Positions 1-52,369 of a stretch of 52,369 nt of DNA are shown in pieces. The position numbers and the translations under genes are program-made. Within the stretch, counting starts at the first letter, position 1. Each line of letters opens with the position of its first letter. The stretch is taken from positions 1-52,369 of the forward strand of contig CAYTIA010000006.1 of assembly GCA_964437755.1 (NCBI GenBank). The letters are read 5' to 3'. This DNA is from an uncultured Pseudomonadales bacterium (lineage in GTDB: Bacteria; Patescibacteriota; Microgenomatia; UBA1400; PJMF01). The notes beneath the pieces were generated by a model. The model did not search any database. It saw nothing but the letters and a program-made list of their open reading frames with translations, and was not told where the DNA came from.

Positions 1-200
1 TTGGACGATGCTTCTCCCCTTACCACTGAACCAACCACTCTTAATTTCACACCTTCAAAAAGTTTAGGATGTTTTTGCCTTAGTTTGGATTCGAAACGCT
101 CAAACCACAGCTTTCTTAAAGATGATTGATTTTCGGAATCTGAATCTGATGGTCGTAGTTTTCCCAATGGGTTTCTGTATTGTTCTTTCACTAAGCTCAT
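1..200 (-). CDS. Partial (runs off the window edge) nucleotidyltransferase-domain protein, Pol-beta/MNT-like
   Basis: Manual translation from ATG at 200: MSLVKEQYRNPLG...GVKLRVVGSVVRGEASS, open to the edge. The GSxxRG glycine-serine loop is typical of minimal nucleotidyltransferases; the DxD motif would lie outside the window. Confidence 0.5.
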   Translation of the reverse strand, partial: MSLVKEQYRNPLGKLRPSDSDSENQSSLRKLWFERFESKLRQKHPKLFEGVKLRVVGSVVRGEASS

Positions 201-245
201 TATTCAATAATAATTCTCAATTGACAACTTTTCTAAAAGGTATTA

Positions 246-271
246 AATATATGAATATGAATTCATATAAA
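246..271. promoter_or_regulatory. ArsR/SmtB-type operator (12-2-12 inverted repeat) overlapping the arsR start; TTGACA -35 box at 221-226
   Basis: Perfect inverted repeat TATATGAAT (248-256) / ATTCATATA (261-269) with the TGA...TCA core of SmtB/ArsR boxes, directly ahead of and over the ArsR-family gene start. Confidence 0.7.
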
Positions 272-571
272 TGTTGCACTCCGGGCTCACCTCAACTAAA
301 TAACATCACATCATTATCAAAATTATTAACCTTTATTGGCAAAGAAAGTAAGCTACAAATACTATGCCTACTTAAAGAGAATGAGCGTTGTGTTTGCGAG
401 TTGCTTGAATGTTGCAAGATGTCACAAAGTTTAATCTCTCATCATTTAGCTGACTTAAAAAAAGAGGGCTTGGTAGCAAATCGCAAAGAAGGTCGTAAAT
501 CTTTTTACTCTCTCACAAAAAAGGGGCAAGAGATTATCGTGAAAATTTTTTCAATTGATTTATTAATCTAA
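251..571 (+). CDS. arsR: ArsR/SmtB family metalloregulator (start probably ATG 251 or 257, not 122)
   Basis: KLQILCLL...ERCVCEL...SQSLISHHLADLK..GLV..RKEGR...YSL winged HTH; CVC motif as in R773 ArsR. Confidence 0.9.
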   Translation: MNMNSYKCCTPGSPQLNNITSLSKLLTFIGKESKLQILCLLKENERCVCELLECCKMSQSLISHHLADLKKEGLVANRKEGRKSFYSLTKKGQEIIVKIFSIDLLI

Positions 572-595
572 TAATAATTAGCAAAAAAACAAAAT

Positions 596-844
596 ATGAA
601 AATTCAAGTCTTAGGATCAGGTTGTCCAACCTGTCAATCACTTCATCAGTTAGTGCAAGATGTTGTAGTAGAACAATCATCTACTGCCGAAGTCGAGTAT
701 CTATCTGGAGCTGATGGTGTTCAAAAAATAATTGAGTTAGGGGTGATGGGCAGTCCGGTTTTAGTAATAAACGATAAAGTGGTTGCCACAGGAGTAATTT
801 CTAAAGAAAAAATCACCCAGTTAATTAATCAGGCTGAAAAGTAA
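596..844 (+). CDS. arsE: Small thioredoxin-like protein, MTH895/ArsE family
   Basis: MKIQVLGSGCPTC and GVMGSPVLVINDKVV..G motifs; 82 aa; second gene after arsR. Confidence 0.8.
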   Translation: MKIQVLGSGCPTCQSLHQLVQDVVVEQSSTAEVEYLSGADGVQKIIELGVMGSPVLVINDKVVATGVISKEKITQLINQAEK

Positions 845-846
845 AC

Positions 847-2010
847 ATGGATCAAACAATAAAACTTTTAAAAAAGAATTGGGCATTGCTCTTACTGTTT
901 TTTTCATACTTGGTCATTTTTCTATGGCAACAGCAAATTGGGGAACTTTTATCAAATACTGAGCTTAAGTTATTAATCGGCGACTCAATTTATCAAGGCT
1001 GGCTTGGACTAGTTGACTATTTGCAAGCCCATGTTTTGTTTTGTTTAATCCCAGCATTTTTTATTGCCGGTGCTGTAAATAGTTTAATCAGCTCTCAGAC
1101 AATCTTTAAATACTTTGGAGCTCAAAGTAAAAAATGGCTAGCTTACTCAATTGCCTCGGTAAGTGGCTTTTTAGTACAAGTTTGCTCCTGCACCATTTTG
1201 CCACTGTTTGCCGGAATTTGGAAAAAAGGCGCCGGTTTGGGAGTAGCCACTACATTTTTGTATGCTGGGCCGGCCGTCAATCTGTTGGCTTTAATCCTGA
1301 CGGGGCAAAGACTTGGTTGGGATTTTGCTATTTTTAGATTTGTAGTGTCAATTATTTTTGCCATCACCACTGGTTTAATTATGGAGCTTGTTTTTAAAGA
1401 CGAAAATCAAACAAAAGCAGAAAGTTTAGCAACTGTCGCAAATAACGAGATTTCAATAAATGGCAAAAAATCAAAGATCTTTTGGATAAACTTACTGGCT
1501 ATCTTGATAGTTGGCACCGCTCCCATTGAGTCTTCAATAAAAAGTACTGTTGTGTATTTACTCTCTGGTTTACAACTTATCCTTTCTTTCTCATGGCTTT
1601 CAAAAAATGATCGAGAAAACTGGTGGACAGAAACAACCAAATTCTTCAATCAAATTATCCCTTTATTGCTAGTAGGTGTATTTATTGCTTCATTCTTGAC
1701 TAATATGATTCCACAAGACAAATTTCAGGAGATTGCTGGTCAAAACACACTACTAACTAACTTTTTAGCAGTGCTATTTGGCGCTATCGCCTACTTTCCT
1801 GCTTTGGTTGAAGTGCCAATCGCCGAGAATTTCTTAAGATTGGGTATGAATAAAGGGCCACTTATGGCTTATCTGCTTTCTGATCCTGTTTTGTCATTGC
1901 AAGGACTGTTGATTATCCATAAACTAATTGGTACCAAAAAAACACTGGTTTATGCTTCAACAGTTGTAATATTAACTACCTTGGCCGGATTAATTTACGG
2001 AGGACTCTAA
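847..2010 (+). CDS. arsP: ArsP/DUF318 family permease
   Basis: HVLFCLIPAFFIAGA, VCSCTILPLF, FLYAGPAVN and YFPALVEVPI motifs; many hydrophobic segments; ars context. Confidence 0.85.
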   Translation: MDQTIKLLKKNWALLLLFFSYLVIFLWQQQIGELLSNTELKLLIGDSIYQGWLGLVDYLQAHVLFCLIPAFFIAGAVNSLISSQTIFKYFGAQSKKWLAYSIASVSGFLVQVCSCTILPLFAGIWKKGAGLGVATTFLYAGPAVNLLALILTGQRLGWDFAIFRFVVSIIFAITTGLIMELVFKDENQTKAESLATVANNEISINGKKSKIFWINLLAILIVGTAPIESSIKSTVVYLLSGLQLILSFSWLSKNDRENWWTETTKFFNQIIPLLLVGVFIASFLTNMIPQDKFQEIAGQNTLLTNFLAVLFGAIAYFPALVEVPIAENFLRLGMNKGPLMAYLLSDPVLSLQGLLIIHKLIGTKKTLVYASTVVILTTLAGLIYGGL

Positions 2011-2505
2011 ATGAAAAAATATTTGAGACCCTTAATTATATTACTAGCTATTGGAGGATTTATATTTTTTATTTCAAAATCCGACAACAAAAAACAAGTA
2101 TCAACTGCACAAGTTGCCACAGTGAATAGCGACGCTCCCACTTCAACAACTCCCTCAGAAACATTGGCTGTTAGCGATGCTGATCAAATAGTTATAGTTC
2201 ATTTTCACGGCACAGTACAATGCTGGTCTTGTATCGAGTTGGGGAAACTAGCTAAGGCGACTATTGAGGAAAGATTTCAGCCAGAATTAGCTGACAAAAA
2301 AATCATTTTTCAAGAAATCAACGGGGAGCTACCTGAAAACAAAGAAATAGTACAACTCTATCAAGCTAGAGGCTCATCACTATTTATCAACGCTATTAAA
2401 GACGATCAGAATCACATTCGTGAAGAAGTAAAAGCCTGGCAATTAATATCTCAAGAGGAAAAGTTTAAGGATTATCTTGAAAAAGAAATAAGAAAATTAT
2501 TGTAA
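2011..2505 (+). CDS. arsF: Membrane-anchored thioredoxin-fold protein, ArsF family
   Basis: N-terminal TM anchor, then VHFHGTVQCWSC (FHxxxxCxxC) motif; directly upstream of an ArsG-like gene. Confidence 0.75.
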   Translation: MKKYLRPLIILLAIGGFIFFISKSDNKKQVSTAQVATVNSDAPTSTTPSETLAVSDADQIVIVHFHGTVQCWSCIELGKLAKATIEERFQPELADKKIIFQEINGELPENKEIVQLYQARGSSLFINAIKDDQNHIREEVKAWQLISQEEKFKDYLEKEIRKLL

Positions 2506-2533
2506 ATTAAGGTTCGTCAAAAATAGGAGTCTC

Positions 2534-3262
2534 ATGGAATTAATCAATCAACTTTTAGAATCGACCACAGTTCCAATATTGGTGGCCTTCTTAATTGGAA
2601 TATTAACCTCAATTAGCCCCTGCCCACTGGCAACTAATATTAGTGCTGTGGCTTTTATCTCCAAAGAGATTTCTGATTCAAAAAGAGTACTTTTGAATGG
2701 TATCTATTATACTTTGGGAAGAATATTTACCTATACGTTATTAAGCTTTCTGATTAGTCTTGGTGTTTCCAGCTTTTCAATCGCTTCAATCTTTCAAAAA
2801 TGGGGAGATAAGGTTTTAGGCCCACTGTTAATTATCCTGGGCTTAATTATGCTCGATGTCATCAAAATACATCTAAAAACAGAAAACTCAAAAATTAATG
2901 ATCTCAAAAATCAATTATCGAAAAAAGGTTACTGGGGATCATTTGCTCTAGGAGCAATGTTTGCCTTAGCTTTTTGTCCTTACAGTGGAGTTTTGTTTTT
3001 TGGATTATTGATACCGTTAATAGCTTCTTCTGCTACCGCTCTAGTACTAGCACCAACTTTTGGCCTTGCCACCGGGCTTCCGGTAATTCTTTTCTCACTC
3101 GTATTAACCTTTGGTGTAAAACAGTTTGGGCAGATATTTAAGCTCACCCAAAAACTTGAGTTCTATGTTAGAAAAATCGTTGCGATAGTGTTACTATTAA
3201 CCGGCACTTATTATTTGAGATTTTTAATTATGATTATTTTCCGTCAGTTAACAACAAAATAA
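2534..3262 (+). CDS. arsG: CcdA-like membrane protein, ArsG family
   Basis: TSISPCPLATNISA and ALAFCPYSGVLFFG, the paired Cys-Pro motifs of CcdA/ArsG; SD AGGAG upstream. Confidence 0.8.
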   Translation: MELINQLLESTTVPILVAFLIGILTSISPCPLATNISAVAFISKEISDSKRVLLNGIYYTLGRIFTYTLLSFLISLGVSSFSIASIFQKWGDKVLGPLLIILGLIMLDVIKIHLKTENSKINDLKNQLSKKGYWGSFALGAMFALAFCPYSGVLFFGLLIPLIASSATALVLAPTFGLATGLPVILFSLVLTFGVKQFGQIFKLTQKLEFYVRKIVAIVLLLTGTYYLRFLIMIIFRQLTTK

Positions 3263-3337
3263 TCAAAAAAGGGTTTCAAGGGAAATTACCTTTGATGCGA
3301 CACTAACAAAATACTTACATTTTAAAATACAGTTTAT

Positions 3338-4027
3338 ATGTCAAATGAACTCTGTCAAAAGTCATCATACAGTAATAAATCTCTATTGTTTTTTTTAATT
3401 GCAATCGGAGTAATTGTTGGTAGTTTTTTTTGGACAAGAGGTTCGGCCAAAAGCATCGATCAAACAAACACTAATCTCATAACTTCGGCAAAACTTATCG
3501 TAGGCTATTGCCCTACAATGAAGGCTTATCTTCATCTTCTAGATCAACAAGCTTATGAATTTATTATGTTGCCATCATCGGCACTAGTGTTAGAACAGCT
3601 TAAATTAAATAAGATCGATCTAGCTTTGATTGGAAGAAAAGCAAAAACTCAGGAATTAAGTCATAATACTCAAGAGCAACTACTTATCGATGGTTATGTA
3701 CTAATAGGAATAGAAGATAAAACAATTGAAGCCGACCAGCTTTCTAATTACATTATTCATTCTTATCTACCAAGTAATGAGCTTGCTAACTTGTTCGCGA
3801 AAGAACAAACAATTGTTAAACATGATTATCTGCAATCTTCATTAAAGCAAATATCTACTCAAAATGATCTAGCAATACTTAAATGGTCAGAGTATGATGA
3901 ATCATTGTCACTGGTGACACCGGTTGTTGATCAGACAAAGGTTCTCTCATTTCGCTCTCCACATCTGTATTACTCAAAAGAGATCGCTAATGACATACAA
4001 CTAGCTAACAATCAAGATGAAATCTAA
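3338..4027 (+). CDS. Membrane-anchored hypothetical protein, possible periplasmic-binding-protein type 2 fold
   Basis: One N-terminal TM helix; LIVGYCPTM and LKLNKIDLALIGRK resemble PBP2/LysR-substrate-binding strands. Confidence 0.5.
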   Translation: MSNELCQKSSYSNKSLLFFLIAIGVIVGSFFWTRGSAKSIDQTNTNLITSAKLIVGYCPTMKAYLHLLDQQAYEFIMLPSSALVLEQLKLNKIDLALIGRKAKTQELSHNTQEQLLIDGYVLIGIEDKTIEADQLSNYIIHSYLPSNELANLFAKEQTIVKHDYLQSSLKQISTQNDLAILKWSEYDESLSLVTPVVDQTKVLSFRSPHLYYSKEIANDIQLANNQDEI

Positions 4028-4472
4028 ACAACAACAAATATTTACCATCGTTTTAATACTAATCATCACAGGACTAATGGGATACGTGATTATCAATCCA
4101 ACATCAAAAAAAAACAGCGTGGAACCAACACAAACCAGCCAAGTCACCTCCTCAACATCAGAAAGAGCTCCAGCTCTAACTGAATCAGGAATTATTATCT
4201 ACTACGGCATTACTTGCCCTTACTGCAAAGATGTTGATGAATGGATAGAAAAGAATAATGCTGAAAATTTTTTGGAGATCGCTCATAAAGAAGTGTATCA
4301 AAACAAAGATAACTCAAATGAGCTAATGCAAGTAGCAACCAGCTGTGGATTAAATATAAACAACGTAGGTGTACCCTTTATGCTAGCCAACGGTCAGTGT
4401 TACTCTGGAAAGCTTGAAATTATCGATTACCTACAACAACAGCTAGAGAAAGTAAAAAATGAAGAAAATTAA
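4017..4472 (+). CDS. Membrane-anchored glutaredoxin/thioredoxin-fold protein
   Basis: TM anchor, YYGITCPYC active site, VGVPF cis-Pro loop. Confidence 0.8.
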   Translation: MKSKQQQIFTIVLILIITGLMGYVIINPTSKKNSVEPTQTSQVTSSTSERAPALTESGIIIYYGITCPYCKDVDEWIEKNNAENFLEIAHKEVYQNKDNSNELMQVATSCGLNINNVGVPFMLANGQCYSGKLEIIDYLQQQLEKVKNEEN

Positions 4473-4977
4473 TCAACTTATTATTGCACTTGGTAGCATC
4501 TTTTCTTTGTCGATTTTATTTCCTGTACCTACACAAGCCGTCTGTCCCATTTGTACCTTTGCAGTCGGAGCCGGACTTGGCATTTCACGCTGGCTAGGGA
4601 TTGATGATGCAATTACCGGCTTATGGATTGGCGCTTTAGCCACTTCAAGTGGCATGTGGTTTGGAGACTGGCTAAAAAGTAAAAAGGTGGGTTCAAATAT
4701 CTTACTCACCATCAACTATTTTTCATTTCATATTTTACTTATTCCAACTTTATATCTGTTAAAGATAGCTGGAAATCCGTTTAATACTCTCTGGGGAGTT
4801 GATAAGATTATTCTTGGAATAATCTTTGGCTCAGTCGCTTTTTTCTTAAGTGTAGTCACCGACAGAACTATCAAAAAGAATAATAATGGAAAAGTGCTAG
4901 TTTATTACCAAAAAGTTATTCTTCCAATGTTTTACCTCTCAATCTTAAGTTTTATTTTTCACTTAATTACCAACTAA
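4459..4977 (+). CDS. Integral membrane protein with CxxC near the N-terminus
   Basis: Signal-like segment ending TQA, then VCPICTFAVGAGLG; about five hydrophobic helices; overlaps the upstream gene. Confidence 0.75.
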   Translation: MKKINQLIIALGSIFSLSILFPVPTQAVCPICTFAVGAGLGISRWLGIDDAITGLWIGALATSSGMWFGDWLKSKKVGSNILLTINYFSFHILLIPTLYLLKIAGNPFNTLWGVDKIILGIIFGSVAFFLSVVTDRTIKKNNNGKVLVYYQKVILPMFYLSILSFIFHLITN

Positions 4978-4989
4978 CAGATTATAAAA

Positions 4990-5565
4990 ATGGCAAAATC
5001 AAACAAAAACACCAGTAAAATCTCTGATCTTGAACTACAAAAATTCATGGATAAAGTTAAAGAAGCCGAGAAGGGTCACAAGCTCGATCTTTCATCTGAT
5101 GAAGACCTCTCGATCGGCATCATGAATCTTATCTCGATCGAGGAGCATTTTTTCTTCACCTATAACAAAACCAAAAACACACATTATTTAGATCTTCTCA
5201 ACGAAACCAGAGAAATGAGAAAAGATCTACTAAAAAGAATCATTAAGGACTATGAGGGAGAAGTCTGGTGTATCAGCAAACATTTATTAGCTGCCTCAAT
5301 GAGAATGATGGAGGTTGGCACCAAAGCTCTAACTAAAGGAGATAAAAAAGACGCTCAAGATTTTTTCAAAAAAGGTTATCAACTATATAGTCTTTTTTGG
5401 GGACTAAATTTAGGAGTAGTCAAAACAGAGAAACTCAAAGATAAAAAACCGGATGAGCTTGAGTATCTATCTGAAGATAATGAGCCACAAGTAAAAGCCA
5501 AGGCTAGTTTTTTTGAGAAGATGGGCGAGTTGGTAAAAAAAGCGGTGGACTGTTGTAAGGAGTAA
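4990..5565 (+). CDS. Soluble helical hypothetical protein with a C-terminal Cys-Cys
   Basis: 191-aa ORF in the same strand run; EEH, WCISKH and terminal DCCKE motifs. Confidence 0.75.
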   Translation: MAKSNKNTSKISDLELQKFMDKVKEAEKGHKLDLSSDEDLSIGIMNLISIEEHFFFTYNKTKNTHYLDLLNETREMRKDLLKRIIKDYEGEVWCISKHLLAASMRMMEVGTKALTKGDKKDAQDFFKKGYQLYSLFWGLNLGVVKTEKLKDKKPDELEYLSEDNEPQVKAKASFFEKMGELVKKAVDCCKE

Positions 5566-5605
5566 GCTTCTGTGGCTAAGTAATAAACATTCCGATAGTA
5601 AAGAT

Positions 5606-8600
5606 TTATTTAGCTTTTCTCATCAATCCTCCTGTAGATTTTTTATCCCCAACCCCCCTCATTAACATTGATCTATAACTATTCCTTATCATTACTCTTT
5701 CATCATCGGAAATTCCTCTTCCCTGAAGGTAAATTGACTCAAGAGCCTGCATCGCTGACCTCCCACCCTTTCTCTCAACCACATCAAGGGCTAAAGCTAA
5801 ATCAGGTATTGATCCAACATATCCACTATTTTCATGATCAGTAACCAAAGCAAGATAACTGTAAGCTAACTGGATAAAGGTATTTTCACCCCCACGATTC
5901 TCTATTTGAAGCAAAAGAAGTTTTTTTTGAGCTGGAGTTAGGTGAGTTGCTCTATAAAAAGTCAGTGGCAGCTCATCAATCACATCTGAAGGTAAATACT
6001 TTACAACAGCCATTACTCTTTCAAATTCACGATCAGAAAAACATCTTTCCCTAATAGAACCAAGGAGTGCTGATGAAATAACAGAATATCTATAAAGACG
6101 GAGCTCAATTATTTTATTCATTATTAATATTGTTTCAATTTCTGAAAAAATATTGCCACTTATCCCAGAAATTAAACGAGCAAAACAACTAGGCGCACTT
6201 TCAAGACCATTTAAATTATCCACGGAAAAAAGCTTAAGAAAAAGAACCAAGGGTATCTTTCTTAATAAGCCCTGTGAAAATAAAGTTGCTAATTCATAAA
6301 GATCATCATAATCAGCAACTTTTAAGTATTGAAGAAAAATTACTAAAGCTAATTCATTATTAATTGGAATCAAGTCTGATTTTCTCAAAAGAACGAAAAA
6401 TATGAGTCTGTCACCATTCAACAACAGAATATTAATCACTTCTTCTAGATATTCACTTGAATAATGTGAATCGTTAATTCTTTCAGCCAACAACAGAAGC
6501 GAATCTCTTGTACCGTAACGACTAATAAAAAATAAAACTTCTTCAGGAGGAACAATTGAGATACTGCCCTCAATAAATAAATCTGTTAAGTAATAACATT
6601 GTCGACTGTCTCCAACTATTTTGAAAATATTCCACAATCTTAGTTTAGTTTTATCATCAACTACATTAGTTGAGATAGCTGTCAAACATCTCGATGAAGT
6701 TTTTGCTCCACCATGCTCTTGAATAATTGAGTAAACGTTTTCCAAATCATGGGGATTAATTGCTTTTTTTTCTAGAGCAACGATTAATGCTGCTGAGCTC
6801 TCATCTCCAGCTATTAAAGCAACAGTCTCAAGAACTTCTTGCGAGCATCCTTTGTCAGATTGATTTTTAATTAATGATGCAGCAGCTTCATCATTACCAA
6901 TATCAGAAATAATGGAAAGTATTCGCGAAACTTCTTCATCAGTTTCTGATAATGAATCCAGATTTGAAGCTAGCATTTTAGCTATTCCTGAATTACCTCT
7001 TTTCCTAGCAAGTTTTAAAATCGTCGCTTTCCTAGATAAATATTGATGTTTGTTTTCAATTAGATTATTCAAAGCAAGAAGAGCTGTTTTTGGTCCCCCA
7101 ATTGTTAAAGCTATATCCAAAACTTCTTCTCGATCTACTTTCAATAACCTCATTTTTACTTCAGAAGTCTCTTCAGCCAGATCAAGCAATGCAAGCGCCG
7201 TTCTGTCTCCCCCAACTTTTCTAGCGATAGTTAAAACATCAACTGTTGAAACATTTTGATACTGACCCGTACACATATTTTCAACCAATGGGGCAGTAGC
7301 GTTATCATCTCCGTATTCACCTATACTTTCTACAAAAATAGCTATTTCCTCTCTTTCAACAGTTGGTTCACATAAATACGCAGCTAGCTTTATTGAAGCA
7401 GACGGAGATGAAGCAATCTTAAAAATTCTCCTTGCAATAATCCTGGCTTCCCCAGTGATCATTTTATCTACATAAGCACCCGCAAGTTTCATCAAAGTAT
7501 AAGTATCAGTCGATGTAAATTTTTTTCTAAGCTTATCATCATTAGCAATTTTGTTTTCTAAAAATGATAATATCAACTCTTGAACACTTTCGGGAAAAGG
7601 ATTACTGTTAAATAGCTTACTAACCAATCCTTTGATTGCTTCAATATGACCAATCTTACAAATTACACCTGCAATTGCTAATGAATCTTGGTTAGAAGGA
7701 CTTAACACTTCCAACAATATTGAAGCTGATTCATCACCTCCAATTTTTTCAATTATAGGTAATACTTCCAGCCCTACTCTCCTATCAACAAAGTCGCTTG
7801 CCAATACGTTTCCAGCTGTTTCTCCCCCAAATGTCTCAATTATCCATAAATATTTATCTTTTTCTTCATCTGTATCCTTAAATTGTTTTGAGGATAATTC
7901 AATTGCCAACTGCGTTGTTAGTTGTCCTCTCACAACTTTTGCTTCAAATAGCTTGGACTCTGGAAAAGAGTTTGATATTGATTCAAGAATTTCATCCATT
8001 CCCACATTAGAAAACATATCTGAAACCTCAAGCATATTAAATGAAGATAGAGAAATTGGATTATCTAACACCATTAAAGCAGCTAAGCGCCCCTCTGGCG
8101 TATCAGTTTCACAAATTAAATATCCAAATACTAATTGCTGCCAAGAAAGAGGTGCTTCTGGATGAGTTAAAAGTAATTTCCTGTGTTCCTTTTGGCTGAG
8201 ATGATAATAGAGAGTAATCAAATTTGAAATGTTAATTGGATCAAGTCTTTGAAACCGATCCATACGAGGTATTGTTAAGCCCCTTACTTCCCACGTATAG
8301 ACACGTACAGCTGACCTGATCGGAGTTTGATTATTTACAACAACCTCTATTCCAGGAAGCTCGGGAGCTTTTTTATGGTCTCCTTGATCTAAATGAATGT
8401 GCAAACCTTCAGGACTAGCTCTGTCAAAAAACATAGCTAAATTACCCAATTGAGCAACATAATCAACTCCATATATTAAATCATCATCTAGTTTTCTCAA
8501 TTCAAGAGTATCGCCCATATCCCTGCCTGCCATAAAACCAGGACAGTCAGTTTTTCTAGATTCATCTCCATACTCAATTTCTAGACCAACCTTTCTTGGT

Positions 8601-9760
8601 TTAATCTCTAACCATGATTCCGCAATTACTAATCCTTGAACTGAGTCAGCCAATTCTTGATATTTATCATAAAGCTCTTGCTCTGATACAGAAATTTCAG
8701 CCAAAAGCTTGTTTCTTCTTGACTCCTGTAACTGAATCCATGCTGAATCCTTACCCTTTGATTTAGCTAGTTGAGCTGATAACTGTAAAGCTAGTGGTCT
8801 TCGCAAATCTCCAAATCTATCCATAATCTTCAACGTTTCTTCACACTGATCATCAGATAATTCAGAGTACATTAAAATACCATATAGAAAATTTCTTGTT
8901 TTAATGGAGTTCTTTCTGGATTGAAGGAGGTTGATAATCTGCTCATGTAACCCCCTTATCTCTGGATATCTATAACCAACATCTATTTCTTCTTCTAGAT
9001 TTTTTTTGTACCATCTCTCTCTATAAAAACTTAAAATTTCTGTATAACCAATTAATAAACTCTGCACTGCATCTTCATTAGAAAAAACAGTTGGTTGACC
9101 TATAAGTTCATGAACATCAGTCCAGATCCTCTCCATTAAGCATAGAGGGCGTTCATATATTTCCAAATCTTGATCAAAAAACGTGTGTAGGATTTTTCTC
9201 TGTTTTGAAGGTCTCGCTTCTTCCCAACTTAACTCTTCAATATTACCCTCTATTTCATGTTTTTTTTGAAAATAAAAAAGTAAAAACCTTGCTGGAGCAT
9301 GAATTAACCTAACAATATCTGAAGGAGTTAATTCTGCCATTCTCTCACCCTCTTCAATTCTTAAATCTGGAGGAATCAGCGTTTTATCTGAATCTTCAGA
9401 CTTCCTTTCTGCAATCTTTCTTTGATAAAAAGCATTTGGATTTGTAAGAAGCTCTCTTTGTTCAGCTAAGTTTAACCCTAGAGTAAAATCATTATTAATT
9501 TCTGGATGAGCATCTGATAAAGGAACAACAATAGTTTTTTCTGGCTTTTCGACTACCACGAATCCTGCTTGATGCATTACCGCAGCCATCCCTGCAAATT
9601 GTTTTGGTACATCTAACTTTGGAGAAACAACTACAGTAGCTTCTTCTTCTCTAATTGGAGGTTTTCCATCTGCCGACCACAAATTGCCACCAAATTCACG
9701 AGCTATTTGCTCAGTTACAACTCCTTCTCTTATTGCTCGCTCAAGTCTTTGATCACTCAT
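5606..9760 (-). CDS. 1384-aa protein: amidoligase/COOH-NH2-ligase-like domain plus HEAT-like repeat solenoid
   Basis: GLEIE, TLELR, GLHIH and WEVRG motifs at about aa 389-495; recurring G-[GDN]-x-x-[AT] helix pairs about every 31-34 aa from about aa 650 to the C-terminus. Confidence 0.7.
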   Translation of the reverse strand: MSDQRLERAIREGVVTEQIAREFGGNLWSADGKPPIREEEATVVVSPKLDVPKQFAGMAAVMHQAGFVVVEKPEKTIVVPLSDAHPEINNDFTLGLNLAEQRELLTNPNAFYQRKIAERKSEDSDKTLIPPDLRIEEGERMAELTPSDIVRLIHAPARFLLFYFQKKHEIEGNIEELSWEEARPSKQRKILHTFFDQDLEIYERPLCLMERIWTDVHELIGQPTVFSNEDAVQSLLIGYTEILSFYRERWYKKNLEEEIDVGYRYPEIRGLHEQIINLLQSRKNSIKTRNFLYGILMYSELSDDQCEETLKIMDRFGDLRRPLALQLSAQLAKSKGKDSAWIQLQESRRNKLLAEISVSEQELYDKYQELADSVQGLVIAESWLEIKPRKVGLEIEYGDESRKTDCPGFMAGRDMGDTLELRKLDDDLIYGVDYVAQLGNLAMFFDRASPEGLHIHLDQGDHKKAPELPGIEVVVNNQTPIRSAVRVYTWEVRGLTIPRMDRFQRLDPINISNLITLYYHLSQKEHRKLLLTHPEAPLSWQQLVFGYLICETDTPEGRLAALMVLDNPISLSSFNMLEVSDMFSNVGMDEILESISNSFPESKLFEAKVVRGQLTTQLAIELSSKQFKDTDEEKDKYLWIIETFGGETAGNVLASDFVDRRVGLEVLPIIEKIGGDESASILLEVLSPSNQDSLAIAGVICKIGHIEAIKGLVSKLFNSNPFPESVQELILSFLENKIANDDKLRKKFTSTDTYTLMKLAGAYVDKMITGEARIIARRIFKIASSPSASIKLAAYLCEPTVEREEIAIFVESIGEYGDDNATAPLVENMCTGQYQNVSTVDVLTIARKVGGDRTALALLDLAEETSEVKMRLLKVDREEVLDIALTIGGPKTALLALNNLIENKHQYLSRKATILKLARKRGNSGIAKMLASNLDSLSETDEEVSRILSIISDIGNDEAAASLIKNQSDKGCSQEVLETVALIAGDESSAALIVALEKKAINPHDLENVYSIIQEHGGAKTSSRCLTAISTNVVDDKTKLRLWNIFKIVGDSRQCYYLTDLFIEGSISIVPPEEVLFFISRYGTRDSLLLLAERINDSHYSSEYLEEVINILLLNGDRLIFFVLLRKSDLIPINNELALVIFLQYLKVADYDDLYELATLFSQGLLRKIPLVLFLKLFSVDNLNGLESAPSCFARLISGISGNIFSEIETILIMNKIIELRLYRYSVISSALLGSIRERCFSDREFERVMAVVKYLPSDVIDELPLTFYRATHLTPAQKKLLLLQIENRGGENTFIQLAYSYLALVTDHENSGYVGSIPDLALALDVVERKGGRSAMQALESIYLQGRGISDDERVMIRNSYRSMLMRGVGDKKSTGGLMRKAK

Positions 9761-9768
9761 TTTCTTGA

Positions 9769-10461
9769 CTAATACCTTTCCTCAAATAACTTTATTTCAC
9801 CATTTTCAATTAATAAATATGAAGCATAACCATACATAATACAGCCAGAATTGGCATAGTGATTTTGATTGTCAATCTCAGCATAATGGGTATCAGCTCC
9901 AATTAACCACTTCTGGTTTTTTCTACTTAGCACTGCTTCCTTCATGAGCTCATTACTCTTTTTTGCAAAAGAAGATTTCTTCATTATTCCTGGAATAACT
10001 AGATATCCTATTTTTTCTAACAAATTCATTAATTTTCTTAAAAAGATAACAATCATTAGAGATTCTTGAGATAGCAATAACTCTCGAAATTTGCTTTCTA
10101 ACATCCCTCTTTTATTAATCAATAATTCGTACCCGTGGATAATTTCAAGTTCCTTGTTTCCCAAGTTAATTTGACACATTTTTCCAAAACCTTTACAAAA
10201 AAGTTTAGCTCTATCATCAATCATATTTAAACTATCATGATTTCCTAGCACATAGAATGTATTTTTTTCTTTTAAGAGTTTGAAAAGTTTTGACCATTTC
10301 GAGGTAAGAAATTGGTCAAATGTACAAAACCAGCTATCCCAGAAATCTCCATTAATAATTACTCTGTCTGCTCGAGCAATAATTGAATGTAAATACTGAT
10401 ACTTTTTTTGATCAAATTTATGAGTCAGATGGGTATCAGAAAATACTAAAATTCTCATCAT
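9769..10461 (-). CDS. Calcineurin-like metallophosphoesterase
   Basis: SDTH, NGDFWD, GNHD, IIHG, DTH and NSG motifs. Confidence 0.85.
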   Translation of the reverse strand: MMRILVFSDTHLTHKFDQKKYQYLHSIIARADRVIINGDFWDSWFCTFDQFLTSKWSKLFKLLKEKNTFYVLGNHDSLNMIDDRAKLFCKGFGKMCQINLGNKELEIIHGYELLINKRGMLESKFRELLLSQESLMIVIFLRKLMNLLEKIGYLVIPGIMKKSSFAKKSNELMKEAVLSRKNQKWLIGADTHYAEIDNQNHYANSGCIMYGYASYLLIENGEIKLFEERY

Positions 10462-10544
10462 TAATTAATTCTAAACTATTTCATTATCAAATAATTAGTG
10501 ATATTGTATATCTAGTAAACCAATACTCTCTAGCTTCGCTAATA

Positions 10545-11819
10545 ATGACGGAGTTATATCCCCCAAACATAAAAGAAATTCGCAAGAATCAGTTTATTTT
10601 CAAGGAAATTCCACTAAACAATGGATATTATGCTGTAATACTGTTACCCGATTCTGATCCGGGTAAATTATCAATCCCACAACTAACTAATTTTAATTTT
10701 CCTACAGTATCCGGATCTCTAGAAACAACCTTAATTCTAGGTCCAAAAGAAACAAGTAAAGCTAAAATTACCGGTGATTTTGTGGTTTTGGTTGTAATTA
10801 TGAATAAACAACATCAAGCAATAGCAGCAATTCCAGTTGTCCAGGATGGTTTGTCATCAGGAGAATCTGAAGCATATCAGCAAATATTTAAAAGTGTTCT
10901 TCATTCAGCTTGGGATATAAATTTAAGACCTTTTTTTGTTAAAAATCCGCAATTAACCGATTTTTTCTATTCACTTGATGCAGACTCACTCGCTTCAGCC
11001 ATTGCTAGAGACTTCTGGACAAATAATGGCAATTTATTACAAACAATCCTAAATGGTTATCTTGATTCTCTTGAATTAATCGGCAATAAGTGCGATCCTG
11101 ACAAAGTAATAAAAACTATTACTCAACTGCAGTCACAAATCGTTTATGCAAGAGCAATGCATTCAAGACAAATCTTGTCTGCTTTTCATAAATATGAACA
11201 GTGGAAACCAATCTGGGGTGATGCAATTATGGCTTTTTCAGTAATGCATTTTGCACGATCTTTGCAAGAAGAAAATCTTCGCCTAACCAGCTGTCATAGC
11301 GCAAGACCTACCGCTGATTGTTTTCAAGCCATTGAAACAAATATTTCAGGGCAAGGTTTGGTTAGTAATGCACTCACCGTTGACACAAATGCACGCCTTG
11401 AACAATTATTCTTAGATTTGCTTGAGCAGGGATTATTTGAAGATCCAGAAAAAGCACGAAGGTTTTATTTAGAGCATTTATATAGTTATAAACCAGGCGG
11501 TTTTTACGCAACAGTAGCTAACCCTGTTCCAAACATGAATATTGGATCTCATCAAATATTAGCCTTATATCAAAAATATGACCTTGAAGTATTATCATTA
11601 TCAAAAACACCAGGGGGTGACTGGCTAAAGAGTGTTAGCATTTCAGATGGAGCCACATTTGTCACTAGAGACCTAAAAAGAAAAGCTGCAACAGAAGAGT
11701 TAATCATAAAAAGAACAGACGAAGCCCATCAATCCCCCGAAGGTTTTATAAATCAAATACTTGCAGGTGGTGCAAGCGATGATTATTCACTCATAGAGGC
11801 AACTAGCATTCATTTGTAA
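10545..11819 (+). CDS. Hypothetical protein; C-terminal half weakly class I methyltransferase-like
   Basis: Long ORF; ATG 10545 avoids overlap with the divergent phosphoesterase; TVD and YKPGG segments. Confidence 0.55.
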   Translation: MTELYPPNIKEIRKNQFIFKEIPLNNGYYAVILLPDSDPGKLSIPQLTNFNFPTVSGSLETTLILGPKETSKAKITGDFVVLVVIMNKQHQAIAAIPVVQDGLSSGESEAYQQIFKSVLHSAWDINLRPFFVKNPQLTDFFYSLDADSLASAIARDFWTNNGNLLQTILNGYLDSLELIGNKCDPDKVIKTITQLQSQIVYARAMHSRQILSAFHKYEQWKPIWGDAIMAFSVMHFARSLQEENLRLTSCHSARPTADCFQAIETNISGQGLVSNALTVDTNARLEQLFLDLLEQGLFEDPEKARRFYLEHLYSYKPGGFYATVANPVPNMNIGSHQILALYQKYDLEVLSLSKTPGGDWLKSVSISDGATFVTRDLKRKAATEELIIKRTDEAHQSPEGFINQILAGGASDDYSLIEATSIHL

Positions 11820-11831
11820 ATTATCTCAAAA

Positions 11832-11861
11832 AAATAGCCAAGAATTTCTCCTTGGCTATTT
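11832..11861. terminator. Intrinsic terminator between convergent genes
   Basis: AAATAGCCAAG / CTTGGCTATTT 11-bp stem with an 8-nt loop and A/T-rich flanks. Confidence 0.7.
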
Positions 11862-11887
11862 AAAAATCTCTATTCGCAACAAAAAGG

Positions 11888-12376
11888 CTACATCTTGGTC
11901 ATCATGTCATCCATGACTGCCTCAAGATCATCTTCATGCTCCACCTCGTCAGTCAGAATTTCCTTTACCATGCGCTCAGTAACCAAATCTTTTCCTTGTA
12001 CAAAATCAAGTAACTCAGAATAAAATCTAATTGCGCAACGCTCTCCTTCAATATTCTGCTCCACCAATTTTTTTGTATTTGGATCAGCTGGAGTTAAATA
12101 ACCACAACCTGATTTTTCATACCAATCTTTTGGTTCAAGAATTGGTTCTCCACCCAATTGAATAATTCTTGTAGCAACCATGTCAGCATGCCTGAGTTCA
12201 TCGGTAGCATGCTCAAGCAGTTCTATTACCACTTCAGGTCGCATTAAACCAACCGCCACCTTAGCACCCACCCAATACTGATAATATGCCAGCCATTCAT
12301 CAGCATAAGCCTCAGTAAGTTTTTCAATCAACTTATCTTTATCTACTTTAATAATTTGGGTTCCTATTTTTCCCAT
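11888..12376 (-). CDS. dpsL: DPS-like ferritin-family protein (DpsL/thioferritin)
   Basis: DEWLAYYQYW, DELRHA, EGERCAI and DEVEHE diiron ligands; two Cys (SGC, ERC) match the thioferritin pair. Confidence 0.8.
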   Translation of the reverse strand: MGKIGTQIIKVDKDKLIEKLTEAYADEWLAYYQYWVGAKVAVGLMRPEVVIELLEHATDELRHADMVATRIIQLGGEPILEPKDWYEKSGCGYLTPADPNTKKLVEQNIEGERCAIRFYSELLDFVQGKDLVTERMVKEILTDEVEHEDDLEAVMDDMMTKM

Positions 12377-12418
12377 TTTTTCCTTTCACTTAATACTTAA
12401 TACTTTATTACCAATATT

Positions 12419-13189
12419 TTAGACTGCCGTCCATCCACCATCAACATAGATTGTTTGACCGGTAATAAAACTTGATGCATCTGAAGCAAGCAGGATTAAG
12501 GCACCATTTAATTCACCTTCCTTGCCCCAGCGATGCATTGGATTACTACCAACAATGAAAGCATTGGCTTCTTGATTATCTTTAATAGACATTGTCATCT
12601 CACTCTCAAAAAAACCAGGGCCAATGGCGTTAACCGTAATATTATTTTTTGCCCACTCAGCAGCCAAAGCTCGCGTTAGATTAACTACAGCACCTTTGGT
12701 TGCATGATAGGCTACAACAGGAAAAGCTAGATTAGCGCTATGTCCAAAGATTGAAGCGATATTAATAATTTTTCCATAATTTTGCTCAATCATTAATTTG
12801 CCAAACTGCTGAGCAGTAACGAATACTCCCGTTAAGTTCACATCAACAACCTTTTGCCATTCCTCAAGGGTCATTTCAGTAGCCTCACCAATACCACCAA
12901 CACCTGCATTATTAACCAAAATATCCACTCCCCCTAGTTCTGCCTTGACCATCTCAACAGCATTTTTAACTTGCTCAAGATTTGCCACATCACACTCAAT
13001 CGAAATTACCTTATTTGAAAACTCGTTCTCTATTTGCTCCTTAACTTGCTCCAATTTTTCTTTTCTCCTAGCCAACAAAGCAATATCAGCACCATATTCA
13101 GCTAAAGCTTTCGCCATCTGTACACCCAGGCCACTTGAGGCCCCAGTTACAACCGCTCTTTTTCCTGATAAATCAAATAGTTTCGACAT
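12419..13189 (-). CDS. Short-chain dehydrogenase/reductase (gluconate 5-dehydrogenase-like)
   Basis: TGASSGLG, NNAG, YHATK, PGFF and DGG motifs. Confidence 0.9.
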   Translation of the reverse strand: MSKLFDLSGKRAVVTGASSGLGVQMAKALAEYGADIALLARRKEKLEQVKEQIENEFSNKVISIECDVANLEQVKNAVEMVKAELGGVDILVNNAGVGGIGEATEMTLEEWQKVVDVNLTGVFVTAQQFGKLMIEQNYGKIINIASIFGHSANLAFPVVAYHATKGAVVNLTRALAAEWAKNNITVNAIGPGFFESEMTMSIKDNQEANAFIVGSNPMHRWGKEGELNGALILLASDASSFITGQTIYVDGGWTAV

Positions 13190-13254
13190 AGTTTTTAATA
13201 ATTTATATCAATATTTAGTCTACATTGAATAAAAAAAATGACAAGTAAGCCAAC

Positions 13255-13857
13255 TTACCAAATCTTTTGTATCATCTGTTTTAATAAGGAGCTTTTAAGT
13301 TTTTCCTGTTCTTCCAGAAGAAAACTTTTACCAACTTTTGTTAATTCGATCTTTGTGTGACTTGATATTCTCTCAAACTCTTGATAAATAATCATCTCTG
13401 CCCATGAAATAATAGTGGCTTCAAACAATATTGAGGATAAACTTCTCTCATCAAATAATTGTAAGCTTTGATCTTCGATAGTTTTTATTACTCGTAGTAT
13501 TTCTTTCTGAGAGAAATACTTAGAGGCATGATAATATAGAAATCTCTCAATTTTCGATGAAGCTAGCCTTAAACAACCAGAATGATGTCTGAAAGGATTG
13601 TCAAAGTGTGAGTCGGAACTTGTAAACAAGTTAGCACACCCCCAATGTAATCCGTAGGCTGAAGCTAACAATACTTTGGTATCTGAACTTTCTATATTGA
13701 GTTCAGTTGAAAACTTTTTTATTAACTCGATTAGCTTTAAGGTGTGGTTTTTATACAACAAACCATACTTTTTAGAAACAAGATCTCCAAAGATAACTTG
13801 TTTAAGTTTTGATTCAACTTTTGGATGGAGATAAAAATCATTCATCACCATATGCAT
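13255..13857 (-). CDS. Hypothetical protein, degenerate HD-domain-like
   Basis: NHTLKL...VLLASAYGLHWG follows the HD helix pattern, but the HD dyad reads HW. Start may be ATG 13845. Confidence 0.45.
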   Translation of the reverse strand: MHMVMNDFYLHPKVESKLKQVIFGDLVSKKYGLLYKNHTLKLIELIKKFSTELNIESSDTKVLLASAYGLHWGCANLFTSSDSHFDNPFRHHSGCLRLASSKIERFLYYHASKYFSQKEILRVIKTIEDQSLQLFDERSLSSILFEATIISWAEMIIYQEFERISSHTKIELTKVGKSFLLEEQEKLKSSLLKQMIQKIW

Positions 13858-14551
13858 ATAATTCTAAATCAAAATTTGATTCTTCTAAACACAAGGATTG
13901 TTCATCACCATAATCGTAGTCGTCAACTAAATGAATACCTTTTTGAGTTTTAGCCCTTAGATTATCTAATCTAATTCTCTTATCACTCTCATCATACATA
14001 TATTTACGAGCTACTTCATCATACCAGCTCCGAATTCCAAAGAGCCAATCTTTATCAAAAAAACTACTAAGTTCAACCAGCGAGTATCCAAAACGATCAG
14101 AACCATTTAAAAAACCGTCCAACGCTTCTTGAGGATTATTTGTCATTATGCCTAATGTAACTTCAGGAAAAATTGTCTTAATAAGCTTTAGCAGTATTTC
14201 TGCTGCTGGTCTTAAAACCCATATTGAATTACTAACATCACTTAAAGTTTTATCTACATCAAACAAAACCACTTGATTTTCGTCATCAGAACACCAGCTA
14301 ATTACTTTTTCAAGAACCAAATTAATAAACTTAATTTCTTTTCTCATCCAAACATCAGACAATGCTTCTATATCTTCATCTGAAAAAGGTTCACCATTAA
14401 ACCAACCCGTTTGAAAATCCTGATTTTGAGAGAGTTTAATTATAGTTTGGTGAATTCTATCTTTTAGTTCTAAAACTAACTGATCTAAATTTAACTCATT
14501 ACTTCCTTTTTGTTCTGCTAATTTTTGAGAGGTGACTATTAATTCTTCCAT
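13838..14551 (-). CDS. HAD-superfamily-like hypothetical protein
   Basis: VLFDVDKTL (DxD motif I), IMTN (motif II), LVDD (motif IV). Confidence 0.6.
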   Translation of the reverse strand: MEELIVTSQKLAEQKGSNELNLDQLVLELKDRIHQTIIKLSQNQDFQTGWFNGEPFSDEDIEALSDVWMRKEIKFINLVLEKVISWCSDDENQVVLFDVDKTLSDVSNSIWVLRPAAEILLKLIKTIFPEVTLGIMTNNPQEALDGFLNGSDRFGYSLVELSSFFDKDWLFGIRSWYDEVARKYMYDESDKRIRLDNLRAKTQKGIHLVDDYDYGDEQSLCLEESNFDLELYAYGDE

Positions 14552-14604
14552 GCGATAAATGATATCACATCTTACATAAACGCTGATTATTTGCTAAAGT
14601 AATA

Positions 14605-15690
14605 TTGAACAACCAAAATATATATCTGCCTATGACATATCAAGAAATTGTTTCGTTATTGGGAAAAGATGCCCAAGAGCTTCTATCCCATCAATGTAAA
14701 AAAGTTCCAAGCGACCAAATTCATCAGCCTTCAGCTAAACATGTAGATCAAGTTTTTGCTGATTCAGACCGCTCTCCAGAAGTAATTAAAAACCTAAAAA
14801 AATTATATAATCATGGCAGATTAGCAAAAACAGGCTATCTATCAATTCTTCCTATTGACCAAGCCATTGAACATACCGCAGCCTATAGCTTTTATCACAA
14901 TCCCATATATTTTGATCCTGAAAATATTGTCAAATTAGCTCTTGAGGCAGGCTGTAGCGGAGTAGCTTCGACCCTAGGAGTTCTGGGTCTTACATGCAAG
15001 AAATATGCAGAAAAAATCCCCTATATTGTTAAACTAAATCACAACGAGTTGCTAACCTATCCAACTAAACATGATCAAAGAATGTTTGCCCAAGTACAAC
15101 AAGCCTATAACATGGGCGCTGTTGGAGTTGGAGCTACGATATATTATGGGTCTAAAGAATCCAGTCGACAGATTGAGGAAGTGTCTTGGGCATTTGCCAA
15201 GGCTCATGAGTTAGGTCTGTTCACAATTCTATGGTGCTACCCCAGAAATGAAGCTTGGAAAAAAGATGGCGAAAACTACGAGTCTGGAGGAGATGTAACA
15301 GCCCAAGCAATTCATCTTGGCGTTACAATTGAAGCAGATATAGTCAAACAAAAGATGCCCACTCAACACGCCGCTTTTTCAGAATTAAATTTCTCTAAAT
15401 ATAATCTTGAGATGTATCAAAAGTTAGCTACATCTCACCCAATCGATCTAGTTCGTTACCAAGTTGCTCATGCTTATATGGGCAAAATCAGTCTGCTAAA
15501 CAGTGGCGGTGAAAGCAAAGGTGAAAATGATTTTCAAGAAGCAGTCCGCAGTGCAGTAATTAACAAAAGAGGTGGAGGAGCTGGGCTAATTATGGGTCGA
15601 AAAGCCTTCCAAAAACCTCTGGAAGAGGGTATAAAAGTCTTAAATGCTGTTCAGGATGTTTATCTTAATTCTGATATAACGATTGCTTAA
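14605..15690 (+). CDS. fbaB: Class I fructose-bisphosphate aldolase (DhnA type); start may be ATG 14632
   Basis: LSILPIDQAIEH, KLNHNELL, ILWCYPRN, ADIVKQK (Schiff-base Lys) and GRKAFQ motifs. Confidence 0.95.
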   Translation: MNNQNIYLPMTYQEIVSLLGKDAQELLSHQCKKVPSDQIHQPSAKHVDQVFADSDRSPEVIKNLKKLYNHGRLAKTGYLSILPIDQAIEHTAAYSFYHNPIYFDPENIVKLALEAGCSGVASTLGVLGLTCKKYAEKIPYIVKLNHNELLTYPTKHDQRMFAQVQQAYNMGAVGVGATIYYGSKESSRQIEEVSWAFAKAHELGLFTILWCYPRNEAWKKDGENYESGGDVTAQAIHLGVTIEADIVKQKMPTQHAAFSELNFSKYNLEMYQKLATSHPIDLVRYQVAHAYMGKISLLNSGGESKGENDFQEAVRSAVINKRGGGAGLIMGRKAFQKPLEEGIKVLNAVQDVYLNSDITIA

Positions 15691-16271
15691 TATCTCATTA
15701 AGTATTTTTTTAGTTTCTCAAGAGCTCTGCTTCGATGGCTTAACTTGTTTTTGACTTTTAATCCAAGCTCTCCAAAAGTTTTTTTATATCCTTCAGGTAT
15801 AAAAATTGGGTCATAACCAAAACCCGCATCACCAGATGATTGCATAGCAATCTCTCCCTCCACTTTTCCCTCAAAATAATGTGTTTGTTGATCATGAGGA
15901 TTATACAAACACACGGTTGTGACAAAGGCCGCTGCTCTGTTTGATTCGTTTTTTAACTTGCTTAAAATACCCCGGTTTCTATCTGCATCTGTCCCCCGTA
16001 GCCATCTTCCAGAAATTATTCCTGGAAAGCCTTCCAAAGCTTCAATAACTAAGCCAGAATCATCAGAAAAAGCTTGAAGATTAGTTTTATCTGCAAAGAA
16101 TTTTGCTTTCAAAAAGGCATTCTCTTTAAAAGTACTACCAGTTTCTTCAAGATCTAAATTTTTTAAATCTATAAAATCAACCAGCGAACACAACTCAAAA
16201 TTTAGATCACCAAATATCTTAAATACTTCCCGAACTTTTCCCTGATTTGCAGAGGCAAATAGAAGCTTCAT
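15687..16271 (-). CDS. rdgB: RdgB/HAM1 non-canonical purine NTP pyrophosphatase
   Basis: SANQGK, ETGSTF.ENA..KA, DDSGL, GFGYDPIF and SHR motifs. Confidence 0.95.
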   Translation of the reverse strand: MKLLFASANQGKVREVFKIFGDLNFELCSLVDFIDLKNLDLEETGSTFKENAFLKAKFFADKTNLQAFSDDSGLVIEALEGFPGIISGRWLRGTDADRNRGILSKLKNESNRAAAFVTTVCLYNPHDQQTHYFEGKVEGEIAMQSSGDAGFGYDPIFIPEGYKKTFGELGLKVKNKLSHRSRALEKLKKYLMRY

Positions 16272-16284
16272 GAGTTGCTAAAAA

Positions 16285-16569
16285 TTATCCCATCCCGCCA
16301 AGTAATCCTCCAAGACCACCGCTCATAGATTGAAGTTTTTTGGCAGCTAGCTGTTGAGATTGAGTAATAGCTTTGTTTAATACCTTAACAGCATCATCGC
16401 TACTAATACCCTGAACTGAGAAATGTTTAATTTTTTGATCACCAGTAATCACTACCACAATATCTCCCTCTTCTACCCTGATTTCTTCAGCTGAAAGCTC
16501 CTTTTGCATCTTTTGAGCTTGTTGTCTAAGCTGATTTAAATTACCGAGAGCTTTTAATGGATTAGCCAT
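16285..16569 (-). CDS. ybaB: YbaB/EbfC nucleoid-associated protein
   Basis: QAQKMQKEL...VVITGDQKI...LNKAITQ pattern; SD GAGG upstream of ATG 16569. Confidence 0.8.
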   Translation of the reverse strand: MANPLKALGNLNQLRQQAQKMQKELSAEEIRVEEGDIVVVITGDQKIKHFSVQGISSDDAVKVLNKAITQSQQLAAKKLQSMSGGLGGLLGGMG

Positions 16570-16666
16570 AAAATTATTCCTCAAACATGTTGTTAATAAT
16601 TGATTAGTATAACATACTACAAACTCACATCGTTAACAAATCACATGGACTAAATATAACAAACTA

Positions 16667-16695
16667 TTGCAAAAATATCCTATAACTGCTAGAAT
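16667..16695 (+). promoter_or_regulatory. Sigma70-like promoter for the two orphan ORFs
   Basis: TTGCAA, 17-bp spacer ending in TGC, then TAGAAT. Confidence 0.55.
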
Positions 16696-16751
16696 TTCTG
16701 TATATTTGTACAATCAAATATGAATAAGTATTATCAATATTTATAACTACT

Positions 16752-17168
16752 ATGAGAAAACCAGAAACTAGATCACCTTCATCAAGATTAGGAGCTGAGG
16801 CAAGACATGTTAAAAAACAAGTTGAAAAAAGAAGAGCTGACAGAGAAGCTGCAGAAACTCAATGTATGACGCTGAATGCAAATCTTGAACTCCAAAAACA
16901 ACTTATCCGTACTAAATATGTCCTTGAACTGGTTGATTCCATCGATGAATTTCCATTATCCTTATTTGTATATGCATATGACACTCAAACAAGAATGCCC
17001 ATGATGCAAGTTGATATGGATTTTGTTAGAGAAATACTTGAAAAAATTAGTAATTCCCCTCATGTAAACGACAGGCTTGCCTTATATAGAAAATTAGGCC
17101 TAATTCTTAAATCTGCTTGCATACAACTCGGAATAGCTTTTCCTTCTCCAGATCAATCTGATCAATAA
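16752..17168 (+). CDS. Hypothetical protein ending DQSDQ
   Basis: 138-aa ORF in the ybaB-dnaX gap. Confidence 0.6.
   Translation: MRKPETRSPSSRLGAEARHVKKQVEKRRADREAAETQCMTLNANLELQKQLIRTKYVLELVDSIDEFPLSLFVYAYDTQTRMPMMQVDMDFVREILEKISNSPHVNDRLALYRKLGLILKSACIQLGIAFPSPDQSDQ
17149..17168 (+). repeat. 20-bp direct repeat, copy 1 (CAGATCAATCTGATCAATAA)
   Basis: Exact match to 18169-18188; includes the stop codon. Confidence 0.9.
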
Positions 17169-17192
17169 TATAAAACAATAATTGAAAAACTT

Positions 17193-18188
17193 ATGGCCAA
17201 CAAACAAGAAACCCAACAAACACCAGAAGATTCTTTACTTTCTCTCATTGAGTTAATAAGTGATTATCTGAACAGCAACGAAGCTTTTAAAAAAAACTCC
17301 GAAAATACGAGTACCCGTATTAGAGATAAAACAAGATCAATAATTCAACTACTAACAATAACATTGAATAAACTTTCTCAAAATGGACACAGGCTTCATT
17401 CAGTTGAAGCAGAATTAAGTCCTTTGATAAGTCAATGTCAATCATACGTATCTCTTAATTTTGATGAATACCAAGACTTTCGACTTCAAGGTATCTACAA
17501 TGAAGTGCGCGTTATTTTATCGACAATCCTTCCTCTTCTTACTAGAGCTTCTTTAGCTCAACCTCAGCAAGAAAATGCTTCACAATCCTTAGGATTTCCC
17601 GCTGAACTTATGCCAATTATCTTAAATTTATTAGCAACTTCAAATGGAGATGAGCTTGTACAAGTATTAAGAGCTTCAAATGAAACTAGCGCAAAACATG
17701 CTGCTCAAGTTGTTGAATTGCGTGAAGAAATTTATGGACTTAAAAGACAAACCTTAAGAAATGAATCTGAAGCCGCAAGAGAAGCAGCTACAAGAGAGGC
17801 TCAGAAACTTACTGAGCAGATTTATGCTCTCCAACGAGAAAAAACTGACTATAAGATAACATTAAGCATTAAGTTAGCAGCTGAAAGAAGAAAAGCCAGA
17901 AGAGAGCTATTTGAAGAAATGGACATTACCATTGTAGTAAATCTTTTAGAAAAATACGATTTATTTATTGCTAATCCAGAGTCAGAAGATACTGATTTGA
18001 TACTTGATACCGCCTTTATTCAAATATTGGCGATGAGAGCTTTTTCACTAAAAACAACTTTAGCAGGTAAACTTAAAGATAAGATTGTAAATCTTGTTAG
18101 AGATACAACAGGTGTTAATTCAATACATGCTCTTTTTGATCAAGCGGAAAAGTGGATTGAAGCCCGTTCAGATCAATCTGATCAATAA
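17193..18188 (+). CDS. Coiled-coil-rich hypothetical protein ending DQSDQ
   Basis: 331-aa ORF; E/A/R/K-rich heptad region in the middle. Confidence 0.7.
   Translation: MANKQETQQTPEDSLLSLIELISDYLNSNEAFKKNSENTSTRIRDKTRSIIQLLTITLNKLSQNGHRLHSVEAELSPLISQCQSYVSLNFDEYQDFRLQGIYNEVRVILSTILPLLTRASLAQPQQENASQSLGFPAELMPIILNLLATSNGDELVQVLRASNETSAKHAAQVVELREEIYGLKRQTLRNESEAAREAATREAQKLTEQIYALQREKTDYKITLSIKLAAERRKARRELFEEMDITIVVNLLEKYDLFIANPESEDTDLILDTAFIQILAMRAFSLKTTLAGKLKDKIVNLVRDTTGVNSIHALFDQAEKWIEARSDQSDQ
18169..18188 (+). repeat. 20-bp direct repeat, copy 2
   Basis: Exact match to 17149-17168, 1020 bp downstream. Confidence 0.9.
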
Positions 18189-18194
18189 ATCAAC

Positions 18195-19814
18195 TTACAT
18201 CAACGCTTCCTCAGCTAAAGTCTCTAAATCTTGGGTACTGGTCGGCACATCAACTACCTCGGCCTCTACTGGCGGTGTACAAAGAGTAAACTTAAAAGCA
18301 ATTTTATCTCCCACTATTATTTGCCCACACTCCTCAATAATCTGTTTTAATTTGGGTTGTTCTAACTGTTCCTGATGGAATCGATAGAAAACCTTAATTG
18401 TTGCTACTCCATTTGGACCAGCCTGAGGTTGTCCTGAGCGCAACAATGCTGCTAGGGTTGAGTTTCTGTCCTCGACCAGCTTTAGAAAATCATGCCAATT
18501 TTCACAAAGATGATTACTTAAAGAGCCTGACACAAGGGAATCTCCTATAACTAGCTCATTTTCACTTCTCTCTACATCAACCACAATTGCTGATGTCTCA
18601 ATTTTTTCTGAGGAAGAGTCTACAGAAATATCTTTGTGCTGTATCTGCTTGGAAGGTTGAAACTGAGTTTTTTTTGGTATTGAATCAGATTTTTCATTTT
18701 TTTTAGAAGATTTTCCTGAATCAGATGAAGAGCTGGAACTACTTCCTTTTGCTTTCTGAATGATAGATAGCAATAAAAGCTCAATCGGTAAAAAGGCGAT
18801 GGGAGAGTTTTGTTGTAAATTTGCAGCATTAAGTTGATTGAGCAAATACTGAGCTACTTTTTGTTCTAGTTGAGCCTCAGCCTTGATCACTCCCAGATTA
18901 ACTAACAACTCATGATGAAGATATTCAAACAATGATTGTATAAAATAGTCTTCGTTAAATTTTCGTTGACGTAAATCATCAAATAAGCTTACCACACCCT
19001 TTTCATCTTTAGCTAAAACTAATTTAAGTAGTTTTTTGACTTCAACAATTGCTGAACCACCAATTAATTTATCTACTTCCGCTAAGTTGACATTTCCAGA
19101 TTGACTGGCAATCTCAGCTAACTTTACCGCATCGCGAAAACTCCCATCCGCTCTTCTGGCAATTTCTAAAAGTGCATCCTCCTCAAAATTTATTTTTTCA
19201 GTTTCTAAAATCTTTTTTAATCGTTGAGTAATCTCGATTGAACTGGCTTTATAGAAAGAAATCAAGTTACACCTAGAAACAATTGTAGCTGGAACTTTAT
19301 GAAGTTCGGTAGTAGCTAGAATAAAAACCACATGAGCTGGTGGCTCCTCTAAAATCTTTAGTAAAGCATTAAATGCCTCATTCGTGAGCATGTGAACTTC
19401 ATCAAGAATATAAACTGAGATACTTCCCTCTTGGGGAGGAATATAGACCCTTTCTCTAAGCTGACGAATATCGTCAATGCCCCGATTACTTGCCGCGTCC
19501 ATCTCTTGCACAACTAACGAATGACCCCGAAAAACTCTTCTAGAAAAATCTGAATTAGGATCTGGCTCAACTAGCTTGGTCTTTTTTTTATTCTCTAAAA
19601 AGAAAATATTGTCTACAGCCTCTAGATTATTCTGATCATTAAGCATCGCTCCAATTATTCTTGAGGCAGATGTTTTACCAGTTCCCTTTGGTCCTGCAAA
19701 TAAAAATGAATGCGGAAAAATTCCAGAATCCATTAACTGCAACAACTGCTGACGCACTTGAGCAAGATCAAGATCGGCAATCTGACGTGGACGGTATTTT
19801 ATAAACCAAGACAT
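18195..19814 (-). CDS. dnaX: DNA polymerase III subunit gamma/tau
   Basis: KYRP, GPKGTGKTS, DAASNRG, DEVHML and ATTE motifs; start MSWFIKYRP at 19814. Confidence 0.95.
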   Translation of the reverse strand: MSWFIKYRPRQIADLDLAQVRQQLLQLMDSGIFPHSFLFAGPKGTGKTSASRIIGAMLNDQNNLEAVDNIFFLENKKKTKLVEPDPNSDFSRRVFRGHSLVVQEMDAASNRGIDDIRQLRERVYIPPQEGSISVYILDEVHMLTNEAFNALLKILEEPPAHVVFILATTELHKVPATIVSRCNLISFYKASSIEITQRLKKILETEKINFEEDALLEIARRADGSFRDAVKLAEIASQSGNVNLAEVDKLIGGSAIVEVKKLLKLVLAKDEKGVVSLFDDLRQRKFNEDYFIQSLFEYLHHELLVNLGVIKAEAQLEQKVAQYLLNQLNAANLQQNSPIAFLPIELLLLSIIQKAKGSSSSSSSDSGKSSKKNEKSDSIPKKTQFQPSKQIQHKDISVDSSSEKIETSAIVVDVERSENELVIGDSLVSGSLSNHLCENWHDFLKLVEDRNSTLAALLRSGQPQAGPNGVATIKVFYRFHQEQLEQPKLKQIIEECGQIIVGDKIAFKFTLCTPPVEAEVVDVPTSTQDLETLAEEALM

Positions 19815-19840
19815 ATTAAAAATTTTGTAACAAAAAATTA

Positions 19841-20230
19841 TCACTCATGATGATAACCCAATAGATGCATCAATCCATGTTCTAAGTAAAAAGATAACTG
19901 ATCATCGACCATTTTTCCATAGCGCTTTGCCATCTTCACCGCTTCTGGAAAACTAATAACTACCTCCCCCAGATGAACTGATTCTCCACCGGGAACAGGA
20001 AAGTCATTTAGTTGCTTTTTTTCATGCTGTGGAAACGATAAAACATCAGTTGTACCCTCATGTTTGAGATGCTTCTCATTGAGCTCTTTTATTTTTCTCT
20101 TGCCAACAACCCAAACCTCAATCCTTACATTATCAACTCCATGCTGAGAAATTAGATCAACAGCTTTTTGACGCAATTTTTTACGATCAACTGCATACCT
20201 TGAACTAATAATGAAATCAACTTTTATCAT
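19841..20230 (-). CDS. ybeY: rRNA maturation RNase YbeY
   Basis: TDVLSFP and HGLMHLLGYHH (H-x3-H-x5-H). Confidence 0.93.
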   Translation of the reverse strand: MIKVDFIISSRYAVDRKKLRQKAVDLISQHGVDNVRIEVWVVGKRKIKELNEKHLKHEGTTDVLSFPQHEKKQLNDFPVPGGESVHLGEVVISFPEAVKMAKRYGKMVDDQLSFYLEHGLMHLLGYHHE

Positions 20231-20240
20231 TTTTTAACTA

Positions 20241-20471
20241 TTAAATTACTGCTTGTAAATGTTGTTGAAACTGCGATTGGAGAAGCCTCATTAAAGATTC
20301 GTGATCTCCATTCAACCAATACTCATATGCTTCATCAAAAAAATCAGTTGTTTGCAATTGTGGAGGTAAAGCTAGAAGAAGTTCATATAATACAAGAACG
20401 TCAAGCATCCCGTTTTGAGCTTCCACCTTATGAGGTTCAAAACCAGCCTCTTTTATTTGTGCAACTGACAT
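20241..20471 (-). CDS. Small hypothetical protein
   Basis: 76-aa ORF tightly packed in the operon. Confidence 0.55.
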   Translation of the reverse strand: MSVAQIKEAGFEPHKVEAQNGMLDVLVLYELLLALPPQLQTTDFFDEAYEYWLNGDHESLMRLLQSQFQQHLQAVI

Positions 20472-21418
20472 TATATCTCTCCAAGTTGGTTAATAATTTG
20501 ATTTAAATTAATCACTCCTAATGGCACTTCGTCATTGGGATCATTCACAAATAACAAAAGAACTCTACCACGGGTTTTTGGACTCCAGATTTTACCCTCA
20601 CGAATAATTTCAGGAGATCCACCAAACTGTTTTTTAACCCACATGGCTGGACCGGCATCCCCAACTACGCCAACTACGGCTAGCTGCTCAGCAGGATTAA
20701 TAGCAATCATTTTCCTAAATTTATACCAAGGTTTCAACTCTGCGTGATTACTGTTCCAATCAGACAGATACATTGTCTGAACAGCAAAATAATACTTTTC
20801 CATTAAAACAGCTTTTTGTGTTAACTCACCATCTTGTGTAAACCAACCAAATGCTCCTCTGTTTGGCGCTATACCCGCCTCTTGATATGCGTCATGATCT
20901 TCAAGCTTATCTCCGGGGTACCGAACCAAGTGCTGCTCACCACCCATAATACCAATGGTGTGATTTAAACGCTTTCCTTCTAACTCCGCCTGAACCTCAA
21001 AACCAAGTAAGTCTGATAGCTGCTGTTCAAGATATAGTTCTTCTTCCTTTGGTAAATGCCCTACATCCATATTGACATAACCCACCATTTTACCGATGAT
21101 TTCCTCTAATTCTTGCTGAGTGATTTCTGTAAGAAGCTTATTTCGTTGTTTTTGTTCTAAAACTGAAAGATTCTGCTGAACTTGAGCCTCAACGGGTTGA
21201 GTAATAGCCAGATGAGCTGCTAAAGTAGCGGCTGTTGTAAACTGTTTAGCGAAATCTATTAGCTGAGCTTGAGAAGTGAATTTGTTATCAAGCCAATTAG
21301 CTACGTCAGCATTTTTTTCTCTTAAAGCCTCCTTTGCCATTTGATATCGATCTTGCAACGAAGATGAGACATCATAAAGTAAGTCAGATGGTGATTGGGC
21401 AGTTTTAGTTGGACTCAT
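20471..21418 (-). CDS. Hypothetical protein
   Basis: 315-aa ORF overlapping the gltX stop; globular C-terminal part (VVGDAGPA...KQFGGSPE). Confidence 0.75.
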   Translation of the reverse strand: MSPTKTAQSPSDLLYDVSSSLQDRYQMAKEALREKNADVANWLDNKFTSQAQLIDFAKQFTTAATLAAHLAITQPVEAQVQQNLSVLEQKQRNKLLTEITQQELEEIIGKMVGYVNMDVGHLPKEEELYLEQQLSDLLGFEVQAELEGKRLNHTIGIMGGEQHLVRYPGDKLEDHDAYQEAGIAPNRGAFGWFTQDGELTQKAVLMEKYYFAVQTMYLSDWNSNHAELKPWYKFRKMIAINPAEQLAVVGVVGDAGPAMWVKKQFGGSPEIIREGKIWSPKTRGRVLLLFVNDPNDEVPLGVINLNQIINQLGEI

Positions 21419-22952
21419 CTAACTTATTTTGATTAATAAACTCAACAGCCCTTTTAATTCTATTTAGGCTGTCTTGCCAACCCAGGGCAATCATAATTTC
21501 ATAGAGAGGAGGAGTAAACTTTCTAGCTGTTAAAGCAGATCTCATAGTCATAAAAACAATCTTGTGAGGTAATTGATGTTTGTCAGCAAGATCACGAACA
21601 GATTTTTCCCAACTACTAGAGTCAACTTCTCCTAAATTTTCAAAAGTACTTATAACATCAGATAAAACAGTTTGAATAACTTCTGCCGGTTGCTTCTGTA
21701 GCAAATCATCAAGATCATAATTAAGTTCATCCTCAAAAAATAACTCCATTAAATCATGAAATTCTAACAGTGTACGAGCACGGTCCTGAGCTAATTTCAA
21801 TGAACTTTTAAACAACTGTTGATTTTTTAAATGACACGATTGAAGCTGCTGAACTTTTTTAATCACCTCTTCATCCTCACCATTAGTCATTACCCAGTTT
21901 ATCCACTCAATGATTTGCTGATAAAGATCATCGAGAGATAACTCTCTCATATATTTGCCATTCAGCCAATCAAGTTTTTTCAGATCAAAGATAGGCCCAG
22001 TTATATTCATCTGCTCCCACTCAAATTTATTAACCATCTCATCTAATGAAAAAATTTCTTGATTTTCTGAAGGTTTCCAAGCTAAAAGAGCCAAAAAGTT
22101 TAACAAAGCTGATGATAGATATCCATGTTCACGATACCACCAAACTGATGTATTGCCCTTTCGCTTTGAAAGTTTGGATTTATCAGTATTGCGTAATGTT
22201 GGAGTGTGAATTAATTCTGGCATCTGCCAACCAAAATATTGATAAAGCAAAGCATGTTTAGGAGCACTTGGTAGCCACTCCTCACCTCTAACAATGTGCG
22301 AGATCTCCATTAAGTGATCATCAACCACTACAGCCAAATGATAGGTTGGATAACCATCCGACTTTAACAAAACTTGATCATCTATGGTGTTGGAGTCAAA
22401 CACTACTTTTCCCCTAAGTTTATCAAACACCTCGATAGTTTCATCATCGGGAACTTTAAGTCTAATCACCGCTTTTTCACCATTGGCCAGTCTTTGCTCA
22501 ACTTCTTGCTTGCTTAAGCTACGACAATGCCTATCATACTTTGGAGGAATTCCCGCCTGTCGCTGTTGGTCACGAACTTCCTCAAGTCTTTCTGGAGAAC
22601 AAAAACAGTAATAAGCTTTATCCATCTTGATCAATTCTTGAGCATATTTTTGGTAAAGAGAGAGTCTTTCTGACTGCCTATAGGGACCATGATCACCAGC
22701 AATGCCTGGACCTTCATCTGGAGTAATGTTTAGCCACGAAAACGCTTGATGGAGGACTTCTTCAGCTTCAGCAACAAAACGCTTCTGATCGGTATCCTCA
22801 ATTCTCATTATAAATTTACCATCATATCTTCGAGCAAAGACCCAATCGAACAATGCTTGAAAAGCTGTACCAACATGAGGAAATCCCGTTGGAGATGGAG
22901 CTATCCTTGTTCTAACTTTTCCTACTAGTGAGATATTTTTTTGTTTTGTCAT
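21405..22952 (-). CDS. gltX: Glutamyl-tRNA synthetase
   Basis: RIAPSPTG.PHVG, RIEDTD, VVDDH.M.ISH..RGEEW and KLSKR motifs. Confidence 0.97.
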   Translation of the reverse strand: MTKQKNISLVGKVRTRIAPSPTGFPHVGTAFQALFDWVFARRYDGKFIMRIEDTDQKRFVAEAEEVLHQAFSWLNITPDEGPGIAGDHGPYRQSERLSLYQKYAQELIKMDKAYYCFCSPERLEEVRDQQRQAGIPPKYDRHCRSLSKQEVEQRLANGEKAVIRLKVPDDETIEVFDKLRGKVVFDSNTIDDQVLLKSDGYPTYHLAVVVDDHLMEISHIVRGEEWLPSAPKHALLYQYFGWQMPELIHTPTLRNTDKSKLSKRKGNTSVWWYREHGYLSSALLNFLALLAWKPSENQEIFSLDEMVNKFEWEQMNITGPIFDLKKLDWLNGKYMRELSLDDLYQQIIEWINWVMTNGEDEEVIKKVQQLQSCHLKNQQLFKSSLKLAQDRARTLLEFHDLMELFFEDELNYDLDDLLQKQPAEVIQTVLSDVISTFENLGEVDSSSWEKSVRDLADKHQLPHKIVFMTMRSALTARKFTPPLYEIMIALGWQDSLNRIKRAVEFINQNKLDESN

Positions 22953-22964
22953 TTGTTAATCGAT

Positions 22965-24047
22965 TTACTCTAACACCAAATATTTTGAGTCTATGGCATG
23001 AACATATCCAAGAAAATCTTCATCGCCAGAAAAAACATAGATTGGTTGAAGATATGGCTGAGTTATAAAATCTTCATAATACCCCAAGACTATCTCTCGA
23101 ATAACAACTTTTTCAAGCTCAGAACCTGAGACAATATATCCTTCTCCTGATTGAAGTTCTTTCCAAGCTTGGGAAATAGGTTTTAATGGATAGGTATGAA
23201 CTGACTCATACTTTGCTGGCTGATAGTGATAATCTAACTGGACAATTCGATCATCATTTTCTAATGCTCCTGAAATTACCGCACTCACAATTCCTGTTTT
23301 TCCTTCTGGGGTGTACATCTCAAGAAAATTATCAACTGGAACTCTATTGATATCCACACGAACAAAGTTTGCATCTGATAAAGATACTGCTGGTAACAGC
23401 TCTCCTGCTAACACCCTAACATAAGAGACTTCACCAGAAGCAGTTGCCACGTCAGCAGGTAGAGAATCGCTTCTTCTTAAATAAGATTTAACTGCCTGAA
23501 CTGCATCATGCTTATCAGGAAGTTTTTTTACCTTAATTAGTTCTGGTCTTGATTGATAGTCAGTAATTAGCGAAAAGTTATAATTGATTAAATTAATCTC
23601 AAATATTGACTCGAGAGGGCTATATTTCATCCAGCGATAGTTGCTGGCATCAAGCAACTCAGGCTCATCAGTAAAACCATATCTATTAGCTATCTTTCTT
23701 GCTTTTTCATCTGCCAATAAACTTGGAGTGGGAATTTCCATCTCAAAAACCTTCGCTCTATCTGGGAACTCTGGCAAACGATTCCGAGCCGTTTCAAGCG
23801 TATATTCTTGAGTACGCTCTTGTATATCTTGTGCAGGAAAAACTATAGCTGGCAACCTTCCAAAACCCACAGTTGGAGGAGGAGGGGGAGGGGGGTTCAT
23901 GGCTTTGTAGTAGTTTACAGCTGCGATAAAAAGCATTCTCAATACTAAATAGGTCACTGTGCCTATTCCAATAAAAAGAAGTGCTTTTCTTCCATAGGAA
24001 GTAGCATCAGATAAAGTTAAACCCGCATTGTTTTTTTGAGTGCTCAT
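22965..24047 (-). CDS. Membrane-anchored hypothetical protein with a poly-Pro linker
   Basis: N-terminal TM helix, PPPPPPP stretch, beta-rich extracytoplasmic domain. Confidence 0.75.
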   Translation of the reverse strand: MSTQKNNAGLTLSDATSYGRKALLFIGIGTVTYLVLRMLFIAAVNYYKAMNPPPPPPPTVGFGRLPAIVFPAQDIQERTQEYTLETARNRLPEFPDRAKVFEMEIPTPSLLADEKARKIANRYGFTDEPELLDASNYRWMKYSPLESIFEINLINYNFSLITDYQSRPELIKVKKLPDKHDAVQAVKSYLRRSDSLPADVATASGEVSYVRVLAGELLPAVSLSDANFVRVDINRVPVDNFLEMYTPEGKTGIVSAVISGALENDDRIVQLDYHYQPAKYESVHTYPLKPISQAWKELQSGEGYIVSGSELEKVVIREIVLGYYEDFITQPYLQPIYVFSGDEDFLGYVHAIDSKYLVLE

Positions 24048-24114
24048 ATCTTTATGTTCTTATTTTAGCAGTTGAATCATACTTATGAAATACGGCTATT
24101 CCAAAAGAATTAAA

Positions 24115-25065
24115 TTAACCCGGAAAAGCTCCATCTTTCCAGATAACATTATTCTGTACCCACTCAATAAGTCCCAGAGTATCCTTATATCGATCTTGAG
24201 AACCCATCACAACAATTAAAACTTGGTGTCCGTCTTCTTCCCAAAGAGTAACCAATACTTGTTGTGCTAACAAAGTTGTTCCTGTTTTAATACCCTTAAC
24301 TTGATCATACTGATATAAGAGTTCATTGGTATTAAATAAATGATATTGATAACCTAAATTAAGATCGGTGATATCCAGATTTTTTATTGCAACAAACTCT
24401 TTTAAAACTGGATCCTTGATAACTTCACGAGCCAAGAGTGATAAATCCCAAGCAGAAGTCAACTGTGTATAGTCGTCGATACCTGTCGGATTGGCATATG
24501 TAGTCTGAAAAAGAGATAATTCTTTAGCTTTCTGATTCATGCGGTCGATAAAACCCTGGTATCCAGTTGGATAGTTCTCAGCTAGTACTTGAGCTGCATC
24601 ATTTCCAGAAAAAACTAGAGATGAGGCTAAAAGATCTTTGATCGTCACTTGAGTTCCCCAGAGAAAACCAACCTTATTGCCTAACACAAATCGACCGGAA
24701 TCAGTTGAAAGTGTATCGTCTAAATTGTAAGCTTCTCGAGCTACCAACGCAGTCATTAACTTAACCGTTGATGCTGGAAACTGTGACACATACATATTTC
24801 TAGATTGGATAATTGAGGCCGATTGAGGATCAACGATTAAATATGACTTAGCAGAAATTTGTGAAAAATAATCTTCAGCATCTAGATCCACCTCATTGTT
24901 AGTATGTATAACTGGATAAGGACTAGGATCAATTAGAGTAATATTTTGTAACAAAATGCTTGATTCAGCCGAGTCAGCAATGACATGAGATCCTTGAAAC
25001 AAAATTAAAACTGCAATTAACACAAAAGCGGTAATTTGGTCTGGACGCAGGCGAATTTTTATCAC
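24115..25065 (-). CDS. D-alanyl-D-alanine carboxypeptidase (peptidase S11)
   Basis: PASTVK (SxxK), SGN and KTG motifs; signal/TM segment. Confidence 0.93.
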   Translation of the reverse strand: MIKIRLRPDQITAFVLIAVLILFQGSHVIADSAESSILLQNITLIDPSPYPVIHTNNEVDLDAEDYFSQISAKSYLIVDPQSASIIQSRNMYVSQFPASTVKLMTALVAREAYNLDDTLSTDSGRFVLGNKVGFLWGTQVTIKDLLASSLVFSGNDAAQVLAENYPTGYQGFIDRMNQKAKELSLFQTTYANPTGIDDYTQLTSAWDLSLLAREVIKDPVLKEFVAIKNLDITDLNLGYQYHLFNTNELLYQYDQVKGIKTGTTLLAQQVLVTLWEEDGHQVLIVVMGSQDRYKDTLGLIEWVQNNVIWKDGAFPG

Positions 25066-25084
25066 TTTTAAAATTGCTGTTAAA

Positions 25085-26947
25085 CTAACTAAAAGATTCT
25101 ACTGTCGGCTTTTCTAAACGAATAAAATCTTGAGTACTCATTAAAATTGACCTATCTCTTTTCCCTACGTTAAAGGCTATCTCCTTTTGAGCTAATAATG
25201 ATTCATCAAGATAGGTTTTTATCTTTAAAACTGAACCAAAAGGTGGTATTGATCCGATTTGCAAACTCGTTTTCGCCTCAACGGTTTCTTTTGAAGCCAT
25301 AGCTATTTTTGAAGCTCCGACAAACTTTTGGAGCTTTTCGAGATTTGCTCTTTTATCTCCTGGCAACACCAATAAGGCATATTCACCATCTATATCAACC
25401 ACCAAAGCCTTTGCTGACTGTTCAAGAGTAGTTCCCCTTACCTCGGCCGCTTCTTGACTTGTTGTAACGGGTTGATGTACGAAATACCTAAAATTTGCCC
25501 CCAGATCTTTGAGTTTATTGATTATTTGATCATGAACAGAAAGACTGTCTTGATCAGTCACTCCAATACCCAATTCTGCCAGTTGTGCAGAATCAACCTC
25601 ATTGGGAGCATCCATAACCGCCGTTCTGCCTGAAGACGAGGTAGGAAAGGCGATCGTTTCTTTAATTGATTGTTCATTGGCCAACAACATTGCTAAACGA
25701 TCAAAGCCTAGTGCTATACCTCCATGAGGTGGAGTTCCAAGCTGGAAAGCCTCAAGAATATGGCCAATACTGTCTTCGGTTTCTTGATCTGAATAGCCCA
25801 TAATCTTAAAGGTAGATCTAAGAACATCGGGGCGATGAGCTCTTATACTTCCTCCACCAACCTCATAACCATTGCAGACTAAATCATATTGAGCAGTTTT
25901 AATCTGTTCTAAATTTTTTTGGTTGAGATGATCCTCTAAATACTCTTCTTGAGGGGTGCTGAATGGATTATGAGTAAAGGTCCAACCACTTTTACCATCT
26001 TGAACCTCAGCTGCATCTGTCTTATCAACCTTTTTGAAGAAAGGAAAATCAACTACCCAAACAAAAGCTAACACCCCACTCTTTTTCTCTTCTGGAGTAC
26101 GCAAATCAAATTTATCTGCACCATATTTATTAATTGCCTCTTGATAAGGCACAACTGGAAAAGTTTCTTGTTGAAGCACTCCACCAACTTTTTTAACCGC
26201 ATGCTTCACCATCTCTTCAACAAACGCCATCACTTCCTGTTGAGAAACAAAACTCATTTCTAAGTCAAGTTGGGTAAACTCAAATCCTCGATCTGCTCGA
26301 AGGTCTTCATCTCGAATACATTTGGCAAACTGAAAATATCTTTCAAAACCAGCTGTCATAAGCAGCTGTTTATACTGTTGTGGGCTTTGCGGCAAAGCAT
26401 AAAATTTACCTGGTTGAAAACGGGAAGGTACCAAGAAGTCTCTTGCTCCTTCTTTAGTTGACTTAGTTAAAAGTGGAGTTTCAATTTCTACGAAGTCCTT
26501 TTCAAGAAGCTTCTCGCGAAGAGCCTGCCCAAGCTCTGATCTCATTTTAAGATTGTGCTGTAGCCTTGGTCTTCTTAGATCTAGATAACGATACTTTAAT
26601 CGAGGTACTTCATTTATCTCCAAACCATCTCCATCTAAAGAAATTGGTAACTCAGTACAATCGTTGAGTAATTTGTACTGCTCAACCTCAAGCTCCACCT
26701 TGCCTGAATCTAAATCAGGATTAATATAGCGCTCATCTCTTTCTTTCACCTGCCCCGTAACTTCTATCACCGACTCGATTCTCAGTTCTGCCAATTTTTT
26801 AAAACCAACAATCTGGACCACTCCAGATCTATCTCTAAGATCAATAAAAGTAATCTTGCCATGATCACGCTTACTTTCCACCCAGCCTTGGAGTGTTACC
26901 TGTTGCCCTATTTTGGTTGAGATATCTCTTGAAAGTGTTCTTTGCAT
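25085..26947 (-). CDS. aspS: Aspartyl-tRNA synthetase lacking the GAD insertion, fused to a C-terminal YbaK/ProX-family domain
   Basis: RDHG..FIDLRD, YRYLDLRR, LPQSPQ.YKQ, RDEDLRADR and PPHGGIALGFDRL; the last about 150 aa carry SAKAL, GSIPPFG and FNVG YbaK-family motifs. Confidence 0.93.
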   Translation of the reverse strand: MQRTLSRDISTKIGQQVTLQGWVESKRDHGKITFIDLRDRSGVVQIVGFKKLAELRIESVIEVTGQVKERDERYINPDLDSGKVELEVEQYKLLNDCTELPISLDGDGLEINEVPRLKYRYLDLRRPRLQHNLKMRSELGQALREKLLEKDFVEIETPLLTKSTKEGARDFLVPSRFQPGKFYALPQSPQQYKQLLMTAGFERYFQFAKCIRDEDLRADRGFEFTQLDLEMSFVSQQEVMAFVEEMVKHAVKKVGGVLQQETFPVVPYQEAINKYGADKFDLRTPEEKKSGVLAFVWVVDFPFFKKVDKTDAAEVQDGKSGWTFTHNPFSTPQEEYLEDHLNQKNLEQIKTAQYDLVCNGYEVGGGSIRAHRPDVLRSTFKIMGYSDQETEDSIGHILEAFQLGTPPHGGIALGFDRLAMLLANEQSIKETIAFPTSSSGRTAVMDAPNEVDSAQLAELGIGVTDQDSLSVHDQIINKLKDLGANFRYFVHQPVTTSQEAAEVRGTTLEQSAKALVVDIDGEYALLVLPGDKRANLEKLQKFVGASKIAMASKETVEAKTSLQIGSIPPFGSVLKIKTYLDESLLAQKEIAFNVGKRDRSILMSTQDFIRLEKPTVESFS

Positions 26948-26999
26948 ATGGGGATATTATAGTAGAGAAGATCAGAAAAAAAATAGAGGATTTGTATAG

Positions 27000-27028
27000 T
27001 TGCACTCCCTTGTTATTTATGCTTTAAT
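27000..27028 (+). promoter_or_regulatory. Sigma70-like promoter with extended -10
   Basis: TTGCAC (27000-27005), 17 bp, then TGc-TTTAAT (27020-27028). Confidence 0.6.
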
Positions 27029-27036
27029 TTTCAAGA

Positions 27037-27117
27037 ATGAAAAATTGGCAACACCAACCTACTATTTGCAAGTTTAAGCTTGTTATTTACAAACAAGTGC
27101 CTATAGCGGTGGTGTAA
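27037..27117 (+). CDS. Putative leader peptide (26 aa) MKNWQHQPTICKFKLVIYKQVPIAVV
   Basis: ATG 8 nt after the -10 box; the last codons and stop overlap the antiterminator 5' strand. Confidence 0.45.
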   Translation: MKNWQHQPTICKFKLVIYKQVPIAVV

Positions 27118-27142
27118 CCAAAATATTAATCAATAAATCAAC

Positions 27143-27167
27143 ACCCCGCTACACAGCGGGGTTTTTT
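27143..27167 (+). terminator. Intrinsic terminator with a mutually exclusive antiterminator
   Basis: ACCCCGCT-ACAC-AGCGGGGT followed by a T run; 27104-27115 can pair with 27141-27151 instead. Confidence 0.75.
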
Positions 27168-27181
27168 GATGTAAGGCAAGT

Positions 27182-27346
27182 ATGACAAAAGAGTTTGCTC
27201 CAAAACAGATGGTTGAGAAAAAGATACCAACCCCAAAGCATAAACCATTTATTCGCCAAATGATGATTGATCAACCGTTTTGGCACGAAAGACAGCTAAT
27301 TGTTGAAAGCAGGCTGTTTGAGAATAAGAGAAACAAATCTGATTAG
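27182..27346 (+). CDS. Small hypothetical protein (54 aa), below the ORF-track cutoff
   Basis: MTKEFAPKQ...NKRNKSD-TAG with AAGG 5 nt upstream; fills the gap after the terminator. Confidence 0.45.
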   Translation: MTKEFAPKQMVEKKIPTPKHKPFIRQMMIDQPFWHERQLIVESRLFENKRNKSD

Positions 27347-27389
27347 ACCTTCAGGTTTCGATTTTTTTTTCAATGGTTATAATAATCTC

Positions 27390-28556
27390 ATGCGCAAAAC
27401 TTCAACTATTGCATTAATCGGTGCGATAATTCTTGCATTACTCTTGATAGTATTGACGTCATTGAAAGTTTGGAACATAAGTCTGATCTCATTTTTATCT
27501 CAGTCAACCAATGAACTAATTTCACCTTGGGTAGAAAATCCCCTTGAGCGTACTCATCCTCTAAATAAATACTCATTTACTAACTTAAAAAACCAACAAT
27601 ATCAAACAGATAAAATTACTTTAACCAGACTTGTTGAGGACAATGATGACTACTCTAGTTTTCTTTTTTCCTATAAAACCATGAATAAAACAATGACCGG
27701 TCTTGCTAATGTTCCCAAAATTTGTCAATCTATTTCATGCCCAGTAATTCTTTTAGTTAGAGGGTATGCAGACAAGGAACAGTATTCGCCAGGATTTGGT
27801 ACTAAAAATGCAGCTAAGGTGTTTGCTGATAATCAATACATTACTCTAGCCCCAGATTTTTTTGGTTTTGCTGGCGCAGACCCAGAACCGGAAGACACCT
27901 GGGAAGCCAGGTTCATTAAACCTATTAACATTATTGAGTTAATAAAAACTATTCAGACTAATCCTACAATCTATTCTGAAGTAATTGAAAATACTGAAAG
28001 TGAAGCTGCAGAAAATCATCACGAAACTCAAGTGACAAATAAGTATGCTCAGATAGATCCAAACAAGATAGGGATTTGGGCTCACAGCAATGGGGGTCAA
28101 ATTACATTAAGCGTTTTGCAAATTCTTAGCGAACCTATTCCAGCAACTCTATGGGCTCCGGTCACAGCACCTTTTCCTTATTCGCTTCTCTTTTTCACTA
28201 GAACTAATGAGGATGAGGGAAAAGAAGCAAGAGCTTGGATAGCAATCTTTGAAAAAGATTATGATGTTTTTGAGTTCAGCATCACTAAGCATATTGATTC
28301 ATTAACGGGACCTCTGCAAATTCATCATGGTTCTAGAGATAAAGATGCACTTCAAGAATGGTCTGATAGTTTTATCCAAATAATCGAGGTTGAAAATAAT
28401 AAACGAGCAGAAACTGATAACAATCATCAGCCTATTGAGTATCAATACTATATTTATCCAGATGCTGATCATAATTTATTACCAAGTCACAACTGGCAAC
28501 AGGCTATTCAAAGAGATTTACTCTTTTTTAAAGAGAAGGGAATAAGTCATGAATAA
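27390..28556 (+). CDS. Membrane-anchored alpha/beta hydrolase (S9-like)
   Basis: AHSNGG nucleophile elbow, HHGSRD (Asp), ADHN (His); TM at the N-terminus from ATG 27390. Confidence 0.88.
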   Translation: MRKTSTIALIGAIILALLLIVLTSLKVWNISLISFLSQSTNELISPWVENPLERTHPLNKYSFTNLKNQQYQTDKITLTRLVEDNDDYSSFLFSYKTMNKTMTGLANVPKICQSISCPVILLVRGYADKEQYSPGFGTKNAAKVFADNQYITLAPDFFGFAGADPEPEDTWEARFIKPINIIELIKTIQTNPTIYSEVIENTESEAAENHHETQVTNKYAQIDPNKIGIWAHSNGGQITLSVLQILSEPIPATLWAPVTAPFPYSLLFFTRTNEDEGKEARAWIAIFEKDYDVFEFSITKHIDSLTGPLQIHHGSRDKDALQEWSDSFIQIIEVENNKRAETDNNHQPIEYQYYIYPDADHNLLPSHNWQQAIQRDLLFFKEKGISHE

Positions 28557-29016
28557 AGCCTCATCAAGATTGAAATATAATCCAAAATCCTTTGTCTCTA
28601 AACCCATCAAGGCCTCAAGTAGAATTAAAAGGAAATTAACAAAAAATGCTGATAAAAACAAAAATAATTCAATTATTCTTAATGCTTTAAAACATTATTT
28701 TGAACATCTGCCAACATTAGGAATGGCTATAGTGCTGTGTATAGCTACTATCTTTTTCCTGAAAGAAGTTCCACCAAACTCTGTTAGACATTTTCTCTTA
28801 CCCAACACTTATCTGCCTTTTTTATTCTTAATTTTTTTGAGCAGTTTATTCTTATTAAGTTTTGTCTTTTTAAATAGGAGAGTTGGTTTTTTACTCTCAC
28901 TGACCATTACCACCTACATATTTTTAAAAGTACAGCAAGTAATTATGGAACCCTGGCTATTAATAACACTGGCAATAGCTATACTCGCTTCACCCATAAC
29001 TATATTAATATTGTGA
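28549..29016 (+). CDS. Membrane protein with a basic N-terminal tail
   Basis: K/R-rich N-terminus followed by about four TM helices; overlaps the hydrolase stop. Confidence 0.7.
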   Translation: MNKASSRLKYNPKSFVSKPIKASSRIKRKLTKNADKNKNNSIILNALKHYFEHLPTLGMAIVLCIATIFFLKEVPPNSVRHFLLPNTYLPFLFLIFLSSLFLLSFVFLNRRVGFLLSLTITTYIFLKVQQVIMEPWLLITLAIAILASPITILIL

Positions 29017-29427
29017 AGAAGGATATTGTGGAGGAGGAGTTGGAGTTTCAATTGGAGCAACAAGAGTTGTTTCAGTACCCTTCCTTGCAGTTGGCTTTCT
29101 TGAGAGAAGGATACAACATTGTTCATAGAGTCTAATTGCATCTTCGGGATTTACCAATGGCGAAGTTAAATAATTCATGCATAATTTAAGAATTCTTTTT
29201 TCTTTGGTTATGTGCGAAACATCAGCCGTATATGGAGCAACTGTTGAAGTTGGAGGAGTCTCGACTTGAGCTGAAGCAATTCCTGAGTTGAATAAAGACA
29301 TCGCTACTAAAGCAATGGGGATGCCTGCTTTCAGCAAAACACGACAGACCTCTGCTCTAACTTGTTCAAATAATTGCTTATAGTCTTCTATCTTTGAATT
29401 ATTAATAGTTAAATTTTCCGTTCTCAT
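29005..29427 (-). CDS. Hypothetical protein with an internal signal-like segment
   Basis: Hydrophobic IPIALVAMSLF...ASA segment; P/T-rich linkers. Confidence 0.5.
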   Translation of the reverse strand: MRTENLTINNSKIEDYKQLFEQVRAEVCRVLLKAGIPIALVAMSLFNSGIASAQVETPPTSTVAPYTADVSHITKEKRILKLCMNYLTSPLVNPEDAIRLYEQCCILLSRKPTARKGTETTLVAPIETPTPPPQYPSSQY

Positions 29428-29593
29428 TTTTTTTTGATTTTCAAATTTCTAATTAATCTAACAAGTTACTTATCAATTACATATTCTCTTACTTTTATTT
29501 ATAAATGTCAATAAATAAATCAAACTAGATTATAATGATAAAGAGCATGTAATCTGGAAATAAACTCAACAAATATGAGATAATGCAATATCT

Positions 29594-31018
29594 ATGACTA
29601 ATAACTTTTTTATTACTACCACTCTGCCATATGTCAATGCTGAACCACATATTGGCTTCGGACTTGAAATAGTCGAGGCTGATGTTATCGCCCGCTATCA
29701 AAAAAGTCTTGGAAAAGAAATAATTTTTAATACTGGCACTGATGAACATGGCCAAAAAATCTATCAAAAAGCAGTAGAAACCAATCAAGATCCTCAAGAT
29801 TATTGCAATCAATACGCAGCCAAGTTTCAGGACTTAAAAAAGCTATTAAATCTAGATTACACTCATTTTATCCGTACTACTAATGCCAATCATCAGCAAG
29901 CTGCTCAAGCGTTTTGGTTAAAATCAAAAAAATCTAGAGATATTTACAAAGCTAAATATCAAGTAAAATATTGTGTTGGTTGTGAGCTTGAAAAAACTGA
30001 AAGTGAACTGATAGATGGAAAATGTCCTATTCATCCTCATCTTGATCTTGAAGAAAGAGATGAAGAAAACTACTTTTTTAGGTTCTCAAAATATCAAAAA
30101 CTGTTATTAGAGTTTTTAGAAAAAAATCCAGACTTCGTCCAGCCAGAATCAAAGATGAAGGAGGCAATAGCTTTCGTCAAGTCTGGTTTAAAAGATTTTA
30201 GTATCTCCAGATTAAAAAGTAAGATGCCTTGGGGCATTCCAGTTCCAGATGATGATAAACATGTGATGTACGTCTGGTTTGACGCGTTGGTTAACTATGT
30301 ATCTACTCTTGGATGGCCAACAAACTCCCAAGCCTTCAATCAATATTGGCCAGCTGTTCAAGTAGCCGGAAAAGATAATCTAAGACAACAAGCCATTATG
30401 TGGCAAGCAATGCTGATGTCTGCAAACTTACCTCCATCAAAAAAAATATTAATCAATGGTTTTATCAGTATTAACGGCCAAAAGATGAGTAAATCACTAG
30501 GCAACGTTATCTCTCCCGAAGAGATGGTGGCAAGATATGGTATCGACGCCACCAGATTTCTACTGATTTCACTAGGCACATTTAACGAAGATATGGATGT
30601 TAGCTGGGAAAGACTAGATGAAAATTATACCGCTAACCTCGCCAACGGAATAGGCAACTTATGTTCAAGAGTTGCCAAGATGTCAGCTGATGAAAAAATA
30701 GTTTTTTCTGAAAAGAAATCAGAAAAACACGATGAAGTTCTAGATAAGTATCATCAACTAATGGATCAGTACGAACTCTCAAAATCTCTAGAACTAATTA
30801 TCGATCTGATTAAAAAAACTGACTTATTTTTAAGTCAAAATGAGCCTTGGAAAAAATCCGGAGAAGAGAAAGTTAAAATACTGCTTTCTGCCATTTCCTA
30901 TATCAGAGTAATTAGCAAGATGCTTTCACCATTTACTCCAGAATTATCAATGACAGTTCTAGATAGTTTTCAAGAGCAAATTAAGCCTTTGGCACCTTTA
31001 TTTCCAAGGCTAAGTTAA
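29594..31018 (+). CDS. metG: Methionyl-tRNA synthetase (short form)
   Basis: PYVNAEPHIG, GTDEHGQKI, YVWFDAL and KMSKSLGN motifs. Confidence 0.97.
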   Translation: MTNNFFITTTLPYVNAEPHIGFGLEIVEADVIARYQKSLGKEIIFNTGTDEHGQKIYQKAVETNQDPQDYCNQYAAKFQDLKKLLNLDYTHFIRTTNANHQQAAQAFWLKSKKSRDIYKAKYQVKYCVGCELEKTESELIDGKCPIHPHLDLEERDEENYFFRFSKYQKLLLEFLEKNPDFVQPESKMKEAIAFVKSGLKDFSISRLKSKMPWGIPVPDDDKHVMYVWFDALVNYVSTLGWPTNSQAFNQYWPAVQVAGKDNLRQQAIMWQAMLMSANLPPSKKILINGFISINGQKMSKSLGNVISPEEMVARYGIDATRFLLISLGTFNEDMDVSWERLDENYTANLANGIGNLCSRVAKMSADEKIVFSEKKSEKHDEVLDKYHQLMDQYELSKSLELIIDLIKKTDLFLSQNEPWKKSGEEKVKILLSAISYIRVISKMLSPFTPELSMTVLDSFQEQIKPLAPLFPRLS

Positions 31019-31031
31019 GATCAATTTTTTT

Positions 31032-31889
31032 ATGATTTTTGATACTCATTGCCACTACAATCTAGAGCCAATTTTTTCTGGAAAACAACAGTTTTTTCCA
31101 ACAAAGTTAATAGCTCCAATTAGTAATTATAGCTGGCAAGATCATTGGCAAAATGCGCAGCTCGCTAACGTTAAAGCATCTCTTGTGGCTGGAGCAGATC
31201 TTGAATCAAGTAAAAGAGCAATTGAGATTGCTTCACAAGAAAAAAATCTTTTTGCAAGTGTCGGCATAAATCCAGCCGATTTTACTAACCAGACTGTTGA
31301 TCAACTGAACAATGATTTTAAACAAATCTCAACCCTAGCCAAAGAAAAAAAAGTAGTTGCAATTGGAGAGTGTGGTATCGATTATTTTAGATTATCAGAC
31401 TCAGAGCGATCATCTCAACAAAAAATCCAAAAATTAATTTTTATTAAACATATTGAATTGGCAAACAGTGTCAGCAAACCACTCATTATTCATGCAAGAG
31501 ACAACAAAAAACAGGCCTATGATCAAATACTAGAGATGCTAAAAAAACATTATTTATTTAAAAAACCGTTTGTACTTCATTGTGTTTCAGGACACATAGA
31601 ATATATAAAAGAAGCTCTAGGAATGGGAGCTTATGTCTCCTTTGCAGGCAATGTAACATATCATAATGCCCAAGAACAGAAAGATGTTTTAAAAATTGTT
31701 CCTCGAAATAGATTACTAATTGAAACTGACGCACCTTTTTTACCTCCTCAAGCAAAACGAGGTAAAATAAATCTGCCAGAGTTTATTGCCTTAACCGCAA
31801 CTTACCTAGAGCAGGAACATGGTGTAAACTTACAACAGATATTTTTAAACAGTAAAACTTTTTTTGGAGTAAATGAACTTATTGATTAA
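31032..31889 (+). CDS. tatD: TatD family DNase
   Basis: DTHCH, IGECGIDY, IHAR, LHC and ETDAPFL motifs. Confidence 0.93.
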   Translation: MIFDTHCHYNLEPIFSGKQQFFPTKLIAPISNYSWQDHWQNAQLANVKASLVAGADLESSKRAIEIASQEKNLFASVGINPADFTNQTVDQLNNDFKQISTLAKEKKVVAIGECGIDYFRLSDSERSSQQKIQKLIFIKHIELANSVSKPLIIHARDNKKQAYDQILEMLKKHYLFKKPFVLHCVSGHIEYIKEALGMGAYVSFAGNVTYHNAQEQKDVLKIVPRNRLLIETDAPFLPPQAKRGKINLPEFIALTATYLEQEHGVNLQQIFLNSKTFFGVNELID

Positions 31890-33382
31890 TGATAAAACGC
31901 TATTTTAGACGACATCCAGTTAAAACTCAGAGAGCTTTAGAAATATTGCCAGGATTTTTTTCTTGGTCGTTAATTCTTTTCCCCATTTGGGGATCCTTTT
32001 TAGTTCCTGTGTGGGTAGCCTATTATGTAATAATCTTTGCTGTATATTGGCTATATAGATCAATTATTTTAGCAGCTCTTTCTATAGCTGCACATTTTAG
32101 AATCAAGGCTTCATCTAATTTCGATTGGGTAACTGATCTAAAAAACCAATTTCCACAGCAGTGGAACTCCATTCATCACATTATTGTTATCCCCACTTAT
32201 AAAGAACCAATTCACATTTTAAGAAGAACTTTAACAGCTTTGAGTCAGCAATCTTATCCATTAGTAAATATTCATATAATGCTTTCATTCGAAGAAAGGG
32301 AAGGAGAAAAAGCCCAAGAAAAAGGAAAGTTGCTAAAAAAAGAGTTCTCCGATCTATTTGGAAATGTATGGGACACCTACCACCCCGATATTGAAAATGA
32401 AGTTAAAGGAAAATCATCAAATACTTCTTGGGGAGCAAAAATCGCCAAACAAAAATTAATTGATGAGCAAAAAATTGATATTAATCAAGTTACTATTACC
32501 AGCGAAGATGCGGATGCAAAGTTTCATGAACATTATTTTTCATATTTATCTTATGAATTCCTAAAGGATCCAAAGCCGTACAATAAAGTTTGGCAAGGGG
32601 CTGTGATGTTTTATAACAACATCTGGCAAGTTCCAGCTCCCATTAGAGTTTTGGCCTCTTCTTATTCTGTCATTCAAATGTATATTTTAATGCGCAAAGA
32701 CAGACTAATTAATTTTTCAACTTACTCAACAAGCTTAAAACACGCTGACTCTATCGGCTACTGGGATACTGATGTAATCCCTGAAGATTATCGTTTCTTC
32801 TTTAAGTCTTACTTTGAAAAAAAAGGAGATTTCGAGGTAAATCCAATATTTTTACCGATCTACTGCGATGCAGCTCAAGCAGATGGCTTCATGAATACCT
32901 TAAAGAATCAGTATGAACAGCTAAAAAGATGGGCTTGGGGAGTTAGTGATGATGCATATATCATTCGTCAATATGTTTTGTCAGAAGCTCCATTTTGGGA
33001 TAAATCTATGAGAGTACTAAAAGTGATAGAGGATCACTTTTTGTGGCCAGTCAACTGGTTTGCCATAACTGTCTCTGCAAGTTTACCTCCATTACTAAAC
33101 AAAAATTTTAACCGTACCATGCTTGGCAAAACTCTTCCCCAAGTTACATCAATGCTCTTAACATTTGCCTTGCTCTCAATGATAGTAGTAATAATTATTG
33201 ATGCCCTCAATAGACCTCCGAGACCAAAAGAAAAAACATTTTTATCAATTTTGCTTCAGCCTCTTGAATTTTTGTTAGTGCCTGTAATCGGGTTGTTTTT
33301 CTCTGCTCTACCAGGGATCGATGCTCACACTAGACTAATGCTTGGAAAATATATTGAATATAAAGTAACCACAAAAGTATAG
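31889..33382 (+). CDS. Membrane glycosyltransferase, GT2-like
   Basis: IPTYKE, GKSSN, EDAD, PED and QLKRWAWG (QxxRW) motifs; flanking TM helices. Confidence 0.85.
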   Translation: MIKRYFRRHPVKTQRALEILPGFFSWSLILFPIWGSFLVPVWVAYYVIIFAVYWLYRSIILAALSIAAHFRIKASSNFDWVTDLKNQFPQQWNSIHHIIVIPTYKEPIHILRRTLTALSQQSYPLVNIHIMLSFEEREGEKAQEKGKLLKKEFSDLFGNVWDTYHPDIENEVKGKSSNTSWGAKIAKQKLIDEQKIDINQVTITSEDADAKFHEHYFSYLSYEFLKDPKPYNKVWQGAVMFYNNIWQVPAPIRVLASSYSVIQMYILMRKDRLINFSTYSTSLKHADSIGYWDTDVIPEDYRFFFKSYFEKKGDFEVNPIFLPIYCDAAQADGFMNTLKNQYEQLKRWAWGVSDDAYIIRQYVLSEAPFWDKSMRVLKVIEDHFLWPVNWFAITVSASLPPLLNKNFNRTMLGKTLPQVTSMLLTFALLSMIVVIIIDALNRPPRPKEKTFLSILLQPLEFLLVPVIGLFFSALPGIDAHTRLMLGKYIEYKVTTKV

Positions 33383-33386
33383 ACAT

Positions 33387-35000
33387 ATGCTTAAAGACTT
33401 CTTTATAAAAATTGATAAGTTCTTAGATCGCCACACAGGTTTTTTATTGTGCCTGCTGTTACTAATTATCCTCAGAGCCCCAAATTTTTTTGATCCCTAT
33501 TGGTATGGTGATGAAGCAATTTATTTAACCATTGGTCAAAGTATTCGAGCCGGAAAGCAACTCTATGCAGAAATCGTTGATCACAAAACACCAATAATTT
33601 ACTATTTAGCAGCCGTTCCCAATCAGTTTTGGTTTAGAGTTCTCTTAACTGGGTGGATGGTAACGACAACAACTTTTTTTTATGATTTATCTAGAAAAAT
33701 ATTTAATCACAAAAATATTAGTGTTATTGGTACTTTCATTTTTGTTTTACTAACAACACTTCCTTGGCTAGAAGGACACATTCCAAATGGAGAGTTGTTT
33801 GTAATGGGTTTTGTGATAACTGGCCTGTGGATACTCGCAAAGTCACAATATCTTTCTCAAGTACTTGATGATCAACCAATTATTAAATCATTTCATAAAA
33901 AGCAAATCGCTTTTTTAATAATATCTGGATTTTTTTATGGATTGGCGTTTTTAACAAAAGTTCCAGCAATTCTAGATTTTGCAGGATTATTACTCTTAAG
34001 TTGGTTTTTCACAAATTCTAAAGTTCTTAATCAAAGCAATAGCACTAGAAAGAGAAAAATATTTTTCACTAAAAAGAATTTCTTAGCACTTTTTCAATTT
34101 ATTCCCCAATGGATAGTTTTCTTTATTGGGCTGTTAATCCCAGTTATCATCTCGATAATATATTTTGTATCAATTGGAGCAGGCAGTGATTATTTAGAGT
34201 TTGGTTTGTTATACAACCTTCACTATACACAAACCTGGACTCATGATTTTGGATCAGCCTTCGTTAACTCTCTATTCACTCTACCTGTTAAAACGCTGAT
34301 TTTAGCAATATTTATACTACTCTTAACCATTCTTAAGAAGGTATCTCTTAAAGCTAAGTTTTTTACAGGGTGGTATTTACTAACTCTTTACTCTGTTTTA
34401 CTTTCAAATCGACCATACCCACATTACTTTCTTCAAGCAGTGCCACCTTTAGTATTGATGGTTACTTATTTATTAAAACTAGCAATTGATAAACAAAAAA
34501 AAGTTTATGAATTTGTATCTTCTTTCCTACTTTTTATTGTATGTGGCACTCTAACTACACTGATCTTATTTTCACTAAACTTTGGAGTTTATTCAACAAG
34601 AAAATATTATGGTACATTTTTCAAATATGTTAAAGGTAATCTAAATCAAGAGGAGTACTTTCAATCGTTTAACTATTTAATGAGTGATAACTATCAAGTG
34701 GCTAATTATCTCAAATCTCAAAATGAGAAAAAGTTGTTTATTTGGGGTAACAATGCACTACTATACGCACTTAGTGAAACCGTTCCCTCTTCTAGATATA
34801 CCGTAGCTTTTCACATTCTTGATATGAATGCCTTTGATGAAACAATAATGCAGGTAAAAGATGAGGAACCAAATTATATAGTCTTAATGAACAATGCTCC
34901 AACTGAGTTTCCTGAGTTCTATCATTACTTAAGAAGAAATTATGTACCGATCTATTCGTATACTAATATGACACTTTATAAAAGAGTAAATATTCAATAA
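33387..35000 (+). CDS. GT-C (ArnT/PMT-like) glycosyltransferase
   Basis: WYGDEAIY and DHKTP motifs; many TM helices; soluble C-terminal domain. Confidence 0.8.
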   Translation: MLKDFFIKIDKFLDRHTGFLLCLLLLIILRAPNFFDPYWYGDEAIYLTIGQSIRAGKQLYAEIVDHKTPIIYYLAAVPNQFWFRVLLTGWMVTTTTFFYDLSRKIFNHKNISVIGTFIFVLLTTLPWLEGHIPNGELFVMGFVITGLWILAKSQYLSQVLDDQPIIKSFHKKQIAFLIISGFFYGLAFLTKVPAILDFAGLLLLSWFFTNSKVLNQSNSTRKRKIFFTKKNFLALFQFIPQWIVFFIGLLIPVIISIIYFVSIGAGSDYLEFGLLYNLHYTQTWTHDFGSAFVNSLFTLPVKTLILAIFILLLTILKKVSLKAKFFTGWYLLTLYSVLLSNRPYPHYFLQAVPPLVLMVTYLLKLAIDKQKKVYEFVSSFLLFIVCGTLTTLILFSLNFGVYSTRKYYGTFFKYVKGNLNQEEYFQSFNYLMSDNYQVANYLKSQNEKKLFIWGNNALLYALSETVPSSRYTVAFHILDMNAFDETIMQVKDEEPNYIVLMNNAPTEFPEFYHYLRRNYVPIYSYTNMTLYKRVNIQ

Positions 35001-35002
35001 AA

Positions 35003-35386
35003 ATGATTCTAAAAAGAAATACAGAATCTAAGCCAAAATTAAATCAGCCTCGATTCAGATTGATTGGTAATCGAGAAAAAGTTCCAATTAAATTATCTAT
35101 ATTAATTAATATAGTATTGCTGTTGGTTGTATTGGTAGTTCAAACATTTCTCCAACCAGTTGTTCCCCTTTTTTTCTCACTACCTGTTGGCACAAATCAA
35201 TTGGCTCCAAAAATTTGGTTATTACTATCACCACTGCTATCGTTTCTTTTCAATGTTATTCACGTCGGATCTACTCATATATTTAAACTTCATCTTTTAA
35301 TAGAAAAACTTTATTTATGGTCTAATTTGGTATTGCAATTGATATTACTAATGATCACTTTAAGAATTATTTTTGTAGTGATCTAA
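35003..35386 (+). CDS. Small membrane protein
   Basis: Three hydrophobic segments; VPLFFS.P.G..QL motif. Confidence 0.65.
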   Translation: MILKRNTESKPKLNQPRFRLIGNREKVPIKLSILINIVLLLVVLVVQTFLQPVVPLFFSLPVGTNQLAPKIWLLLSPLLSFLFNVIHVGSTHIFKLHLLIEKLYLWSNLVLQLILLMITLRIIFVVI

Positions 35387-35387
35387 T

Positions 35388-36452
35388 ATGATGGAAGTTC
35401 TACCCCTCCTCACAAGTTTCGCCATATCCTTGATTGTGGGTAAGATGGTAATTAAGCTTTATCTCTCGAAAAAATGGCTAGATGATCCAAAAACAGAATC
35501 TCACATTAAAAAAACTCACTCAAAAGCAGTCCCAAGAGGTGGTGGTATCCAAATTTTTATCAGTTTTTTTCTTTCAAGCTTAATATTTTTATCTATCGAT
35601 AAGTACTTAATTGCAATTATTCTTTCATCCTTGGTCTTAACAGTAATCGGTATACTTGACGATCTATATAATATTCATCCTTACTGGAGACTGACAACTG
35701 GCTTATTAGCTGGGCTAATTGTTGTTGGATCTGGAATTGGCATAGCATATGTATCAAATCCAGTTGGAGAAGGAGTCATTCAACTCAGCTCTATTCAAAT
35801 ACCAATAAGTATCCTTAATAAAACTAGAAACATTTGGATACTTTCTGATTTATTTGCTCTTATTTTTATTCTATGGAACATGAATATCGTTAATTGGTCA
35901 AAAGGTTTAGATGGGCAACTTCCATCCTTTGTTGCAGTTGCTTTTATCTTTATTGGACTTTTAAGTGATTCTTTTAGCTCTGATCCAACACAATTTAGCA
36001 ATGCTATTCTGAGTTATATTTTAGCCGGCGGTTTTCTAGGATTATTGGTATATAACTGGTATCCTCAAAAAATTATGCCAGGATATGGTGGGGGTTCATT
36101 AGCAGGTTTTTTTCTAAGTATCTTGGCCATCTTATCGGGAGCAAAGGTTGCTACAACTTTAATGGTGCTGGCCATTCCAACTGCTGATGCAGTTTTTACC
36201 ATTATTCGTCGAATAGCTTCAAAGAAATCTCCAATCTGGGGAGATCGAGGACATCTTCATCACTTATTGCTTGATAAATTAGGATGGGGCAGAAGAAGAG
36301 TCGCATTTTTTTATGCAGTTACTAGCCTGCTCATGGGAGTTTTATCTCTTCATCTAAACACAACTGGTAAATTAATAGCACTATGTATATCCTTTTTGCT
36401 AGTTATATCCTTTCAAGTTTGGGCTACAATTAATCAAAATAAAATTATTTAA
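35388..36452 (+). CDS. WecA/TagO/MraY-family polyprenyl-phosphate sugar-1-phosphate transferase
   Basis: PRGGG, GILDD, NWSKGLDG, YNWYPQKI and DRGHLHH motifs. Confidence 0.9.
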   Translation: MMEVLPLLTSFAISLIVGKMVIKLYLSKKWLDDPKTESHIKKTHSKAVPRGGGIQIFISFFLSSLIFLSIDKYLIAIILSSLVLTVIGILDDLYNIHPYWRLTTGLLAGLIVVGSGIGIAYVSNPVGEGVIQLSSIQIPISILNKTRNIWILSDLFALIFILWNMNIVNWSKGLDGQLPSFVAVAFIFIGLLSDSFSSDPTQFSNAILSYILAGGFLGLLVYNWYPQKIMPGYGGGSLAGFFLSILAILSGAKVATTLMVLAIPTADAVFTIIRRIASKKSPIWGDRGHLHHLLLDKLGWGRRRVAFFYAVTSLLMGVLSLHLNTTGKLIALCISFLLVISFQVWATINQNKII

Positions 36453-36474
36453 TAGTGATATTTAAAAAAATAAT

Positions 36475-37437
36475 ATGAGTTCATTTTTCAAAACTCTTAA
36501 GCTTGTTTTTATCAGTGCCAGACCATTGCAATGGATAAAGAATATTACTCTGTTTGCTCCGTTGTTATTTTCAGGTTTTTTGTTTTACAACCCAGTTGAT
36601 GGCCCATCCTATTTTCTTGTAGTTGCCTATGCTTTTGCAATCTTTTGTATTATGACCTCAAGTGTTTATCTCATTAACGATACAATTGACGCTCAAGCAG
36701 ACTCAAAACATCCAATTAAAAAAAATCGCCCCATTGCCTCCGGAAAGTTACCGATTCAAACGGCCTTATTTTTTTCAATACTTGGCTTTGCAGTGGTATT
36801 CTTTCTATCTCTTTCATTTAGCCCTTTTTACCAACTTTTATTACTCACCTATGTTTGTCTTCAGCTTCTTTACTCATTTAAATTAAAACAGATCCCAATT
36901 TTAGATGTTTTAACTATCGCTTCTGGTTTTTTAATTAGGATTTATGCAGGTGCAGTAGTAGTTAACCTTAGCATGAGTGTTTGGTTTTTACTAACAGTTG
37001 TTTCAGCATCTTTGTTTCTAGCCGTTGGAAAAAGACAAAGCGAAAGAACTTTAATGAAGGACCAATCAGATAAAATCACCAGAGTTACTTTACACAAATA
37101 TAGTCAAAGATTATTAGATGTCTATACTTCAATGTTTGCCAATGCAACTTGGCTTACATATGCTCTTTATACTTTCCAATCACAACAATCGGTTAGCGAA
37201 CCAGCTTTTGAAAGATTTCCTTGGGCATATACAGTTTTACCAAGGACCTTTCAATCTCAAAAATTACTGATGTTGACCTTACCACTCGTAATCTTTGGAG
37301 TAATGAGATACTTGGCATTAGTCTATGAAGAAAACAAGGGTGAATCTCCAGAAAAGGTTTTAATAAAAGACAAAACTCTTCTAACCACCGTTATCGTGTA
37401 CGGCTTGATGACAATGTTTATTATTTATCTAGAATAA
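36475..37437 (+). CDS. UbiA-family polyprenyl-phosphate phosphoribosyltransferase-like protein
   Basis: RPLQWIKN, YLINDTID...D..HP.KK.RP.ASG, YSF.LK.IP.LDV...GF.IR and AVGKR motifs. Confidence 0.85.
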   Translation: MSSFFKTLKLVFISARPLQWIKNITLFAPLLFSGFLFYNPVDGPSYFLVVAYAFAIFCIMTSSVYLINDTIDAQADSKHPIKKNRPIASGKLPIQTALFFSILGFAVVFFLSLSFSPFYQLLLLTYVCLQLLYSFKLKQIPILDVLTIASGFLIRIYAGAVVVNLSMSVWFLLTVVSASLFLAVGKRQSERTLMKDQSDKITRVTLHKYSQRLLDVYTSMFANATWLTYALYTFQSQQSVSEPAFERFPWAYTVLPRTFQSQKLLMLTLPLVIFGVMRYLALVYEENKGESPEKVLIKDKTLLTTVIVYGLMTMFIIYLE

Positions 37438-37442
37438 AACTA

Positions 37443-38333
37443 ATGAAAACAATTAAAAAAGCGGTAATTAGTTGTGCTGGTTTTGGCACCAGATTTTTAC
37501 CTCTTTCAAAAACAATCCAAAAAGAGATGTTGCCCATAATCAATCGTCCAGTTATTGATTACATTATTAAGGATTGCAAGAAAGCTGGTATAAATGAGTT
37601 TGTCATTGTTATCAACGAACACAACTATCAGCCTCTCCATTATTATAGAGAAAACCTTCGACTTGCCGAATATCTTAAACAAATGGATAAGTTTCATTTA
37701 TATGAACAAGTCAAAGATCTTCATCAGGGAGCAAATTTCTCCTTTGTTAAGCAAACTGATTCTGATCCTTATGGAACCTCTATTCCAGTTTTGCTTGCTA
37801 AAAATGAAATCGTTAATGAAGAAGCATTTTTATATTTAACTGGTGATGATTTTGTATTCTTTGCAGATGAATCGCGCTCATTTATAGACGAGCTAATTGC
37901 AGAATACCATCAGTCAGAGGCAGAGGCTGCCTTATGTAGTATTCAAGTTGCAGCTGAGGTAACCAGTCAATATGGAATCATTTCAATGAAGCGGGATGGA
38001 AACTTTAATTTTCTTAAATCACTCATTGAAAAACCTGATTCAGGAAAAGCACCTTCTAGCCTAGCTAATATCAGCAAATATATTCTGACACCATCAATTC
38101 TTCCAATTATTGAAACTCAAAAGATAAATGCTAAAAGCGGTGAATACTATATTACTGATGCTTTGGAAATGTTTGCTCAAACAAAAAAAGTTCTTGTACA
38201 TCAAACTAAAGGAAAATACTTAAATGCTGGAGATCCAACGAATTGGCTTAAGGCCAACTTGACTGTAGCTGGATCAAATCCAGAACTAAAAAAACAATTA
38301 GTTTCATTTATTAAACAAGAGTGGAATATTTAA
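37443..38333 (+). CDS. galU: UTP-glucose-1-phosphate uridylyltransferase family, paralog 1
   Basis: AGFGTRFLP..K...KEMLP, GDD and EKP motifs. Confidence 0.85.
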   Translation: MKTIKKAVISCAGFGTRFLPLSKTIQKEMLPIINRPVIDYIIKDCKKAGINEFVIVINEHNYQPLHYYRENLRLAEYLKQMDKFHLYEQVKDLHQGANFSFVKQTDSDPYGTSIPVLLAKNEIVNEEAFLYLTGDDFVFFADESRSFIDELIAEYHQSEAEAALCSIQVAAEVTSQYGIISMKRDGNFNFLKSLIEKPDSGKAPSSLANISKYILTPSILPIIETQKINAKSGEYYITDALEMFAQTKKVLVHQTKGKYLNAGDPTNWLKANLTVAGSNPELKKQLVSFIKQEWNI

Positions 38334-39328
38334 CTTTGGTTTTCTAAAAGCCAAGCTTCTGCGTCCAGGGCAGCGGCTGCTCCCATTCCAGATGCAGTGA
38401 TTGCCTGACGGTATCTTAGATCAACTACATCTCCAGCAGCAAATACACCTTCTACTGAGGTCATTGTTGGATAATTTATTTTTCCTTGATTATTGACTTT
38501 TTTTGATGCCAACTCCGCTCCTTCTTTGCTCGGACTTTGAGGGGTTACAATATATCCTTCAGTAGTGAGTTCAAGTTGATCACTAACTAAACTATTTTGT
38601 GGTCGGTGCCCTATAGCCAGAAATAAACCGTCAGCCAGATGGTTAGAGATAACTCCATCCGTTTCTATTTCAAGTGATTCAAGCTTGTCTATACCATTAA
38701 TTTTCTTTACCTGACTGTTCCATAATACTGAAATGTTTTTATGATTTAAGACTCTTGTTTGCATAATTTTACTGGCTCTAAACTCATCTCTGCGATGAAT
38801 TATAGTCACTTGGTCAGAGAAATTTGCCAATGCCAACGAATCTTCCATGGCACTATCGCCCCCTCCTATCACAAAAACCTTTTTCTCTCTGAAAAAAGCA
38901 GCATCACATACGGCACAAGTGCTCACACCTCGTCCAAGAAGTTCCTTTTCGTTATCAAGATTCAACATCATTGCTGTTGCGCCAGTTGAGATGATTAGAG
39001 AATCAGCTAAATAATGAGGATCAGACTGTTTGTCATTCACCCAAATTTTAAATGGTCTCGATGATAAATCTAGTTTGCTAACTGATTCATATAATATTCT
39101 TGCTCCAAATTTTTCAGCTTGAGTTTTGATGTCATTCATCAGTTTTGGTCCCATAATCCCCTCAGGATGCCCGGGGAAATTTTCAACTTCAGTTGTATAC
39201 ATTAATTGACCGCCGATCTCACTTCCTGCAAAGACTATTGGGTTGAGCTGGGCTCTAGAACTATAAATAGCCGCACTATAACCAGCTGGACCAGAACCAA
39301 TAATCGCTAAATTGATGTGTTTGCTCAT
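38330..39328 (-). CDS. trxB: Thioredoxin reductase
   Basis: GSGPAG, CAVCD, GGGDSA and AGDV..YRQAITA motifs. Confidence 0.97.
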   Translation of the reverse strand: MSKHINLAIIGSGPAGYSAAIYSSRAQLNPIVFAGSEIGGQLMYTTEVENFPGHPEGIMGPKLMNDIKTQAEKFGARILYESVSKLDLSSRPFKIWVNDKQSDPHYLADSLIISTGATAMMLNLDNEKELLGRGVSTCAVCDAAFFREKKVFVIGGGDSAMEDSLALANFSDQVTIIHRRDEFRASKIMQTRVLNHKNISVLWNSQVKKINGIDKLESLEIETDGVISNHLADGLFLAIGHRPQNSLVSDQLELTTEGYIVTPQSPSKEGAELASKKVNNQGKINYPTMTSVEGVFAAGDVVDLRYRQAITASGMGAAAALDAEAWLLENQS

Positions 39329-39346
39329 AATAATTTCGTTAAAAAT

Positions 39347-39691
39347 CTATACAGTCGCTTCTTCAATTAACTGTTTTAAACCTTCTTTTCCCGAAAACCC
39401 AATTTGTTTCCCCTTAATCACCACCTCGTTATTTTCGTAGTTAACAACTACCACCGTAGGAATACTCATCACTCCATATGAAGAAGGTACTTCTCTATTT
39501 TCATCTACATTCATTTTAGTTATTAAAACTTTACCCTCATACTCTTTATTCAGTTCTACTAATATTGGTGCCACCATTTGACATGGACCACACCAATCGG
39601 CATAAAAATCCACTAAAACTGGAGTCCCAGCATCTTTAACTGTTTGTAAAAAATCTGCATCGCTAATGTGAAGAACTTGATCGCTTGACAT
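39347..39691 (-). CDS. trxA: Thioredoxin
   Basis: WCGPC active site, SIPT cis-Pro loop. Confidence 0.96.
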   Translation of the reverse strand: MSSDQVLHISDADFLQTVKDAGTPVLVDFYADWCGPCQMVAPILVELNKEYEGKVLITKMNVDENREVPSSYGVMSIPTVVVVNYENNEVVIKGKQIGFSGKEGLKQLIEEATV

Positions 39692-39703
39692 ATTTCCTTT
39701 TAT

Positions 39704-39970
39704 TTAATAATTTAGTAATTTTTTTAATAGTTGTTCAAACTCATCTAAATCATCTTTTTTTGAACAGTTTTTAATTTGACACATTAATAAATCTTTTCCA
39801 ACTCTGGAGATAGAATTTTTAGCTGCCAAAACCTGATCAACAATCTCAACACAGCTGCGGTCAGTCTCAATCATATTAATAATACCATTAATTTGGCCAG
39901 AGATTCTCTTGAGCTGATTGATACTAACAATGGTAGCATCTAGTTTAGATATATTTTTCTTTCTATTCAT
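39704..39970 (-). CDS. CsoR/RcnR/FrmR family repressor lacking the Cu-binding His (CstR-like fingerprint)
   Basis: LKRISGQINGI..MIE.DRSC...Q..A and C40/C69 spacing; start ATG 39970. Confidence 0.88.
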   Translation of the reverse strand: MNRKKNISKLDATIVSINQLKRISGQINGIINMIETDRSCVEIVDQVLAAKNSISRVGKDLLMCQIKNCSKKDDLDEFEQLLKKLLNY

Positions 39971-39977
39971 CGAAATA

Positions 39978-40006
39978 AATATACCCCATAGGGGTATAAA
40001 TGTCAA
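39978..40006 (-). promoter_or_regulatory. Promoter with a CsoR-family operator in the spacer
   Basis: Minus strand TTGACA (40006-40001), 17 bp, TATATT (39983-39978); palindrome TATACCCC-ATA-GGGGTATA at 39980-39998. Confidence 0.85.
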
Positions 40007-40017
40007 GAGACTCAATC

Positions 40018-40353
40018 TTAAAGCATATTAACTCTAAACTCTTTACCGTATTCTAGAAAACCCAACTTTAAATAAAAGTTATGTACTTGATATCTGCTAT
40101 TTCTGCTTGAAGCAACAACTTTATAACATCCTTTTTCTTTAGCAGTTTTCAGAATCTTTTGTATAAGCTTAGTTCCATAACTCATGTCTCTGTATTTTTT
40201 ATCAATAAAGACGTCCTCAATATATCCATATGGCTGCTCATGAATCTCATTAAATATGATATATAAAAATGCTCTACCAACCTCAGCATTTTTTTCATTC
40301 TTGATAGAAAATCTTATTACTTGACTATTTTTTTGTTTTTGAGAAATTTCCAT
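40018..40353 (-). CDS. GNAT family acetyltransferase
   Basis: YIEDVFID.KYR..SYGT.L and FYLKLGF motifs. Confidence 0.85.
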   Translation of the reverse strand: MEISQKQKNSQVIRFSIKNEKNAEVGRAFLYIIFNEIHEQPYGYIEDVFIDKKYRDMSYGTKLIQKILKTAKEKGCYKVVASSRNSRYQVHNFYLKLGFLEYGKEFRVNML

Positions 40354-42165
40354 TTAAAATATCTTTGTTACTAATTTAAGTTTTGCTTGAAGTTGTGCAA
40401 TTTCTGTCATCTTTTTTTGGATTAACTCATCAGCCCCACTTTTTTTCTCTCTTTCAATCTTTGAGATCTCTTCGTTTAAGAGCTCAATTTTGTTTGAAAT
40501 ATTATACTGCTGATACTTGCTAATCGTTTTTTTCCATTCCTTATCCCAGTTAGCAATTAAAAATTCATTTGAATATTGAGGTAAATGACACCACTCCATT
40601 AAAAACACTTTTAAATCTTCTGGCAAACTCATAGCAAAACGATCAAGGGAGTACTCTTGATCATAGTTTACGAGCCTATCTAGAATTATATTTGCTTGAG
40701 CATAGGAAAATTCAAGTTGTTTTAACTCCCTAGCTTTTTCTACAACTTTTTTGTCATCCGCATTAAATAATAAAAAAAGTAAGTATTCTTGAATCAGCTC
40801 AATTGGAGATTGAGAAGAGGTTGTATTTTGATCTTGAACTTTTTTATTAATAGGTTTTTTTGTGATTCCGAAATTATTAATATCTTTATTCAAAATTCCA
40901 ACCGTAACATTAAGTTTGTTAGCCAACTGCTTTAAATAAAAATCTTTTTCTACCTCATGAGATATGTTTTTTATAACTGGGGCCAACTCATCGATAATCT
41001 TCCTTCTCCCTGAGGCAGAGTTTAAATCGTATTTTCTGAGAGCTACTCCAATCAAAAACTCATACGCTGAGATCGATTCCTTACTTACTTTCCTCCACAA
41101 AGCTGGATTTTTTTGAATTAGATCATCTACATCATGGATCTCATCTTCGCCTCCAACCTGAGATAGATCAATTACTCTTAAATCCAGATTGGTGTTGCGG
41201 ATAATATCAATTGCTCTGCGTGTTGCTTTAACTCCCGCCTCATCTGAATCCAGAGTAATAATCACTTTTTCCACTGATCTTTCAAGCAATTTTGCTTGTT
41301 CTGTAGTAAGAGCAGAGCCCTTAATTGCAACTATATGCTTGACATGGTTTTGCTGAGAAGAGATTACATCAAACTCTCCCTCACAAACAATGACCTCTTT
41401 TTTGTTGCGGATATCTTGAAAAAGTTCGCTGTAACCATAAAGAGTTTTTGCTTTATGATACAGGATTGTTTCAGGAGTATTAATATATTTTGGCTGATTT
41501 TTATCATTCTCATCTGAACTAATTAATCTTCCCGATAACCCCACTATCTGACCTCTATGATTTCTTAACGGAAAAACAATACGGTTTCGAAACCGATCAT
41601 AGTATCGTCCTGATCGATTGCGAACTATTAACCCAGACTGTTCAATAACCACGGGATCATACTTCTTTTTAGTAGTAAGATAGCTAAATAAACCATCCCA
41701 AGCATCCAATGCATATCCAATTTGAAACAGATTAATCGAGCTGTTAATAATACCTCTCTTTTTTAAATACTCCTTTGCATATATTCCTGATTTGTGTTCT
41801 GTTAATAAATAGTGATAATACTTAGTTGCTATCTGAAGAATCTCTAAAACTTGTTCTCTTACATCATCTTCTTTTGTTTTGGTGTACTGTTTTAACTCTA
41901 TACCGGCTTCATCAGCTAAGTATTGCAATGCCTCATAAAAACTCATGCCCTCATACTGCTGCAGAAACTCAAAAACGTCACCTTTAGCTCCGCAACCAAA
42001 ACAACGATAGCGTTGCAATTGAGGATTTACAAAAAAACTTGGAGATTTTTCTGAGTGAAAAGGACATAAAGCTCTATAACTTGAGCCCGCTTGCTTCAAA
42101 TCAAGTCTCTGTGAAATTATATTCACAATATCAACTGCATCCTTAACTTGAGAAATTTGGCTCAT
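40354..42165 (-). CDS. dnaG: DNA primase
   Basis: CPFH.EKSPSF, CFGC zinc finger, KYINTPET, EGEFD and TOPRIM D.D motifs. Confidence 0.97.
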   Translation of the reverse strand: MSQISQVKDAVDIVNIISQRLDLKQAGSSYRALCPFHSEKSPSFFVNPQLQRYRCFGCGAKGDVFEFLQQYEGMSFYEALQYLADEAGIELKQYTKTKEDDVREQVLEILQIATKYYHYLLTEHKSGIYAKEYLKKRGIINSSINLFQIGYALDAWDGLFSYLTTKKKYDPVVIEQSGLIVRNRSGRYYDRFRNRIVFPLRNHRGQIVGLSGRLISSDENDKNQPKYINTPETILYHKAKTLYGYSELFQDIRNKKEVIVCEGEFDVISSQQNHVKHIVAIKGSALTTEQAKLLERSVEKVIITLDSDEAGVKATRRAIDIIRNTNLDLRVIDLSQVGGEDEIHDVDDLIQKNPALWRKVSKESISAYEFLIGVALRKYDLNSASGRRKIIDELAPVIKNISHEVEKDFYLKQLANKLNVTVGILNKDINNFGITKKPINKKVQDQNTTSSQSPIELIQEYLLFLLFNADDKKVVEKARELKQLEFSYAQANIILDRLVNYDQEYSLDRFAMSLPEDLKVFLMEWCHLPQYSNEFLIANWDKEWKKTISKYQQYNISNKIELLNEEISKIEREKKSGADELIQKKMTEIAQLQAKLKLVTKIF

Positions 42166-42244
42166 AATTATTTATTAACACTTTAATAAATCCTTTATTA
42201 ACCGTATTATACAGTTAATAACAAATATATAAATTCTTCTATTT

Positions 42245-42607
42245 ATGAAAAAAAGTGATAACAAATCATCAGAACCAAAACACACTCTTTATGATACTCC
42301 ATTTAATACCTATTTCAGAAAATTAGATAAAATTGATAAAGGTAAGAGATATTCTAAAGAATATGGTTCTATCTTAATTCTGGGATTGGTAGAGGAGATT
42401 GGCGAAATGGCCAGAGCTTATCTTGCAGAACACGGAAGAAAGAAAACAAATATTGCTGCCCAGCTTGATGAAACATACGAGCAAGAACTAGGAGATATTC
42501 TTGTAGCAATCATCAGATTTGCCAGAATAAAAAATATAAACCTTCACGAAAGGATCATGTACACACTCGAGAAAATCGAGAAAAGAAGGACAAAACCGAA
42601 AATATAA
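42245..42607 (+). CDS. MazG-like nucleotide pyrophosphohydrolase
   Basis: LVEEIGEMA...ELGDIL (EExGE...ExxD). Confidence 0.85.
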   Translation: MKKSDNKSSEPKHTLYDTPFNTYFRKLDKIDKGKRYSKEYGSILILGLVEEIGEMARAYLAEHGRKKTNIAAQLDETYEQELGDILVAIIRFARIKNINLHERIMYTLEKIEKRRTKPKI

Positions 42608-42617
42608 AACTCAACCA

Positions 42618-42977
42618 TCATTGAAGCATAATGCAACTGTCAGTTTGAGTTAAGATGTTATTTTCCTGGCAATATTCAATAGCTTTTTTACTTTCACTAC
42701 CTGGTTGAAACCAAATTTTTTTTACACCCTGTAACAAAGCTTTTTTAACTATTTCTTCACTAACTTGAGGAGGTACCACCAGAATAACTAAATCAATCTT
42801 CTCAGGAATTTCTGAAAGTGAAGTATAAACAATATTTCCTAATATCTCTCCACCTTTGTAATTAACAGGAAAAACATTTGCCCCTTGTTCAAGAAAGTGT
42901 TTATAAACTTTATATCCATATTTATTAGTATTTGAAGACGCCCCAACAACTGCGATTGTGGAAATATTATTTAGCAT
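42618..42977 (-). CDS. Stand-alone CoA-binding protein (YccU-like)
   Basis: IAVVGAS...KYG, PVN, IDLV, IWFQPG motifs. Confidence 0.9.
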   Translation of the reverse strand: MLNNISTIAVVGASSNTNKYGYKVYKHFLEQGANVFPVNYKGGEILGNIVYTSLSEIPEKIDLVILVVPPQVSEEIVKKALLQGVKKIWFQPGSESKKAIEYCQENNILTQTDSCIMLQ

Positions 42978-44104
42978 AACTGAAAAAAATTACATATTTG
43001 CATAAATTGCTCTTTTATGCTTTTTGAGTCAGATTCTGAAGTGTTATCGACTATCCAGATTTTTCCATAAGAATCTCTTGAAATAATTTTCTCCATCGAC
43101 TCGAGTTTTTGATCAAAAGAGTACTGACTTTCAAGCCTCCTCTTGATCTGTTCATTATTAAGATTTCTTTTTAATAATCTTTTATGTTGGGTATCCTCAT
43201 TCGTTTTCACTAAACAAACATTGTTATTTGATAAATAGGTCATATCTGACTCAATTAATAAAGCTGCGTTCAATAAAATTAAACCTTTTTTACCATTTAG
43301 CTCCCTCCTGATTCTAACCAACAACGGCAGGTGCATAATCTCGTTTAACCGGTTTAATTTTTTATAATCTGTAAAAACCACCTCCCCAAGCACTTTTCGA
43401 TTAATGCTTCCATCGGAGTTTTTTACATCATTTCCAAACTCATCTGCAATCATATCTCTGATTTGTTGGTATTTGGGTTCTTTTAATTCTTGATAAATTT
43501 GATGAGTCACTAAATCAAGATCAATATGAAATACCGGAATATTATTTTCTTTTCCAAGTTCAACGAATTTATCACTAACATAAGATTTTCCAGAACCAAT
43601 CTCTCCCGTGATAGTCACAATGTGCTGATCACCCATCTTTTCTTCAAGTGCTTGCTTAACATTGAGAGGCACAAACTCATGTATCAGTCCCTGATCTTTT
43701 TGCAGTTGTTTAACATTGCTAGAACTAACATGAGCTAACTCTGACCTAGAAACCAAGATAAACGTATCAAGCCCAACCTTTTGAGAATCCCCCAGTTTAT
43801 GCAAGTTTACCTCATACTCAAAATCTGTTGGATTGCGAACCCCCTTAACAATCACATCAGCGCCAATTTCATAGGCAAAATCTATTAAGAGACCAGTAAA
43901 TGAAACAACTGTAACATTAGAGTATTTGATCAAGGCCTGTTGAGCTAATTGAGTTCTCTCTTCAAGAGAAAAAAGGTATTTTTTTTCAGGATTAACGCCA
44001 ATTGCCACTATTAGTTCATCAAAAACAGAAGCAGCTCGACGAATAATATCTATATGCCCATAAGTAATGGGGTCTCCGGAAAAAGCGTAAATTGCTTTTG
44101 ACAT
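42971..44104 (-). CDS. coaD-coaE: Bifunctional phosphopantetheine adenylyltransferase / dephospho-CoA kinase fusion
   Basis: N-terminal DPITYGH, KGVR...DFEYE and SSS.VK (CoaD); C-terminal TGEIGSGKS, INR..LG..VF and AALLIE (CoaE). Confidence 0.9.
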   Translation of the reverse strand: MSKAIYAFSGDPITYGHIDIIRRAASVFDELIVAIGVNPEKKYLFSLEERTQLAQQALIKYSNVTVVSFTGLLIDFAYEIGADVIVKGVRNPTDFEYEVNLHKLGDSQKVGLDTFILVSRSELAHVSSSNVKQLQKDQGLIHEFVPLNVKQALEEKMGDQHIVTITGEIGSGKSYVSDKFVELGKENNIPVFHIDLDLVTHQIYQELKEPKYQQIRDMIADEFGNDVKNSDGSINRKVLGEVVFTDYKKLNRLNEIMHLPLLVRIRRELNGKKGLILLNAALLIESDMTYLSNNNVCLVKTNEDTQHKRLLKRNLNNEQIKRRLESQYSFDQKLESMEKIISRDSYGKIWIVDNTSESDSKSIKEQFMQICNFFQLC

Positions 44105-44228
44105 AAAAAATATTCAGCATCTTCATGATAACTCAAAACCGACTTATTTCCAGATGAGTAACTCTCTAAATTTAACTTTCTAATTTACTCTTCGCTCCAG
44201 GCAAAAGAGTAAATTAAGAAAATAGTGT

Positions 44229-46328
44229 TTACTCAATAACCACTCTTACGTCAAGTACTTTTGCACCATCACCCTTTGGCAAAGCTAGCAATGGGTTAAT
44301 ATCAAGCTCAACAATTTCTGGAAAATCAGTAACAAGTTGAGATAGTCTGCCAATACACTCTGACAACATCTCAATATCTTTTGCTTTTTCTCCTCTAACC
44401 CCCTTAAACAAATCTGAGGTTTTAAGTGTTTGAATCATGTTTAAAGCATCAGTTTTTGTTAATGGAGCATAAGCAAAGTTTACATCCTTCAAAACCTCAA
44501 CATAAATTCCCCCTAATCCAAACATAATCATTGTTCCAAGGCCAGGAGCTCGATTTACTCCCAAGATTACTTCCGTTCCATTATCTGGAGCCATCTCCAT
44601 TAGCAAAACACCTTCCAGTCTGGCTTTTGGTTTATTTTTTGAAACTGTTTTGATCATTTGCTCATACTTTTCTTCGATATCATCCGAGGTAACATTGAGC
44701 ATTACACCGCCAACATCACTCTTATGTAAGATATCTGGCGAAACAATCTTCATTGCCAGTTTTGATCCAAACTTTTTTGCTATCTGTAAAGCTTGATCTG
44801 CTGATTTTGCAATCTCACTTTGCAGAACAGGAAAATTGTAAGCCTTGATAATCTCCATCGCTTCAGCTTCGGGAAAAGAGGTTTGTCCCTTTTTTCTAGC
44901 TTCGCTAAAAATCCTTTTTACTTTCTCCTTGTCTACATCCCTAAATTCCATCGATTTTTCTATTGGAGTGTTATGCCATGAAACAAACTTGTCAAGTTGA
45001 GCTAATGCTTTTGCTCCAGGCTCAGGAAAAGATGCCGTTGCAACTTTTTCTCCTCTAAGTAAATCAACTCCAGGTCTAACAGTTATAGCACCCATCATAC
45101 TCACCACAATTGGTTTGGAGATATGCTTTCGCGCATCAACAATAACTCTGGCAGTTTCCTCAATTTCTGTCATTGACTGAGGAGTCATGATTACCTGAAT
45201 AGAATCAACATTTTTGTCTGTGGCAATTAACTCAAGAGCAAATTTGTAACGATCGGCTCTAGCATCTCCTAAGACGTCAACTGGATTATGAGAGCTTGCA
45301 GCTGGAGGTAAAAATTCTTTTAATTTTTTAGTGGTATCTTCAGACAACTGGGCCATTTCTAGTCCATTGTCAGTAGCCTCATCTGTAGTTAAAACACCTG
45401 GGCCACCAGCATTAGTAATAATCGCTAAATTCTTTGCTTTCTTGAGAGGATTTAGTGCAAAAATTTGGGCTAAATCAAACAGTTCCTTAATGCTTGTAGC
45501 ACGAATAATTCCTGCCTGTTTAAATAGAGCGTTATAAGCTGCATCACCGCCTGCCAATGAGCCGGTGTGTGAGGCTATCGCTCCTGCTCCAGCTTCAGTT
45601 CTCCCTGATTTTAAGACAATCACTGGCTTTGGATTGTTACCTCGATTAATCTTTTTCATCAGCTCAATAAATTCTGGAGCATTGGTTAGTTCTTCAGCAT
45701 AAATTAAAATCACTTTTGTCTGATCATCTTCAGCCAAGTACTTAATCAATTTTATTTCATTTACATCTGCTTTATTACCAATACTGATAAACTTTGAAAA
45801 ACCAACACCAAGCTCTTTGGCATAATCTAATACAGCTGTGCAAAGCGCTCCACTCTGAGACATAAATGCTACCGAGCCAAGTTCTGGCATTAGTTGTCCA
45901 AAAGAAGCATTCATTTTAATTTCAGGATTAATAGCTCCAAGACAGTTGGGGCCAACTAAGCTGATTTTATTTTTTTCACAAACTTTTTTTAATTGAGATT
46001 CAAGTTCTACATTACCTATTTCTTTAAAACCTGCAGATATAACAATTGCGGCTTTTGCTCCTTTTTTAGCAGCTTGCTCTAAATTTTCAGGGACAAATTT
46101 AGCTGGAATTGCAACCACTGCTAAATCAATAGTTGTATCAACTGAGCTAATATCTGGAAAAACTTTTTTTCCATACAGCTCTTCAATTTTTGGATTGATA
46201 GGAATAATTTTTCCTTTATAACCCTGATAAACCAAATTTTTTACTATATCGTTGCCAACCGTTTTTTCTCTGCTAGAAGCACCGATAATTGCAATCGACT
46301 TAGGATAAAAAAGAGACTTTAAACTCAT
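44229..46328 (-). CDS. acdAB: Acetate-CoA ligase (ADP-forming), fused alpha-beta; start 46328 or 46340
   Basis: IIGAS, GPNCLG, SQSG, ASHTGSL (phospho-His retained), TNAGGPG, NPVD, HKSDVGGV and ELDINP motifs; no GNAT domain. Confidence 0.9.
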   Translation of the reverse strand: MSLKSLFYPKSIAIIGASSREKTVGNDIVKNLVYQGYKGKIIPINPKIEELYGKKVFPDISSVDTTIDLAVVAIPAKFVPENLEQAAKKGAKAAIVISAGFKEIGNVELESQLKKVCEKNKISLVGPNCLGAINPEIKMNASFGQLMPELGSVAFMSQSGALCTAVLDYAKELGVGFSKFISIGNKADVNEIKLIKYLAEDDQTKVILIYAEELTNAPEFIELMKKINRGNNPKPVIVLKSGRTEAGAGAIASHTGSLAGGDAAYNALFKQAGIIRATSIKELFDLAQIFALNPLKKAKNLAIITNAGGPGVLTTDEATDNGLEMAQLSEDTTKKLKEFLPPAASSHNPVDVLGDARADRYKFALELIATDKNVDSIQVIMTPQSMTEIEETARVIVDARKHISKPIVVSMMGAITVRPGVDLLRGEKVATASFPEPGAKALAQLDKFVSWHNTPIEKSMEFRDVDKEKVKRIFSEARKKGQTSFPEAEAMEIIKAYNFPVLQSEIAKSADQALQIAKKFGSKLAMKIVSPDILHKSDVGGVMLNVTSDDIEEKYEQMIKTVSKNKPKARLEGVLLMEMAPDNGTEVILGVNRAPGLGTMIMFGLGGIYVEVLKDVNFAYAPLTKTDALNMIQTLKTSDLFKGVRGEKAKDIEMLSECIGRLSQLVTDFPEIVELDINPLLALPKGDGAKVLDVRVVIE

Positions 46329-46520
46329 ACTACCTTTCATTCAATTATTAATGGATAGACTTTGATATTCTATTCAAGATTGATAAAAAAATTAAGAGGC
46401 AGTTTTTCGCTAATTTTTTACTAGCTCTTTTTTTTACACTCCATCTTCTTTATTGTCATTTTTTTAGATTCCTGCTACCATAAGTAATCAGCGATTATCA
46501 TACAAAGTATTCATAAAAAT

Positions 46521-47396
46521 ATGACAAAGATGATCAAGAAGGCCATAATTACTGCGGCAGGCTTTGGTTCTAGATTCCTGCCGATTACTAAAACATTTCC
46601 TAAGGAAATGCTACCAATTATCGATAAACCAATTATTCAATATCTCGTTGAAGAGTGCGCTGAAGCTGAAATCGAGGAAGTAATTATTATTGCTTCTCCT
46701 TCGGAAGTAAGTAAGTTTGAAGACTATTTCTACGGCAGAGCTACTTCGATTAGAACTCTCATGATTAGACAAGAAAAACTTGACCGTTGGGATAAGGTTG
46801 AGCAAGTTTTTCATTTACCAAAAATAACAGTAGTGCCTCAAGATGAAAGTTTACCTTATGGAAATGGAAGACCAATTATTACCGTCAAGGACTTAGTAAT
46901 GGATGGTCCTTTTGTGATAATGTGGGGAGATGATTTAGTTTTAAGTGAGGTTAGCGCAGTTAAACAGATGATTGACGATTTTGAGAAAAATCCTTGCGAT
47001 GGCTTACTCGCAGTTCAAGAAGTTCCTCACCACGAAGTAGATCGCTATGGCATCATTAAAATTAAGGACGGCACAAAAGATCAAGTTGAGACGGTAATTG
47101 AAAAACCGCCAATCGACAAAGCTCCATCAAATATGGTTTCTTACGGAAGATATATTTTAACTCCAGAAATTTTTGATTATTTAACCGCTGATGCTACCGG
47201 TCTTGACGGGGAAGTTTGGTTACAGGATGCAAATGATAAAGTAGCAAAAAAAGGCATTGTCCGTTACAAAGTCATTGATGGTGAGTGGATGACAACTGGT
47301 GATCCTCTGCGCTATATGAAAGCTCACTTAAAGTTTATGTTAGCTCACAACAAATATGGACCGGAGCTAAAAGAGTTTGTTACCTCCATAAAATAG
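46521..47396 (+). CDS. galU: UTP-glucose-1-phosphate uridylyltransferase family, paralog 2
   Basis: AAGFGSRFLP.TK..PKEMLP, WGDD, EKP and GRYIL motifs. Confidence 0.88.
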   Translation: MTKMIKKAIITAAGFGSRFLPITKTFPKEMLPIIDKPIIQYLVEECAEAEIEEVIIIASPSEVSKFEDYFYGRATSIRTLMIRQEKLDRWDKVEQVFHLPKITVVPQDESLPYGNGRPIITVKDLVMDGPFVIMWGDDLVLSEVSAVKQMIDDFEKNPCDGLLAVQEVPHHEVDRYGIIKIKDGTKDQVETVIEKPPIDKAPSNMVSYGRYILTPEIFDYLTADATGLDGEVWLQDANDKVAKKGIVRYKVIDGEWMTTGDPLRYMKAHLKFMLAHNKYGPELKEFVTSIK

Positions 47397-47420
47397 CTCT
47401 ACTCCATTAAAATTAATACA

Positions 47421-47449
47421 AAAAATCCCCGGTTAAACCGGGGATTTTT
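47421..47449. terminator. Bidirectional intrinsic terminator
   Basis: AAAAATCCCCGGT-TAA-ACCGGGGATTTTT between convergent genes. Confidence 0.9.
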
Positions 47450-47490
47450 ACATTTACAACTTTATGTTGCAAAGAGTTGATTGAATCAAC

Positions 47491-47826
47491 TTAGTTGTTT
47501 CGATCGTAGCCACCTCGATTGTAGCCACCTTGTGAACGATTAAACGTTCTAGGTGCTCTGGGGCGAGCGATGTTTACAACAAGCTCGCGCTCCTCGAGGG
47601 AACTGCCGTTCAAAGCATCGATGGCTGCCTGAGCTGCTTCTGCTGAAGCGAACTCGACAAAACCAAAGCCTTTTGATCGACCTGTGTGAGGATCGGTGAT
47701 CACCTTACAATAGGTAATCTCTCCGAAATCCTGACACATCTCTCGCAACTGATCTTCAGTAACGCTATAAGGTAAATTACCTACATAGACTTTACTAAGA
47801 TTCTTCTCGTCTTGGGAAGATTGCAT
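47491..47826 (-). CDS. RRM-domain RNA-binding protein with a Gly/Arg-rich tail
   Basis: VYVGNL (RNP2), KGFGFVEF (RNP1), GGYNRGGY tail. Confidence 0.95.
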   Translation of the reverse strand: MQSSQDEKNLSKVYVGNLPYSVTEDQLREMCQDFGEITYCKVITDPHTGRSKGFGFVEFASAEAAQAAIDALNGSSLEERELVVNIARPRAPRTFNRSQGGYNRGGYDRNN

Positions 47827-47927
47827 AGTGCCTTTTTTCTAGTTGGCTGATCACCCAACCTTTGTAAATAACCACTTAGACAGAAAACCTGAGAAACCCA
47901 AGGCACTGTCAGCAGATCAGACCATAC

Positions 47928-47936
47928 ATTATATCA
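47928..47936 (-). promoter_or_regulatory. Extended -10 promoter of the RRM gene (about 95-nt leader)
   Basis: TGa-TATAAT on the minus strand. Confidence 0.55.
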
Positions 47937-47980
47937 GAGTTATTGTTAATACATAGTGGGAATTGGATTTTGTGGAAAGA

Positions 47981-48730
47981 TCACCATTTTCCAGAAGCAC
48001 CGCCGCCGCCGGATCGCCCACCGCCAAATGAAAAAGATTTAGAAGAAGATGAGCTTGATCTAGAAGTAGAAAAAGGAGATTTTGATGAAGATAATGTATG
48101 AGAAAAACCAGGAGTTTTTGGAGCATATTTTGCCACCAGATATATAAACAATGCAATAATACCAAAAAAGATTATCATTATTAAAATTGCAGTCCAAACC
48201 GAAACATTATTTTGATTTGAATTTATAAGCTGGTCAGGATTAGAGATTTGGGCCAAGATTTCATTAACTCCAGCAACAACCGCCGCATCATAATCATTTT
48301 CTTGAAGATGGGGCACAATATCTTGACGAATAATTCTGCCCGCCATGCCATCTGGTAATGAACCTTCAACACCATACCCCGTCTGAATACGAATATCTCT
48401 ATCATTGATCGCTAATAACAGCAACACTCCATTGTCTTCACCCTTTTTGCCAATTTGCCATTGATCAAAGTATGCAAGAGCAACCGACTCTATCGGCTGA
48501 TCCTCAAGTGAGTTGAGTGTTACCACTGCCAACTCTGCGCCATTTTGTCTACTGGCTTCTTGTTGCAACTTTTCTTCTAACTGAAGTTTCGTCTCGGCCG
48601 AGAGGACTTGTGCAAAATCATTAACCATTCCCTCATATTGTTTTACTTCGAAAGCAAAAGCCTGTAGCGAGAAATATCTCGCCAACAAACTAATCATCAA
48701 CAATAAAAAAAATCGCTTAAGAATTTTCAT
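47981..48730 (-). CDS. TPM (DUF477) domain membrane protein
   Basis: VNDFA.VL, WQIG..G.DNGVL, TGYGVEG.LPD motifs; GGG.SGGGGASGKW tail; SD GGAGG. Confidence 0.93.
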   Translation of the reverse strand: MKILKRFFLLLMISLLARYFSLQAFAFEVKQYEGMVNDFAQVLSAETKLQLEEKLQQEASRQNGAELAVVTLNSLEDQPIESVALAYFDQWQIGKKGEDNGVLLLLAINDRDIRIQTGYGVEGSLPDGMAGRIIRQDIVPHLQENDYDAAVVAGVNEILAQISNPDQLINSNQNNVSVWTAILIMIIFFGIIALFIYLVAKYAPKTPGFSHTLSSSKSPFSTSRSSSSSSKSFSFGGGRSGGGGASGKW

Positions 48731-48739
48731 TGCCTCCTA

Positions 48740-49303
48740 CTAATCTCTAAAATTTACTGCCGGAGCTGACTCAGCGGCTACATCAGCCTCAAAGTATGGC
48801 TTTTGTGAAAATCCAAGCATTCCCGAAATCAGAACTACTGGAAATGATTTTGCCCGAACGTTGTACTCTTTGGCGGCATCGTTGTAACGCATTCTTTCAA
48901 CGCTAACTCTGTTCTCGGTACCAGCTAACTCATCCATTACTTGGGCAATTGTTTCGCTTGACTTTAGCTCCGGATAGTTTTCAATGATAACCAATAACCT
49001 GGCTAAAGCGGATTCAACCTGAGCCGAAGCCTCAGCCTTTTCCTCTACGGTATTTGCGCCAGCATAACCCTGACGAGCCATAGCTATTGTTTCTAATATC
49101 TCCTTTTCTTGATCAAGAAAACCTTTCGCTGCCTCAACCAAATTAGGAATTAAATCATAGCGACGTTGATATTGCGTTTCAACTTGTGACCACTGGGCAT
49201 CAACTTCTTGAGATTTTCTAACCAAACCATTGTAGCTACCCATCAGCCACATACCCAAAACTACTAAAGCAATCAGCCACATTTTTTTATTTTTAAAATT
49301 CAT
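48740..49303 (-). CDS. lemA: LemA family protein
   Basis: YN.LV, QRRYDLIPNLV, ENYPELK and ENR...ER..YN motifs. Confidence 0.95.
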   Translation of the reverse strand: MNFKNKKMWLIALVVLGMWLMGSYNGLVRKSQEVDAQWSQVETQYQRRYDLIPNLVEAAKGFLDQEKEILETIAMARQGYAGANTVEEKAEASAQVESALARLLVIIENYPELKSSETIAQVMDELAGTENRVSVERMRYNDAAKEYNVRAKSFPVVLISGMLGFSQKPYFEADVAAESAPAVNFRD

Positions 49304-49339
49304 TTTTTCTCCTCTTTATTTATAATTAAATTAATGTAA

Positions 49340-49966
49340 TTATTCTGTCCCGAAATAGCGATCACCATAATCACCAAGACCAGGAACAATATACTTTTTG
49401 TCATTCAAAGATTTATCAATACTAGCAGTAAATATTTTTACATTGGGAAACTCTTTAGCAATAGCCTCAATCCCTTCTGGAGCTGAAACCACTGATACAA
49501 CTCTGATTTCTTTGGCATTTTCTTGAGAAACTCTTCGTACTAAATGAAGAATTGAGCCACCCGTGGCTAACATTGGATCGGTAACTATCACTACTGAGTT
49601 TTTAGTAATCTTGGGCAACTTCCAGTAATACTCACTCGCTATAGCCGTTTCCTCATCTCTTGCCAATCCAACAAAGCCAATCTTTGATTTAGGTAATAGA
49701 TGCATTGCTCCAAATAACATTGCTATTCCAGATCTTAATACTGGTACAACGATTACTTCATCAGCTAACTTAGGAACAGTGGTTTTACATAAAGGAGTTT
49801 CTATCTCTTCTTGTTTGAAAGATAATCCCTGAATTGCTTCAGCAAATAGCAAATAACAGATTCTATCTGAGTGCTCTCTAAATTTTTTTAACTTGGTTTT
49901 TTTGTCTCGAAGATGGCTCAACGAATCTTGAATAAATGGATGATTGCAAACAATGGTGTTATTCAT
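49340..49966 (-). CDS. upp: Uracil phosphoribosyltransferase
   Basis: VLRSG, DPMLATGGS and YIVPGLGDYGDRYFGT motifs. Confidence 0.96.
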   Translation of the reverse strand: MNNTIVCNHPFIQDSLSHLRDKKTKLKKFREHSDRICYLLFAEAIQGLSFKQEEIETPLCKTTVPKLADEVIVVPVLRSGIAMLFGAMHLLPKSKIGFVGLARDEETAIASEYYWKLPKITKNSVVIVTDPMLATGGSILHLVRRVSQENAKEIRVVSVVSAPEGIEAIAKEFPNVKIFTASIDKSLNDKKYIVPGLGDYGDRYFGTE

Positions 49967-50375
49967 ATTGTCCTTTTATTAATAAAAACAAACTTTGCTC
50001 AATCTTAAACTCATTTGAGTTTAGCAACTCATTATAACTAATCCACCTAAATTCTGTAATTTCTTCATTAGCTGGATTGTTTGTAGTATTGATCACAAAA
50101 GTGCCAGCAGGTTCACACAAAAAAGTGTGACAAATTACTTGGTCTTTTTGATGCTGAGAAAAGAAGTACCAGGCACCGATTGGCTTAATAATAGATACCT
50201 TGATCCCAAGCTCTTCCCAGATTTCTCGATGCAAAGTTTCTTCTGGAGACTCTCCATACTCAATTTTTCCCCCAGGCAAATCCCAAATCTCACCTTTGCG
50301 TAGCTCTTCCTTAACAAATAAATATTTATCTTTATATTTAATCAAGGCTTTTGACGAGGAAACTACTTTTGGCAT
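49959..50375 (-). CDS. Nudix hydrolase
   Basis: PGGKIEYGESPEETLHREIWEELG Nudix box. Confidence 0.93.
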   Translation of the reverse strand: MPKVVSSSKALIKYKDKYLFVKEELRKGEIWDLPGGKIEYGESPEETLHREIWEELGIKVSIIKPIGAWYFFSQHQKDQVICHTFLCEPAGTFVINTTNNPANEEITEFRWISYNELLNSNEFKIEQSLFLLIKGQYE

Positions 50376-50518
50376 AAAAACAGTTGAAGTGATTGCTTAA
50401 AAAAGTATTTAAATATGCAGTTTTTGAGCACAATAACACAATTAAACAGCACAGTAATTTCTGATAAACTAATTAAGAACTATAACAAAAAAATCTTGAT
50501 TTAAAACCAATCTACTCC

Positions 50519-51985
50519 ATGACAGAAATTGTATCAGATACTAAATCTCGTCCAGATAAGAAATTTCCCTGGTTTACTGAAAAAAGCGAAACTATTGCCT
50601 TTTATGAGGACCATTTTATAGATGTCGGGGCAGCTTTTGATCACATCACCATTAATTCAACATTCACCTTCAATCCAGAACTGAGAGCTCAAATCCCAAA
50701 TTGGCCAAATATTGATACAAGTTTGTTTTGTAAATTTTCAGTACCCAAAAAAAATGAATCAAGAAGAGTTATTCTCAATGATCATCCAATCATACAATCT
50801 CTTCGTAGATTATTTGGTGGTAAATTAATTCCTGAAACCGCTGTTGATCTTCCTCCAACTACTCCACAACAAAATCATTGGGGAATGGGAAGAGGTTTGT
50901 CATCTCTTCATTTACCTTTAGAAGGAAGCAGTTTGGCAACAGAGCTTAGAAAAGACGATACAAAATCTAAGCCAGGTTTAATTGGCGTTTATGATTCAAA
51001 ATTTGGTTTTTTTTATGCCAATCTAGGATTAAAAGGAAACGGACCTACTGCAAACGAGATACGAAAAACAGCTTTAAATCCAGAATTAGGAGCAAAAAAA
51101 AGAATTGAGTATCACGAAGCCTGGGGTATTTTGTGGGAACCAACAGCTCTAGAAATTGAGCAACCGATACTTGAATCGTTGGCAGATATAGGTTTTAGAG
51201 TTGGTAGAGTAATTGCTACTGTAGCTCTTGATAAAGTAATGCTTGCTGAGCTAGTCACTCCTTATTATCAAGAGGCAGGTCTAGATGAGCAATATGATAT
51301 TCGCAGAGAATTAAAAAAGGGGGATCCATCTTGGAAACCTGCCATCATTGCTAGACTTGGAGGAGGAGAAAGAATAGATGTGCTTGATAGAGCTGACAGC
51401 TCATTGGAAATACTGGAAAAGGGAATGTATTGTTTATCTTCAGAAATGTTTAAAATGGATGAGATTAATGATGAGAAAGGCAGTAAACTCTTCCAACAGA
51501 AATATAAGTTTCCTGATTCATATCTCCAGTACATTGATACCATCAGCGAGTACGACTACTCACAAGAATTAAGAGCAGATTATCTATATGCCTATTTCTG
51601 GATAATCTCTTTTCTGATGTGGCGAAATTATCACATGCAAGATGAGTACAATAAAAAATATCCAAATCCAGAACATCAAAACCTAGGCCCACTTTGGCTC
51701 AACTACAAACCGGGAGATTGGGATGTGGGAGGATTTATTTTTGATGTAGATGTGTTTGAGTATAAAAGAGATTTAGCAGAAAGAATTGGAGAGGCAAAAG
51801 TAAGGCAAAGTGATGCCGATGCTCTTCGAAAAGGATTGCAGTCTATTGCCAACAAGATGCTTTTATCTCTACCCAACTTACCAATTCATGACATAATCCA
51901 AAAAACATTTCAAGATAGTCTTGAGATCAGTCAGCGAGAAGGATTTATAATAAATGACGCAGAACAAGATTTTTATCTCTATTAA
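50519..51985 (+). CDS. Hypothetical protein with SelO/YdiU-like (pseudokinase-fold) motifs
   Basis: GMGRG, LKGNGPT, LADIGFRVGRVI and PAIIAR parallel the SelO N-lobe motifs; GGFIFDVD is a candidate metal-binding loop. Confidence 0.55.
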   Translation: MTEIVSDTKSRPDKKFPWFTEKSETIAFYEDHFIDVGAAFDHITINSTFTFNPELRAQIPNWPNIDTSLFCKFSVPKKNESRRVILNDHPIIQSLRRLFGGKLIPETAVDLPPTTPQQNHWGMGRGLSSLHLPLEGSSLATELRKDDTKSKPGLIGVYDSKFGFFYANLGLKGNGPTANEIRKTALNPELGAKKRIEYHEAWGILWEPTALEIEQPILESLADIGFRVGRVIATVALDKVMLAELVTPYYQEAGLDEQYDIRRELKKGDPSWKPAIIARLGGGERIDVLDRADSSLEILEKGMYCLSSEMFKMDEINDEKGSKLFQQKYKFPDSYLQYIDTISEYDYSQELRADYLYAYFWIISFLMWRNYHMQDEYNKKYPNPEHQNLGPLWLNYKPGDWDVGGFIFDVDVFEYKRDLAERIGEAKVRQSDADALRKGLQSIANKMLLSLPNLPIHDIIQKTFQDSLEISQREGFIINDAEQDFYLY

Positions 51986-52054
51986 TATATATGCTTGATG
52001 AGATTTGAGATGGCGTAGCATCCGGATCCGGTACCAGAACAATTTTAAAACAGT

Positions 52055-52252
52055 TTATGCAGCGATAACACTCTTTTCTGCTTCTGACTGCAAAACACTC
52101 ACAAGGCAATCAGAATTGTGCTTTTCTAAAACATACACTATCTGATTTGAAGATGGATTAAAACCAACTCCCCTAATTTTATATATTTCTCCATTATATT
52201 TAACCCAATCTCCCTCTTGAAACAAAGGTTTTTCTATTTTTTTATCATCCAT
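52055..52252 (-). CDS. Small hypothetical protein (65 aa), possible SH3-like barrel
   Basis: From ATG 52252: FQEGDWVKY.GEIYKI...YVL...V pattern. Confidence 0.55.
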   Translation of the reverse strand: MDDKKIEKPLFQEGDWVKYNGEIYKIRGVGFNPSSNQIVYVLEKHNSDCLVSVLQSEAEKSVIAA

Positions 52253-52284
52253 ATTCTGAATATATTTTTCACCATAATTAATTG

Positions 52285-52369
52285 CGGAAGGGGTGGGACT
52301 CGAACCCACGAAGCCCGTGAGGGCGCCGGTTTTCGAAACCGGTGCAATAGACCGCTATGCGACCCTTCC
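52285..52369 (-). tRNA. tRNA-Ser (anticodon CGA)
   Basis: Acceptor stem GGAAGGG/CCCTTCC, anticodon arm CCGGT-TTCGAAA-ACCGG, long variable arm, GGTTCGAGTCC T arm, G discriminator; CCA not encoded. Confidence 0.95.

What the first reader, a model, noticed from the sequence alone, without database searches (positions are those of the whole stretch)
3338..5565. Four-gene Cys-motif extension of the ars operon: candidate undescribed trans-envelope redox or metalloid module
After arsG, four more same-strand genes overlap or nearly touch, and I see no terminator before 5565. Each carries a Cys motif: YCPT, CPYC, CPIC, and WCxxKH plus a terminal CC. With arsR-G, all nine consecutive genes carry Cys motifs. 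The predicted topology (outside PBP-like protein, outside glutaredoxin, integral CxxC membrane protein, inside helical protein) suggests a second relay parallel to ArsE/F/G, or an As(III) capture and hand-off chain. I do not recognise these four as named ars genes. This is my best candidate for a new system in the window.
Basis: partly seen in the sequence, partly recalled or inferred. Interest (0 to 1): 0.72.

Follow-up and report, generated by a model that had tools for sequence, protein, structure and literature searches.

The report
Conserved cysteine envelope cassette behind ars-like operon
Three of the four genes form an undescribed, cysteine-based envelope cassette found across hundreds of ultra-small (Patescibacteria) bacterial species, repeatedly placed under an ArsR-type metal(loid) sensor, and the fourth is a separate single-cysteine binding-protein-like accessory that is also arsenic-linked.

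Summary
Four same-strand ORFs (3338-5565) follow arsR-arsE-arsP-arsF-arsG, they overlap or nearly touch, and each carries the stated Cys motif.

They are two things, not one.
- ORF7-ORF8-ORF9 (4017-5565) is a conserved three-gene cassette. In 79 species-level genome loci, ORF9 follows ORF8 in 76 and ORF7 precedes it in about 60. All the Cys residues are 97-100% conserved.
- ORF6 (3338-4027) is a rarer, PBP-like, outward-facing protein with one invariant Cys. Elsewhere its relatives sit beside ArsR/Acr3.

What each protein looks like:
- ORF7 is an outward-facing glutaredoxin-fold protein.
- ORF8 is a membrane protein with an outer-face CPxC. It has no family and no solved structural relative.
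- ORF9 is a very conserved cytoplasmic helical protein with Cys94/His98 and a terminal Cys-Cys. It has no family.

Links to the ars-like genes:
- 24 of 76 cassettes lie behind ArsR/ArsE/ArsP/ArsF/ArsG. Others lie behind a P1B-ATPase/DsbB/HMA-DsbD_2 set.
- Natural ArsF-ORF7 and ORF7-ORF8 fusions exist.
- An ArsR-type operator palindrome sits in a promoter directly in front of the cassette in minimal loci.

Best reading (confidence 0.5): an ArsR-controlled, Scs-like envelope thiol module for thiophilic metal(loid) stress. The direction of redox or metal transfer is unresolved. Neither arsenic specificity nor a Cys relay through ORF8 is shown. I rate it a new variant of a known kind.

The parts
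221..269 (+). Candidate promoter and operator at the head of the nine-gene cluster. It holds TTGACA (221-226) and a perfect palindrome TATATGAAT-N4-ATTCATATA (248-269) that overlaps the likely arsR start codon.
   Evidence: The core block, from the -35 region through the palindrome, is identical in the syntenic locus L006. It is the only copy in the window. The same palindrome lies at the arsR start in 13 other loci, and in front of ORF7 in L015, L036 and L076.
251..571 (+). ArsR/SmtB-family regulator with an N-terminal CC and an alpha-3 CVC...CC. The longest ORF starts at 122, but homologs start at MNMNSYKCC, which is position 251.
   Evidence: HTH_5 E = 1e-15 and NF033788 at 79 bits. Alignment of 24 neighbouring ArsRs.
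596..844 (+). Small cytoplasmic thioredoxin-like protein (CPTC) of the MTH895/ArsE family.
   Evidence: Thioredoxin_3 E = 1e-18; TIGR00412 at 64.7 bits against a cut-off of 62.
847..2010 (+). ArsP_1-family permease carrying a CSC motif.
   Evidence: PF03773 E = 1e-71. The SO_0444 Cu/Zn efflux and SaoE models hit below their cut-offs.
2011..2505 (+). Membrane-anchored, outward-facing ArsF-family thioredoxin-like protein (CWSC).
   Evidence: NF040494 at 94 bits against a cut-off of 60.
2534..3262 (+). ArsG / DsbD_2 (CcdA-like) membrane protein with two invariant Cys-Pro motifs (C30, C148).
   Evidence: NF040495 at 278 bits against a cut-off of 200; PF13386. Cys invariance in 13 homologs.
3263..3337 (+). 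arsG-ORF6 spacer. It has no terminator-like site and no operator copy, and it is 83% identical to the same spacer in L006.
3338..4027 (+). ORF6: an N-terminally anchored, outward-facing protein, weakly like type-2 periplasmic binding proteins, with an invariant Cys in GYCPTM. It is an accessory gene, not part of the core cassette.
   Evidence: Contexts with ArsR/Acr3/ArsP.
4017..4472 (+). ORF7: a membrane-anchored, outward-facing glutaredoxin-fold protein. Its active site is CPYC (CPHC in 47 of 65 homologs), and it has a second conserved Cys pair, C110/C128.
   Evidence: The family profile hits small glutaredoxins in the PDB (7c10, E = 6e-9).
4459..4977 (+). ORF8: a signal/anchor helix followed by a 4-TM membrane protein. 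An invariant AVCPxC sits at the N-cap of a short outer-face helix, followed by GAGLGxSRWLGIDD.
   Evidence: AF2 model with pLDDT 88. No PDB fold match. Topology.
4990..5565 (+). ORF9: a cytoplasmic helical protein with no signal peptide. It has 39 invariant positions, including E51 E52 H53, E91 W93 C94 K97 H98, and the C-terminal C188 C189.
   Evidence: AF2 gives a helical bundle at low confidence. No family, no PDB sequence match and no fold match.
5574..5615 (.). Weak AU-rich hairpin followed by UUUUCUC, lying between the convergent ORF9 and the 1384-aa ORF. It is a possible end of the transcription unit.
   Evidence: -11 kcal/mol, z = -0.4, not significant.

Best explanation
ORF7-ORF8-ORF9 is a conserved envelope thiol cassette of Patescibacteria. 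In this window it is the distal part of an operon controlled by an ArsR-type regulator.

Proposed working:
1. ORF7 is an outward-facing glutaredoxin-fold protein with a DsbA/ScsC-like CP(H/Y)C. ORF8 is a membrane protein of new fold whose CPxC sits on the outer face. The two contact each other directly and exchange either a disulfide or a thiol-bound metal(loid) outside the cell.
2. They work alongside the ArsE -> ArsG (CcdA-like) -> ArsF branch, which supplies reducing power or carries the same ligand.
3. ORF9 sits on the cytoplasmic side of ORF8. It uses Cys94/His98 and its flexible terminal Cys-Cys to bind the metal(loid) or to shuttle electrons.
4. The whole set is de-repressed when the Cys-rich ArsR senses a thiophilic metal(loid). 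It then keeps envelope thiols functional while ArsP, or a P1B ATPase in other lineages, exports the toxicant. This is the logic of the Scs copper-stress system.
5. ORF6 is a separately acquired accessory: an outward-facing, PBP-like protein that binds through its single invariant Cys.

Shown here: the gene order and its conservation, Cys invariance, the ORF7 fold class, the outward position of ORF8's CPxC, the natural fusions, the linkage to ArsR/ArsEPFG and to ATPase/DsbD_2 sets, and operator palindromes in front of the cassette.

Inferred: direct thiol or metal exchange, the ligand, the direction of transfer, the role of ORF9, and co-transcription in this window.
For: Cassette conservation:
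- ORF9 lies directly after ORF8 in 76 of 79 loci (median gap 10 nt). ORF7 lies directly before it in about 60 (median gap -4 nt).
- Cys residues are 97-100% conserved.

Linkage:
- The only recurrent neighbours are ArsR (21 loci), ArsP (17), ArsG (13) and ArsE (11). All are upstream on the same strand. Nothing else exceeds 10 of 79.
- 24 of 76 cassettes are ars-linked, spread over both deep clades and 11 of 40 subclusters.
- Gene orders include ArsR-E-P-F-G-[6]-7-8-9, ArsR-E-P-7-8-9, ArsR-7-8-9, and ArsR-E-(ArsF::ORF7)-8-9-G-P with the cassette embedded in the cluster.
- Natural fusions exist: ArsF::ORF7 in L041 and L060, and ORF7::ORF8 in L062.
- A second context is HMA protein - P1B ATPase - DsbB - HMA::DsbD_2 - 7-8-9 - ArsR.

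Regulation:
- The palindrome TATGAAY-N4-RTTCATA lies at the arsR start in the window and in 13 other loci.
- It also lies between a TTGAAA -35 element and a CATAAT -10 element directly in front of ORF7 in L015 and L036 (sequence read). A copy also sits at the ORF7 start in L076.
- 17 of the 28 sites found in 1.02 Mb fall within 40 nt of an arsR or ORF7 start.

Proteins:
- The ORF7 family profile matches glutaredoxins at E = 6e-9. CPHC is the commonest active site.
- The ORF8 model has pLDDT 88, with CPxC at a helix N-cap. The K/R-rich loops are inside and the acidic GIDD is outside.
- The neighbouring ArsRs keep the N-terminal CC and the alpha-3 CVC.

Precedent: the Scs system has a DsbD-like ScsB, a CPYC Cu(I)-binding ScsC, a tethered ScsD and an unexplained CxxC membrane protein ScsA, and it is induced by copper (PMC10907172).
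Against: - 52 of 76 cassettes have no ars-like marker within about 6-8 kb. Some MAGs carry a stand-alone ORF8-ORF9 pair beside an ars-embedded copy. The core job may therefore be housekeeping.
- There is no experimental or transcript evidence.
- ORF9 has no modelled role that follows from structure. Its AF2 model is poor (pLDDT 61.5).
- Homology to the Scs, Dsb or Mer membrane components is absent.
- In several minimal loci the ArsR has lost the CVC motif (L032, L036, L062, L078).
- The 'ars' names of the upstream genes rest on family models, not on any test in these organisms.
Confidence: 0.5

Rival explanations
1. A Mer-like directional hand-off chain for a thiophilic metal(loid). ORF7 (outside, CxxC) passes it to ORF8 (outer-face CPxC and a channel), which passes it to ORF9 (cytoplasmic Cys3/His acceptor). 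The chain could also run in reverse as an export brigade. The Cys residues act as ligands rather than redox centres.
For: - The layout matches MerP, MerT and the C-terminal Cys-Cys of MerA (established knowledge of the mer system).
- ORF9 has three invariant Cys plus a His, including a terminal vicinal pair.
- Neighbours are metal(loid) exporters, HMA domains and an HMA::DsbD_2 fusion.
- The adjacent ArsR sensors are Cys-rich.
- The ORF6 family lies next to Acr3.
Against: - ORF8 has no conserved Cys, His or Met on the cytoplasmic side or within the membrane to pass a metal through.
- No detoxifying enzyme such as MerA is linked, so import would be harmful.
- CPHC in a glutaredoxin fold, and the fusion to ArsF, point to redox chemistry.
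- No similarity to the MerT/MerC/MerP families was found.
Confidence: 0.2
2. A housekeeping oxidative protein-folding system of Patescibacteria. ORF7 is the DsbA-equivalent oxidase and ORF8 a new kind of membrane re-oxidiser (a DsbB/VKOR analogue). ORF9 is needed for its assembly or as an electron sink. Linkage to ars-like genes reflects only shared envelope-redox housekeeping.
For: - CPHC is the DsbA motif.
- ORF7 itself carries a probable structural disulfide, C110/C128.
- ORF8 has 4 TM helices with an outer-face CxxC at a helix N-cap, as in DsbB and VKOR.
- An ORF7::ORF8 fusion mirrors the known VKOR-Trx fusions.
- The cassette is very widespread and mostly stands alone.
Against: - ORF8 lacks the second Cys pair of DsbB/VKOR, has no conserved His and no cofactor signature, and has no sequence or fold similarity to either.
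- A true DsbB gene sits in the same cluster in L106, L107 and L110.
- Operator palindromes of an ArsR-type repressor lie in the cassette's own promoter in L015 and L036, with a copy also at the ORF7 start in L076. That argues for stress control rather than housekeeping.
Confidence: 0.15
3. One reading: a second reductant-export relay parallel to ArsE/G/F. ORF9, through its terminal Cys-Cys tail, reduces ORF8's CPxC from a cytoplasm-facing cavity. ORF8 then reduces ORF7 outside.
For: - The three locations match Trx / CcdA / ResA.
- A mobile terminal Cys-Cys is a known redox shuttle in some thioredoxin reductases (established knowledge).
- In L055, ORF8 sits between ArsF and ArsG.
Against: - Both ends of the CPxC helix are outside. 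ORF8 has a single Cys pair and no similarity to CcdA/DsbD (hhalign probability 0.2%).
- The oxidising CPHC motif is unexpected for a terminal reductase.
- The operon already encodes a complete ArsE/ArsG/ArsF set.
Confidence: 0.1
4. The four genes are merely adjacent to the ars-like genes and are functionally unrelated to them.
For: Most cassettes in the wide sample have no ars-like neighbour. A 75-nt spacer separates arsG from ORF6.
Against: - Linkage recurs on the same strand in many lineages.
- The cassette is embedded between arsF and arsG in L041, L055 and L060.
- ArsF::ORF7 fusions exist, and the cassette promoter shares the operator palindrome.
Confidence: 0.05

Closest known systems
Scs (suppressor of copper sensitivity) system, ScsABCD of Salmonella and relatives
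   Same: It is a metal-induced operon combining a DsbD-like membrane reductase (ScsB, compare ArsG or HMA-DsbD_2), a soluble or tethered Trx-fold protein with CPYC that also binds Cu(I) (ScsC, compare ORF7), a membrane-tethered Trx-like protein (ScsD, compare ArsF), and an unexplained membrane protein with a CxxC and no structural relative (ScsA, compare ORF8) (PMC10907172).
   Different: - ORF8 and ORF9 have no detectable homology to anything in Scs.
- The regulator is ArsR-type, not CpxRA.
- Scs has no counterpart of the cytoplasmic ORF9.
- The organisms are Patescibacteria without a periplasm of the Gram-negative kind.
- The stressor is unknown.
DsbA/DsbB (or VKOR) oxidative folding pair
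   Same: An outward-facing Trx-fold protein with CPHC pairs with a 4-TM membrane partner that has an outer-face CxxC at a helix N-terminus. Natural fusion of the two is also seen in VKOR-Trx proteins.
   Different: - ORF7 is a minimal glutaredoxin fold without the DsbA helical insert.
- ORF8 lacks the second Cys pair, any quinone-site signature, and any sequence or fold similarity.
- A genuine DsbB co-occurs in some clusters.
Thioredoxin -> CcdA/DsbD -> extracytoplasmic Trx-like protein relay, named here ArsE/ArsG/ArsF after Shewanella ArsEFG (Chen, Zhang and Rosen 2019, known to me only through the reference list of PMC9144182)
   Same: The upstream genes of the same operon are members by NCBIfam thresholds. 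ORF7 is fused to ArsF in two lineages. The layout has one protein inside, one in the membrane and one outside.
   Different: ORF8 has one Cys pair, on one face only, and no similarity to DsbD_2. ORF9 is not a thioredoxin fold.
Mer transport chain: MerP, MerT, and the C-terminal Cys-Cys of MerA
   Same: Paired cysteines outside, at the membrane and on a flexible C-terminal Cys-Cys inside. Some mer operons use ArsR-family regulators (from my own knowledge).
   Different: There is no homology, no cytoplasmic Cys pair in the membrane protein, and no reductase.
Type-2 periplasmic binding proteins (for ORF6 only). AioX-type As(III)-binding proteins are the functional comparison.
   Same: An outward-facing lipoprotein or anchored protein with weak profile similarity to PBP_like_2 and amino-acid-binding proteins. 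It has recurrent ars-gene neighbours.
   Different: The similarity is marginal (best E = 1e-4 to 5e-3). The domain is short, about 180 residues. No ABC transporter or sensor kinase partner is present. A single invariant Cys lies in GYCPTM.

Membership tests
Glutaredoxin / thioredoxin fold (ORF7) | CxxC at the strand-1/helix-1 junction, a cis-Pro loop, and significant profile similarity to members of the fold | tested here: met
   CxxC is kept in 100% of 65 homologs, and GVP(F) is conserved. The family profile hits glutaredoxin 7c10 at E = 6e-9. The single sequence is below the Pfam gathering score (15.6 against 22.9 bits).
DsbA family (ORF7) | Trx fold with an inserted helical domain, a CPHC-type site, and a Pfam DSBA match | tested here: not met
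   CPHC is present in 47 of 65 homologs. However, the mature domain is only about 95 residues, leaving no room for the helical insert. PF01323 scores E = 0.045, below its cut-off.
DsbB / VKOR (ORF8) | Four-TM bundle with two extracytoplasmic Cys pairs and a quinone site, plus family or fold similarity | tested here: not met
   Only one Cys pair is conserved. There is no Pfam or NCBIfam hit. The best Foldseek match to the PDB has E = 1.6 and TM <= 0.33, despite a model pLDDT of 88.
CcdA / DsbD_2 (ORF8) | Two Cys in separate pseudo-symmetric TM halves (PC motifs), plus profile similarity | tested here: not met
   hhalign of the ORF8 profile against the ArsG profile gives probability 0.2%. The Cys residues are adjacent, as CPxC.
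MerT/MerC/MerF mercury transporters (ORF8) | Family profile match, with Cys pairs both in TM1 and on the cytoplasmic side | tested here: not met
   No Pfam hit at E <= 0.1. No conserved cytoplasmic Cys.
Scs system | Homology to ScsA/B/C/D, and copper induction | tested here: not met
   ORF8 and ORF9 show no homology in any library. The resemblance lies in architecture only. Induction cannot be tested here.
ArsEFG cluster (upstream genes 596-844, 2011-2505, 2534-3262) | NCBIfam models above their curated cut-offs | tested here: met
   ArsE family 64.7 against 62; ArsF 94.1 against 60; ArsG 277.9 against 200. Activity on aromatic arsenicals cannot be tested here.
Named ars genes (ORF6-ORF9) | A match to any curated ars family model | tested here: not met
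   No NCBIfam or Pfam ars-family hit for ORF6, ORF8 or ORF9. ORF7 has only weak glutaredoxin hits.
Type-2 periplasmic binding protein (ORF6) | Significant profile or structural similarity to the PBP fold, and an export signal | tested here: inconclusive
   PBP_like_2 is hit by 8 of 40 family members, best E = 0.005. The PDB protein AncQR scores E = 1e-4 over 54 residues. An anchor or lipobox is present.
ArsR/SmtB repressor-operator unit controlling the cassette | An inverted-repeat operator in the promoter of the regulated genes, and a Cys-based sensing site | tested here: met
   The palindrome lies at the arsR start in the window and 13 other loci. It lies inside a -35/-10 promoter in front of ORF7 in L015 and L036, and at the ORF7 start in L076. 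CC plus CVC are kept in most of these ArsRs. Binding and the inducer cannot be tested here.

The most novel reading that the evidence does not exclude
ORF8 and ORF9 are the core of a new class of membrane thiol machinery specific to ultra-small symbiotic prokaryotes (Patescibacteria, with copies in genomes labelled DPANN and TM6). ORF8 would be a membrane protein of new fold whose outer-face CPxC is serviced from the cytoplasm by a dedicated Cys-His/Cys-Cys protein, without quinones or a CcdA-type carrier. The pair would move either electrons or a thiophilic metal(loid) across the membrane by a mechanism not yet described.
Probability: 0.3. Interest if true: 0.8.

Novelty: new variant of a known kind. 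Interest (0 to 1): 0.62.

Why it matters
Patescibacteria have tiny genomes and keep few accessory functions. Even so, this cassette turns up in at least 493 species-level genomes. ORF9 has more than 8000 sequence clusters and is about 70% identical across classes. Neither ORF8 nor ORF9 has a family name, and ORF8 has a confidently predicted fold with no solved relative.

The data give a testable handle on the function. There is an ArsR-type operator in the cassette's own promoter, there are natural fusions to ArsF, and the cassette has fixed partners (a DsbD_2 protein plus a metal(loid) exporter).

If the proposal is right, it would show how organisms without respiratory quinones keep surface cysteines working under metal(loid) stress. 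It would also add a new membrane component to the Dsb/Scs/Mer repertoire.

One caution follows for annotation. The 'ars' labels in these lineages may stand for a broader thiophilic-metal/thiol stress operon.

Tried and rejected
- Pfam, NCBIfam and PADLOC scans of ORF6, ORF8 and ORF9 gave nothing. Lenient Pfam scans of all members of the ORF9 alignment gave only scattered noise.
- PDB sequence searches with profiles of ORF8, ORF9 (two alignments) and ORF6 found nothing for ORF8. For ORF9 the only hit was a designed coiled coil. For ORF6 the hits were marginal PBP matches.
- The AF2 model of ORF9 was of low confidence (pLDDT 61.5). Foldseek returned only generic four-helix bundles at E >= 0.25, so I draw no conclusion from it.
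- The ORF8 model was good but Foldseek found no relative.
- hhalign of ORF8 against ArsG showed no relation.
- ORF7 against ArsF showed similarity at the active site only.
- I suspected that the 780-aa genes upstream of ArsR in L015, L036 and L076 were heavy-metal ATPases. They lack DKTGT and CPC motifs, so I rejected this. 'Cluster 10' mixes Cu-type and other P-type ATPases.
- The Thioredoxin_4 hit in one ORF6-family member (P0390) is partial and marginal.
- The search for related loci failed with the diverse ORF6 alignment. The narrower alignment gave 12 loci.
- No RNA-seq run holds the region, so co-transcription remains untested.
- The operator palindrome was not found in the arsG-ORF6 spacer.


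Full report
**Observation.** The window carries nine consecutive + strand ORFs from about 251 to 5565.
- The first five pass curated family thresholds: ArsR/SmtB regulator, MTH895/ArsE-family thioredoxin-like protein, ArsP_1 permease, ArsF-family protein and ArsG/DsbD_2 protein.
- The four ORFs of the finding lie at 3338-4027, 4017-4472, 4459-4977 and 4990-5565. They overlap by 11 and 14 nt, then leave a 12-nt gap. They carry GYCPT, CPYC, CPIC, and WCISKH plus a terminal CC, exactly as described.
- No terminator-like site lies in the spacers. The 75-nt arsG-ORF6 spacer folds only weakly.
- The DNA comes from sludge metagenomes, and no RNA data set holds it.

**The four genes are two entities.**
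- ORF8 belongs to a large family. The indexed search found 724 hits. The genome scan found 493 loci in species-representative genomes, nearly all labelled Patescibacteria (Microgenomates, WWE3, Parcubacteria groups), with a few labelled TM6 or Aenigmatarchaeota.
- I searched six-frame ORFs of 80 of these loci with the nine window proteins. An ORF9 homolog lies directly downstream of ORF8 in 76 of 79 usable loci. An ORF7 homolog lies directly upstream in about 60. Median gaps are 10 and -4 nt.
- ORF6 is different. It has only 7 close hits. It appears in front of the cassette only in the window's own lineage (L006) and in L015, L025, L037 and L108/L109.

**The proteins.**
- *ORF7.* It has an N-terminal membrane anchor and a domain of about 95 residues. 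The family profile matches small glutaredoxins (7c10, E = 6e-9). CxxC is invariant, as CPHC in 47 of 65 homologs and CPYC in 7. A second pair, C110/C128, is 98% conserved and is probably a structural disulfide.
- *ORF8.* It has an invariant AVCPxC...GAGLGxSRWLGIDD block. AlphaFold2 gives a confident model (pLDDT 88, pTM 0.78): a signal/anchor helix, a short helix 30-45 capped by the CPxC, and four long helices. Two lines of evidence place the CPxC on the outer face. First, the K/R-rich loops 75-82 and 141-152 and the acidic GIDD follow the positive-inside rule. Second, a natural ORF7::ORF8 fusion in L062 has two membrane passes between the domains. The model has no relative in the PDB (best E = 1.6). 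There is no profile similarity to ArsG/DsbD_2.
- *ORF9.* It has no signal peptide and more than 8000 homolog clusters at 68-94% identity among the best hits. It has 39 invariant positions across both deep clades, including E51 E52 H53, E91 W93 C94 K97 H98, and C188 C189 at the very C-terminus. It has no family, no PDB sequence relative, and only a low-confidence helical-bundle model.
- *ORF6.* It belongs to a family of 288 representative clusters of proteins about 200 residues long. C58 in GYCPTM is invariant, alongside the GR.A..E and FR.P.LY motifs. Distant members carry lipoprotein signals. Similarity to type-2 binding proteins is weak.

**Linkage.**
- Clustering all neighbours of the cassette shows only one recurrent set: ArsR (21 loci), ArsP (17), ArsG (13) and ArsE (11). 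All lie upstream on the same strand. No other gene family exceeds 10 of 79 loci.
- 24 of 76 cassettes have at least one marker and 17 have two or more. They are spread over both deep clades and 11 of 40 subclusters.
- Gene orders include the window's full arrangement, ArsR-E-P-7-8-9, the minimal ArsR-7-8-9, and ArsR-E-(ArsF::ORF7)-8-9-G-P, where the cassette sits inside the cluster.
- The ArsF::ORF7 proteins of L041 and L060 are true two-domain fusions.
- Five further look-ups started from ORF9 homologs chosen only for contig length. All five showed the cassette behind either ArsR-Trx_3-ArsP_1(-ArsF-DsbD_2) or an HMA protein - P1B ATPase - DsbB - HMA::DsbD_2 set with an ArsR nearby. The latter set also occurs in L051 and L038.
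- Some MAGs hold two copies, one ars-embedded and one stand-alone ORF8-ORF9 pair.
- ORF6-family genes outside the cassette lie next to ArsR/Acr3, ArsP or an ArsR-F-G-E-P cluster in about 7 of roughly 9 independent loci.

**Regulation.**
- At the head of the window's cluster, a TTGACA box (221-226) is followed by a perfect palindrome TATATGAAT-N4-ATTCATATA (248-269) that overlaps the likely arsR start. The core block, from the -35 region through the palindrome, is identical in L006. It is the only copy in the window.
- The same palindrome, with at most 2 mismatches, lies at the arsR start in 13 other loci.
- In the minimal loci L015 and L036 a second copy lies between a TTGAAA -35 element and a CATAAT -10 element immediately upstream of the real ORF7 start codon. 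A copy also sits at the ORF7 start in L076.
- 17 of the 28 sites in 1.02 Mb fall within 40 nt of an arsR or ORF7 start.
- This is cis evidence that an ArsR-type repressor controls the cassette. Most of these ArsRs keep an N-terminal CC and the alpha-3 CVC typical of thiolate metal(loid) sites.

**Interpretation.**
- The facts fit an ArsR-controlled envelope thiol module that accompanies a thiophilic metal(loid) exporter and a DsbD_2 protein.
- The closest known logic is the copper-induced Scs system. It has a DsbD-like ScsB, a CPYC Cu(I)-binding ScsC, a tethered ScsD and an unexplained CxxC membrane protein ScsA (PMC10907172).
- I propose that ORF7 and ORF8 exchange a disulfide or a thiol-bound metal(loid) on the outer face. 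ORF9 would serve ORF8 from the cytoplasm with its Cys94/His98 site and terminal Cys-Cys. ORF6 would be an optional outward-facing Cys-based binder.
- The direction of transfer, the ligand, and whether anything crosses the membrane through ORF8 are all inferred.
- Rival readings cannot be excluded. What speaks against each is listed under the rival explanations.
- Arsenic specificity is not shown. The ArsE/F/G names come from family models based on Shewanella ArsEFG (Chen, Zhang and Rosen 2019, seen only as a citation in PMC9144182).

**Verdict.** Two of the three cassette proteins are undescribed families, one with a confidently predicted fold that has no solved relative. The system-level logic resembles known thiol-based envelope systems, so I rate it a new variant of a known kind. 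Interest is 0.62.

Noticed in passing
window 5606-9760 (- strand): A 1384-aa ORF convergent with ORF9. It has no Pfam family and only a non-significant PADLOC hit. It is conserved and syntenic in L006 (1385 aa).
   Followed up: partly
window 122-571: The longest arsR ORF is probably about 43 codons too long. Homologs start at MNMNSYKCC (ATG at 251).
   Followed up: partly
window 3263-3337 compared with L006 9911-10000: The arsG-ORF6 spacer is 83% identical between the two lineages, although the ORF6 protein is only 61% identical. No operator copy or convincing promoter was found there, and the conservation is unexplained.
   Followed up: partly
L106 1-6926, L107, L110 1-5546: A cluster of HMA protein - P1B ATPase - DsbB - HMA::DsbD_2 fusion - ORF7-8-9. 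In L106 and L107 it continues with ArsR - DUF302::glutaredoxin - YgaP-like TM protein. The HMA::DsbD_2 fusion suggests that some DsbD_2 proteins in these organisms handle metals rather than, or as well as, electrons.
   Followed up: partly
L041 and L087 (same contig CAZCMV010000001.1); L033 and L060 (same MAG): Two copies occur per genome: an ars-embedded cassette with an ArsF::ORF7 fusion, and a stand-alone ORF8-ORF9 pair without ORF7.
   Followed up: no
L101 3466-6609; L097 514-4384: ORF6-family genes outside Patescibacteria cassettes follow DUF4910 + SufE + a 4Fe-4S protein and precede Acr3/ArsR (L101). In L097 they follow a pyridine-nucleotide disulfide oxidoreductase + GcvH and precede a glutaredoxin-like ORF7 homolog.
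   Followed up: partly
L063 7215-7592 and 4 other loci: A small 4Fe-4S dicluster protein lies between arsG and ORF7 in five loci. A DUF134 DNA-binding protein lies in the same position in L061.
   Followed up: no
L078, L084, L043: Cassette copies occur in genomes labelled Aenigmatarchaeota (DPANN) and TM6. This could be transfer between ultra-small symbionts or mis-binning. Many loci labelled 'uncultured Pseudomonadales/Gammaproteobacteria' look like mislabelled Patescibacteria.
   Followed up: no
window 52285-52369 (- strand): A tRNA gene at the very end of the window (Rfam RF00005, 53.9 bits).
   Followed up: no
window 9769-13189: The downstream neighbours are a calcineurin-like phosphoesterase, a 478-aa ORF without a family, a ferritin/rubrerythrin-like protein and a short-chain dehydrogenase. 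The order is the same as in L006.
   Followed up: no

Follow-up and report, generated by a model that had tools for sequence, protein, structure and literature searches.

A 20-bp direct repeat at the ends of two adjacent orphan genes: a common C-terminal tail, probably made identical late

In the stretch of DNA analysed here, 52,369 nucleotides from an uncultured sludge bacterium (the window), two adjacent orphan genes, ORF1 and ORF2, end in the same 20 bp. Comparison with the related loci makes it, on balance, probable that the two gene families shared a similar tail ancestrally and that the tails were homogenised later, in the window lineage, within a fast-evolving, recombining orphan operon. 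The homogenisation is best read as a templated, conversion-like event, which we prefer, or as a codon-biased coincidence. A tail that is common to both genes and was made identical secondarily would leave the 20-mer as a by-product. It is not a recombination site, a target-site duplication or the border of a cassette.

ORF1 and ORF2 form a putative operon, which has its own conserved predicted promoter and is set in reversed orientation between ybaB and dnaX (Table 1). The promoter is almost invariant in its −35, spacer and −10 elements across five genomes, the −10 element being TAGAAT or TAAAAT. Both genes are present in four of five relatives and ORF1 is missing from L006, where the promoter stands directly upstream of ORF2. 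The order ybaB–ORF1–ORF2–dnaX is kept in L001–L005, and ORF2 occupies the same place in all relatives. Further neighbours in the window and five related loci are ferritin, SDR, class I aldolase, Ham1, YbeY, GltX, peptidase S11 and orphans; the window contains no rRNA.

Table 1. Features of the ybaB–dnaX interval in the window
Feature	Position	Strand	Basis and remarks
ybaB, nucleoid-associated protein, 94 aa	16285..16569	-	Left flank; Pfam PF02575 on orthologues; 95-99% aa identity between genomes
Predicted sigma-70-type promoter, TTGCAA-17 nt-(TG)cTAGAAT	16667..16695	+	Promoter scan; serves the ORF1-ORF2 operon; divergent from ybaB
ORF1, orphan, 138 aa	16752..17168	+	ORF list; predicted basic N-terminal helix, small beta-hairpin, two helices and disordered tail ending PSPDQSDQ
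Repeat copy 1	17149-17168	+	ORF1 3' end: last 2 nt of codon -6, DQSDQ codons, TAA
ORF2, orphan, 331 aa	17193..18188	+	ORF list; predicted all-helical: N-terminal helical bundle, long helix of ~90 residues, small conserved C-terminal domain and disordered tail ending ARSDQSDQ
ORF2 hypervariable N-terminal domain, aa 1-175	17193..17717	+	Four types of allele at 31-42% aa identity; tree at odds with that of the flanks; sliding-window and per-region identity, alignment, dN/dS
ORF2 conserved C-terminal domain, aa 226-331, and tail	17868..18188	+	AERRKARRELFEE..., FIQILAMRA, FDQAEKWIE; 66-88% aa identity; dS 0.2-0.74
Repeat copy 2	18169-18188	+	ORF2 3' end: last 2 nt of codon -6, DQSDQ codons, TAA; convergent dnaX stop 6 nt away
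dnaX, DNA polymerase III gamma/tau, 539 aa	18195..19814	-	Right flank, convergent with ORF2; Pfam DNA_pol3_delta2, AAA and DNAX_ATPase_lid on orthologues; 76-88% aa identity, window versus relatives

Both protein families are very small. Only three orthologues of ORF1 were found among 5.8 billion protein clusters, giving a family of four members, and ORF2 has four orthologues and a family of five; a profile search with ORF2 against 1.84 billion representatives recovered its own cluster alone. ORF1 has no match in Pfam, PHROG, PADLOC or the PDB. For ORF2, nothing among transposases, Pfam or PHROGs matched above noise, and Foldseek returned no match to the PDB with E <0.4. Neither protein could be assigned to a family or fold by Pfam, PHROGs, PADLOC, PDB sequence, Foldseek-PDB or profile search. 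Two scans of viral contigs likewise yielded no relative, and a mobile or viral origin was set aside on that result. A read-through fusion was also considered, since in the window the two genes share a frame and only one TAA separates them; it was rejected because relatives carry extra stops or show another frame. AlphaFold2 models have a pLDDT of 60 for ORF1, a poor model overall, and 74 for ORF2. In both, the last four to five residues fall below 50, and the tails of the two proteins are accordingly predicted to be disordered. The dN/dS of ORF1 is 0.3–0.74, and the synonymous divergence of the ORF2 C-terminal domain is below most flank values.

As originally predicted, the 20-mer CAGATCAATCTGATCAATAA occurs exactly twice in the window, each time at an ORF end, and both copies parse as CA GAT CAA TCT GAT CAA TAA. 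No other exact direct repeat in the window is as long, the runners-up being 16 nt. A third copy is absent from the window even at three mismatches, and two matches were seen in none of 100 dinucleotide-preserving shuffles. Identity ends abruptly on both sides: copy 1 lies between TTCTC and TATAAA, and copy 2 between CCGTT and ATCAAC, the wider parental contexts being ..CCTTCTC, 20-mer, TATAAAAC and ..GCCCGTT, 20-mer, ATCAACTT. The repeat is not an artefact of assembly, because independent assemblies from other samples (L013, L014/L027) contain both copies at the same 1020-bp spacing. The CAGAT/ATCTG dyad and the TGATCA palindrome (17159–17164) predicted within it were confirmed, and there are two GATC sites; all of these arise because xCA-GAT-CAA-TCT-GAT-CAA is written with the genome's common codons. 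They are disrupted in the relatives, and the dyad forms only a weak RNA hairpin (−3.6 kcal/mol; in context, z = −0.3 to −0.8), no better than in shuffles.

The relatives carry similar but not identical tails. Their ORF1 proteins end in ..PDQSEQ, PDQFEQ or SDQAK and their ORF2 proteins in ..SSQSDQ, SIQSDQ or SDQPNQ; the corresponding DNA reads CAGATCAATCCGAACAATAA or ..TTCGAACAATAA at the position of copy 1, and CGAGTCAATCTGATCAATAG, CGATTCAATCTGATCAATAG or CAGATCAACCTAATCAATAG at that of copy 2. When the two tails of one genome are compared, the window has 0 mismatches in 20 positions, L001 and L004 have six each, and L005 has eight. All six of the differences private to the window make its two tails alike. 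Set against the orthologous tails, the window differs at two to five positions in ORF1 and three to four in ORF2, and tracts at paralogous positions are more alike within the window genome than orthologous tracts are between genomes. In ORF2 the window tail has undergone four changes, whereas about one would be expected from the divergence of the adjacent C-terminal domain (window–L001 dS 0.20, dN 0.07).

These tails are set in a locus that, on comparison of the related sequences, is a recombination mosaic and demonstrably recombines often. Synonymous divergence is 0.13–0.21 in ORF1 and 0.13 in the N-terminal domain of ORF2 (L001–L004), against 0.4–2.4 in the flanks; conversely, L005 and L006 have a flank dS of 0.02–0.23 and yet a dS of 1.36 in the ORF2 N-terminal domain. 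The low dS of the module implies that its orthologues are young. Window positions 17806–17900 are nearly identical to L004 and to no other relative. The hypervariable segment that is exchanged corresponds to the N-terminal two thirds of ORF2 (~17170–17800), not to the 1020-bp unit defined by the repeats, and the borders of the ORF1 indel in L006 lie in the promoter region and the ORF1–ORF2 spacer, away from the 20-mers.

It had been proposed that the 20-mers record a recombination or target-site duplication that brackets ORF2 as a 1020-bp, integron-like cassette, the repeats being att-like sites or a duplicated target. The arrangement invites this idea: behind one promoter, two successive genes on the same strand each terminate in the direct repeat, one gene is bracketed by the copies, gene content varies in that ORF1 is missing from L006, and alleles have been exchanged between lineages. 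We nevertheless regard a mobile cassette as extremely improbable, and the proposal as already largely refuted. ORF2 sits in place in all five relatives, where the repeats are imperfect (six to eight mismatches), no empty site with a single target copy was found, and the indel and exchange borders avoid the repeats. Integron arrays have a tyrosine recombinase, IntI, with attI and Pc adjoining, and attC sites are imperfect inverted repeats of 57–141 bp with R″/L″–L′/R′ boxes and a GTTRRRY core. Here, by contrast, the 20-nt repeat is coding sequence and lacks GTTRRRY, there is no attC-like structure, genes are not gained or lost as cassettes at the repeats, and no integrase or transposase was found near the window locus or the five related loci. 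Terminal inverted repeats are lacking inside the 20-mers, where the adjoining sequences (TATAAAACAA... and ...GAAGCCCGTT) show no inverted-repeat relation to each other.

Searches for the 20-mer outside the locus, and for recombined forms of it, were no more favourable to a cassette. In 596 Gb of genome contigs the 20-mer has seven single matches, all in unrelated MAGs and in another frame (QINLIN..); two of the Desulfobulbales-type matches have a conserved gene context in common and the others are chance matches. The window's own genome is not among the representatives matched. In the metagenome contigs it occurs in the parental contexts of the same species and otherwise in chance matches, and we therefore rejected the view that it is a dispersed element. 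Among 383 open frames in ~100 kb of the clade, the endings Q-x-[DEN]-Q and [DE]Q occur on no other ORF, with the exception of one antisense frame. An excised one-copy junction or a 1020-bp circle was sought by comparing four sludge runs with positions 16000–19000, and neither the contigs of those runs nor the scans of metagenomes and genomes contained one; the assembler contigs represent only 3–6× coverage, at which rare recombinant forms would be missed. Within the reach of the data, two of the three outcomes that had been named as refuting the proposal therefore hold: the motif has no occurrence elsewhere, and a single-copy allele is lacking.

In the history that we favour instead, the C-terminal tails of both families would already have been short, alike and disordered, roughly [S/P]-x-Q-x-[D/E/N]-Q-COOH, when the sampled genomes diverged. 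In the window lineage, ORF1 would then have changed from GAA to GAT and probably from TCC to TCT, and ORF2 from CGAGT to CAGAT and from TAG to TAA. The mechanism may have been a short templated event, resembling gene conversion or template switching, between similar tails 1 kb apart; changes that run mostly towards the preferred codons of the AT-rich genome would help such an event. The original likeness of the tails could be a relic of a partial 3′-end duplication at the origin of the gene pair, or could reflect a short linear motif for one partner. There is precedent for concerted evolution in the homogenisation of tufA and tufB and in mutations templated by quasi-palindromes or direct repeats. 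The window resembles short-tract ectopic gene conversion in that the tracts are identical within one genome while the orthologues differ, the changes are clustered and convergent, and the locus recombines. It departs from that model in that a 20-nt tract in unrelated genes lies below the usual homology requirement, the copies lie 1 kb from each other, the changes go in mixed directions and no intermediate has been observed. RecA-dependent conversion in Escherichia coli usually needs roughly 20–30 bp of homology, whereas the inferred pre-event tails would have shared at most ~8–9 contiguous identical bases between unrelated flanks, which makes canonical conversion mechanistically awkward. Outside the 20 nt the genes offer no homology for strand exchange. 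The changes run both ways, with ORF1 adopting the ORF2 state at one or two sites and ORF2 adopting that of ORF1 at four, so that two events or patchy repair would be needed, and the polarity of the changes comes from at most five sequences with trees blurred by recombination.

The homogenised state could also have been reached with no template, similar peptides being kept while the few variable sites (the serine codon, D/E, D/S and the stop) drifted independently to the same, mostly preferred, codons in this one lineage. The dominant codons are strongly used (GAT 0.82, CAA 0.72, TAA 0.78), the sites that differ among the relatives are few and each toggles between two or three states, and one perfect match among the four genomes sampled would arise with a probability of a few per cent. 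Of the six changes, four are GC-to-AT transitions that lead to preferred codons (TCA, TCT, TAA); mutation bias would produce these unaided, which counts for coincidence and against a template. Given identical peptides, codon bias yields identical DNA over the 18 coding and stop bases with p = 0.026. This qualifies the original argument that identity at synonymous positions favours a DNA-level origin: the argument is reasonable for the last step, where identity of the serine codon and the stop is private to the lineage, but with codon bias alone at p ~0.026 it is not proof of a DNA-level process. Coincidence must also accommodate a serine codon, TCT (0.26), that is not the preferred one, the excess of changes in the ORF2 tail, three of which are adjacent (CGAGT to CAGAT), the convergence of every private change, and the absence of any longer repeat in 52 kb. 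We hold coincidence to be rather unlikely, if a serious contender.

Were the window state ancestral, homogenisation would be unnecessary. When the gene pair arose, partial duplication or illegitimate recombination could have transferred the 3′ end of one gene to the other, with the window retaining the identical state and the relatives drifting away, and no function would be needed. The six to eight differences per 20–21 nt in the relatives agree with weakly constrained drift over the divergence of the module (dS 0.2–1.3), the CAGAT state in ORF2 is common to the window and L004, and the outgroup ORF1 (L005) has xCT as in the window. Against this, the distance tree of the ORF2 C-terminal domain nests the window beside L001, with L006 the most distant, from which CGAGT and TAG are the likelier ancestral states. 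The other ORF1 tails all have GAA or AAA, which makes the GAT of the window derived, and the window branch would have had to accumulate zero changes in 40 nt while its sister L001 changed at six. Retention of an ancestral identity seems to us improbable.

Very improbable, in our view, is a deeper relationship in which ORF1 arose by duplication and shortening of the C-terminal half of ORF2, the tail being the last recognisable remnant. In the predicted structures both proteins have a long helix bearing an Arg-rich motif (KRRADRE and ERRKARRE) followed by a short β element, helices and the tail, and hhalign matched the basic helices over 27 columns of the ORF2 C-terminal half with p ~0.013–0.02 by column shuffling. 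These putative common elements are, however, differently spaced, the HMM scores lie within the shuffled controls (2000 shuffles; p = 0.03–0.3), and global profile alignment is no better than shuffles (p = 0.19–0.33). The earlier observation that the proteins have no similarity beyond the 20-mer was borne out (BLASTP E = 0.58; hhalign probability 1.4%, and 1.4–2.5% for the proposed relationship). Diverged paralogy from a simple tandem duplication, the third of the outcomes that had been named as refuting the proposal, was undetectable.

Selection may, finally, act on the tail itself. The original prediction offered a C-terminal tag for secretion, sorting or proteolysis as its second option, and this is upheld to the extent that every relative has a related, predicted-disordered tail; the tail is, however, loosely conserved and is on no other ORF in ~100 kb. 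Gln at −4 is found in nine of nine tails, Gln at −1 in eight of nine and D/E/N at −2 in eight of nine, the other positions being variable. Conservation of the tail does not exceed that of the neighbouring C-terminal domain, and the terminal Gln is absent from the L005 ORF1, which weakens the idea of a functional motif. Known C-terminal motifs of this kind include encapsulin cargo-loading peptides, the SSB C-terminal tail, and C-terminal secretion and degradation signals. The present tails are like them as short, disordered terminal peptides on two unrelated, side-by-side proteins, present also in the orthologues. They match none of them, Gln −4 is the sole residue invariant in both families, one orthologue does without the last residue, and no third carrier or receptor is known; a literature search with DQSDQ returned irrelevant matches only. 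The tail may act in docking or sorting, directing the two products of a rapidly diversifying conflict or host-interaction module to one partner, in which case selection that keeps the tails matched by co-evolution would account for all private changes being convergent. Alternatively, the 20-mers may serve as anchors for vls-like swaps of entire ORF2 alleles from cell to cell. In Borrelia, the vlsE cassette region, which underlies antigenic variation, is flanked by 17-bp repeats, and here too a hypervariable, allele-exchanged domain lies beside conserved segments with short direct repeats near. The repeats of the window, however, bracket the whole gene, silent ORF2 copies are absent from the DNA examined, and exchange is between lineages instead of inside one genome. 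Taken together, we consider a role of either kind quite unlikely.

By itself the 20-mer matters little. A short tail common to two proteins, together with biased codon use or a minor templated event, can mimic a cassette border or an att site, and this is a caution for repeat-based scans. More interesting than the repeat is the operon, which has no relatives beyond a few sludge and digester genomes and is wedged into an otherwise conserved dnaX–ybaB cluster. One of its domains evolves at the protein level about 10 times faster than the neighbouring genes, with alleles swapped across lineages, a pattern typical of genes for conflict or for recognition of a partner or host. If the tail is functional, it would provide an experimental handle on this orphan system in an uncultured bacterium.

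The sequence CAGATCAATCTGATCAATAA occurs twice in the window, both times on the + strand, and is the longest exact direct repeat in its 52 kb, the next longest being 16 nt. No third copy was detected in the window with up to three mismatches allowed, and none of 100 dinucleotide-preserving shuffles contained two matches, confirming as non-random the original prediction that two ORFs end in an identical 20-bp DQSDQ-stop sequence. Each copy is read CA-GAT-CAA-TCT-GAT-CAA-TAA as the end of its ORF, and the identity between copies breaks off sharply at both edges. The two copies recur with a spacing of 1020 bp in independent assemblies from other samples (L013 and L014/L027), which shows that the repeat is genuine and did not arise in assembly. 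The predicted CAGAT/ATCTG dyad and TGATCA palindrome are present, together with two GATC sites, though all are lost in relatives; they follow from the spelling xCA-GAT-CAA-TCT-GAT-CAA. The hairpin is weak (-3.6 kcal/mol) and in context no better than shuffles.

Features of the ORF1-ORF2 locus and of other regions of the window
Feature	Position	Strand	Description
ybaB	16285-16569	-	flank on one side of ORF1-ORF2
Promoter	16667-16695		promoter scan; sigma-70-like, TTGCAA-17-TAGAAT, extended -10; upstream of ORF1-ORF2
ORF1	16752-17168	+	138 aa, C-terminus ..PSPDQSDQ
ORF1 body	16853-17140
20-bp repeat, copy 1	17149-17168	+	end of ORF1
ORF1-ORF2 junction	17166-17192		single TAA and 24 stop-free nt
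ORF2	17193-18188	+	331 aa, C-terminus ..ARSDQSDQ
ORF2 N-domain	17193-17717		aa 1-175
Segment inside ORF2	17806-17900		~95 nt
ORF2 C-domain	17868-18165
20-bp repeat, copy 2	18169-18188	+	end of ORF2
dnaX	18195-19814	-	flank on other side of ORF1-ORF2
dnaX linker	18466-18715	-	Ser/Lys-rich, SSSSSSSDSGKSSKK...
ORF without Pfam match	5606-9760	-	1384 aa
Other sizeable ORFs without Pfam match	10383-11819, 13255-14551, 20471-21418, 22965-24047, 33387-35000, 50519-51985
tRNA synthetase	25085-26947	-	class II Asp/Asn/Lys-type; tRNA-synt_2, OB anticodon domain

The two ORFs lie behind a promoter that is near-invariant across five related genomes, and both are extreme orphans. Among 5.8 billion protein clusters, four orthologues of ORF2 and three of ORF1 were found, and an ORF2 profile matched only its own cluster and one coiled-coil protein among 1.84 billion representatives. 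Neither ORF gave a family or fold match in Pfam, PHROGs, PADLOC, PDB sequences or Foldseek against the PDB, and no relatives were found in viral contigs. The AlphaFold model of ORF2 (pLDDT 74) begins with a helical bundle, followed by a ~90-residue helix and a small C-domain, also helical, with the last four residues disordered; that of ORF1 is poor (pLDDT 60), with a long basic helix, a β-hairpin, two helices and a disordered tail. As predicted, the proteins show no other similarity to one another (BLASTP E=0.58; hhalign probability 1.4%; HMM scores inside the shuffled range), the sole match of note being two Arg-rich helices (27 columns, p ~0.02). Any relationship is undetectable by these comparisons, and we consider it very improbable that the two are paralogues. 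ORF1 and ORF2 share a reading frame, as they do, with a second stop, in the related contigs L001 and L005; in a third, L004, the frames differ. Read-through is not supported, and the shared frame is probably a coincidence.

The source genome (~35% GC, code 11), from sludge, digester and bioreactor metagenomes, mixes housekeeping genes with many ORFs lacking any Pfam match; it is rich in orphans and likely represents a poorly studied lineage. Neighbours of such ORFs include MetRS, GltX, DnaG, a CoaD-CoaE fusion and ADP-forming acetyl-CoA synthetase. The tRNA synthetase in the table carries a C-terminal YbaK/ProX-type tRNA_edit domain, an unusual fusion.

The gene order aldolase, Ham1, YbaB, ORF1, ORF2, DnaX, YbeY is common to the contigs that bear the four ORF2 orthologues (L001/L002/L003, L004, L005 and L006), with ORF1 missing in L006. 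In these relatives ORF1 ends in ..PSPDQSEQ, ..PSPDQFEQ or ..PISDQAK with stop TAA, and ORF2 in ..HSIQSDQ, ..RSDQPNQ or ..RSSQSDQ (twice) with stop TAG. Counted within each genome, mismatches between the ORF1 and ORF2 tails number 6, 6 and 8 over 20 positions in the relatives and zero in the window, from which we conclude that the tail similarity is old and the exact identity private to the window lineage. Compared with L001, the window ORF1 tail has TCT for TCC and GAT for GAA; compared with the majority ORF2 tail, the window ORF2 tail has CAGAT for CGAGT and TAA for TAG. Each of these six differences brings the tails into agreement. In L005 (1977-1994) ORF1 ends ..SDQAK-TAA-TAA, apparently through mutation of the final Gln codon from CAA to TAA just ahead of the old TAA stop, a truncation suggesting that the terminal Gln is dispensable there. 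Among 383 open frames in ~100 kb of the clade, no other ORF ends in a similar peptide, one antisense frame aside. The proposal of a shared C-terminal tag is borne out in part: as in functional C-terminal linear motifs, the termini are predicted to be disordered and the motif is present in orthologues, but the tail is loosely conserved and has no further carrier or known receptor.

The alternative proposal, a 1020-bp cassette or target-site duplication around ORF2, fails. ORF2 is absent from none of the relatives, and gene content at the locus differs only in that L006 lacks ORF1, most simply through a deletion, as its sister genome L005 carries the gene. There (L006 5816-6000 versus window 16696-17172) next to nothing separates the conserved promoter from the ORF1-ORF2 spacer, leaving ORF2 as the first gene behind the promoter. 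The borders do not lie at the 20-mers: one follows ..TTCTGTATAT in the promoter region, the other precedes AAAACAATAATT in the spacer. The segment swapped between lineages, the N-terminal two thirds of ORF2, likewise has its borders elsewhere, near 17170 and 17800-17860. Neither integrase nor transposase is encoded among the neighbouring genes in the window and related loci, no attC-like structure or terminal inverted repeat accompanies the 20-mers, and contigs of four runs, at a depth of only 3-6x, contain no joint between the copies. The repeat belongs neither with integron cassettes nor with transposon target-site duplications, and a true cassette bounded by 20-mers is scarcely credible. 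In the scanned genome and metagenome collections, further copies were limited to chance matches in another frame. Several Desulfobulbales-type MAGs carry the 20-mer (L015 5398-5417, L019 2065-2084, L029 8925-8944) in one conserved gene, where it is read in another frame (..PDIQINLINKD..), unrelated to the ORF1/ORF2 repeat.

We lean towards an ancestral shared tail followed by secondary homogenisation, with no cassette involved. The preferred route would be a short templated event, conversion or template switch, between the two similar tails: the window ORF2 tail has four changes where about one is expected, three of them clustered, all changes are convergent and the locus is recombination-prone, although the homology between the tails is tiny and the direction of changes mixed. 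Coincidence under codon bias, for which the few variable sites, the GC-to-AT transitions among the changes (4/6) and the chance of identical DNA from identical peptides (p=0.026) speak, seems rather unlikely. That the identity is ancestral, made by partial 3'-end duplication and retained while relatives drifted, predicts about the 6-8 differences per 20 nt observed in the relatives; it is nonetheless improbable, the C-domain distance tree placing the window beside L001 and its state as derived. The repeat behaves as a short shared motif would under concerted evolution, and its mechanistic reading is fairly ordinary.

Flanking proteins are 76-99% identical between window and relatives (dN/dS 0.01-0.18, dS 0.4-2.4); across the whole module dN/dS is 0.3-0.74. 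The ORF2 N-domain, compared among the window, L001, L004 (6001-6540), L005 (2016-2550) and L006 (6001-6540), falls into four allele types with 31-42% amino acid identity. L005 and L006 have flanks 95-100% identical and unrelated-looking N-domains (dS 0.02-0.23 versus 1.36), whereas L001 and L004 have N-domains 89% identical and saturated flanks (dS 0.13 versus 1.4-1.8). This distribution contradicts the flanking genes, indicating exchange of alleles between lineages. Values of dS for the ORF1 body among the window, L001 and L004 (0.13-0.21) and for the ORF2 C-domain (0.2-0.74) are well under those of most adjacent housekeeping genes, which suggests that these segments spread recently across lineages. 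Inside ORF2, 17806-17900 is near-identical to L004 alone (2 differences) and the stretches beside it are closest to L001, which makes the gene a recombination mosaic. A second local divergence peak lies in the linker of the otherwise conserved dnaX (45-55% nucleotide identity to L004). In L005, an NCBI MAG contig, dnaX is called as two ORFs of 148 and 400 aa (3030-4675), the split being a frameshift, nonsense mutation or assembly error.

The divergence of the module relative to its flanks indicates an operon that is shuffled by between-lineage recombination and evolves quickly, a pattern that would be usual for conflict or recognition genes. More noteworthy than the 20-mer itself is this orphan operon, hypervariable and inserted into the dnaX-ybaB cluster.

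What the first reader, a model, noticed from the sequence alone, without database searches (positions are those of the whole stretch)
25085..25545. AspRS fused to a C-terminal YbaK/ProX-family editing domain
After the class II motif 3 and normal C-terminus (TSSSGRTAVMDAP..V...QL.ELGI), the ORF continues in frame for about 150 aa with the INS-superfamily signature: HQPVTTSQEAA, SAKAL (catalytic Lys), GSIPPFG and FNVG. INS domains are normally inserted in ProRS or free-standing (YbaK, ProXp-ala/x/y/z) and deacylate mischarged tRNAs (established). A fusion to AspRS is not an arrangement I know as characterised. It implies either a new editing substrate on tRNA-Asp/Asn or a trans-editing domain using AspRS as a scaffold.
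Basis: partly seen in the sequence, partly recalled or inferred. Interest (0 to 1): 0.72.

Follow-up and report, generated by a model that had tools for sequence, protein, structure and literature searches.

The report
AspRS fused to YeaK-like deacylase
This gene from an uncultured ultra-small (CPR) bacterium joins the enzyme that loads aspartate onto tRNA to a complete, apparently active tRNA proofreading module, a combination common in CPR bacteria and DPANN archaea that I could not find described in the literature I could search.

Summary
ORF 25085..26947 (-) is one uninterrupted 620-aa reading frame. It holds an OB-fold anticodon-binding domain, a class II AspRS catalytic core and a C-terminal Pfam tRNA_edit domain (E 9e-29). 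Contigs from independent metagenome runs cross the junction with no differences.

Refinements:
- The appended domain is closest to E. coli YeaK (ProXp-ST1, a Ser/Thr-tRNA deacylase): 36% identity, 102 bits. YbaK scores 46 bits and ProXp-ala 22 bits.
- The AspRS is bacterial-type but lacks the GAD insertion.
- The catalytic Lys513 and the G565-xxx-P569 loop are invariant in 112 fused homologues.
- The fusion is widespread in Microgenomates-type CPR bacteria. A second group in DPANN archaea has it on a GAD-containing AspRS that is not sister to the CPR one, so it probably arose at least twice.
- The domain was deleted repeatedly in close relatives whose AspRS is otherwise intact.
- No residue distinguishes fused domains from free-standing ones.

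Best reading (about 0.5): a tethered trans-editing deacylase that keeps its family's specificity. Main rival (about 0.3): proofreading aimed at tRNA-Asp/Asn. I found no paper describing this architecture. I rate it a new variant of a known kind.

The parts
25085..26947 (-). Whole ORF, 620 aa plus TAG stop: AspRS fused to a YeaK-like deacylase
   Evidence: ORF list. Pfam three-domain architecture. NCBIfam PRK00476 aspartate--tRNA ligase, 596.5 bits against a cutoff of 443. Independent contigs are identical across it.
26666..26899 (-). N-terminal OB-fold anticodon-binding domain (residues 17-94)
   Evidence: Pfam PF01336, 4.3e-16. It aligns to the E. coli, mycobacterial and P. aeruginosa AspRS N-domains. 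'RDHG' has His where the discriminating E. coli enzyme has Leu.
25640..26605 (-). Class II AspRS catalytic domain (residues 115-436), motifs 1-3
   Evidence: Pfam PF00152, 3.4e-109. The QSPQQYKQ segment, D213/E214/D215, R369, H371, H408 and R417 are invariant in alignment A1, which includes relatives without the C-terminal domain. Foldseek matches bacterial AspRS structures at 36-41% identity.
26069..26095 (-). Position where bacterial AspRS normally carries the ~130-aa GAD insertion (residues ~285-293); absent here
   Evidence: No PF02938 hit. NCBIfam AspRS models match in two stretches. Against the GAD-containing P0180, query residues 11-285 align to 13-294 and 293-461 align to 425-582.
25538..25639 (-). 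Bacterial-type AspRS C-terminal extension and short linker (residues 437-470)
   Evidence: AF2 pLDDT is 61-75 here, against about 85-95 on either side. The spacing between the end of the core and the first strand of the deacylase domain is 23-31 residues in 112 CPR fusions and 23-30 in 110 DPANN fusions.
25088..25537 (-). C-terminal YeaK/ProXp-ST1-like aminoacyl-tRNA deacylase domain (residues 471-620)
   Evidence: Pfam tRNA_edit, 9.2e-29. 36% identity, 102 bits, E 2e-33 to E. coli YeaK over its full length, against 45.8 bits to E. coli YbaK. Best solved structure is 3op6 at 4e-18. AF2 pLDDT is 85-94.
25409..25411 (-). Codon AAG for Lys513, the INS-superfamily catalytic lysine (in SAKAL)
   Evidence: Read directly. 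Invariant in 112 fusions, in 7 DPANN fusions and in 112 free-standing relatives. Aligns to Lys52 of YeaK.
25241..25255 (-). G565-S-I-P-P569, the GXXXP loop of the deacylase active site
   Evidence: Read directly. G565, P568, P569 and G571 are invariant in 112 fusions. The role of the loop is described in PMC11286415.
21405..25065 (-). Context: downstream co-directional genes conserved in relatives. They are a Peptidase_S11 carboxypeptidase (24115-25065), a 360-aa hypothetical protein (22965-24047) and GluRS (21405-22952).
   Evidence: ORFs and Pfam. The same gene order is found in relatives L001, L002 and L003, whose AspRS lacks the deacylase domain.

Best explanation
The gene encodes a bifunctional protein. 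The first 460 or so residues are a GAD-less, bacterial-type aspartyl-tRNA synthetase that charges tRNA-Asp, and possibly tRNA-Asn. Residues 471-620 are a complete, catalytically competent YeaK/ProXp-ST1-type aminoacyl-tRNA deacylase, joined by a linker of roughly 10 residues.

I think the deacylase most likely works as it does when free-standing. It hydrolyses mischarged aminoacyl-tRNAs after synthetases release them. By family precedent these are Ser- or Thr-tRNAs made in error by several synthetases. Lys513 and the G565-xxx-P569 loop position the ester for hydrolysis.

On this reading, AspRS is a stable, dimeric, tRNA-binding housekeeping scaffold. It guarantees co-expression and may limit promiscuity. 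It is not the source of the errors.

Shown: the architecture, its conservation, the family placement, the intact catalytic residues and the repeated loss of the domain. Inferred: that the domain is active, its amino-acid specificity, and that it acts in trans.
For: 1. The domain is a whole free-standing-type module, 36% identical over its full length to E. coli YeaK, which RefSeq annotates as a mischarged aminoacyl-tRNA deacylase. It is much weaker against YbaK, ProRS-INS and ProXp-ala. The Ser/Thr-tRNA activity and broad tRNA range of ProXp-ST1 are taken from the review PMC11295145.
2. Lys513, G565, P568, P569, H491, S497, G571 and F592 are invariant in 112 fusions, so the active site is under purifying selection.
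3. No residue is shared by CPR and DPANN fused domains yet rare in 112 free-standing relatives. Every strongly conserved position is family-wide. There is therefore no sign of re-specialisation.
4. The AspRS aspartate/ATP pocket residues are canonical and invariant whether or not the domain is present. Published work found that AspRS made no misacylated tRNA (PMC6523644).
5. Close relatives (72-78% identical core, same synteny) have cleanly lost the domain. Two still end in '..SARDQK' or '..SAHDQK', a remnant of its first helix. These short forms are nested among fused forms and were monophyletic in only 1.5% of bootstraps. AspRS therefore does not depend on the domain.
6. A free-standing close relative overlaps by 4 nt a free-standing ThrRS editing-domain gene, a Ser-tRNA-Thr deacylase family. 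That places this family in a trans-editing context.
7. There is an analogy in T. brucei, where housing an INS-type deacylase in the synthetase complex limits promiscuous proofreading (PMC11286415).
Against: 1. AspRS is the only synthetase partner seen among the 150 best representatives.
2. The same fusion occurs on two AspRS backbones that are not sister groups: GAD-less in CPR and GAD-containing in DPANN. A clade joining them had 0% bootstrap support. A third, free-standing relative sits two genes from an archaeal-type ND-AspRS. Such partner specificity is not expected of a mere expression scaffold.
3. The linker is short and its length varies little. That would suit a fixed, docked geometry.
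4. No enzymatic data exist. Specificity is extrapolated from a 36%-identical homologue. E. coli YeaK is itself a fairly distant member of this set, ranking 98th of 122 by distance to the CPR domains.
5. [quoted passage not shown]
6. Whether genomes that lost the domain carry a free copy elsewhere was not tested.
Confidence: 0.5

Rival explanations
1. Editing dedicated to AspRS. The appended domain proofreads what this AspRS itself produces, or anything wrongly attached to tRNA-Asp/tRNA-Asn. It would act in cis by acceptor-end translocation, or by recapture using the AspRS anticodon-binding domain for tRNA selection. This would make it the first editing site of a class IIb synthetase.
For: AspRS is the only synthetase fused to this domain family among the top 150 representatives. 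The fusion is found on two non-sister AspRS backbones, in CPR bacteria and DPANN archaea. The nearest relatives of each group of fused domains are different free-standing proteins, not each other. A free-standing relative lies in the same directon as an archaeal-type ND-AspRS. The linker is short and narrowly distributed in length. ProXp-ST1 has little tRNA specificity of its own, so tethering it to an anticodon reader would add specificity.
Against: The AspRS amino-acid pocket is canonical and does not differ between fused forms and forms that lost the domain. The domain has been lost repeatedly without visible compensation. There are no fused-specific active-site residues. Published assays found no misacylated products from bacterial AspRSs. 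I could not obtain the interdomain geometry because no model coordinates or PAE were available, and pTM was only 0.69.
Confidence: 0.3
2. A non-hydrolytic or handover role. The domain binds the aminoacylated acceptor end, for example Asp-tRNA-Asn, and protects or channels it to GatCAB. Alternatively it structurally replaces the missing GAD domain.
For: The CPR enzymes lack GAD. The invariant His in 'RDHG' matches AspRSs whose PDB entries are named Asp/Asn ligases (mycobacteria, P. aeruginosa), whereas the discriminating E. coli enzyme has Leu. This hints at a non-discriminating enzyme. NCBIfam lists a known AspRS-GatC fusion family, PRK12820, so AspRS C-terminal fusions to partners in the indirect pathway do exist.
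Against: The catalytic Lys and the GXXXP loop are strictly invariant, as expected for a hydrolase. DPANN fusions keep GAD and still carry the domain. Most GAD-less CPR AspRSs have no such domain. The meaning of the His signature rests on my memory of mutagenesis work that I could not retrieve.
Confidence: 0.07
3. A different amino-acid specificity. The domain is an active deacylase, but its targets are not Ser or Thr. Candidates are Ala, Cys, alpha-aminobutyrate or other non-protein amino acids taken up from a host or community.
For: Identity to the only characterised relative, YeaK, is just 36%. YeaK differs at three otherwise family-conserved positions (C36, S40, S114 against S, A, G). INS-superfamily members with similar active sites have diverse specificities. 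One free relative carries the JGI automatic name 'Ala-tRNA(Pro) deacylase'.
Against: YeaK is clearly the nearest characterised homologue. The operon with a ThrRS editing domain points towards Ser/Thr. The JGI name is an automated label.
Confidence: 0.12
4. An artefact: an assembly chimera, a missed stop or frameshift, or a decaying pseudo-domain.
For: None found.
Against: Contigs from four independent runs are identical across the junction. There are 112 fused homologues with 49% median identity in the domain and invariant catalytic residues.
Confidence: 0.01

Closest known systems
E. coli YeaK (ProXp-ST1), a free-standing Ser/Thr-tRNA trans-editing deacylase
   Same: It is the nearest characterised homologue of residues 463-620: 36% identity over the full length, E 2e-33. 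It has the same catalytic Lys, GxxPPF loop and FNxG motif.
   Different: YeaK is a 167-aa single-domain protein. Here the module is covalently joined to AspRS. YeaK deviates at three positions that are conserved in this set, and it is not among the closest free-standing relatives. The activity of the fused domain is untested.
ProXp-ala-ProRS fusions of protists (Plasmodium, Trypanosoma, Leishmania)
   Same: An INS-superfamily trans-editing module is appended to a class II synthetase that lacks an internal editing domain.
   Different: In protists the partner is ProRS, the enzyme that makes the error (Ala-tRNA-Pro). The module is N-terminal and of the ProXp-ala family. Here the partner is AspRS, which has no known editing need. 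The module is C-terminal and YeaK-like, and ProXp-ala (5vxb) scores only 21.7 bits.
INS editing domain of bacterial ProRS
   Same: The same superfamily fold and Lys/GXXXP chemistry.
   Different: INS is inserted between motifs 2 and 3 of ProRS and edits Ala-tRNA-Pro in cis. Here the domain is a terminal appendage. The weak match (30-40 bits to ProRS) shows it does not derive from INS.
T. brucei MCP3 (ProXp-7) in the multi-synthetase complex
   Same: An INS-type deacylase is physically associated with synthetases, and AspRS is a member of that complex. The association is proposed to limit promiscuous proofreading.
   Different: That association is non-covalent, in a eukaryote, and involves a different INS cluster. 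It was shown to deacylate Ala-tRNA-Pro.
AspRS-GatC bifunctional proteins (NCBIfam PRK12820)
   Same: A bacterial-type AspRS is extended by a tRNA-pathway partner.
   Different: The appended part is amidotransferase subunit C, not a deacylase. The window protein scores 400.8 bits against a cutoff of 1379, so it is not a member.

Membership tests
Bacterial-type aspartate--tRNA ligase (NCBIfam PRK00476 / TIGR00459) | Score above the curated equivalog cutoff | tested here: met
   596.5 bits against 443, and 529.8 bits against 373.85.
Bacterial-type aspartate--tRNA ligase (NCBIfam PRK00476 / TIGR00459) | OB-fold anticodon-binding domain plus class II core with Asp-binding QSPQ/K/D/E/R/H residues | tested here: met
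   Pfam PF01336 and PF00152. The residues are invariant in A1. Foldseek matches AspRS structures.
Bacterial-type aspartate--tRNA ligase (NCBIfam PRK00476 / TIGR00459) | GAD insertion domain, used in the literature to separate bacterial-type from archaeal-type AspRS (PMC4206432) | tested here: not met
   No PF02938 hit. The models match in two stretches. There is a gap of about 130 aa relative to P0180. Other CPR AspRSs show the same.
Non-discriminating AspRS (Asp/Asn ligase) | Charges tRNA-Asn as well as tRNA-Asp; the genome has GatCAB and lacks AsnRS | tested here: inconclusive
   The invariant His29 in 'RDHG' matches enzymes whose PDB entries are named Asp/Asn ligases, whereas E. coli has Leu. 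The diagnostic value of this residue is recalled from memory. GatCAB and AsnRS are not in the 52-kb window.
INS superfamily / Pfam tRNA_edit (PF04073) | Score above the Pfam gathering cutoff | tested here: met
   100.5 bits against 25.5, covering the full profile 1-123.
INS superfamily / Pfam tRNA_edit (PF04073) | Conserved catalytic lysine and GXXXP loop (PMC11286415) | tested here: met
   K513 and G565-SIP-P569 are invariant in 112 fusions and family-wide.
INS superfamily / Pfam tRNA_edit (PF04073) | YbaK-like fold | tested here: inconclusive
   Sequence matches to solved members 3op6, 1wdv, 1dbu and 2cx5. The AF2 domain has pLDDT 85-94 with an alternating strand/helix pattern. The fold search on the whole model returned only AspRS chains, so the domain fold was not compared on its own.
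ProXp-ST1 (YeaK) Ser/Thr-tRNA deacylases | Closer to YeaK than to the other characterised INS families | tested here: met
   YeaK 102 bits. E. coli YbaK 45.8 bits. ProX 2cx5 41.8 bits, ProRS INS 30.3 bits, ProXp-ala 21.7 bits.
ProXp-ST1 (YeaK) Ser/Thr-tRNA deacylases | Distinct from ProXp-ST2, ProXp-8 and ProXp-9 | not tested
   No reference sequences for these clusters were available. NCBIfam has no YeaK-specific model: YeaK itself hits only TIGR00011, below its cutoff.
ProXp-ST1 (YeaK) Ser/Thr-tRNA deacylases | Hydrolyses Ser- and Thr-tRNAs with broad tRNA range | not testable with these tools
   This needs deacylation assays.
ProXp-ST1 (YeaK) Ser/Thr-tRNA deacylases | Free-standing single-domain protein | tested here: not met
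   It is fused in frame to AspRS.
YbaK Cys-tRNA(Pro) deacylase (TIGR00011 / PRK10670) | Score above the equivalog cutoff | tested here: not met
   70.5-72.4 bits against 153.25, and 30.9-34.9 bits against 243.

The most novel reading that the evidence does not exclude
The same deacylase family has been captured independently by AspRS in two unrelated radiations of ultra-small symbionts, CPR bacteria and DPANN archaea. The reason would be that AspRS in these organisms makes, or tRNA-Asp/Asn receives, a specific mischarged product that must be cleared on the enzyme. That would be the first proofreading site of a class IIb synthetase and would reveal an unrecognised error source in aspartate/asparagine decoding.
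Probability: 0.22. Interest if true: 0.85.

Novelty: new variant of a known kind. Interest (0 to 1): 0.6.

Why it matters
AspRS is regarded as a synthetase that needs no editing. INS-superfamily deacylases are described as free-standing proteins or as partners of ProRS. A conserved AspRS-deacylase fusion, probably recurrent, in hundreds of CPR and DPANN lineages has two possible meanings. It may extend the range of synthetase-editor architectures, showing how genome-reduced symbionts package quality control. Or it may point to an unknown mischarging problem on tRNA-Asp/Asn. It also gives experimenters a natural tethered form of ProXp-ST1, a family with few studied members, and natural domain-loss variants for comparison. 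The GAD-less bacterial-type AspRS of CPR bacteria is a second feature that does not fit the usual bacterial/archaeal classification of AspRS.

Tried and rejected
- Single-sequence AlphaFold2 of the whole protein gave an unusable model (pLDDT 32). The run with alignment A1 was good (pLDDT 86.8, pTM 0.69). No coordinates or PAE were available, so the position of the deacylase relative to the synthetic site could not be measured.
- Foldseek on the whole model returned only AspRS/AsnRS chains. It gave no independent fold check for the C-terminal domain.
The single-protein scan that replaced it uses exact peptide words, found only 30 loci and under-samples the fusion.
- Two bootstrap scripts timed out. 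They were redone with faster distance code. The NJ tree of the 150-aa domain is star-like and cannot by itself prove independent fusions.
- I first took the AspRS near the free-standing P0126 on L036 for the GAD-less bacterial type. It is an archaeal-type ND-AspRS, 27% identical.
- Liu et al. 2015 (ProXp-ST1/ST2) and Kuzmishin Nagy et al. 2020 are not held in the library. Their content is cited through the review PMC11295145.
- The search for 3OP6 found no paper. The YeaK search was swamped by unrelated words.
- YbaK proper and ProXp-ala were considered and rejected on score.
- An assembly artefact was rejected.
- The ND-AspRS signature was left inconclusive.
Full report
**1. The observation**

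ORF 25085..26947 on the minus strand is a single 620-aa frame from ATG to TAG. The stated span 25085-25545 is residues 468-620 plus the stop codon.

Pfam finds three domains:
- tRNA_anti-codon at 17-94;
- tRNA-synt_2 at 115-436 (3e-109);
- tRNA_edit PF04073 at 491-611 (9.2e-29, full profile length).

NCBIfam calls the protein a bacterial-type aspartate--tRNA ligase above the curated cutoff (596.5 bits against 443).

To test it I laid Logan contigs from four independent sludge-metagenome runs on 24900-27100. There were no substitutions, indels or joints, and two contigs span the junction.

**2. What the AspRS part is**

[quoted passage not shown] The AF2 model built with a 70-sequence alignment has mean pLDDT 86.8 and pTM 0.69. 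It matches bacterial AspRS structures at 36-41% identity, including the P. aeruginosa non-discriminating enzyme.

The protein lacks the GAD insertion domain:
- There is no PF02938 hit.
- The AspRS models match in two stretches.
- Against a GAD-containing homologue, about 130 residues are missing between residues 285 and 293.

This seems to be general in CPR bacteria. AspRSs from Woykebacteria, Saccharibacteria, Parcubacteria and Gottesmanbacteria are about 458 aa, bacterial-type by NCBIfam, with neither GAD nor a C-terminal domain. The literature uses GAD as the marker of bacterial-type AspRS (PMC4206432).

The invariant His29 in 'RDHG' matches enzymes whose PDB entries are named Asp/Asn ligases, whereas the discriminating E. 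coli enzyme has Leu. This hints at a non-discriminating enzyme. The diagnostic value of that residue is from my memory, and the window contains no GatCAB or AsnRS gene to check. I leave this inconclusive.

**3. What the appended domain is**

It is a whole free-standing-type module, including the N-terminal helix (residues 471-481).

| Comparison | Score |
|---|---|
| E. coli YeaK (ProXp-ST1; RefSeq: 'mischarged aminoacyl-tRNA deacylase') | 102 bits, 36% identity over full length, E 2e-33 |
| 3op6 (uncharacterised 152-aa protein) | 69 bits |
| ProX 1wdv | 46 bits |
| YbaK 1dbu | 46 bits |
| E. coli YbaK | 45.8 bits |
| ProX 2cx5 | 42 bits |
| ProRS INS | 30 bits |
| ProXp-ala 5vxb | 22 bits |

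The YbaK equivalog model TIGR00011 is matched well below its cutoff (70.5 bits against 153.25).

So the domain belongs to the INS superfamily, and its nearest characterised relative is ProXp-ST1. According to the review PMC11295145, ProXp-ST1 hydrolyses Ser- and Thr-tRNAs on many tRNA bodies. I could not compare it with ProXp-ST2, ProXp-8 or ProXp-9 for lack of reference sequences. NCBIfam has no YeaK-specific model.

**4. Conservation and signs of activity**

Of the 120 best database homologues, 112 have the same three-domain architecture, down to 55% identity. Source names include Patescibacteria, Woesebacteria, Beckwithbacteria and Dojkabacteria.

Median identity to the query is 67% in the core and 49% in the appended domain. 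Even so, H491, S497, K513, G565, P568, P569, G571 and F592 are invariant. K513 and G565-xxx-P569 are the catalytic lysine and GXXXP loop that define INS-superfamily hydrolases (PMC11286415). The domain is therefore under purifying selection on its active site.

**5. Distribution: two backbones and repeated loss**

An exhaustive profile-free search with the domain alone found 3540 representatives at E <= 1e-3. Most are free-standing proteins of 150-170 aa at 35-45% identity. Among the best 150, every multi-domain synthetase partner is AspRS. The other long hits are tandem repeats of the domain, single cases with Redoxin or GmrSD_N, and unannotated N-terminal extensions.

One hit led to a second large group: more than 100 clusters of 733-764-aa proteins named Candidatus Woesearchaeota or Nanoarchaeota. 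These have a bacterial-type AspRS that retains GAD, plus the same C-terminal domain.

In a neighbour-joining tree of the AspRS core (445 columns, 200 bootstraps):
- the DPANN group is a clade (95.5%);
- it groups with ordinary GAD-bearing bacterial enzymes (82.5%);
- the Microgenomates-type CPR group is a separate clade (86.5%);
- a clade joining the two fused groups never appears (0%).

By mean distance, the nearest relatives of the CPR domains are the free-standing proteins P0124 and P0126. The nearest relatives of the DPANN domains are other free-standing proteins, P0148 and P0159. The two fused groups are not each other's nearest relatives. The domain tree itself is star-like. I therefore take two independent fusions as probable, not proven.

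Both groups contain close relatives without the domain. In the CPR group, the 467-493-aa forms are 72-78% identical in the core. In the three loci fetched (L001-L003) they keep the synteny AspRS, Peptidase_S11, hypothetical, GluRS and have no deacylase gene next door. Two of them end in '..SARDQK' or '..SAHDQK', a remnant of the first helix of the lost domain. The short forms are nested among fused forms and are monophyletic in only 1.5% of bootstraps. The domain has therefore been deleted several times.

**6. How it most likely works**

Several results favour a tethered trans-editing factor that keeps its family's ancestral job:
- No residue is shared by CPR and DPANN fused domains yet rare in 112 free relatives. 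All strongly conserved positions are family-wide.
- The AspRS aspartate/ATP pocket residues are canonical and identical with or without the domain.
- Published assays found that bacterial AspRSs made no misacylated tRNA (PMC6523644).
- Repeated loss shows that AspRS does not need the domain.
- A free-standing close relative (P0131) overlaps by 4 nt a free-standing ThrRS editing-domain gene. The two look like an operon of trans-editing factors.

On this reading AspRS supplies co-expression, dimerisation and general tRNA affinity. As proposed for the T. brucei deacylase MCP3 in the multi-synthetase complex, it may also restrain a promiscuous hydrolase.

Other results count against this and favour AspRS-directed editing:
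- The partner is strikingly specific. AspRS is the only synthetase partner, on two non-sister backbones.
- A free relative lies two genes from an archaeal-type ND-AspRS.
- The linker is short and narrowly distributed: 23-31 residues from the end of the core to the first strand in CPR, and 23-30 in DPANN. A simple end-to-end gene fusion would give similar numbers.

My weights:

| Reading | Weight |
|---|---|
| Tethered trans-editor | ~0.5 |
| AspRS/tRNA-Asp/Asn-directed editing | ~0.3 |
| Active deacylase with a different amino-acid specificity | ~0.12 |
| Non-hydrolytic or handover role | ~0.07 |
| Artefact | ~0.01 |

That the domain is a functional deacylase fused to a functional AspRS I hold at about 0.9.

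**7. Comparison with what is known, and novelty**

Known covalent INS arrangements are:
- the INS insertion in bacterial ProRS;
- ProXp-ala fused to the N-terminus of protist ProRS;
- plant ProXp-ala with an extra C-terminal domain;
- MCP3 with its N-terminal domain.

Apart from the INS domain itself, the 2024 review calls the superfamily members single-domain proteins.

Full-text searches found no description of an AspRS fusion. The term combinations were:
- YbaK with aspartyl-tRNA synthetase and fusion;
- INS superfamily, ProXp and AspRS;
- YbaK with DPANN;
- YbaK with Patescibacteria;
- AspRS with YbaK, editing domain and C-terminal.

Surveys of synthetase domain architectures were also checked. 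The library does not include most subscription papers, so absence is not proof. Databases already hold hundreds of these proteins, annotated as 'aspartate--tRNA ligase' or 'amino acid--tRNA ligase-related protein'.

I rate it a new variant of a known kind. The catalytic domains are familiar. The unreported parts are an INS-type editor on a synthetase other than ProRS, its probable recurrence in CPR and DPANN, and its pairing with a GAD-less AspRS.

**8. Limits**

- No enzymology is available.
- No whole-genome context is available for the window organism.
- Interdomain geometry could not be measured.
- The phylogenies are neighbour-joining only.
- Specificity is extrapolated from a 36%-identical homologue that is itself a peripheral member of this set.

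Noticed in passing
window 26069-26095 (-); L008, L010, L012, L015: CPR AspRSs are bacterial-type by NCBIfam yet lack the GAD insertion (about 458 aa). GAD is the domain normally used to tell bacterial-type from archaeal-type AspRS. This appears to be a clade-wide trait, independent of the deacylase fusion.
   Followed up: partly
P0180, P0274-P0392: Woesearchaeota/Nanoarchaeota (DPANN archaea) carry a bacterial-type, GAD-containing AspRS with the same C-terminal tRNA_edit domain, in more than 100 clusters. Some close relatives of 589-595 aa have lost the domain.
   Followed up: partly
L037 5522-6004 and 6001-6474; L038 2808-3290 and 3287-3760: A free-standing ThrRS editing-domain gene (PF08915) overlaps by 4 nt a free-standing YeaK-like gene that is 43% identical to the window domain. 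They look like an operon of two trans-editing factors.
   Followed up: no
L036 1939-3330 and 6001-6477: A free-standing YeaK-like gene (P0126, 46% identical to the window domain) lies two genes downstream of an archaeal-type non-discriminating AspRS (PRK05159, 476 bits). The contig has bacterial genes (RecO, RuvX, ScpAB).
   Followed up: partly
P0121 (448 aa), P0129 (491 aa), P0138 (303 aa): These proteins consist of three (or two) tandem tRNA_edit domains. P0121 is the top-scoring representative hit to the window domain (E 9e-51).
   Followed up: no
P0139 (499 aa): The N-terminal half of AspRS (up to profile position 195 of 308, so no motif 3) is joined directly to a tRNA_edit domain. It could be a truncated paralogue or an assembly artefact.
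   Followed up: no
L006, L030, P0049: Contigs carrying CPR-type fused AspRS genes are labelled 'Pseudomonadales', 'Gammaproteobacteria' and 'Vitreimonas sp.' in their records. These MAGs are probably mis-binned or mislabelled.
   Followed up: no
window 29594-31018 (+), 21405-22952 (-), 52284-52369 (-): The window also encodes a short MetRS (474 aa) and a GluRS. The GluRS lies three genes downstream of AspRS in a conserved arrangement. A tRNA-Ser(CGA) runs to the last base of the window.
   Followed up: no
window 5606-9760 (-), 10383-11819 (+), 33387-35000 (+), 50519-51985 (+): Several large ORFs are unannotated. The 478-, 537- and 488-aa ORFs have no Pfam hit at E <= 1e-4. The 1384-aa ORF was not examined.
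   Followed up: no

Follow-up and report, generated by a model that had tools for sequence, protein, structure and literature searches.

Organization of the locus

We analysed a 52,369-nt stretch of DNA (the window) from a Patescibacteria genome with a G+C content of ~35%, recovered from sludge metagenomes; the identical sequence is present in independent sludge assemblies, and a search of RNA-seq runs returned none that contained the locus. Between the divergent aspS gene and a series of co-directional genes lies a conserved 170-nt element consisting of promoter boxes, a short leaderless-type ORF, and an intrinsic terminator, the 5' arm of which overlaps one strand of an antiterminator (Table 1). 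The metG gene is located further downstream, behind a convergent gene in the window.

Table 1. Positions of the element and of the neighbouring genes in the window
Feature	Positions	Strand	Description	Basis
aspS (divergent)	25085-26947	-	AspRS fused to a YbaK-type editing domain	
-35 box	27000-27005	+	TTGCAC	Sequence reading, conservation in relatives
Extended -10 box	27020-27028	+	TGcTTTAAT (TGc, 27020-27022; TTTAAT, 27023-27028)	
Leader ORF	27037-27117	+	26 codons, leaderless-type, MKNWQHQPTICKFKLVIYKQVPIAVV; ATG 27037, stop TAA 27115-27117	ORF list
Region 1	27051-27065	+	Candidate anti-antiterminator strand, ACACCAACCUACUAU, codons 5-10	Minimum-energy fold
P2	27078-27098	+	Apical hairpin inside the ORF, GCUUGUU-AUUUACA-AACAAGU	7-bp stem in folds
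Region 2	27104-27115	+	Antiterminator 5' strand, UAGCGGUGGUGU (DNA TAGCGGTGGTGT); last four sense codons and first stop base	
Spacer	27118-27140	+	A-rich, poorly conserved; ~23-32 nt across versions	Alignments
Region 3	27141-27151	+	Antiterminator 3' strand, ACACCCCGCUA (DNA ACACCCCGCTA); overlaps the terminator 5' arm	
Intrinsic terminator	27143-27168	+	ACCCCGCT-ACAC-AGCGGGGT and T6; stem-loop 27143-27162	Terminator scan
54-aa protein gene	27182-27346	+	First gene after the terminator; PFWHERQ motif; SD-like UAAGG at 27172-27176	ORF list
Hydrolase gene	27390-28556	+	Membrane-anchored alpha/beta hydrolase; borderline Peptidase_S9 match	
155-aa protein gene	28549-29016	+	Predicted membrane protein; start overlaps the end of the hydrolase gene; last co-directional gene in the window	

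Only 13 nt separate the U tract from the start of the 54-aa gene in the window. This gap is too short for a separate promoter, so that the gene would be reachable there by read-through only. Its homologues, 52-73 aa in length, have in common only the segment PFW(H/Y)E(R/K)Q(L/F), and the codons of this motif show synonymous third-position variation among the relatives. The family amounts to 11 proteins in the 5.8 billion searched, and the 54-aa protein has no family match in Pfam or NCBIfam. The hydrolase gene possesses its own conserved -10-like box (TATAAT, 27378-27383), situated 6 nt before its ATG, and is always found downstream of the element; the gene of the 155-aa protein also keeps its position after it in relatives. 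In the lineage of versions L038 and L044, the DNA after the terminator has been replaced; a 469-aa protein with a sub-threshold RelA_SpoT match is encoded directly behind the element in L038, and an unrelated 169-aa protein in L044. The preliminary description of this DNA held that no biosynthetic operon follows and that the signal and the target were unknown. The genes that follow are indeed non-biosynthetic, but the target can now be named in part, as the 54-aa PFW(H/Y)E(R/K)Q gene and then the hydrolase operon.

Relatives and boundaries of the element

Relatives were gathered with the hydrolase as an anchor, with the small protein as an anchor, and with a structured DNA pattern, and 11 distinct versions of the element were obtained (window, L031, L035, L032, L039, L038, L044, L051, L053, L055, and L057). 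All hydrolase-anchored loci carry the element, as do the loci anchored on the small protein, and all 11 versions are located 5' of the same hydrolase operon. The AspRS-anchored genome-contig loci have no element next to aspS; their similarity to the window is confined to 26948-26993, and the search was therefore re-anchored on the hydrolase. Several relatives contain genes inserted between aspS and the element, such as an aldo/keto reductase gene in one relative and four small genes in a second. The linkage to aspS breaks, and the insertions fall, exactly at ~26994-26998, which argues that the element belongs to the downstream unit.

A scan of the JGI metagenomes with the structured DNA pattern returned nine loci, three of which are real (L044, L046, and L047); the other six are ordinary gene ends with terminators. 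In a covariance-model search, neither the window nor 25 further Patescibacteria loci yielded a second copy of the element. Sequence conservation among close relatives is much higher between the -10 box and the U tract than in the next protein gene. Between distant versions, the sequence of the hairpin outside regions 2-4 is not conserved.

Promoter and probable leaderless start

The promoter TTGCAC-17-TGcTTTAAT of the preliminary description lies where it had been placed, and its two boxes are kept at the same distance of 17 nt in all relatives whose promoter is visible. The TTGC of the -35 box is invariant in an alignment of six sequences, and the more distant relatives L051, L053, and L057 have a perfect TTGACA as the -35 box. 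Two promoter types are found among the versions: in one, TTGCA- is combined with a TG-extended -10 box, and in the other, a perfect TTGACA goes with a -10 box that lacks the TG. The -10 box is TTTAAT in nine versions and TTAAAT in L057; the promoter of L055 is outside view, its contig edge lying just before the ATG, and all other versions show a promoter. The window promoter is absent from the output of a consensus promoter scan because TTGCAC agrees with TTGACA at only three of the six positions.

Wherever the promoter is visible, the ATG of the leader ORF is located 8-10 nt 3' of the -10 box (8 nt in the window), and no Shine-Dalgarno sequence is seen upstream of it. Judging from the position of the extended -10 box, the RNA would start at ~27035-27037, that is, at the AUG or 1-2 nt before it, and the 26-codon ORF would be translated without a Shine-Dalgarno sequence. 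A leaderless ORF is in character for this genome, where -10 boxes close to ATGs are frequent: -10-like boxes stand 6-9 nt before the ATGs of aspS (TATAAT-8-ATG), the hydrolase gene (TATAAT-6-ATG), metG (GATAAT-9-ATG), and several others, against a background of 3.8% of all ATGs for such a placement. The locus suggests that leaderless translation is common in the lineage.

Leader ORF and its peptide

The leaderless 26-codon uORF claimed for 27037-27117 is confirmed in the ORF list, and its frame is open over 23-26 codons in all 11 versions, the other two frames containing 0-4 stops each. The differences in length are 3 and 9 nt, both multiples of three. The ATG is invariant and its flanks are variable, as seen in six aligned versions and by direct reading in the rest. 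In every version the stop (UAA or UAG) comes directly after GCGGUG(G/U)UGU or GCGGUAUUGU, and the 3-nt and 9-nt indels do not displace it from the 3' edge of the antiterminator strand. The ORF is probably translated. The coding signal at the substitution level appears modest: the synonymous share of the differing codons is 25% in the leader frame versus 16-17% in the other frames, the changes at the three codon positions stand at 67:80:94 with the third positions most variable, and all five differences between the L038 and L044 leaders are non-synonymous.

The peptide parts QH(T/S) and KF(I)L recur among the versions with some synonymous changes. The 11 leader peptides contain no run of codons for one amino acid, no repeated residue, and no residue that is universal in codons 2-20, and they matched nothing in Pfam and NCBIfam scans. 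By the AV(V/L) tally, the peptide end is kept across the 11 versions; the listed ends are IAVV, IAAV, VAVV, VTVV, KAVV, MAVL, and LAVL, and the exact IAVV is limited to the window. The change from GUG to UUG (AVV to AVL) accompanies a change from C to A in the non-coding region 3, so that RNA pairing suffices to account for the conserved AV(V/L) end. The uORF had also been described as rich in Val and Ile at its end. These codons are present, but they fail as a pointer to the signal, since it is these codons that form the antiterminator strand, and a ribosome stalled on them would promote termination.

Terminator and competing antiterminator

The terminator consists of an 8-bp stem with six G-C pairs, an ACAC loop, and a U6 tract, and its hairpin has an energy of -14.8 kcal/mol in the window. 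Across the versions its stem is 95% paired, with three covarying pairs. The helix between regions 2 and 3 in the window comprises 11 bp with one bulged U and reaches -14.9 kcal/mol as a hairpin. The 11-bp pairing with one bulge proposed earlier for 27104-27115 and 27141-27151 folds as claimed and shows compensatory changes, and the terminator said to share its strand was found by the scan and is conserved with covariation.

As a duplex, regions 2 and 3 have an energy of -18.3 kcal/mol versus -7.8 ± 2.3 kcal/mol in the dinucleotide-shuffled leader, where none of 2000 shuffles was as good; within the 52-kb sequence itself, 5 of 2087 natural 99-nt windows did equally well. The z-scores of this duplex range from -1.8 to -4.2 in the nine versions tested. 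In the alignment from region 2 to the U tract, 95% of the cells of the helix are paired, compared with 39-54% when the partners are slid by 1-3 columns. In three pairs both partners have changed (A-U/G-C; G-C/U-A; and G-C/G-U/U-A), and the covariation score is 0.198 versus 0.079 in shuffles, with none of 500 shuffles reaching 0.198; this covariation represents about three independent evolutionary events in 11 related sequences. A covariation search in related genomes had been suggested as a check on the preliminary description, and both the uORF and the antiterminator pairing proved to be kept in the 11 versions. Over the versions, the hairpin energies are -11 to -22.5 kcal/mol for the antiterminators and -12.5 to -17.4 kcal/mol for the terminators, and in most versions the antiterminator equals or exceeds the terminator in stability.

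In the minimum-energy fold of the whole RNA, 27103-27115 pairs upstream with region 1 inside the uORF (P1), forming a long hairpin with P2 as its apical stem. The pairing of regions 1 and 2 does not appear in the preliminary description. The folding z-score is -4.9 for the 136-nt RNA and -2.8 for its 5' part. A hairpin at the position of P2 is made of different sequence in L051, L053, L038, and L044 and, by eye, also in L055 and L057. In an alignment fitted to the model, P1 is 86% paired and P2 is 80% paired, with double changes in four of the seven P2 pairs. De novo consensus folding of this model-fitted alignment recovered the terminator alone and neither P1 nor P2, and the duplex energy of regions 1 and 2 is no better than that of shuffles. 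We regard the candidate anti-antiterminator hairpin as moderately supported, and P2 as a possible pause hairpin for RNA polymerase.

Folding with a ribosome on the leader

The leader was folded with a ribosome footprint of 27 nt, the transcript being either full-length or truncated before the 3' arm of the terminator (region 4). In the truncated transcripts of the 11 versions, the antiterminator forms for nearly all P-site positions at codons 1 to ~19 (somewhat fewer in L053 and L055), and region 2 is masked in all 11 when the ribosome is on the last 6-7 codons. The logic of the preliminary description, in which a ribosome at the stop masks the antiterminator and an earlier stall leads to read-through, is reproduced by this footprint folding as computed geometry. 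Without a ribosome, the antiterminator is preferred at equilibrium in the truncated leaders of 8 of the 11 versions.

The full-length RNA at equilibrium favours the antiterminator in five of the 11 versions, the window version not being among them; in the window, the terminator is retained at every ribosome position. The equilibrium folds of the full-length RNA do not switch the window version, so the decision would have to be kinetic and co-transcriptional, as in classical attenuation.

Proposed mechanism

We consider it fairly likely that the region is a ribosome-mediated (leader-peptide) transcription attenuator; the attenuator itself is probably real, and its ribosome-mediated mode is probable as well. 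The core of the earlier reading, namely a promoter, a leaderless ORF, an antiterminator with a shared strand, and a choice made by the ribosome, is supported by conservation, covariation, the reading frame, and folding. If the ribosome lags or stalls in codons 1 to ~19, region 2 would be free to pair with region 3, which contains the terminator 5' arm. By capturing region 3 first, region 2 would keep the terminator from forming, and the polymerase would read through into the gene of the 54-aa PFWHERQ protein and further in the direction of the hydrolase operon. If the ribosome is at the last 6-7 codons or at the stop while the polymerase makes regions 3 and 4, region 2 would lie inside the ribosome and the terminator would form, releasing a leader RNA of ~133 nt. 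In a less certain part of the model, the long hairpin of regions 1 and 2, together with P2, may keep an untranslated leader terminating and may pause the polymerase. Because the pairing of regions 1 and 2 is no better than in shuffles and 8 of the 11 untranslated leaders favour the antiterminator, the branch in which no translation gives termination is a tentative part of the model.

The element has a short ORF at its 5' end, an intrinsic terminator, a maintained antiterminator on a shared strand, and, as computed geometry, an ORF placed so that the ribosome could choose between them. The marks of an amino-acid-specific attenuator are absent: there is no codon run for a sensed residue, and there are no cognate biosynthesis or charging genes downstream. 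Sensing of Val/Ile starvation by the C-terminal codons is rejected for reasons of geometry, region 2 being masked there. Since no residue is repeated and none is universal in the critical codons, we infer that the signal would be slow elongation in general, through amino-acid shortage or ribosome inhibition, rather than one amino acid.

Alternative explanations

The element could also be a free-standing small gene for a ~133-nt sRNA and/or a trans-acting peptide of 23-26 aa, in which case the terminator would merely end the transcript, the downstream genes would have promoters of their own, and the complementarity of regions 2 and 3 would have no role. Such a gene would fit with the retention of the element where the next gene has been replaced (469 aa in L038 and 169 aa in L044), with the variable insertion site that also marks its upstream side, with the conserved -10 box of the hydrolase gene, with the good folding of the whole RNA (z = -4.9), and with the recurrence of QH(T/S) and KF(I)L, which includes some synonymous changes. 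We nevertheless hold it unlikely, for a stable RNA has no reason to maintain compensatory pairing that competes with its own terminator, the 54-aa gene of the window, with its SD-like site, lies 13 nt past the U tract without its own promoter, and neither the peptide nor the RNA matches any family. A small gene and an attenuator are moreover compatible, as attenuator-derived RNAs and leader peptides have been described to act in trans (PMC6614838, PMC7298713). It is distinctly unlikely that a trans factor, be it an RNA-binding protein, a small ligand, or a tRNA, binds the leader hairpin and decides between terminator and antiterminator and that the open frame is incidental. The conserved alternative pairings, the long P1/P2 hairpin with its internal loops, the weak coding signal, and the lack of regulatory codon runs in the peptide would all agree with such a factor, but the hairpin outside regions 2-4 varies between distant versions and shows no aptamer-like conserved core, no Rfam family is reached at threshold, and such a factor would not explain why the AUG is invariant and keeps its distance to the -10 box, why indels of 3 and 9 nt leave the frame open, or why the stop is fixed next to region 2 in five lineages. 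A riboswitch was rejected for the missing aptamer core outside regions 2-4 and the missing Rfam match.

The peptide itself has been considered as the sensor. Stalling in the erm(A) L1 leader has been attributed to the sequence IAVV (PMC12698558), with which the window peptide also ends; by this analogy, (I/V/L/M/K)-A-V-(V/L)-stop would arrest the ribosome at the stop codon when it senses a small molecule, e.g., a macrolide-like antibiotic. The conservation of the AV(V/L) end in the 11 versions and the esterase-like alpha/beta hydrolase downstream point the same way, but the arguments against it make this idea very unlikely: the relatives do not have the exact IAVV, the V-to-L change with its compensating change in region 3 lets RNA pairing account for the conservation, a ribosome arrested at the stop would mask region 2 and favour termination instead of induction, and no resistance-type gene (methyltransferase or ABC-F) is found downstream. 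A broader version, which we rate as distinctly unlikely, would have the nascent peptide QH(T/S)...KF(I)L...AV(V/L) sense a small molecule or a compound that targets the ribosome, and/or have the released ~133-nt RNA and the 26-aa peptide act in trans, by analogy with the Sinorhizobium trp attenuator. If this were true, an ultra-small, ribosome-poor CPR cell would own a dedicated translation-stress monitor.

Comparison with known attenuators

The trp, thr, and his leaders of enterobacteria contain a Shine-Dalgarno-led ORF with tandem regulatory codons. The element resembles them in the logic of the 1:2, 2:3, and 3:4 pairings, in a stop codon that lets the terminating ribosome mask region 2, and in a G+C-rich terminator with a U tract, but it has neither a Shine-Dalgarno-led ORF nor tandem regulatory codons. 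No Rfam family matched at the gathering threshold; permissive matches (Trp_leader, Thr_leader, rnk_pseudo, and others) lay mainly on the terminator and scored 17.7-25.5 bits versus thresholds of 41-55 bits. The scores for Trp_leader (RF00513; 19.6 versus 41 bits) and Thr_leader (RF00506; 17.7 versus 55 bits) were driven by the terminator. ARAGORN found no tRNA or tmRNA at the locus.

The nearest described architecture is that of ilvBNC in Corynebacterium glutamicum, with the leaderless leader peptide IlvL and a three-hairpin model (PMC11857589). The element would share with it a leaderless leader mRNA and a set of mutually exclusive hairpins (antiterminator, intrinsic terminator, and, as a candidate, anti-antiterminator) among which the position of the ribosome selects. 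The C. glutamicum leader is rich in branched-chain codons and precedes its cognate biosynthetic operon, whereas the element has neither; its putative anti-antiterminator is weakly supported, and no sequence similarity to the C. glutamicum leader was seen. In the mycobacterial polycysteine sORFs, which are leaderless, a Cys-codon tract senses cysteine and translation is controlled through exposure of a sequestered RBS (bioRxiv 10.1101/834739). There too the transcript opens with a leaderless sORF, and the downstream operon genes are controlled by ribosomes that stall on it, but the output of the present element would be an intrinsic transcription terminator, and it has no codon tract. With the erm-type leaders, the element shares a short ORF without codon runs, a non-biosynthetic target, and, in the window, the peptide end IAVV; it differs in that the motif is not kept as a peptide, that a stall there is predicted to terminate transcription, and that no resistance gene follows.

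Gene regulation in the Patescibacteria (candidate phyla radiation), of which few members have been cultivated, is to our knowledge almost uncharacterised. In our literature searches we came across no description of a leader-peptide attenuator from this group, and the locus appears to be a first well-supported candidate for one there. The candidate is compact, combines covariation, a conserved frame, and a fitting geometry, and would place a tiny, narrowly distributed PFWHERQ protein and a surface hydrolase under translation-sensitive control. The mechanism is classical, and the gain is therefore in reach and annotation and not in principle: the candidate would be a known type of switch in a new lineage.

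Genes flanking the putative attenuator

The PF04073 domain match places the YbaK/ProX-type aminoacyl-tRNA editing domain at the C-terminus (residues 491-611) of the aspartyl-tRNA synthetase encoded by aspS, the divergent upstream neighbour of the putative attenuator, and this 620-aa synthetase-editing domain fusion is kept in the relatives. The short DNA between the aspS promoter and the attenuator is an insertion hot spot, where relatives have either a gene for an aldo/keto reductase or a set of four small genes inserted. Logan contigs from two runs break at window positions 26990-26996, which suggests strain variants within the same community.

On the downstream side, one lineage is represented by the related loci L038 and L044. 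L038 carries the gene for a 469-aa protein directly 3' of the terminator, with a RelA_SpoT match (E 3.8e-5) whose score of 24.4 bits falls short of the cut-off, 27. L044, the sister contig, bears an unrelated 169-aa ORF instead, and the nucleotide homology between the two stops immediately past the attenuator. The first downstream ORF of the window belongs to a tiny family, of which 11 members were found among 5.8 billion proteins searched; these proteins are 52-73 aa long, PFW(H/Y)E(R/K)Q(L/F) is their sole conserved part, and on the longer contigs their genes lie upstream of the hydrolase gene. In the related locus L054, the hydrolase gene is directly preceded by a tyrosine-integrase gene, and the covariance-model search found no attenuator upstream of the hydrolase gene there. 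Further downstream in the window, a 140-aa reverse-strand ORF breaks the otherwise co-directional array of hydrolase, membrane protein, metG, and tatD; its equivalent in L032 has 134 aa, and none is present in L031, L038, L039, L051, and L053.

Coordinates of the features in the window and in related loci
Feature	Location	Strand	Remark
Aspartyl-tRNA synthetase with YbaK/ProX-type editing domain	window 25085-26947	-	PF04073 match
Insertion hot spot	window 26994-26998; L001 1015-1160; L031 1703-3608; L032 2423-3603
469-aa protein	L038 1553-2962		sub-threshold RelA_SpoT nucleotidyltransferase match
169-aa ORF	L044 6936-7445	-	unrelated to 469-aa L038 protein
Tiny-family member	window 27182-27346	+	PFW(H/Y)E(R/K)Q(L/F) motif
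Tyrosine-integrase gene	L054 844-1665
140-aa ORF	window 29005-29427	-
tRNA-Ser	window 52284-52369	-	anticodon CGA; extreme end of window
TATAAT-like box near ATG	window 27378-27392; 26945-26962 (-); 29576-29596; others

Leaderless-type starts

Many first-in-operon genes, among them aspS, metG, the hydrolase gene, and three whose starts lie at 3338, 37443, and 10461, have their ATG 6-10 nt past a TATAAT-like box (background rate before an ATG, 3.8%) and lack a Shine-Dalgarno sequence. This sequence arrangement suggests that leaderless mRNAs are widespread in the organism.

Follow-up and report, generated by a model that had tools for sequence, protein, structure and literature searches.

The window, that is, the whole 52,369-nucleotide stretch of DNA that was analysed, is one contig (C6) of a 1.03 Mb genome, which is assembled in 28 contigs and is 97.8% complete. 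On its reverse strand, at positions 42971..44104, lies an open reading frame of 377 amino acids plus stop, with an ATG start, that encodes a phosphopantetheine adenylyltransferase (PPAT, CoaD) fused to a dephospho-CoA kinase (DPCK, CoaE); the gene is denoted coaDE. The gene of a fused alpha-beta ADP-forming acyl-CoA synthetase (ACD; 703 residues, 44229..46340, reverse strand), recognised by Pfam and NCBIfam models, is positioned 124 nt upstream on the same strand. Downstream, the ATG of a gene for a stand-alone CoA-binding protein (CoA_binding_2 in Pfam; 119 residues, 42618..42977, reverse strand) overlaps the stop codon of coaDE in the sequence ATGCTAA (42971-42977). This small protein is homologous to 1y81, PH1109 (2d59) and TT1466, and its gene is present in six loci of the CPR clade described below. 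No terminator-like sites were found between the three genes, which are presumably co-transcribed. A 120-residue MazG-like pyrophosphohydrolase gene (42245-42607, forward strand) converges with the CoA-binding gene, their 3' ends being about 10 nt apart; this neighbour is kept in eight loci of the window's sub-clade, where it is followed by dnaG. The stretch occurs in eight DNA runs labelled sludge metagenome, with no RNA run among those listed.

The original prediction, that a single 377-residue frame holds both enzymes, is borne out by the profile searches, in which the two halves score above the curated NCBIfam cut-offs. The CoaD half (residues 1-158; 43631..44104, reverse strand) matches TIGR01510 with 156.2 bits (cut-off 103.3 bits) over residues 4-156, covering profile positions 2-154 of 155, and the CoaE half (residues 159-377; 42974..43630, reverse strand) matches the dephospho-CoA kinase model TIGR00152 with 106.9 bits (cut-off 65.55 bits) over residues 162-344. 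Pfam is in agreement, with CTP_transf_like (PF01467) and CoaE (PF01121). The CoaD half is 43-44% identical to E. coli PPAT, while the CoaE half aligns to the A. aeolicus and E. coli kinases. An AF2 model of the whole chain is confident (pLDDT 90.3, pTM 0.88); in it, the CoaD half and E. coli PPAT can be superposed with a TM score of 0.92 and an rmsd of 1.6 Å. The junction of the halves is linker-free in the model, a helix (147-158) leading directly into a strand (160-167). Structure comparison of the model found no solved structure covering the CoaD and CoaE halves together.

An unusual feature of the protein is the motif F8-S9-G10-D11-P12 (44069..44083, reverse strand). As had been noticed at the outset, it stands where GSFDP would be expected: in a gapless alignment to E. 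coli PPAT (1b6t/6b7a) it is opposite G9-T10-F11-D12-P13, so that Gly and Phe are exchanged, the Ser/Thr position is retained and the canonical G-(S/T)-F-D-P of CoaD is absent. The two exchanged residues correspond to Gly9 and Phe11 of the E. coli enzyme and lie within the nucleotide-binding loop. The adjoining T-Y-G-H (44054..44065, reverse strand) corresponds to the (T/H)xGH nucleotidyltransferase motif, with H17 equivalent to E. coli His18. The N-terminus of the protein fits the consensus of the fused family, MxKAIYAFSGDP, and Y-A-F-S-G-D-P-I-T-(Y/F)-G-H is near-invariant in 119 fused homologues (F8 in 113/119, S9 in 119/119, G10 in 118/119, with G16 and H17 invariant). Because of this near-invariance the sequences identify FSGDP as a signature of the clade, not as decay. 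Among the 120 best-scoring proteins of 86-277 residues that match the CoaD half, 98 carry GSFDP and 12 carry FSGDP; since these 12 are mostly on short contigs, they are probably fragments of the fusion. A few of the 120 have intermediate motifs (LSADP, ASLDP, LSGDP).

The remaining catalytic residues are conserved throughout the family. K41, R90, D94, E98 and S127-S129 of the PPAT half, equivalent to E. coli Lys42, Arg91, Asp95/Glu99 and Ser128-130, are invariant or nearly so in the 119 homologues. The kinase half has a GxxGxGK(S/T) P-loop (G-E-I-G-S-G-K-S, residues 167-174; 43583..43606, reverse strand), the Asp after strand 2 and the lid Arg residues; G167 and K173 of the P-loop are invariant, and D197, Q306, R309 and R313 are likewise conserved in the 119 homologues. 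Neither half thus appears inactive, in line with the expectation that the two domains are functional, and judged by its sequence the fusion is probably an active enzyme.

The genomes that carry the fusion offer a view of whether the FSGDP form works as a PPAT. In four large, coaBC-bearing genomes among the 50 carrier genomes analysed, the fusion is the sole CoaD above the cut-off: a Spirochaete MAG (G013), a Spirochaetales MAG (G030) and two Fibrobacteres MAGs (G023 and G027). CoaX is present in G013, G023 and G027; G030 has coaBC only, with no CoaX match. Incompleteness of the MAGs is a caveat on this pattern, which nevertheless recurs in two phyla. Because it is the sole CoaD of genomes with coaX and coaBC, the FSGDP form appears, from gene content, to be PPAT-competent. 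In ten other large genomes the fusion is an additional copy beside canonical coaD and coaE, where its role may differ from plain biosynthesis.

The genome to which the window belongs contains none of the earlier steps that were looked for. Family searches of it, accompanied by positive controls, detected no coaBC (PPCS/PPCDC), no CoaX (type III PanK), no type II PanK, no AcpS and no ACP (PP-binding), and gave no real match to CoaA (type I PanK), all at 97.8% completeness. The genome check for coaA/coaX and coaBC proposed with the original prediction was therefore negative throughout, as was that for type II PanK, and the reading of the locus as a salvage route stands, with no full CoA pathway found elsewhere in the genome. 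The genome does encode, in addition to ACD, a 2-oxoacid:ferredoxin oxidoreductase (OFOR) of two subunits, a 573-residue fused gamma-alpha subunit and a 285-residue beta subunit (contig C1, 53706-57395; L083). This genome has neither PFL nor PFL activase, the genes of which often adjoin coaDE in other CPR. With OFOR and ACD present and ACP and AcpS absent, CoA would serve to carry acyl groups in ATP formation and would not be required for the loading of carrier proteins. A gene for a 186-residue Nudix hydrolase lies divergently beside OFOR; it was considered as a CoA pyrophosphatase and rejected, as the CoA-Nudix signature is absent on inspection by eye.

Taken together, we consider it probable that the fusion is a bifunctional CoA synthase of bacterial parts, which converts external 4'-phosphopantetheine to CoA for OFOR/ACD-based ATP formation. 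The CoaD half would transfer an adenylyl group from ATP to 4'-phosphopantetheine, giving dephospho-CoA, and the abutting CoaE half would phosphorylate the 3'-OH of the latter to give CoA. The CoA would then serve as a recycled carrier for OFOR and the ACD encoded upstream, yielding ATP by substrate-level phosphorylation, and the small CoA-binding protein would be produced by translational coupling downstream of coaDE. Since no enzyme making 4'-phosphopantetheine and no carrier proteins to load were found in the genome, this substrate is most likely supplied from outside, by a host or by the community; that it is taken up, and from a host in particular, we only infer, and no candidate transporter for it was recognised. 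E. coli reportedly excretes 4'-phosphopantetheine (Jackowski and Rock are said to have described this in 1984), and the compound is also said, by Srinivasan et al. in 2015, to be stable and to pass into animal cells; if so, it is a plausible community metabolite. Scavenging with PPAT and DPCK only has a published precedent in Mollicutes (PMC8721197).

The fused family is large. A 90%-identity protein collection contains about 994 relatives whose lengths fall in the range of the fusion and which bear CPR and DPANN labels, and some relatives in JGI records are already named 'pantetheine-phosphate adenylyltransferase/dephospho-CoA kinase'. When 185,579 species genomes were scanned with a pattern, 173 loci were retrieved, and every one of the best 80 encodes a fused protein. 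The CPR carriers among these best 80 of 173 are Woesebacteria, Pacebacteria and Microgenomatus; the DPANN carriers are Woese-, Pace-, Nano-, Aenigm- and Micrarchaeota and Nanohaloarchaea; and the others are Planctomycetes, Fibrobacteres, Spirochaetes, two Proteobacteria, one Cytophagaceae and one Clostridiales MAG. The fusion is not CPR-specific. The survey of its distribution suggested by the original prediction thus finds it in CPR, but also in DPANN and in free-living bacteria with full pathways. Among the 50 carrier genomes, a coaBC match is present in every one of at least 1.9 Mb (full-length or split, two being weak or broken), and about 30 small CPR and DPANN carriers have none, with two DPANN exceptions. 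DUF359, the archaeal DPCK, is absent from the five DPANN carriers G009, G017, G018, G019 and G026. Two of these five encode the archaeal ribosomal protein S3Ae on the contig that carries the fusion, so that their assignment to an archaeal host does not result from misbinning. Some MAGs titled 'uncultured Pseudomonadales bacterium' or 'uncultured Methanosarcinales archaeon' group with CPR and DPANN sequences on the tree described below and have the same synteny (loci L003-L009, L011, L026, L028, L034, L035 and others; L012, L022, L060); these titles look like placeholder taxonomy.

Within the window's own phylum the fusion is rare. In an even sample of 200 species, about five have the fusion, about five have separate coaD and coaE, and four have coaE only, leaving about 185 (~92%) with neither CoaD nor CoaE. 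The one genome of the same family has it, while it is missing from nine relatives that belong to the same order or class. ACD is encoded by 58 of the 200 species, while any CoaD or CoaE is found in only about 15, and about 45 species have ACD without either. As ACD is strictly CoA-dependent yet CoaD and CoaE are rare, most ACD-bearing species of the phylum must obtain finished CoA or use unknown enzymes. Direct acquisition of CoA evidently works in the phylum, and the fusion is therefore not strictly needed.

A tree of 81 fusions was calculated with concatenated canonical coaD and coaE from eight carrier genomes as the outgroup. The fused family forms one clade (SH-aLRT 100), which is separated by a long stem from the canonical coaD and coaE of the same genomes. 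The CPR fusions form a single group of 33 (support 88), adjoining those of Fibrobacteres, and the Planctomycetes fusions form one clade (support 99). The DPANN fusions are paraphyletic at the base of the tree; as the outgroup branches are long, this basal position and the direction of transfer are unsettled.

The 81 loci (33 of the CPR clade, 48 others) have two mutually exclusive types of neighbourhood. ACD lies just upstream of coaDE in all 31 CPR loci (of 33) whose contigs leave room upstream for an assessment, and in none of the 48 others; PFL and PFL activase are near coaDE in 17 and 18 of the 33 CPR loci, respectively, and in 0/48 others. Conversely, a gene of a family here termed u205 immediately follows coaDE in 22 of the 48 other loci (e.g. 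L059:7131-7796 and L080:1587-2219) and in 0/33 CPR loci. In three of the 48, all from Spirochaetales MAGs, u205 is fused to the C-terminus of CoaDE, giving proteins of 581-593 residues (L050:6001-7758, L056:1385-3130 and L062:5564-7345); no such fusion occurs in the 33 CPR loci. The lineages that pair or fuse coaDE with u205 are DPANN archaea, Planctomycetes and Spirochaetes. Three CPR loci (L005, L028 and L049; e.g. L049:2-604) have an unannotated ORF of about 200 residues between ACD and coaDE. In L054 (CP011212.1, a complete 853 kb genome labelled candidate division TM6), a 14-gene PFL-PFLAE-ACD-CoaDE synteny is the same as in Pacebacteria-labelled MAGs, and its CoaDE nests among Pacebacteria-labelled sequences; an anomaly must lie in the label or in the past of this locus.

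The u205 proteins are about 205 residues long and have H...HD...D motifs, with invariant residues that include H44, H48, H77, D147 and D149, and with D78 nearly invariant. The family has no match in Pfam or NCBIfam, and its matches in the PDB are weak (YedJ, E 0.013). A confident structural model gives weak matches to PDE-like folds (Foldseek E ~1e-2, TM 0.58-0.64), and neighbours in the Atlas are named 'HD superfamily phosphohydrolase / NMDAR2C-like'. One idea, by analogy, is that u205 may release the substrate of PPAT, as AcpH does from holo-ACP. The window's own genome has a distant relative of u205 only (L104:2649-3290 on contig C14; hhalign 96%, 25% identity, with a weak Pfam HD match), which lies between genes for an NT5C-type 5'-nucleotidase and a HAD phosphatase.

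These observations allow a broader, tentative proposal for the family as a whole. Proteins of the FSGDP clade may constitute an isozyme dedicated to CoA salvage, which is separate from housekeeping CoaD and CoaE, is horizontally mobile and perhaps differs in its feedback control; it would have moved among DPANN archaea, CPR and anaerobic free-living bacteria. It would have been welded to an ATP-yielding PFL/ACD operon in CPR and paired elsewhere with a substrate-releasing, PDE-like HD hydrolase, which may free, for example, 4'-phosphopantetheine from holo-carrier proteins or CoA-derived compounds. We regard this as possible but less likely than not.

Other explanations of the fusion in the window's genome can be weighed against salvage of external 4'-phosphopantetheine. 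The one that we take most seriously, though it seems rather unlikely, is internal recycling, in which CoA or dephospho-CoA would be acquired whole and the fusion would rebuild CoA from the 4'-phosphopantetheine of intracellular CoA breakdown. Most sampled ACD-bearing species of the phylum are without CoaD and CoaE, so import of finished CoA seems common, and the extra fusion copy beside canonical coaD and coaE in large genomes is as expected of a recycling isozyme. However, no CoA pyrophosphatase was recognised, the Nudix protein next to OFOR being without the CoA-Nudix signature by eye, and the search of the genome found neither an ACP nor an AcpH-type source of 4'-phosphopantetheine. A source one step earlier is less probable still: pantetheine or pantethine could be imported, phosphorylated by an unrecognised kinase and passed to the fusion, a kind of salvage that operates through PanK and is established for bacteria that include E. 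coli (see the review PMC12570885), but PanK of types I, II and III all went undetected in this genome.

We think it very improbable that a complete pathway was missed, either in the unassembled ~2% of the genome or through non-homologous enzymes. The genome is indeed in 28 contigs, yet independent searches for four families found nothing, with their controls duly detected, and about 30 other small carrier genomes are likewise without coaBC. Equally hard to credit is that the FSGDP exchange alters the chemistry, through a different acceptor or nucleotide or through loss of PPAT activity, which would make the protein something other than a simple CoA synthase. The exchange is clade-specific and falls in the loop that binds the nucleotide, but all other catalytic residues are retained, the fold of the model hardly differs from that of E. 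coli PPAT, and the fusion is the sole PPAT of the three genomes with coaX and coaBC, as well as of G030 with coaBC only.

CoA is indispensable, and yet the majority of ultra-small bacteria and archaea have no genes for making it. The fusion marks the minority of these organisms that would be able to finish CoA from a late precursor, and in CPR it is hard-wired to a CoA-dependent, ATP-yielding step; this linkage to ACD suggests that 4'-phosphopantetheine is likely a metabolite traded between symbionts and hosts. The fusion would also give biochemists a compact CoA synthase that covers two steps, while its pairing with u205 gives an uncharacterised hydrolase family a testable tie to CoA metabolism.

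The fusion belongs to a widespread but unstudied family; bifunctional CoA synthases as a kind are already known. Compared with stand-alone CoaD (E. coli 1b6t/6b7a) and CoaE (E. coli 1n3b, A. aeolicus 2if2), the two halves are homologous over their full length and share the catalytic His, Lys and Arg, the SSS motif, the P-loop and the DxD; unlike these enzymes, the fusion is one linker-free chain, has FSGDP for G(S/T)FDP and sits on a long stem in the tree. Eukaryotic COASY has the same two activities in the same order, PPAT followed by DPCK, and the DPCK halves are homologous (mouse 2f6r, E 6e-14). In contrast, the PPAT of the fusion is of the bacterial CoaD type (TIGR01510) and not of the eukaryote/archaeal type: the best models and structures for this half are all bacterial CoaD. 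The description of the protein as a counterpart of animal CoA synthase with a bacterial CoaD thus holds for both domain order and PPAT type, and the bacterial PPAT indicates that the fusion arose independently of COASY. In archaea, PPAT is found fused to a GTP-dependent DPCK (arCOG04076/DUF359; PMC6650551); this fusion, too, places the last two CoA steps in one protein, but both of its domains are from other families. No description of a fusion of CoaE to a CoaD of the bacterial type, be it in CPR or in DPANN, was found in open-access papers or bioRxiv. In its genomic setting, the system resembles the route of Mollicutes (PMC8721197), where a small, host-dependent genome likewise encodes the last two steps only and is presumed to scavenge 4'-phosphopantetheine. 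PPAT and DPCK are separate genes in Mollicutes, with some HAD-DPCK fusions, whereas here the two enzymes are a single protein linked to ACD.
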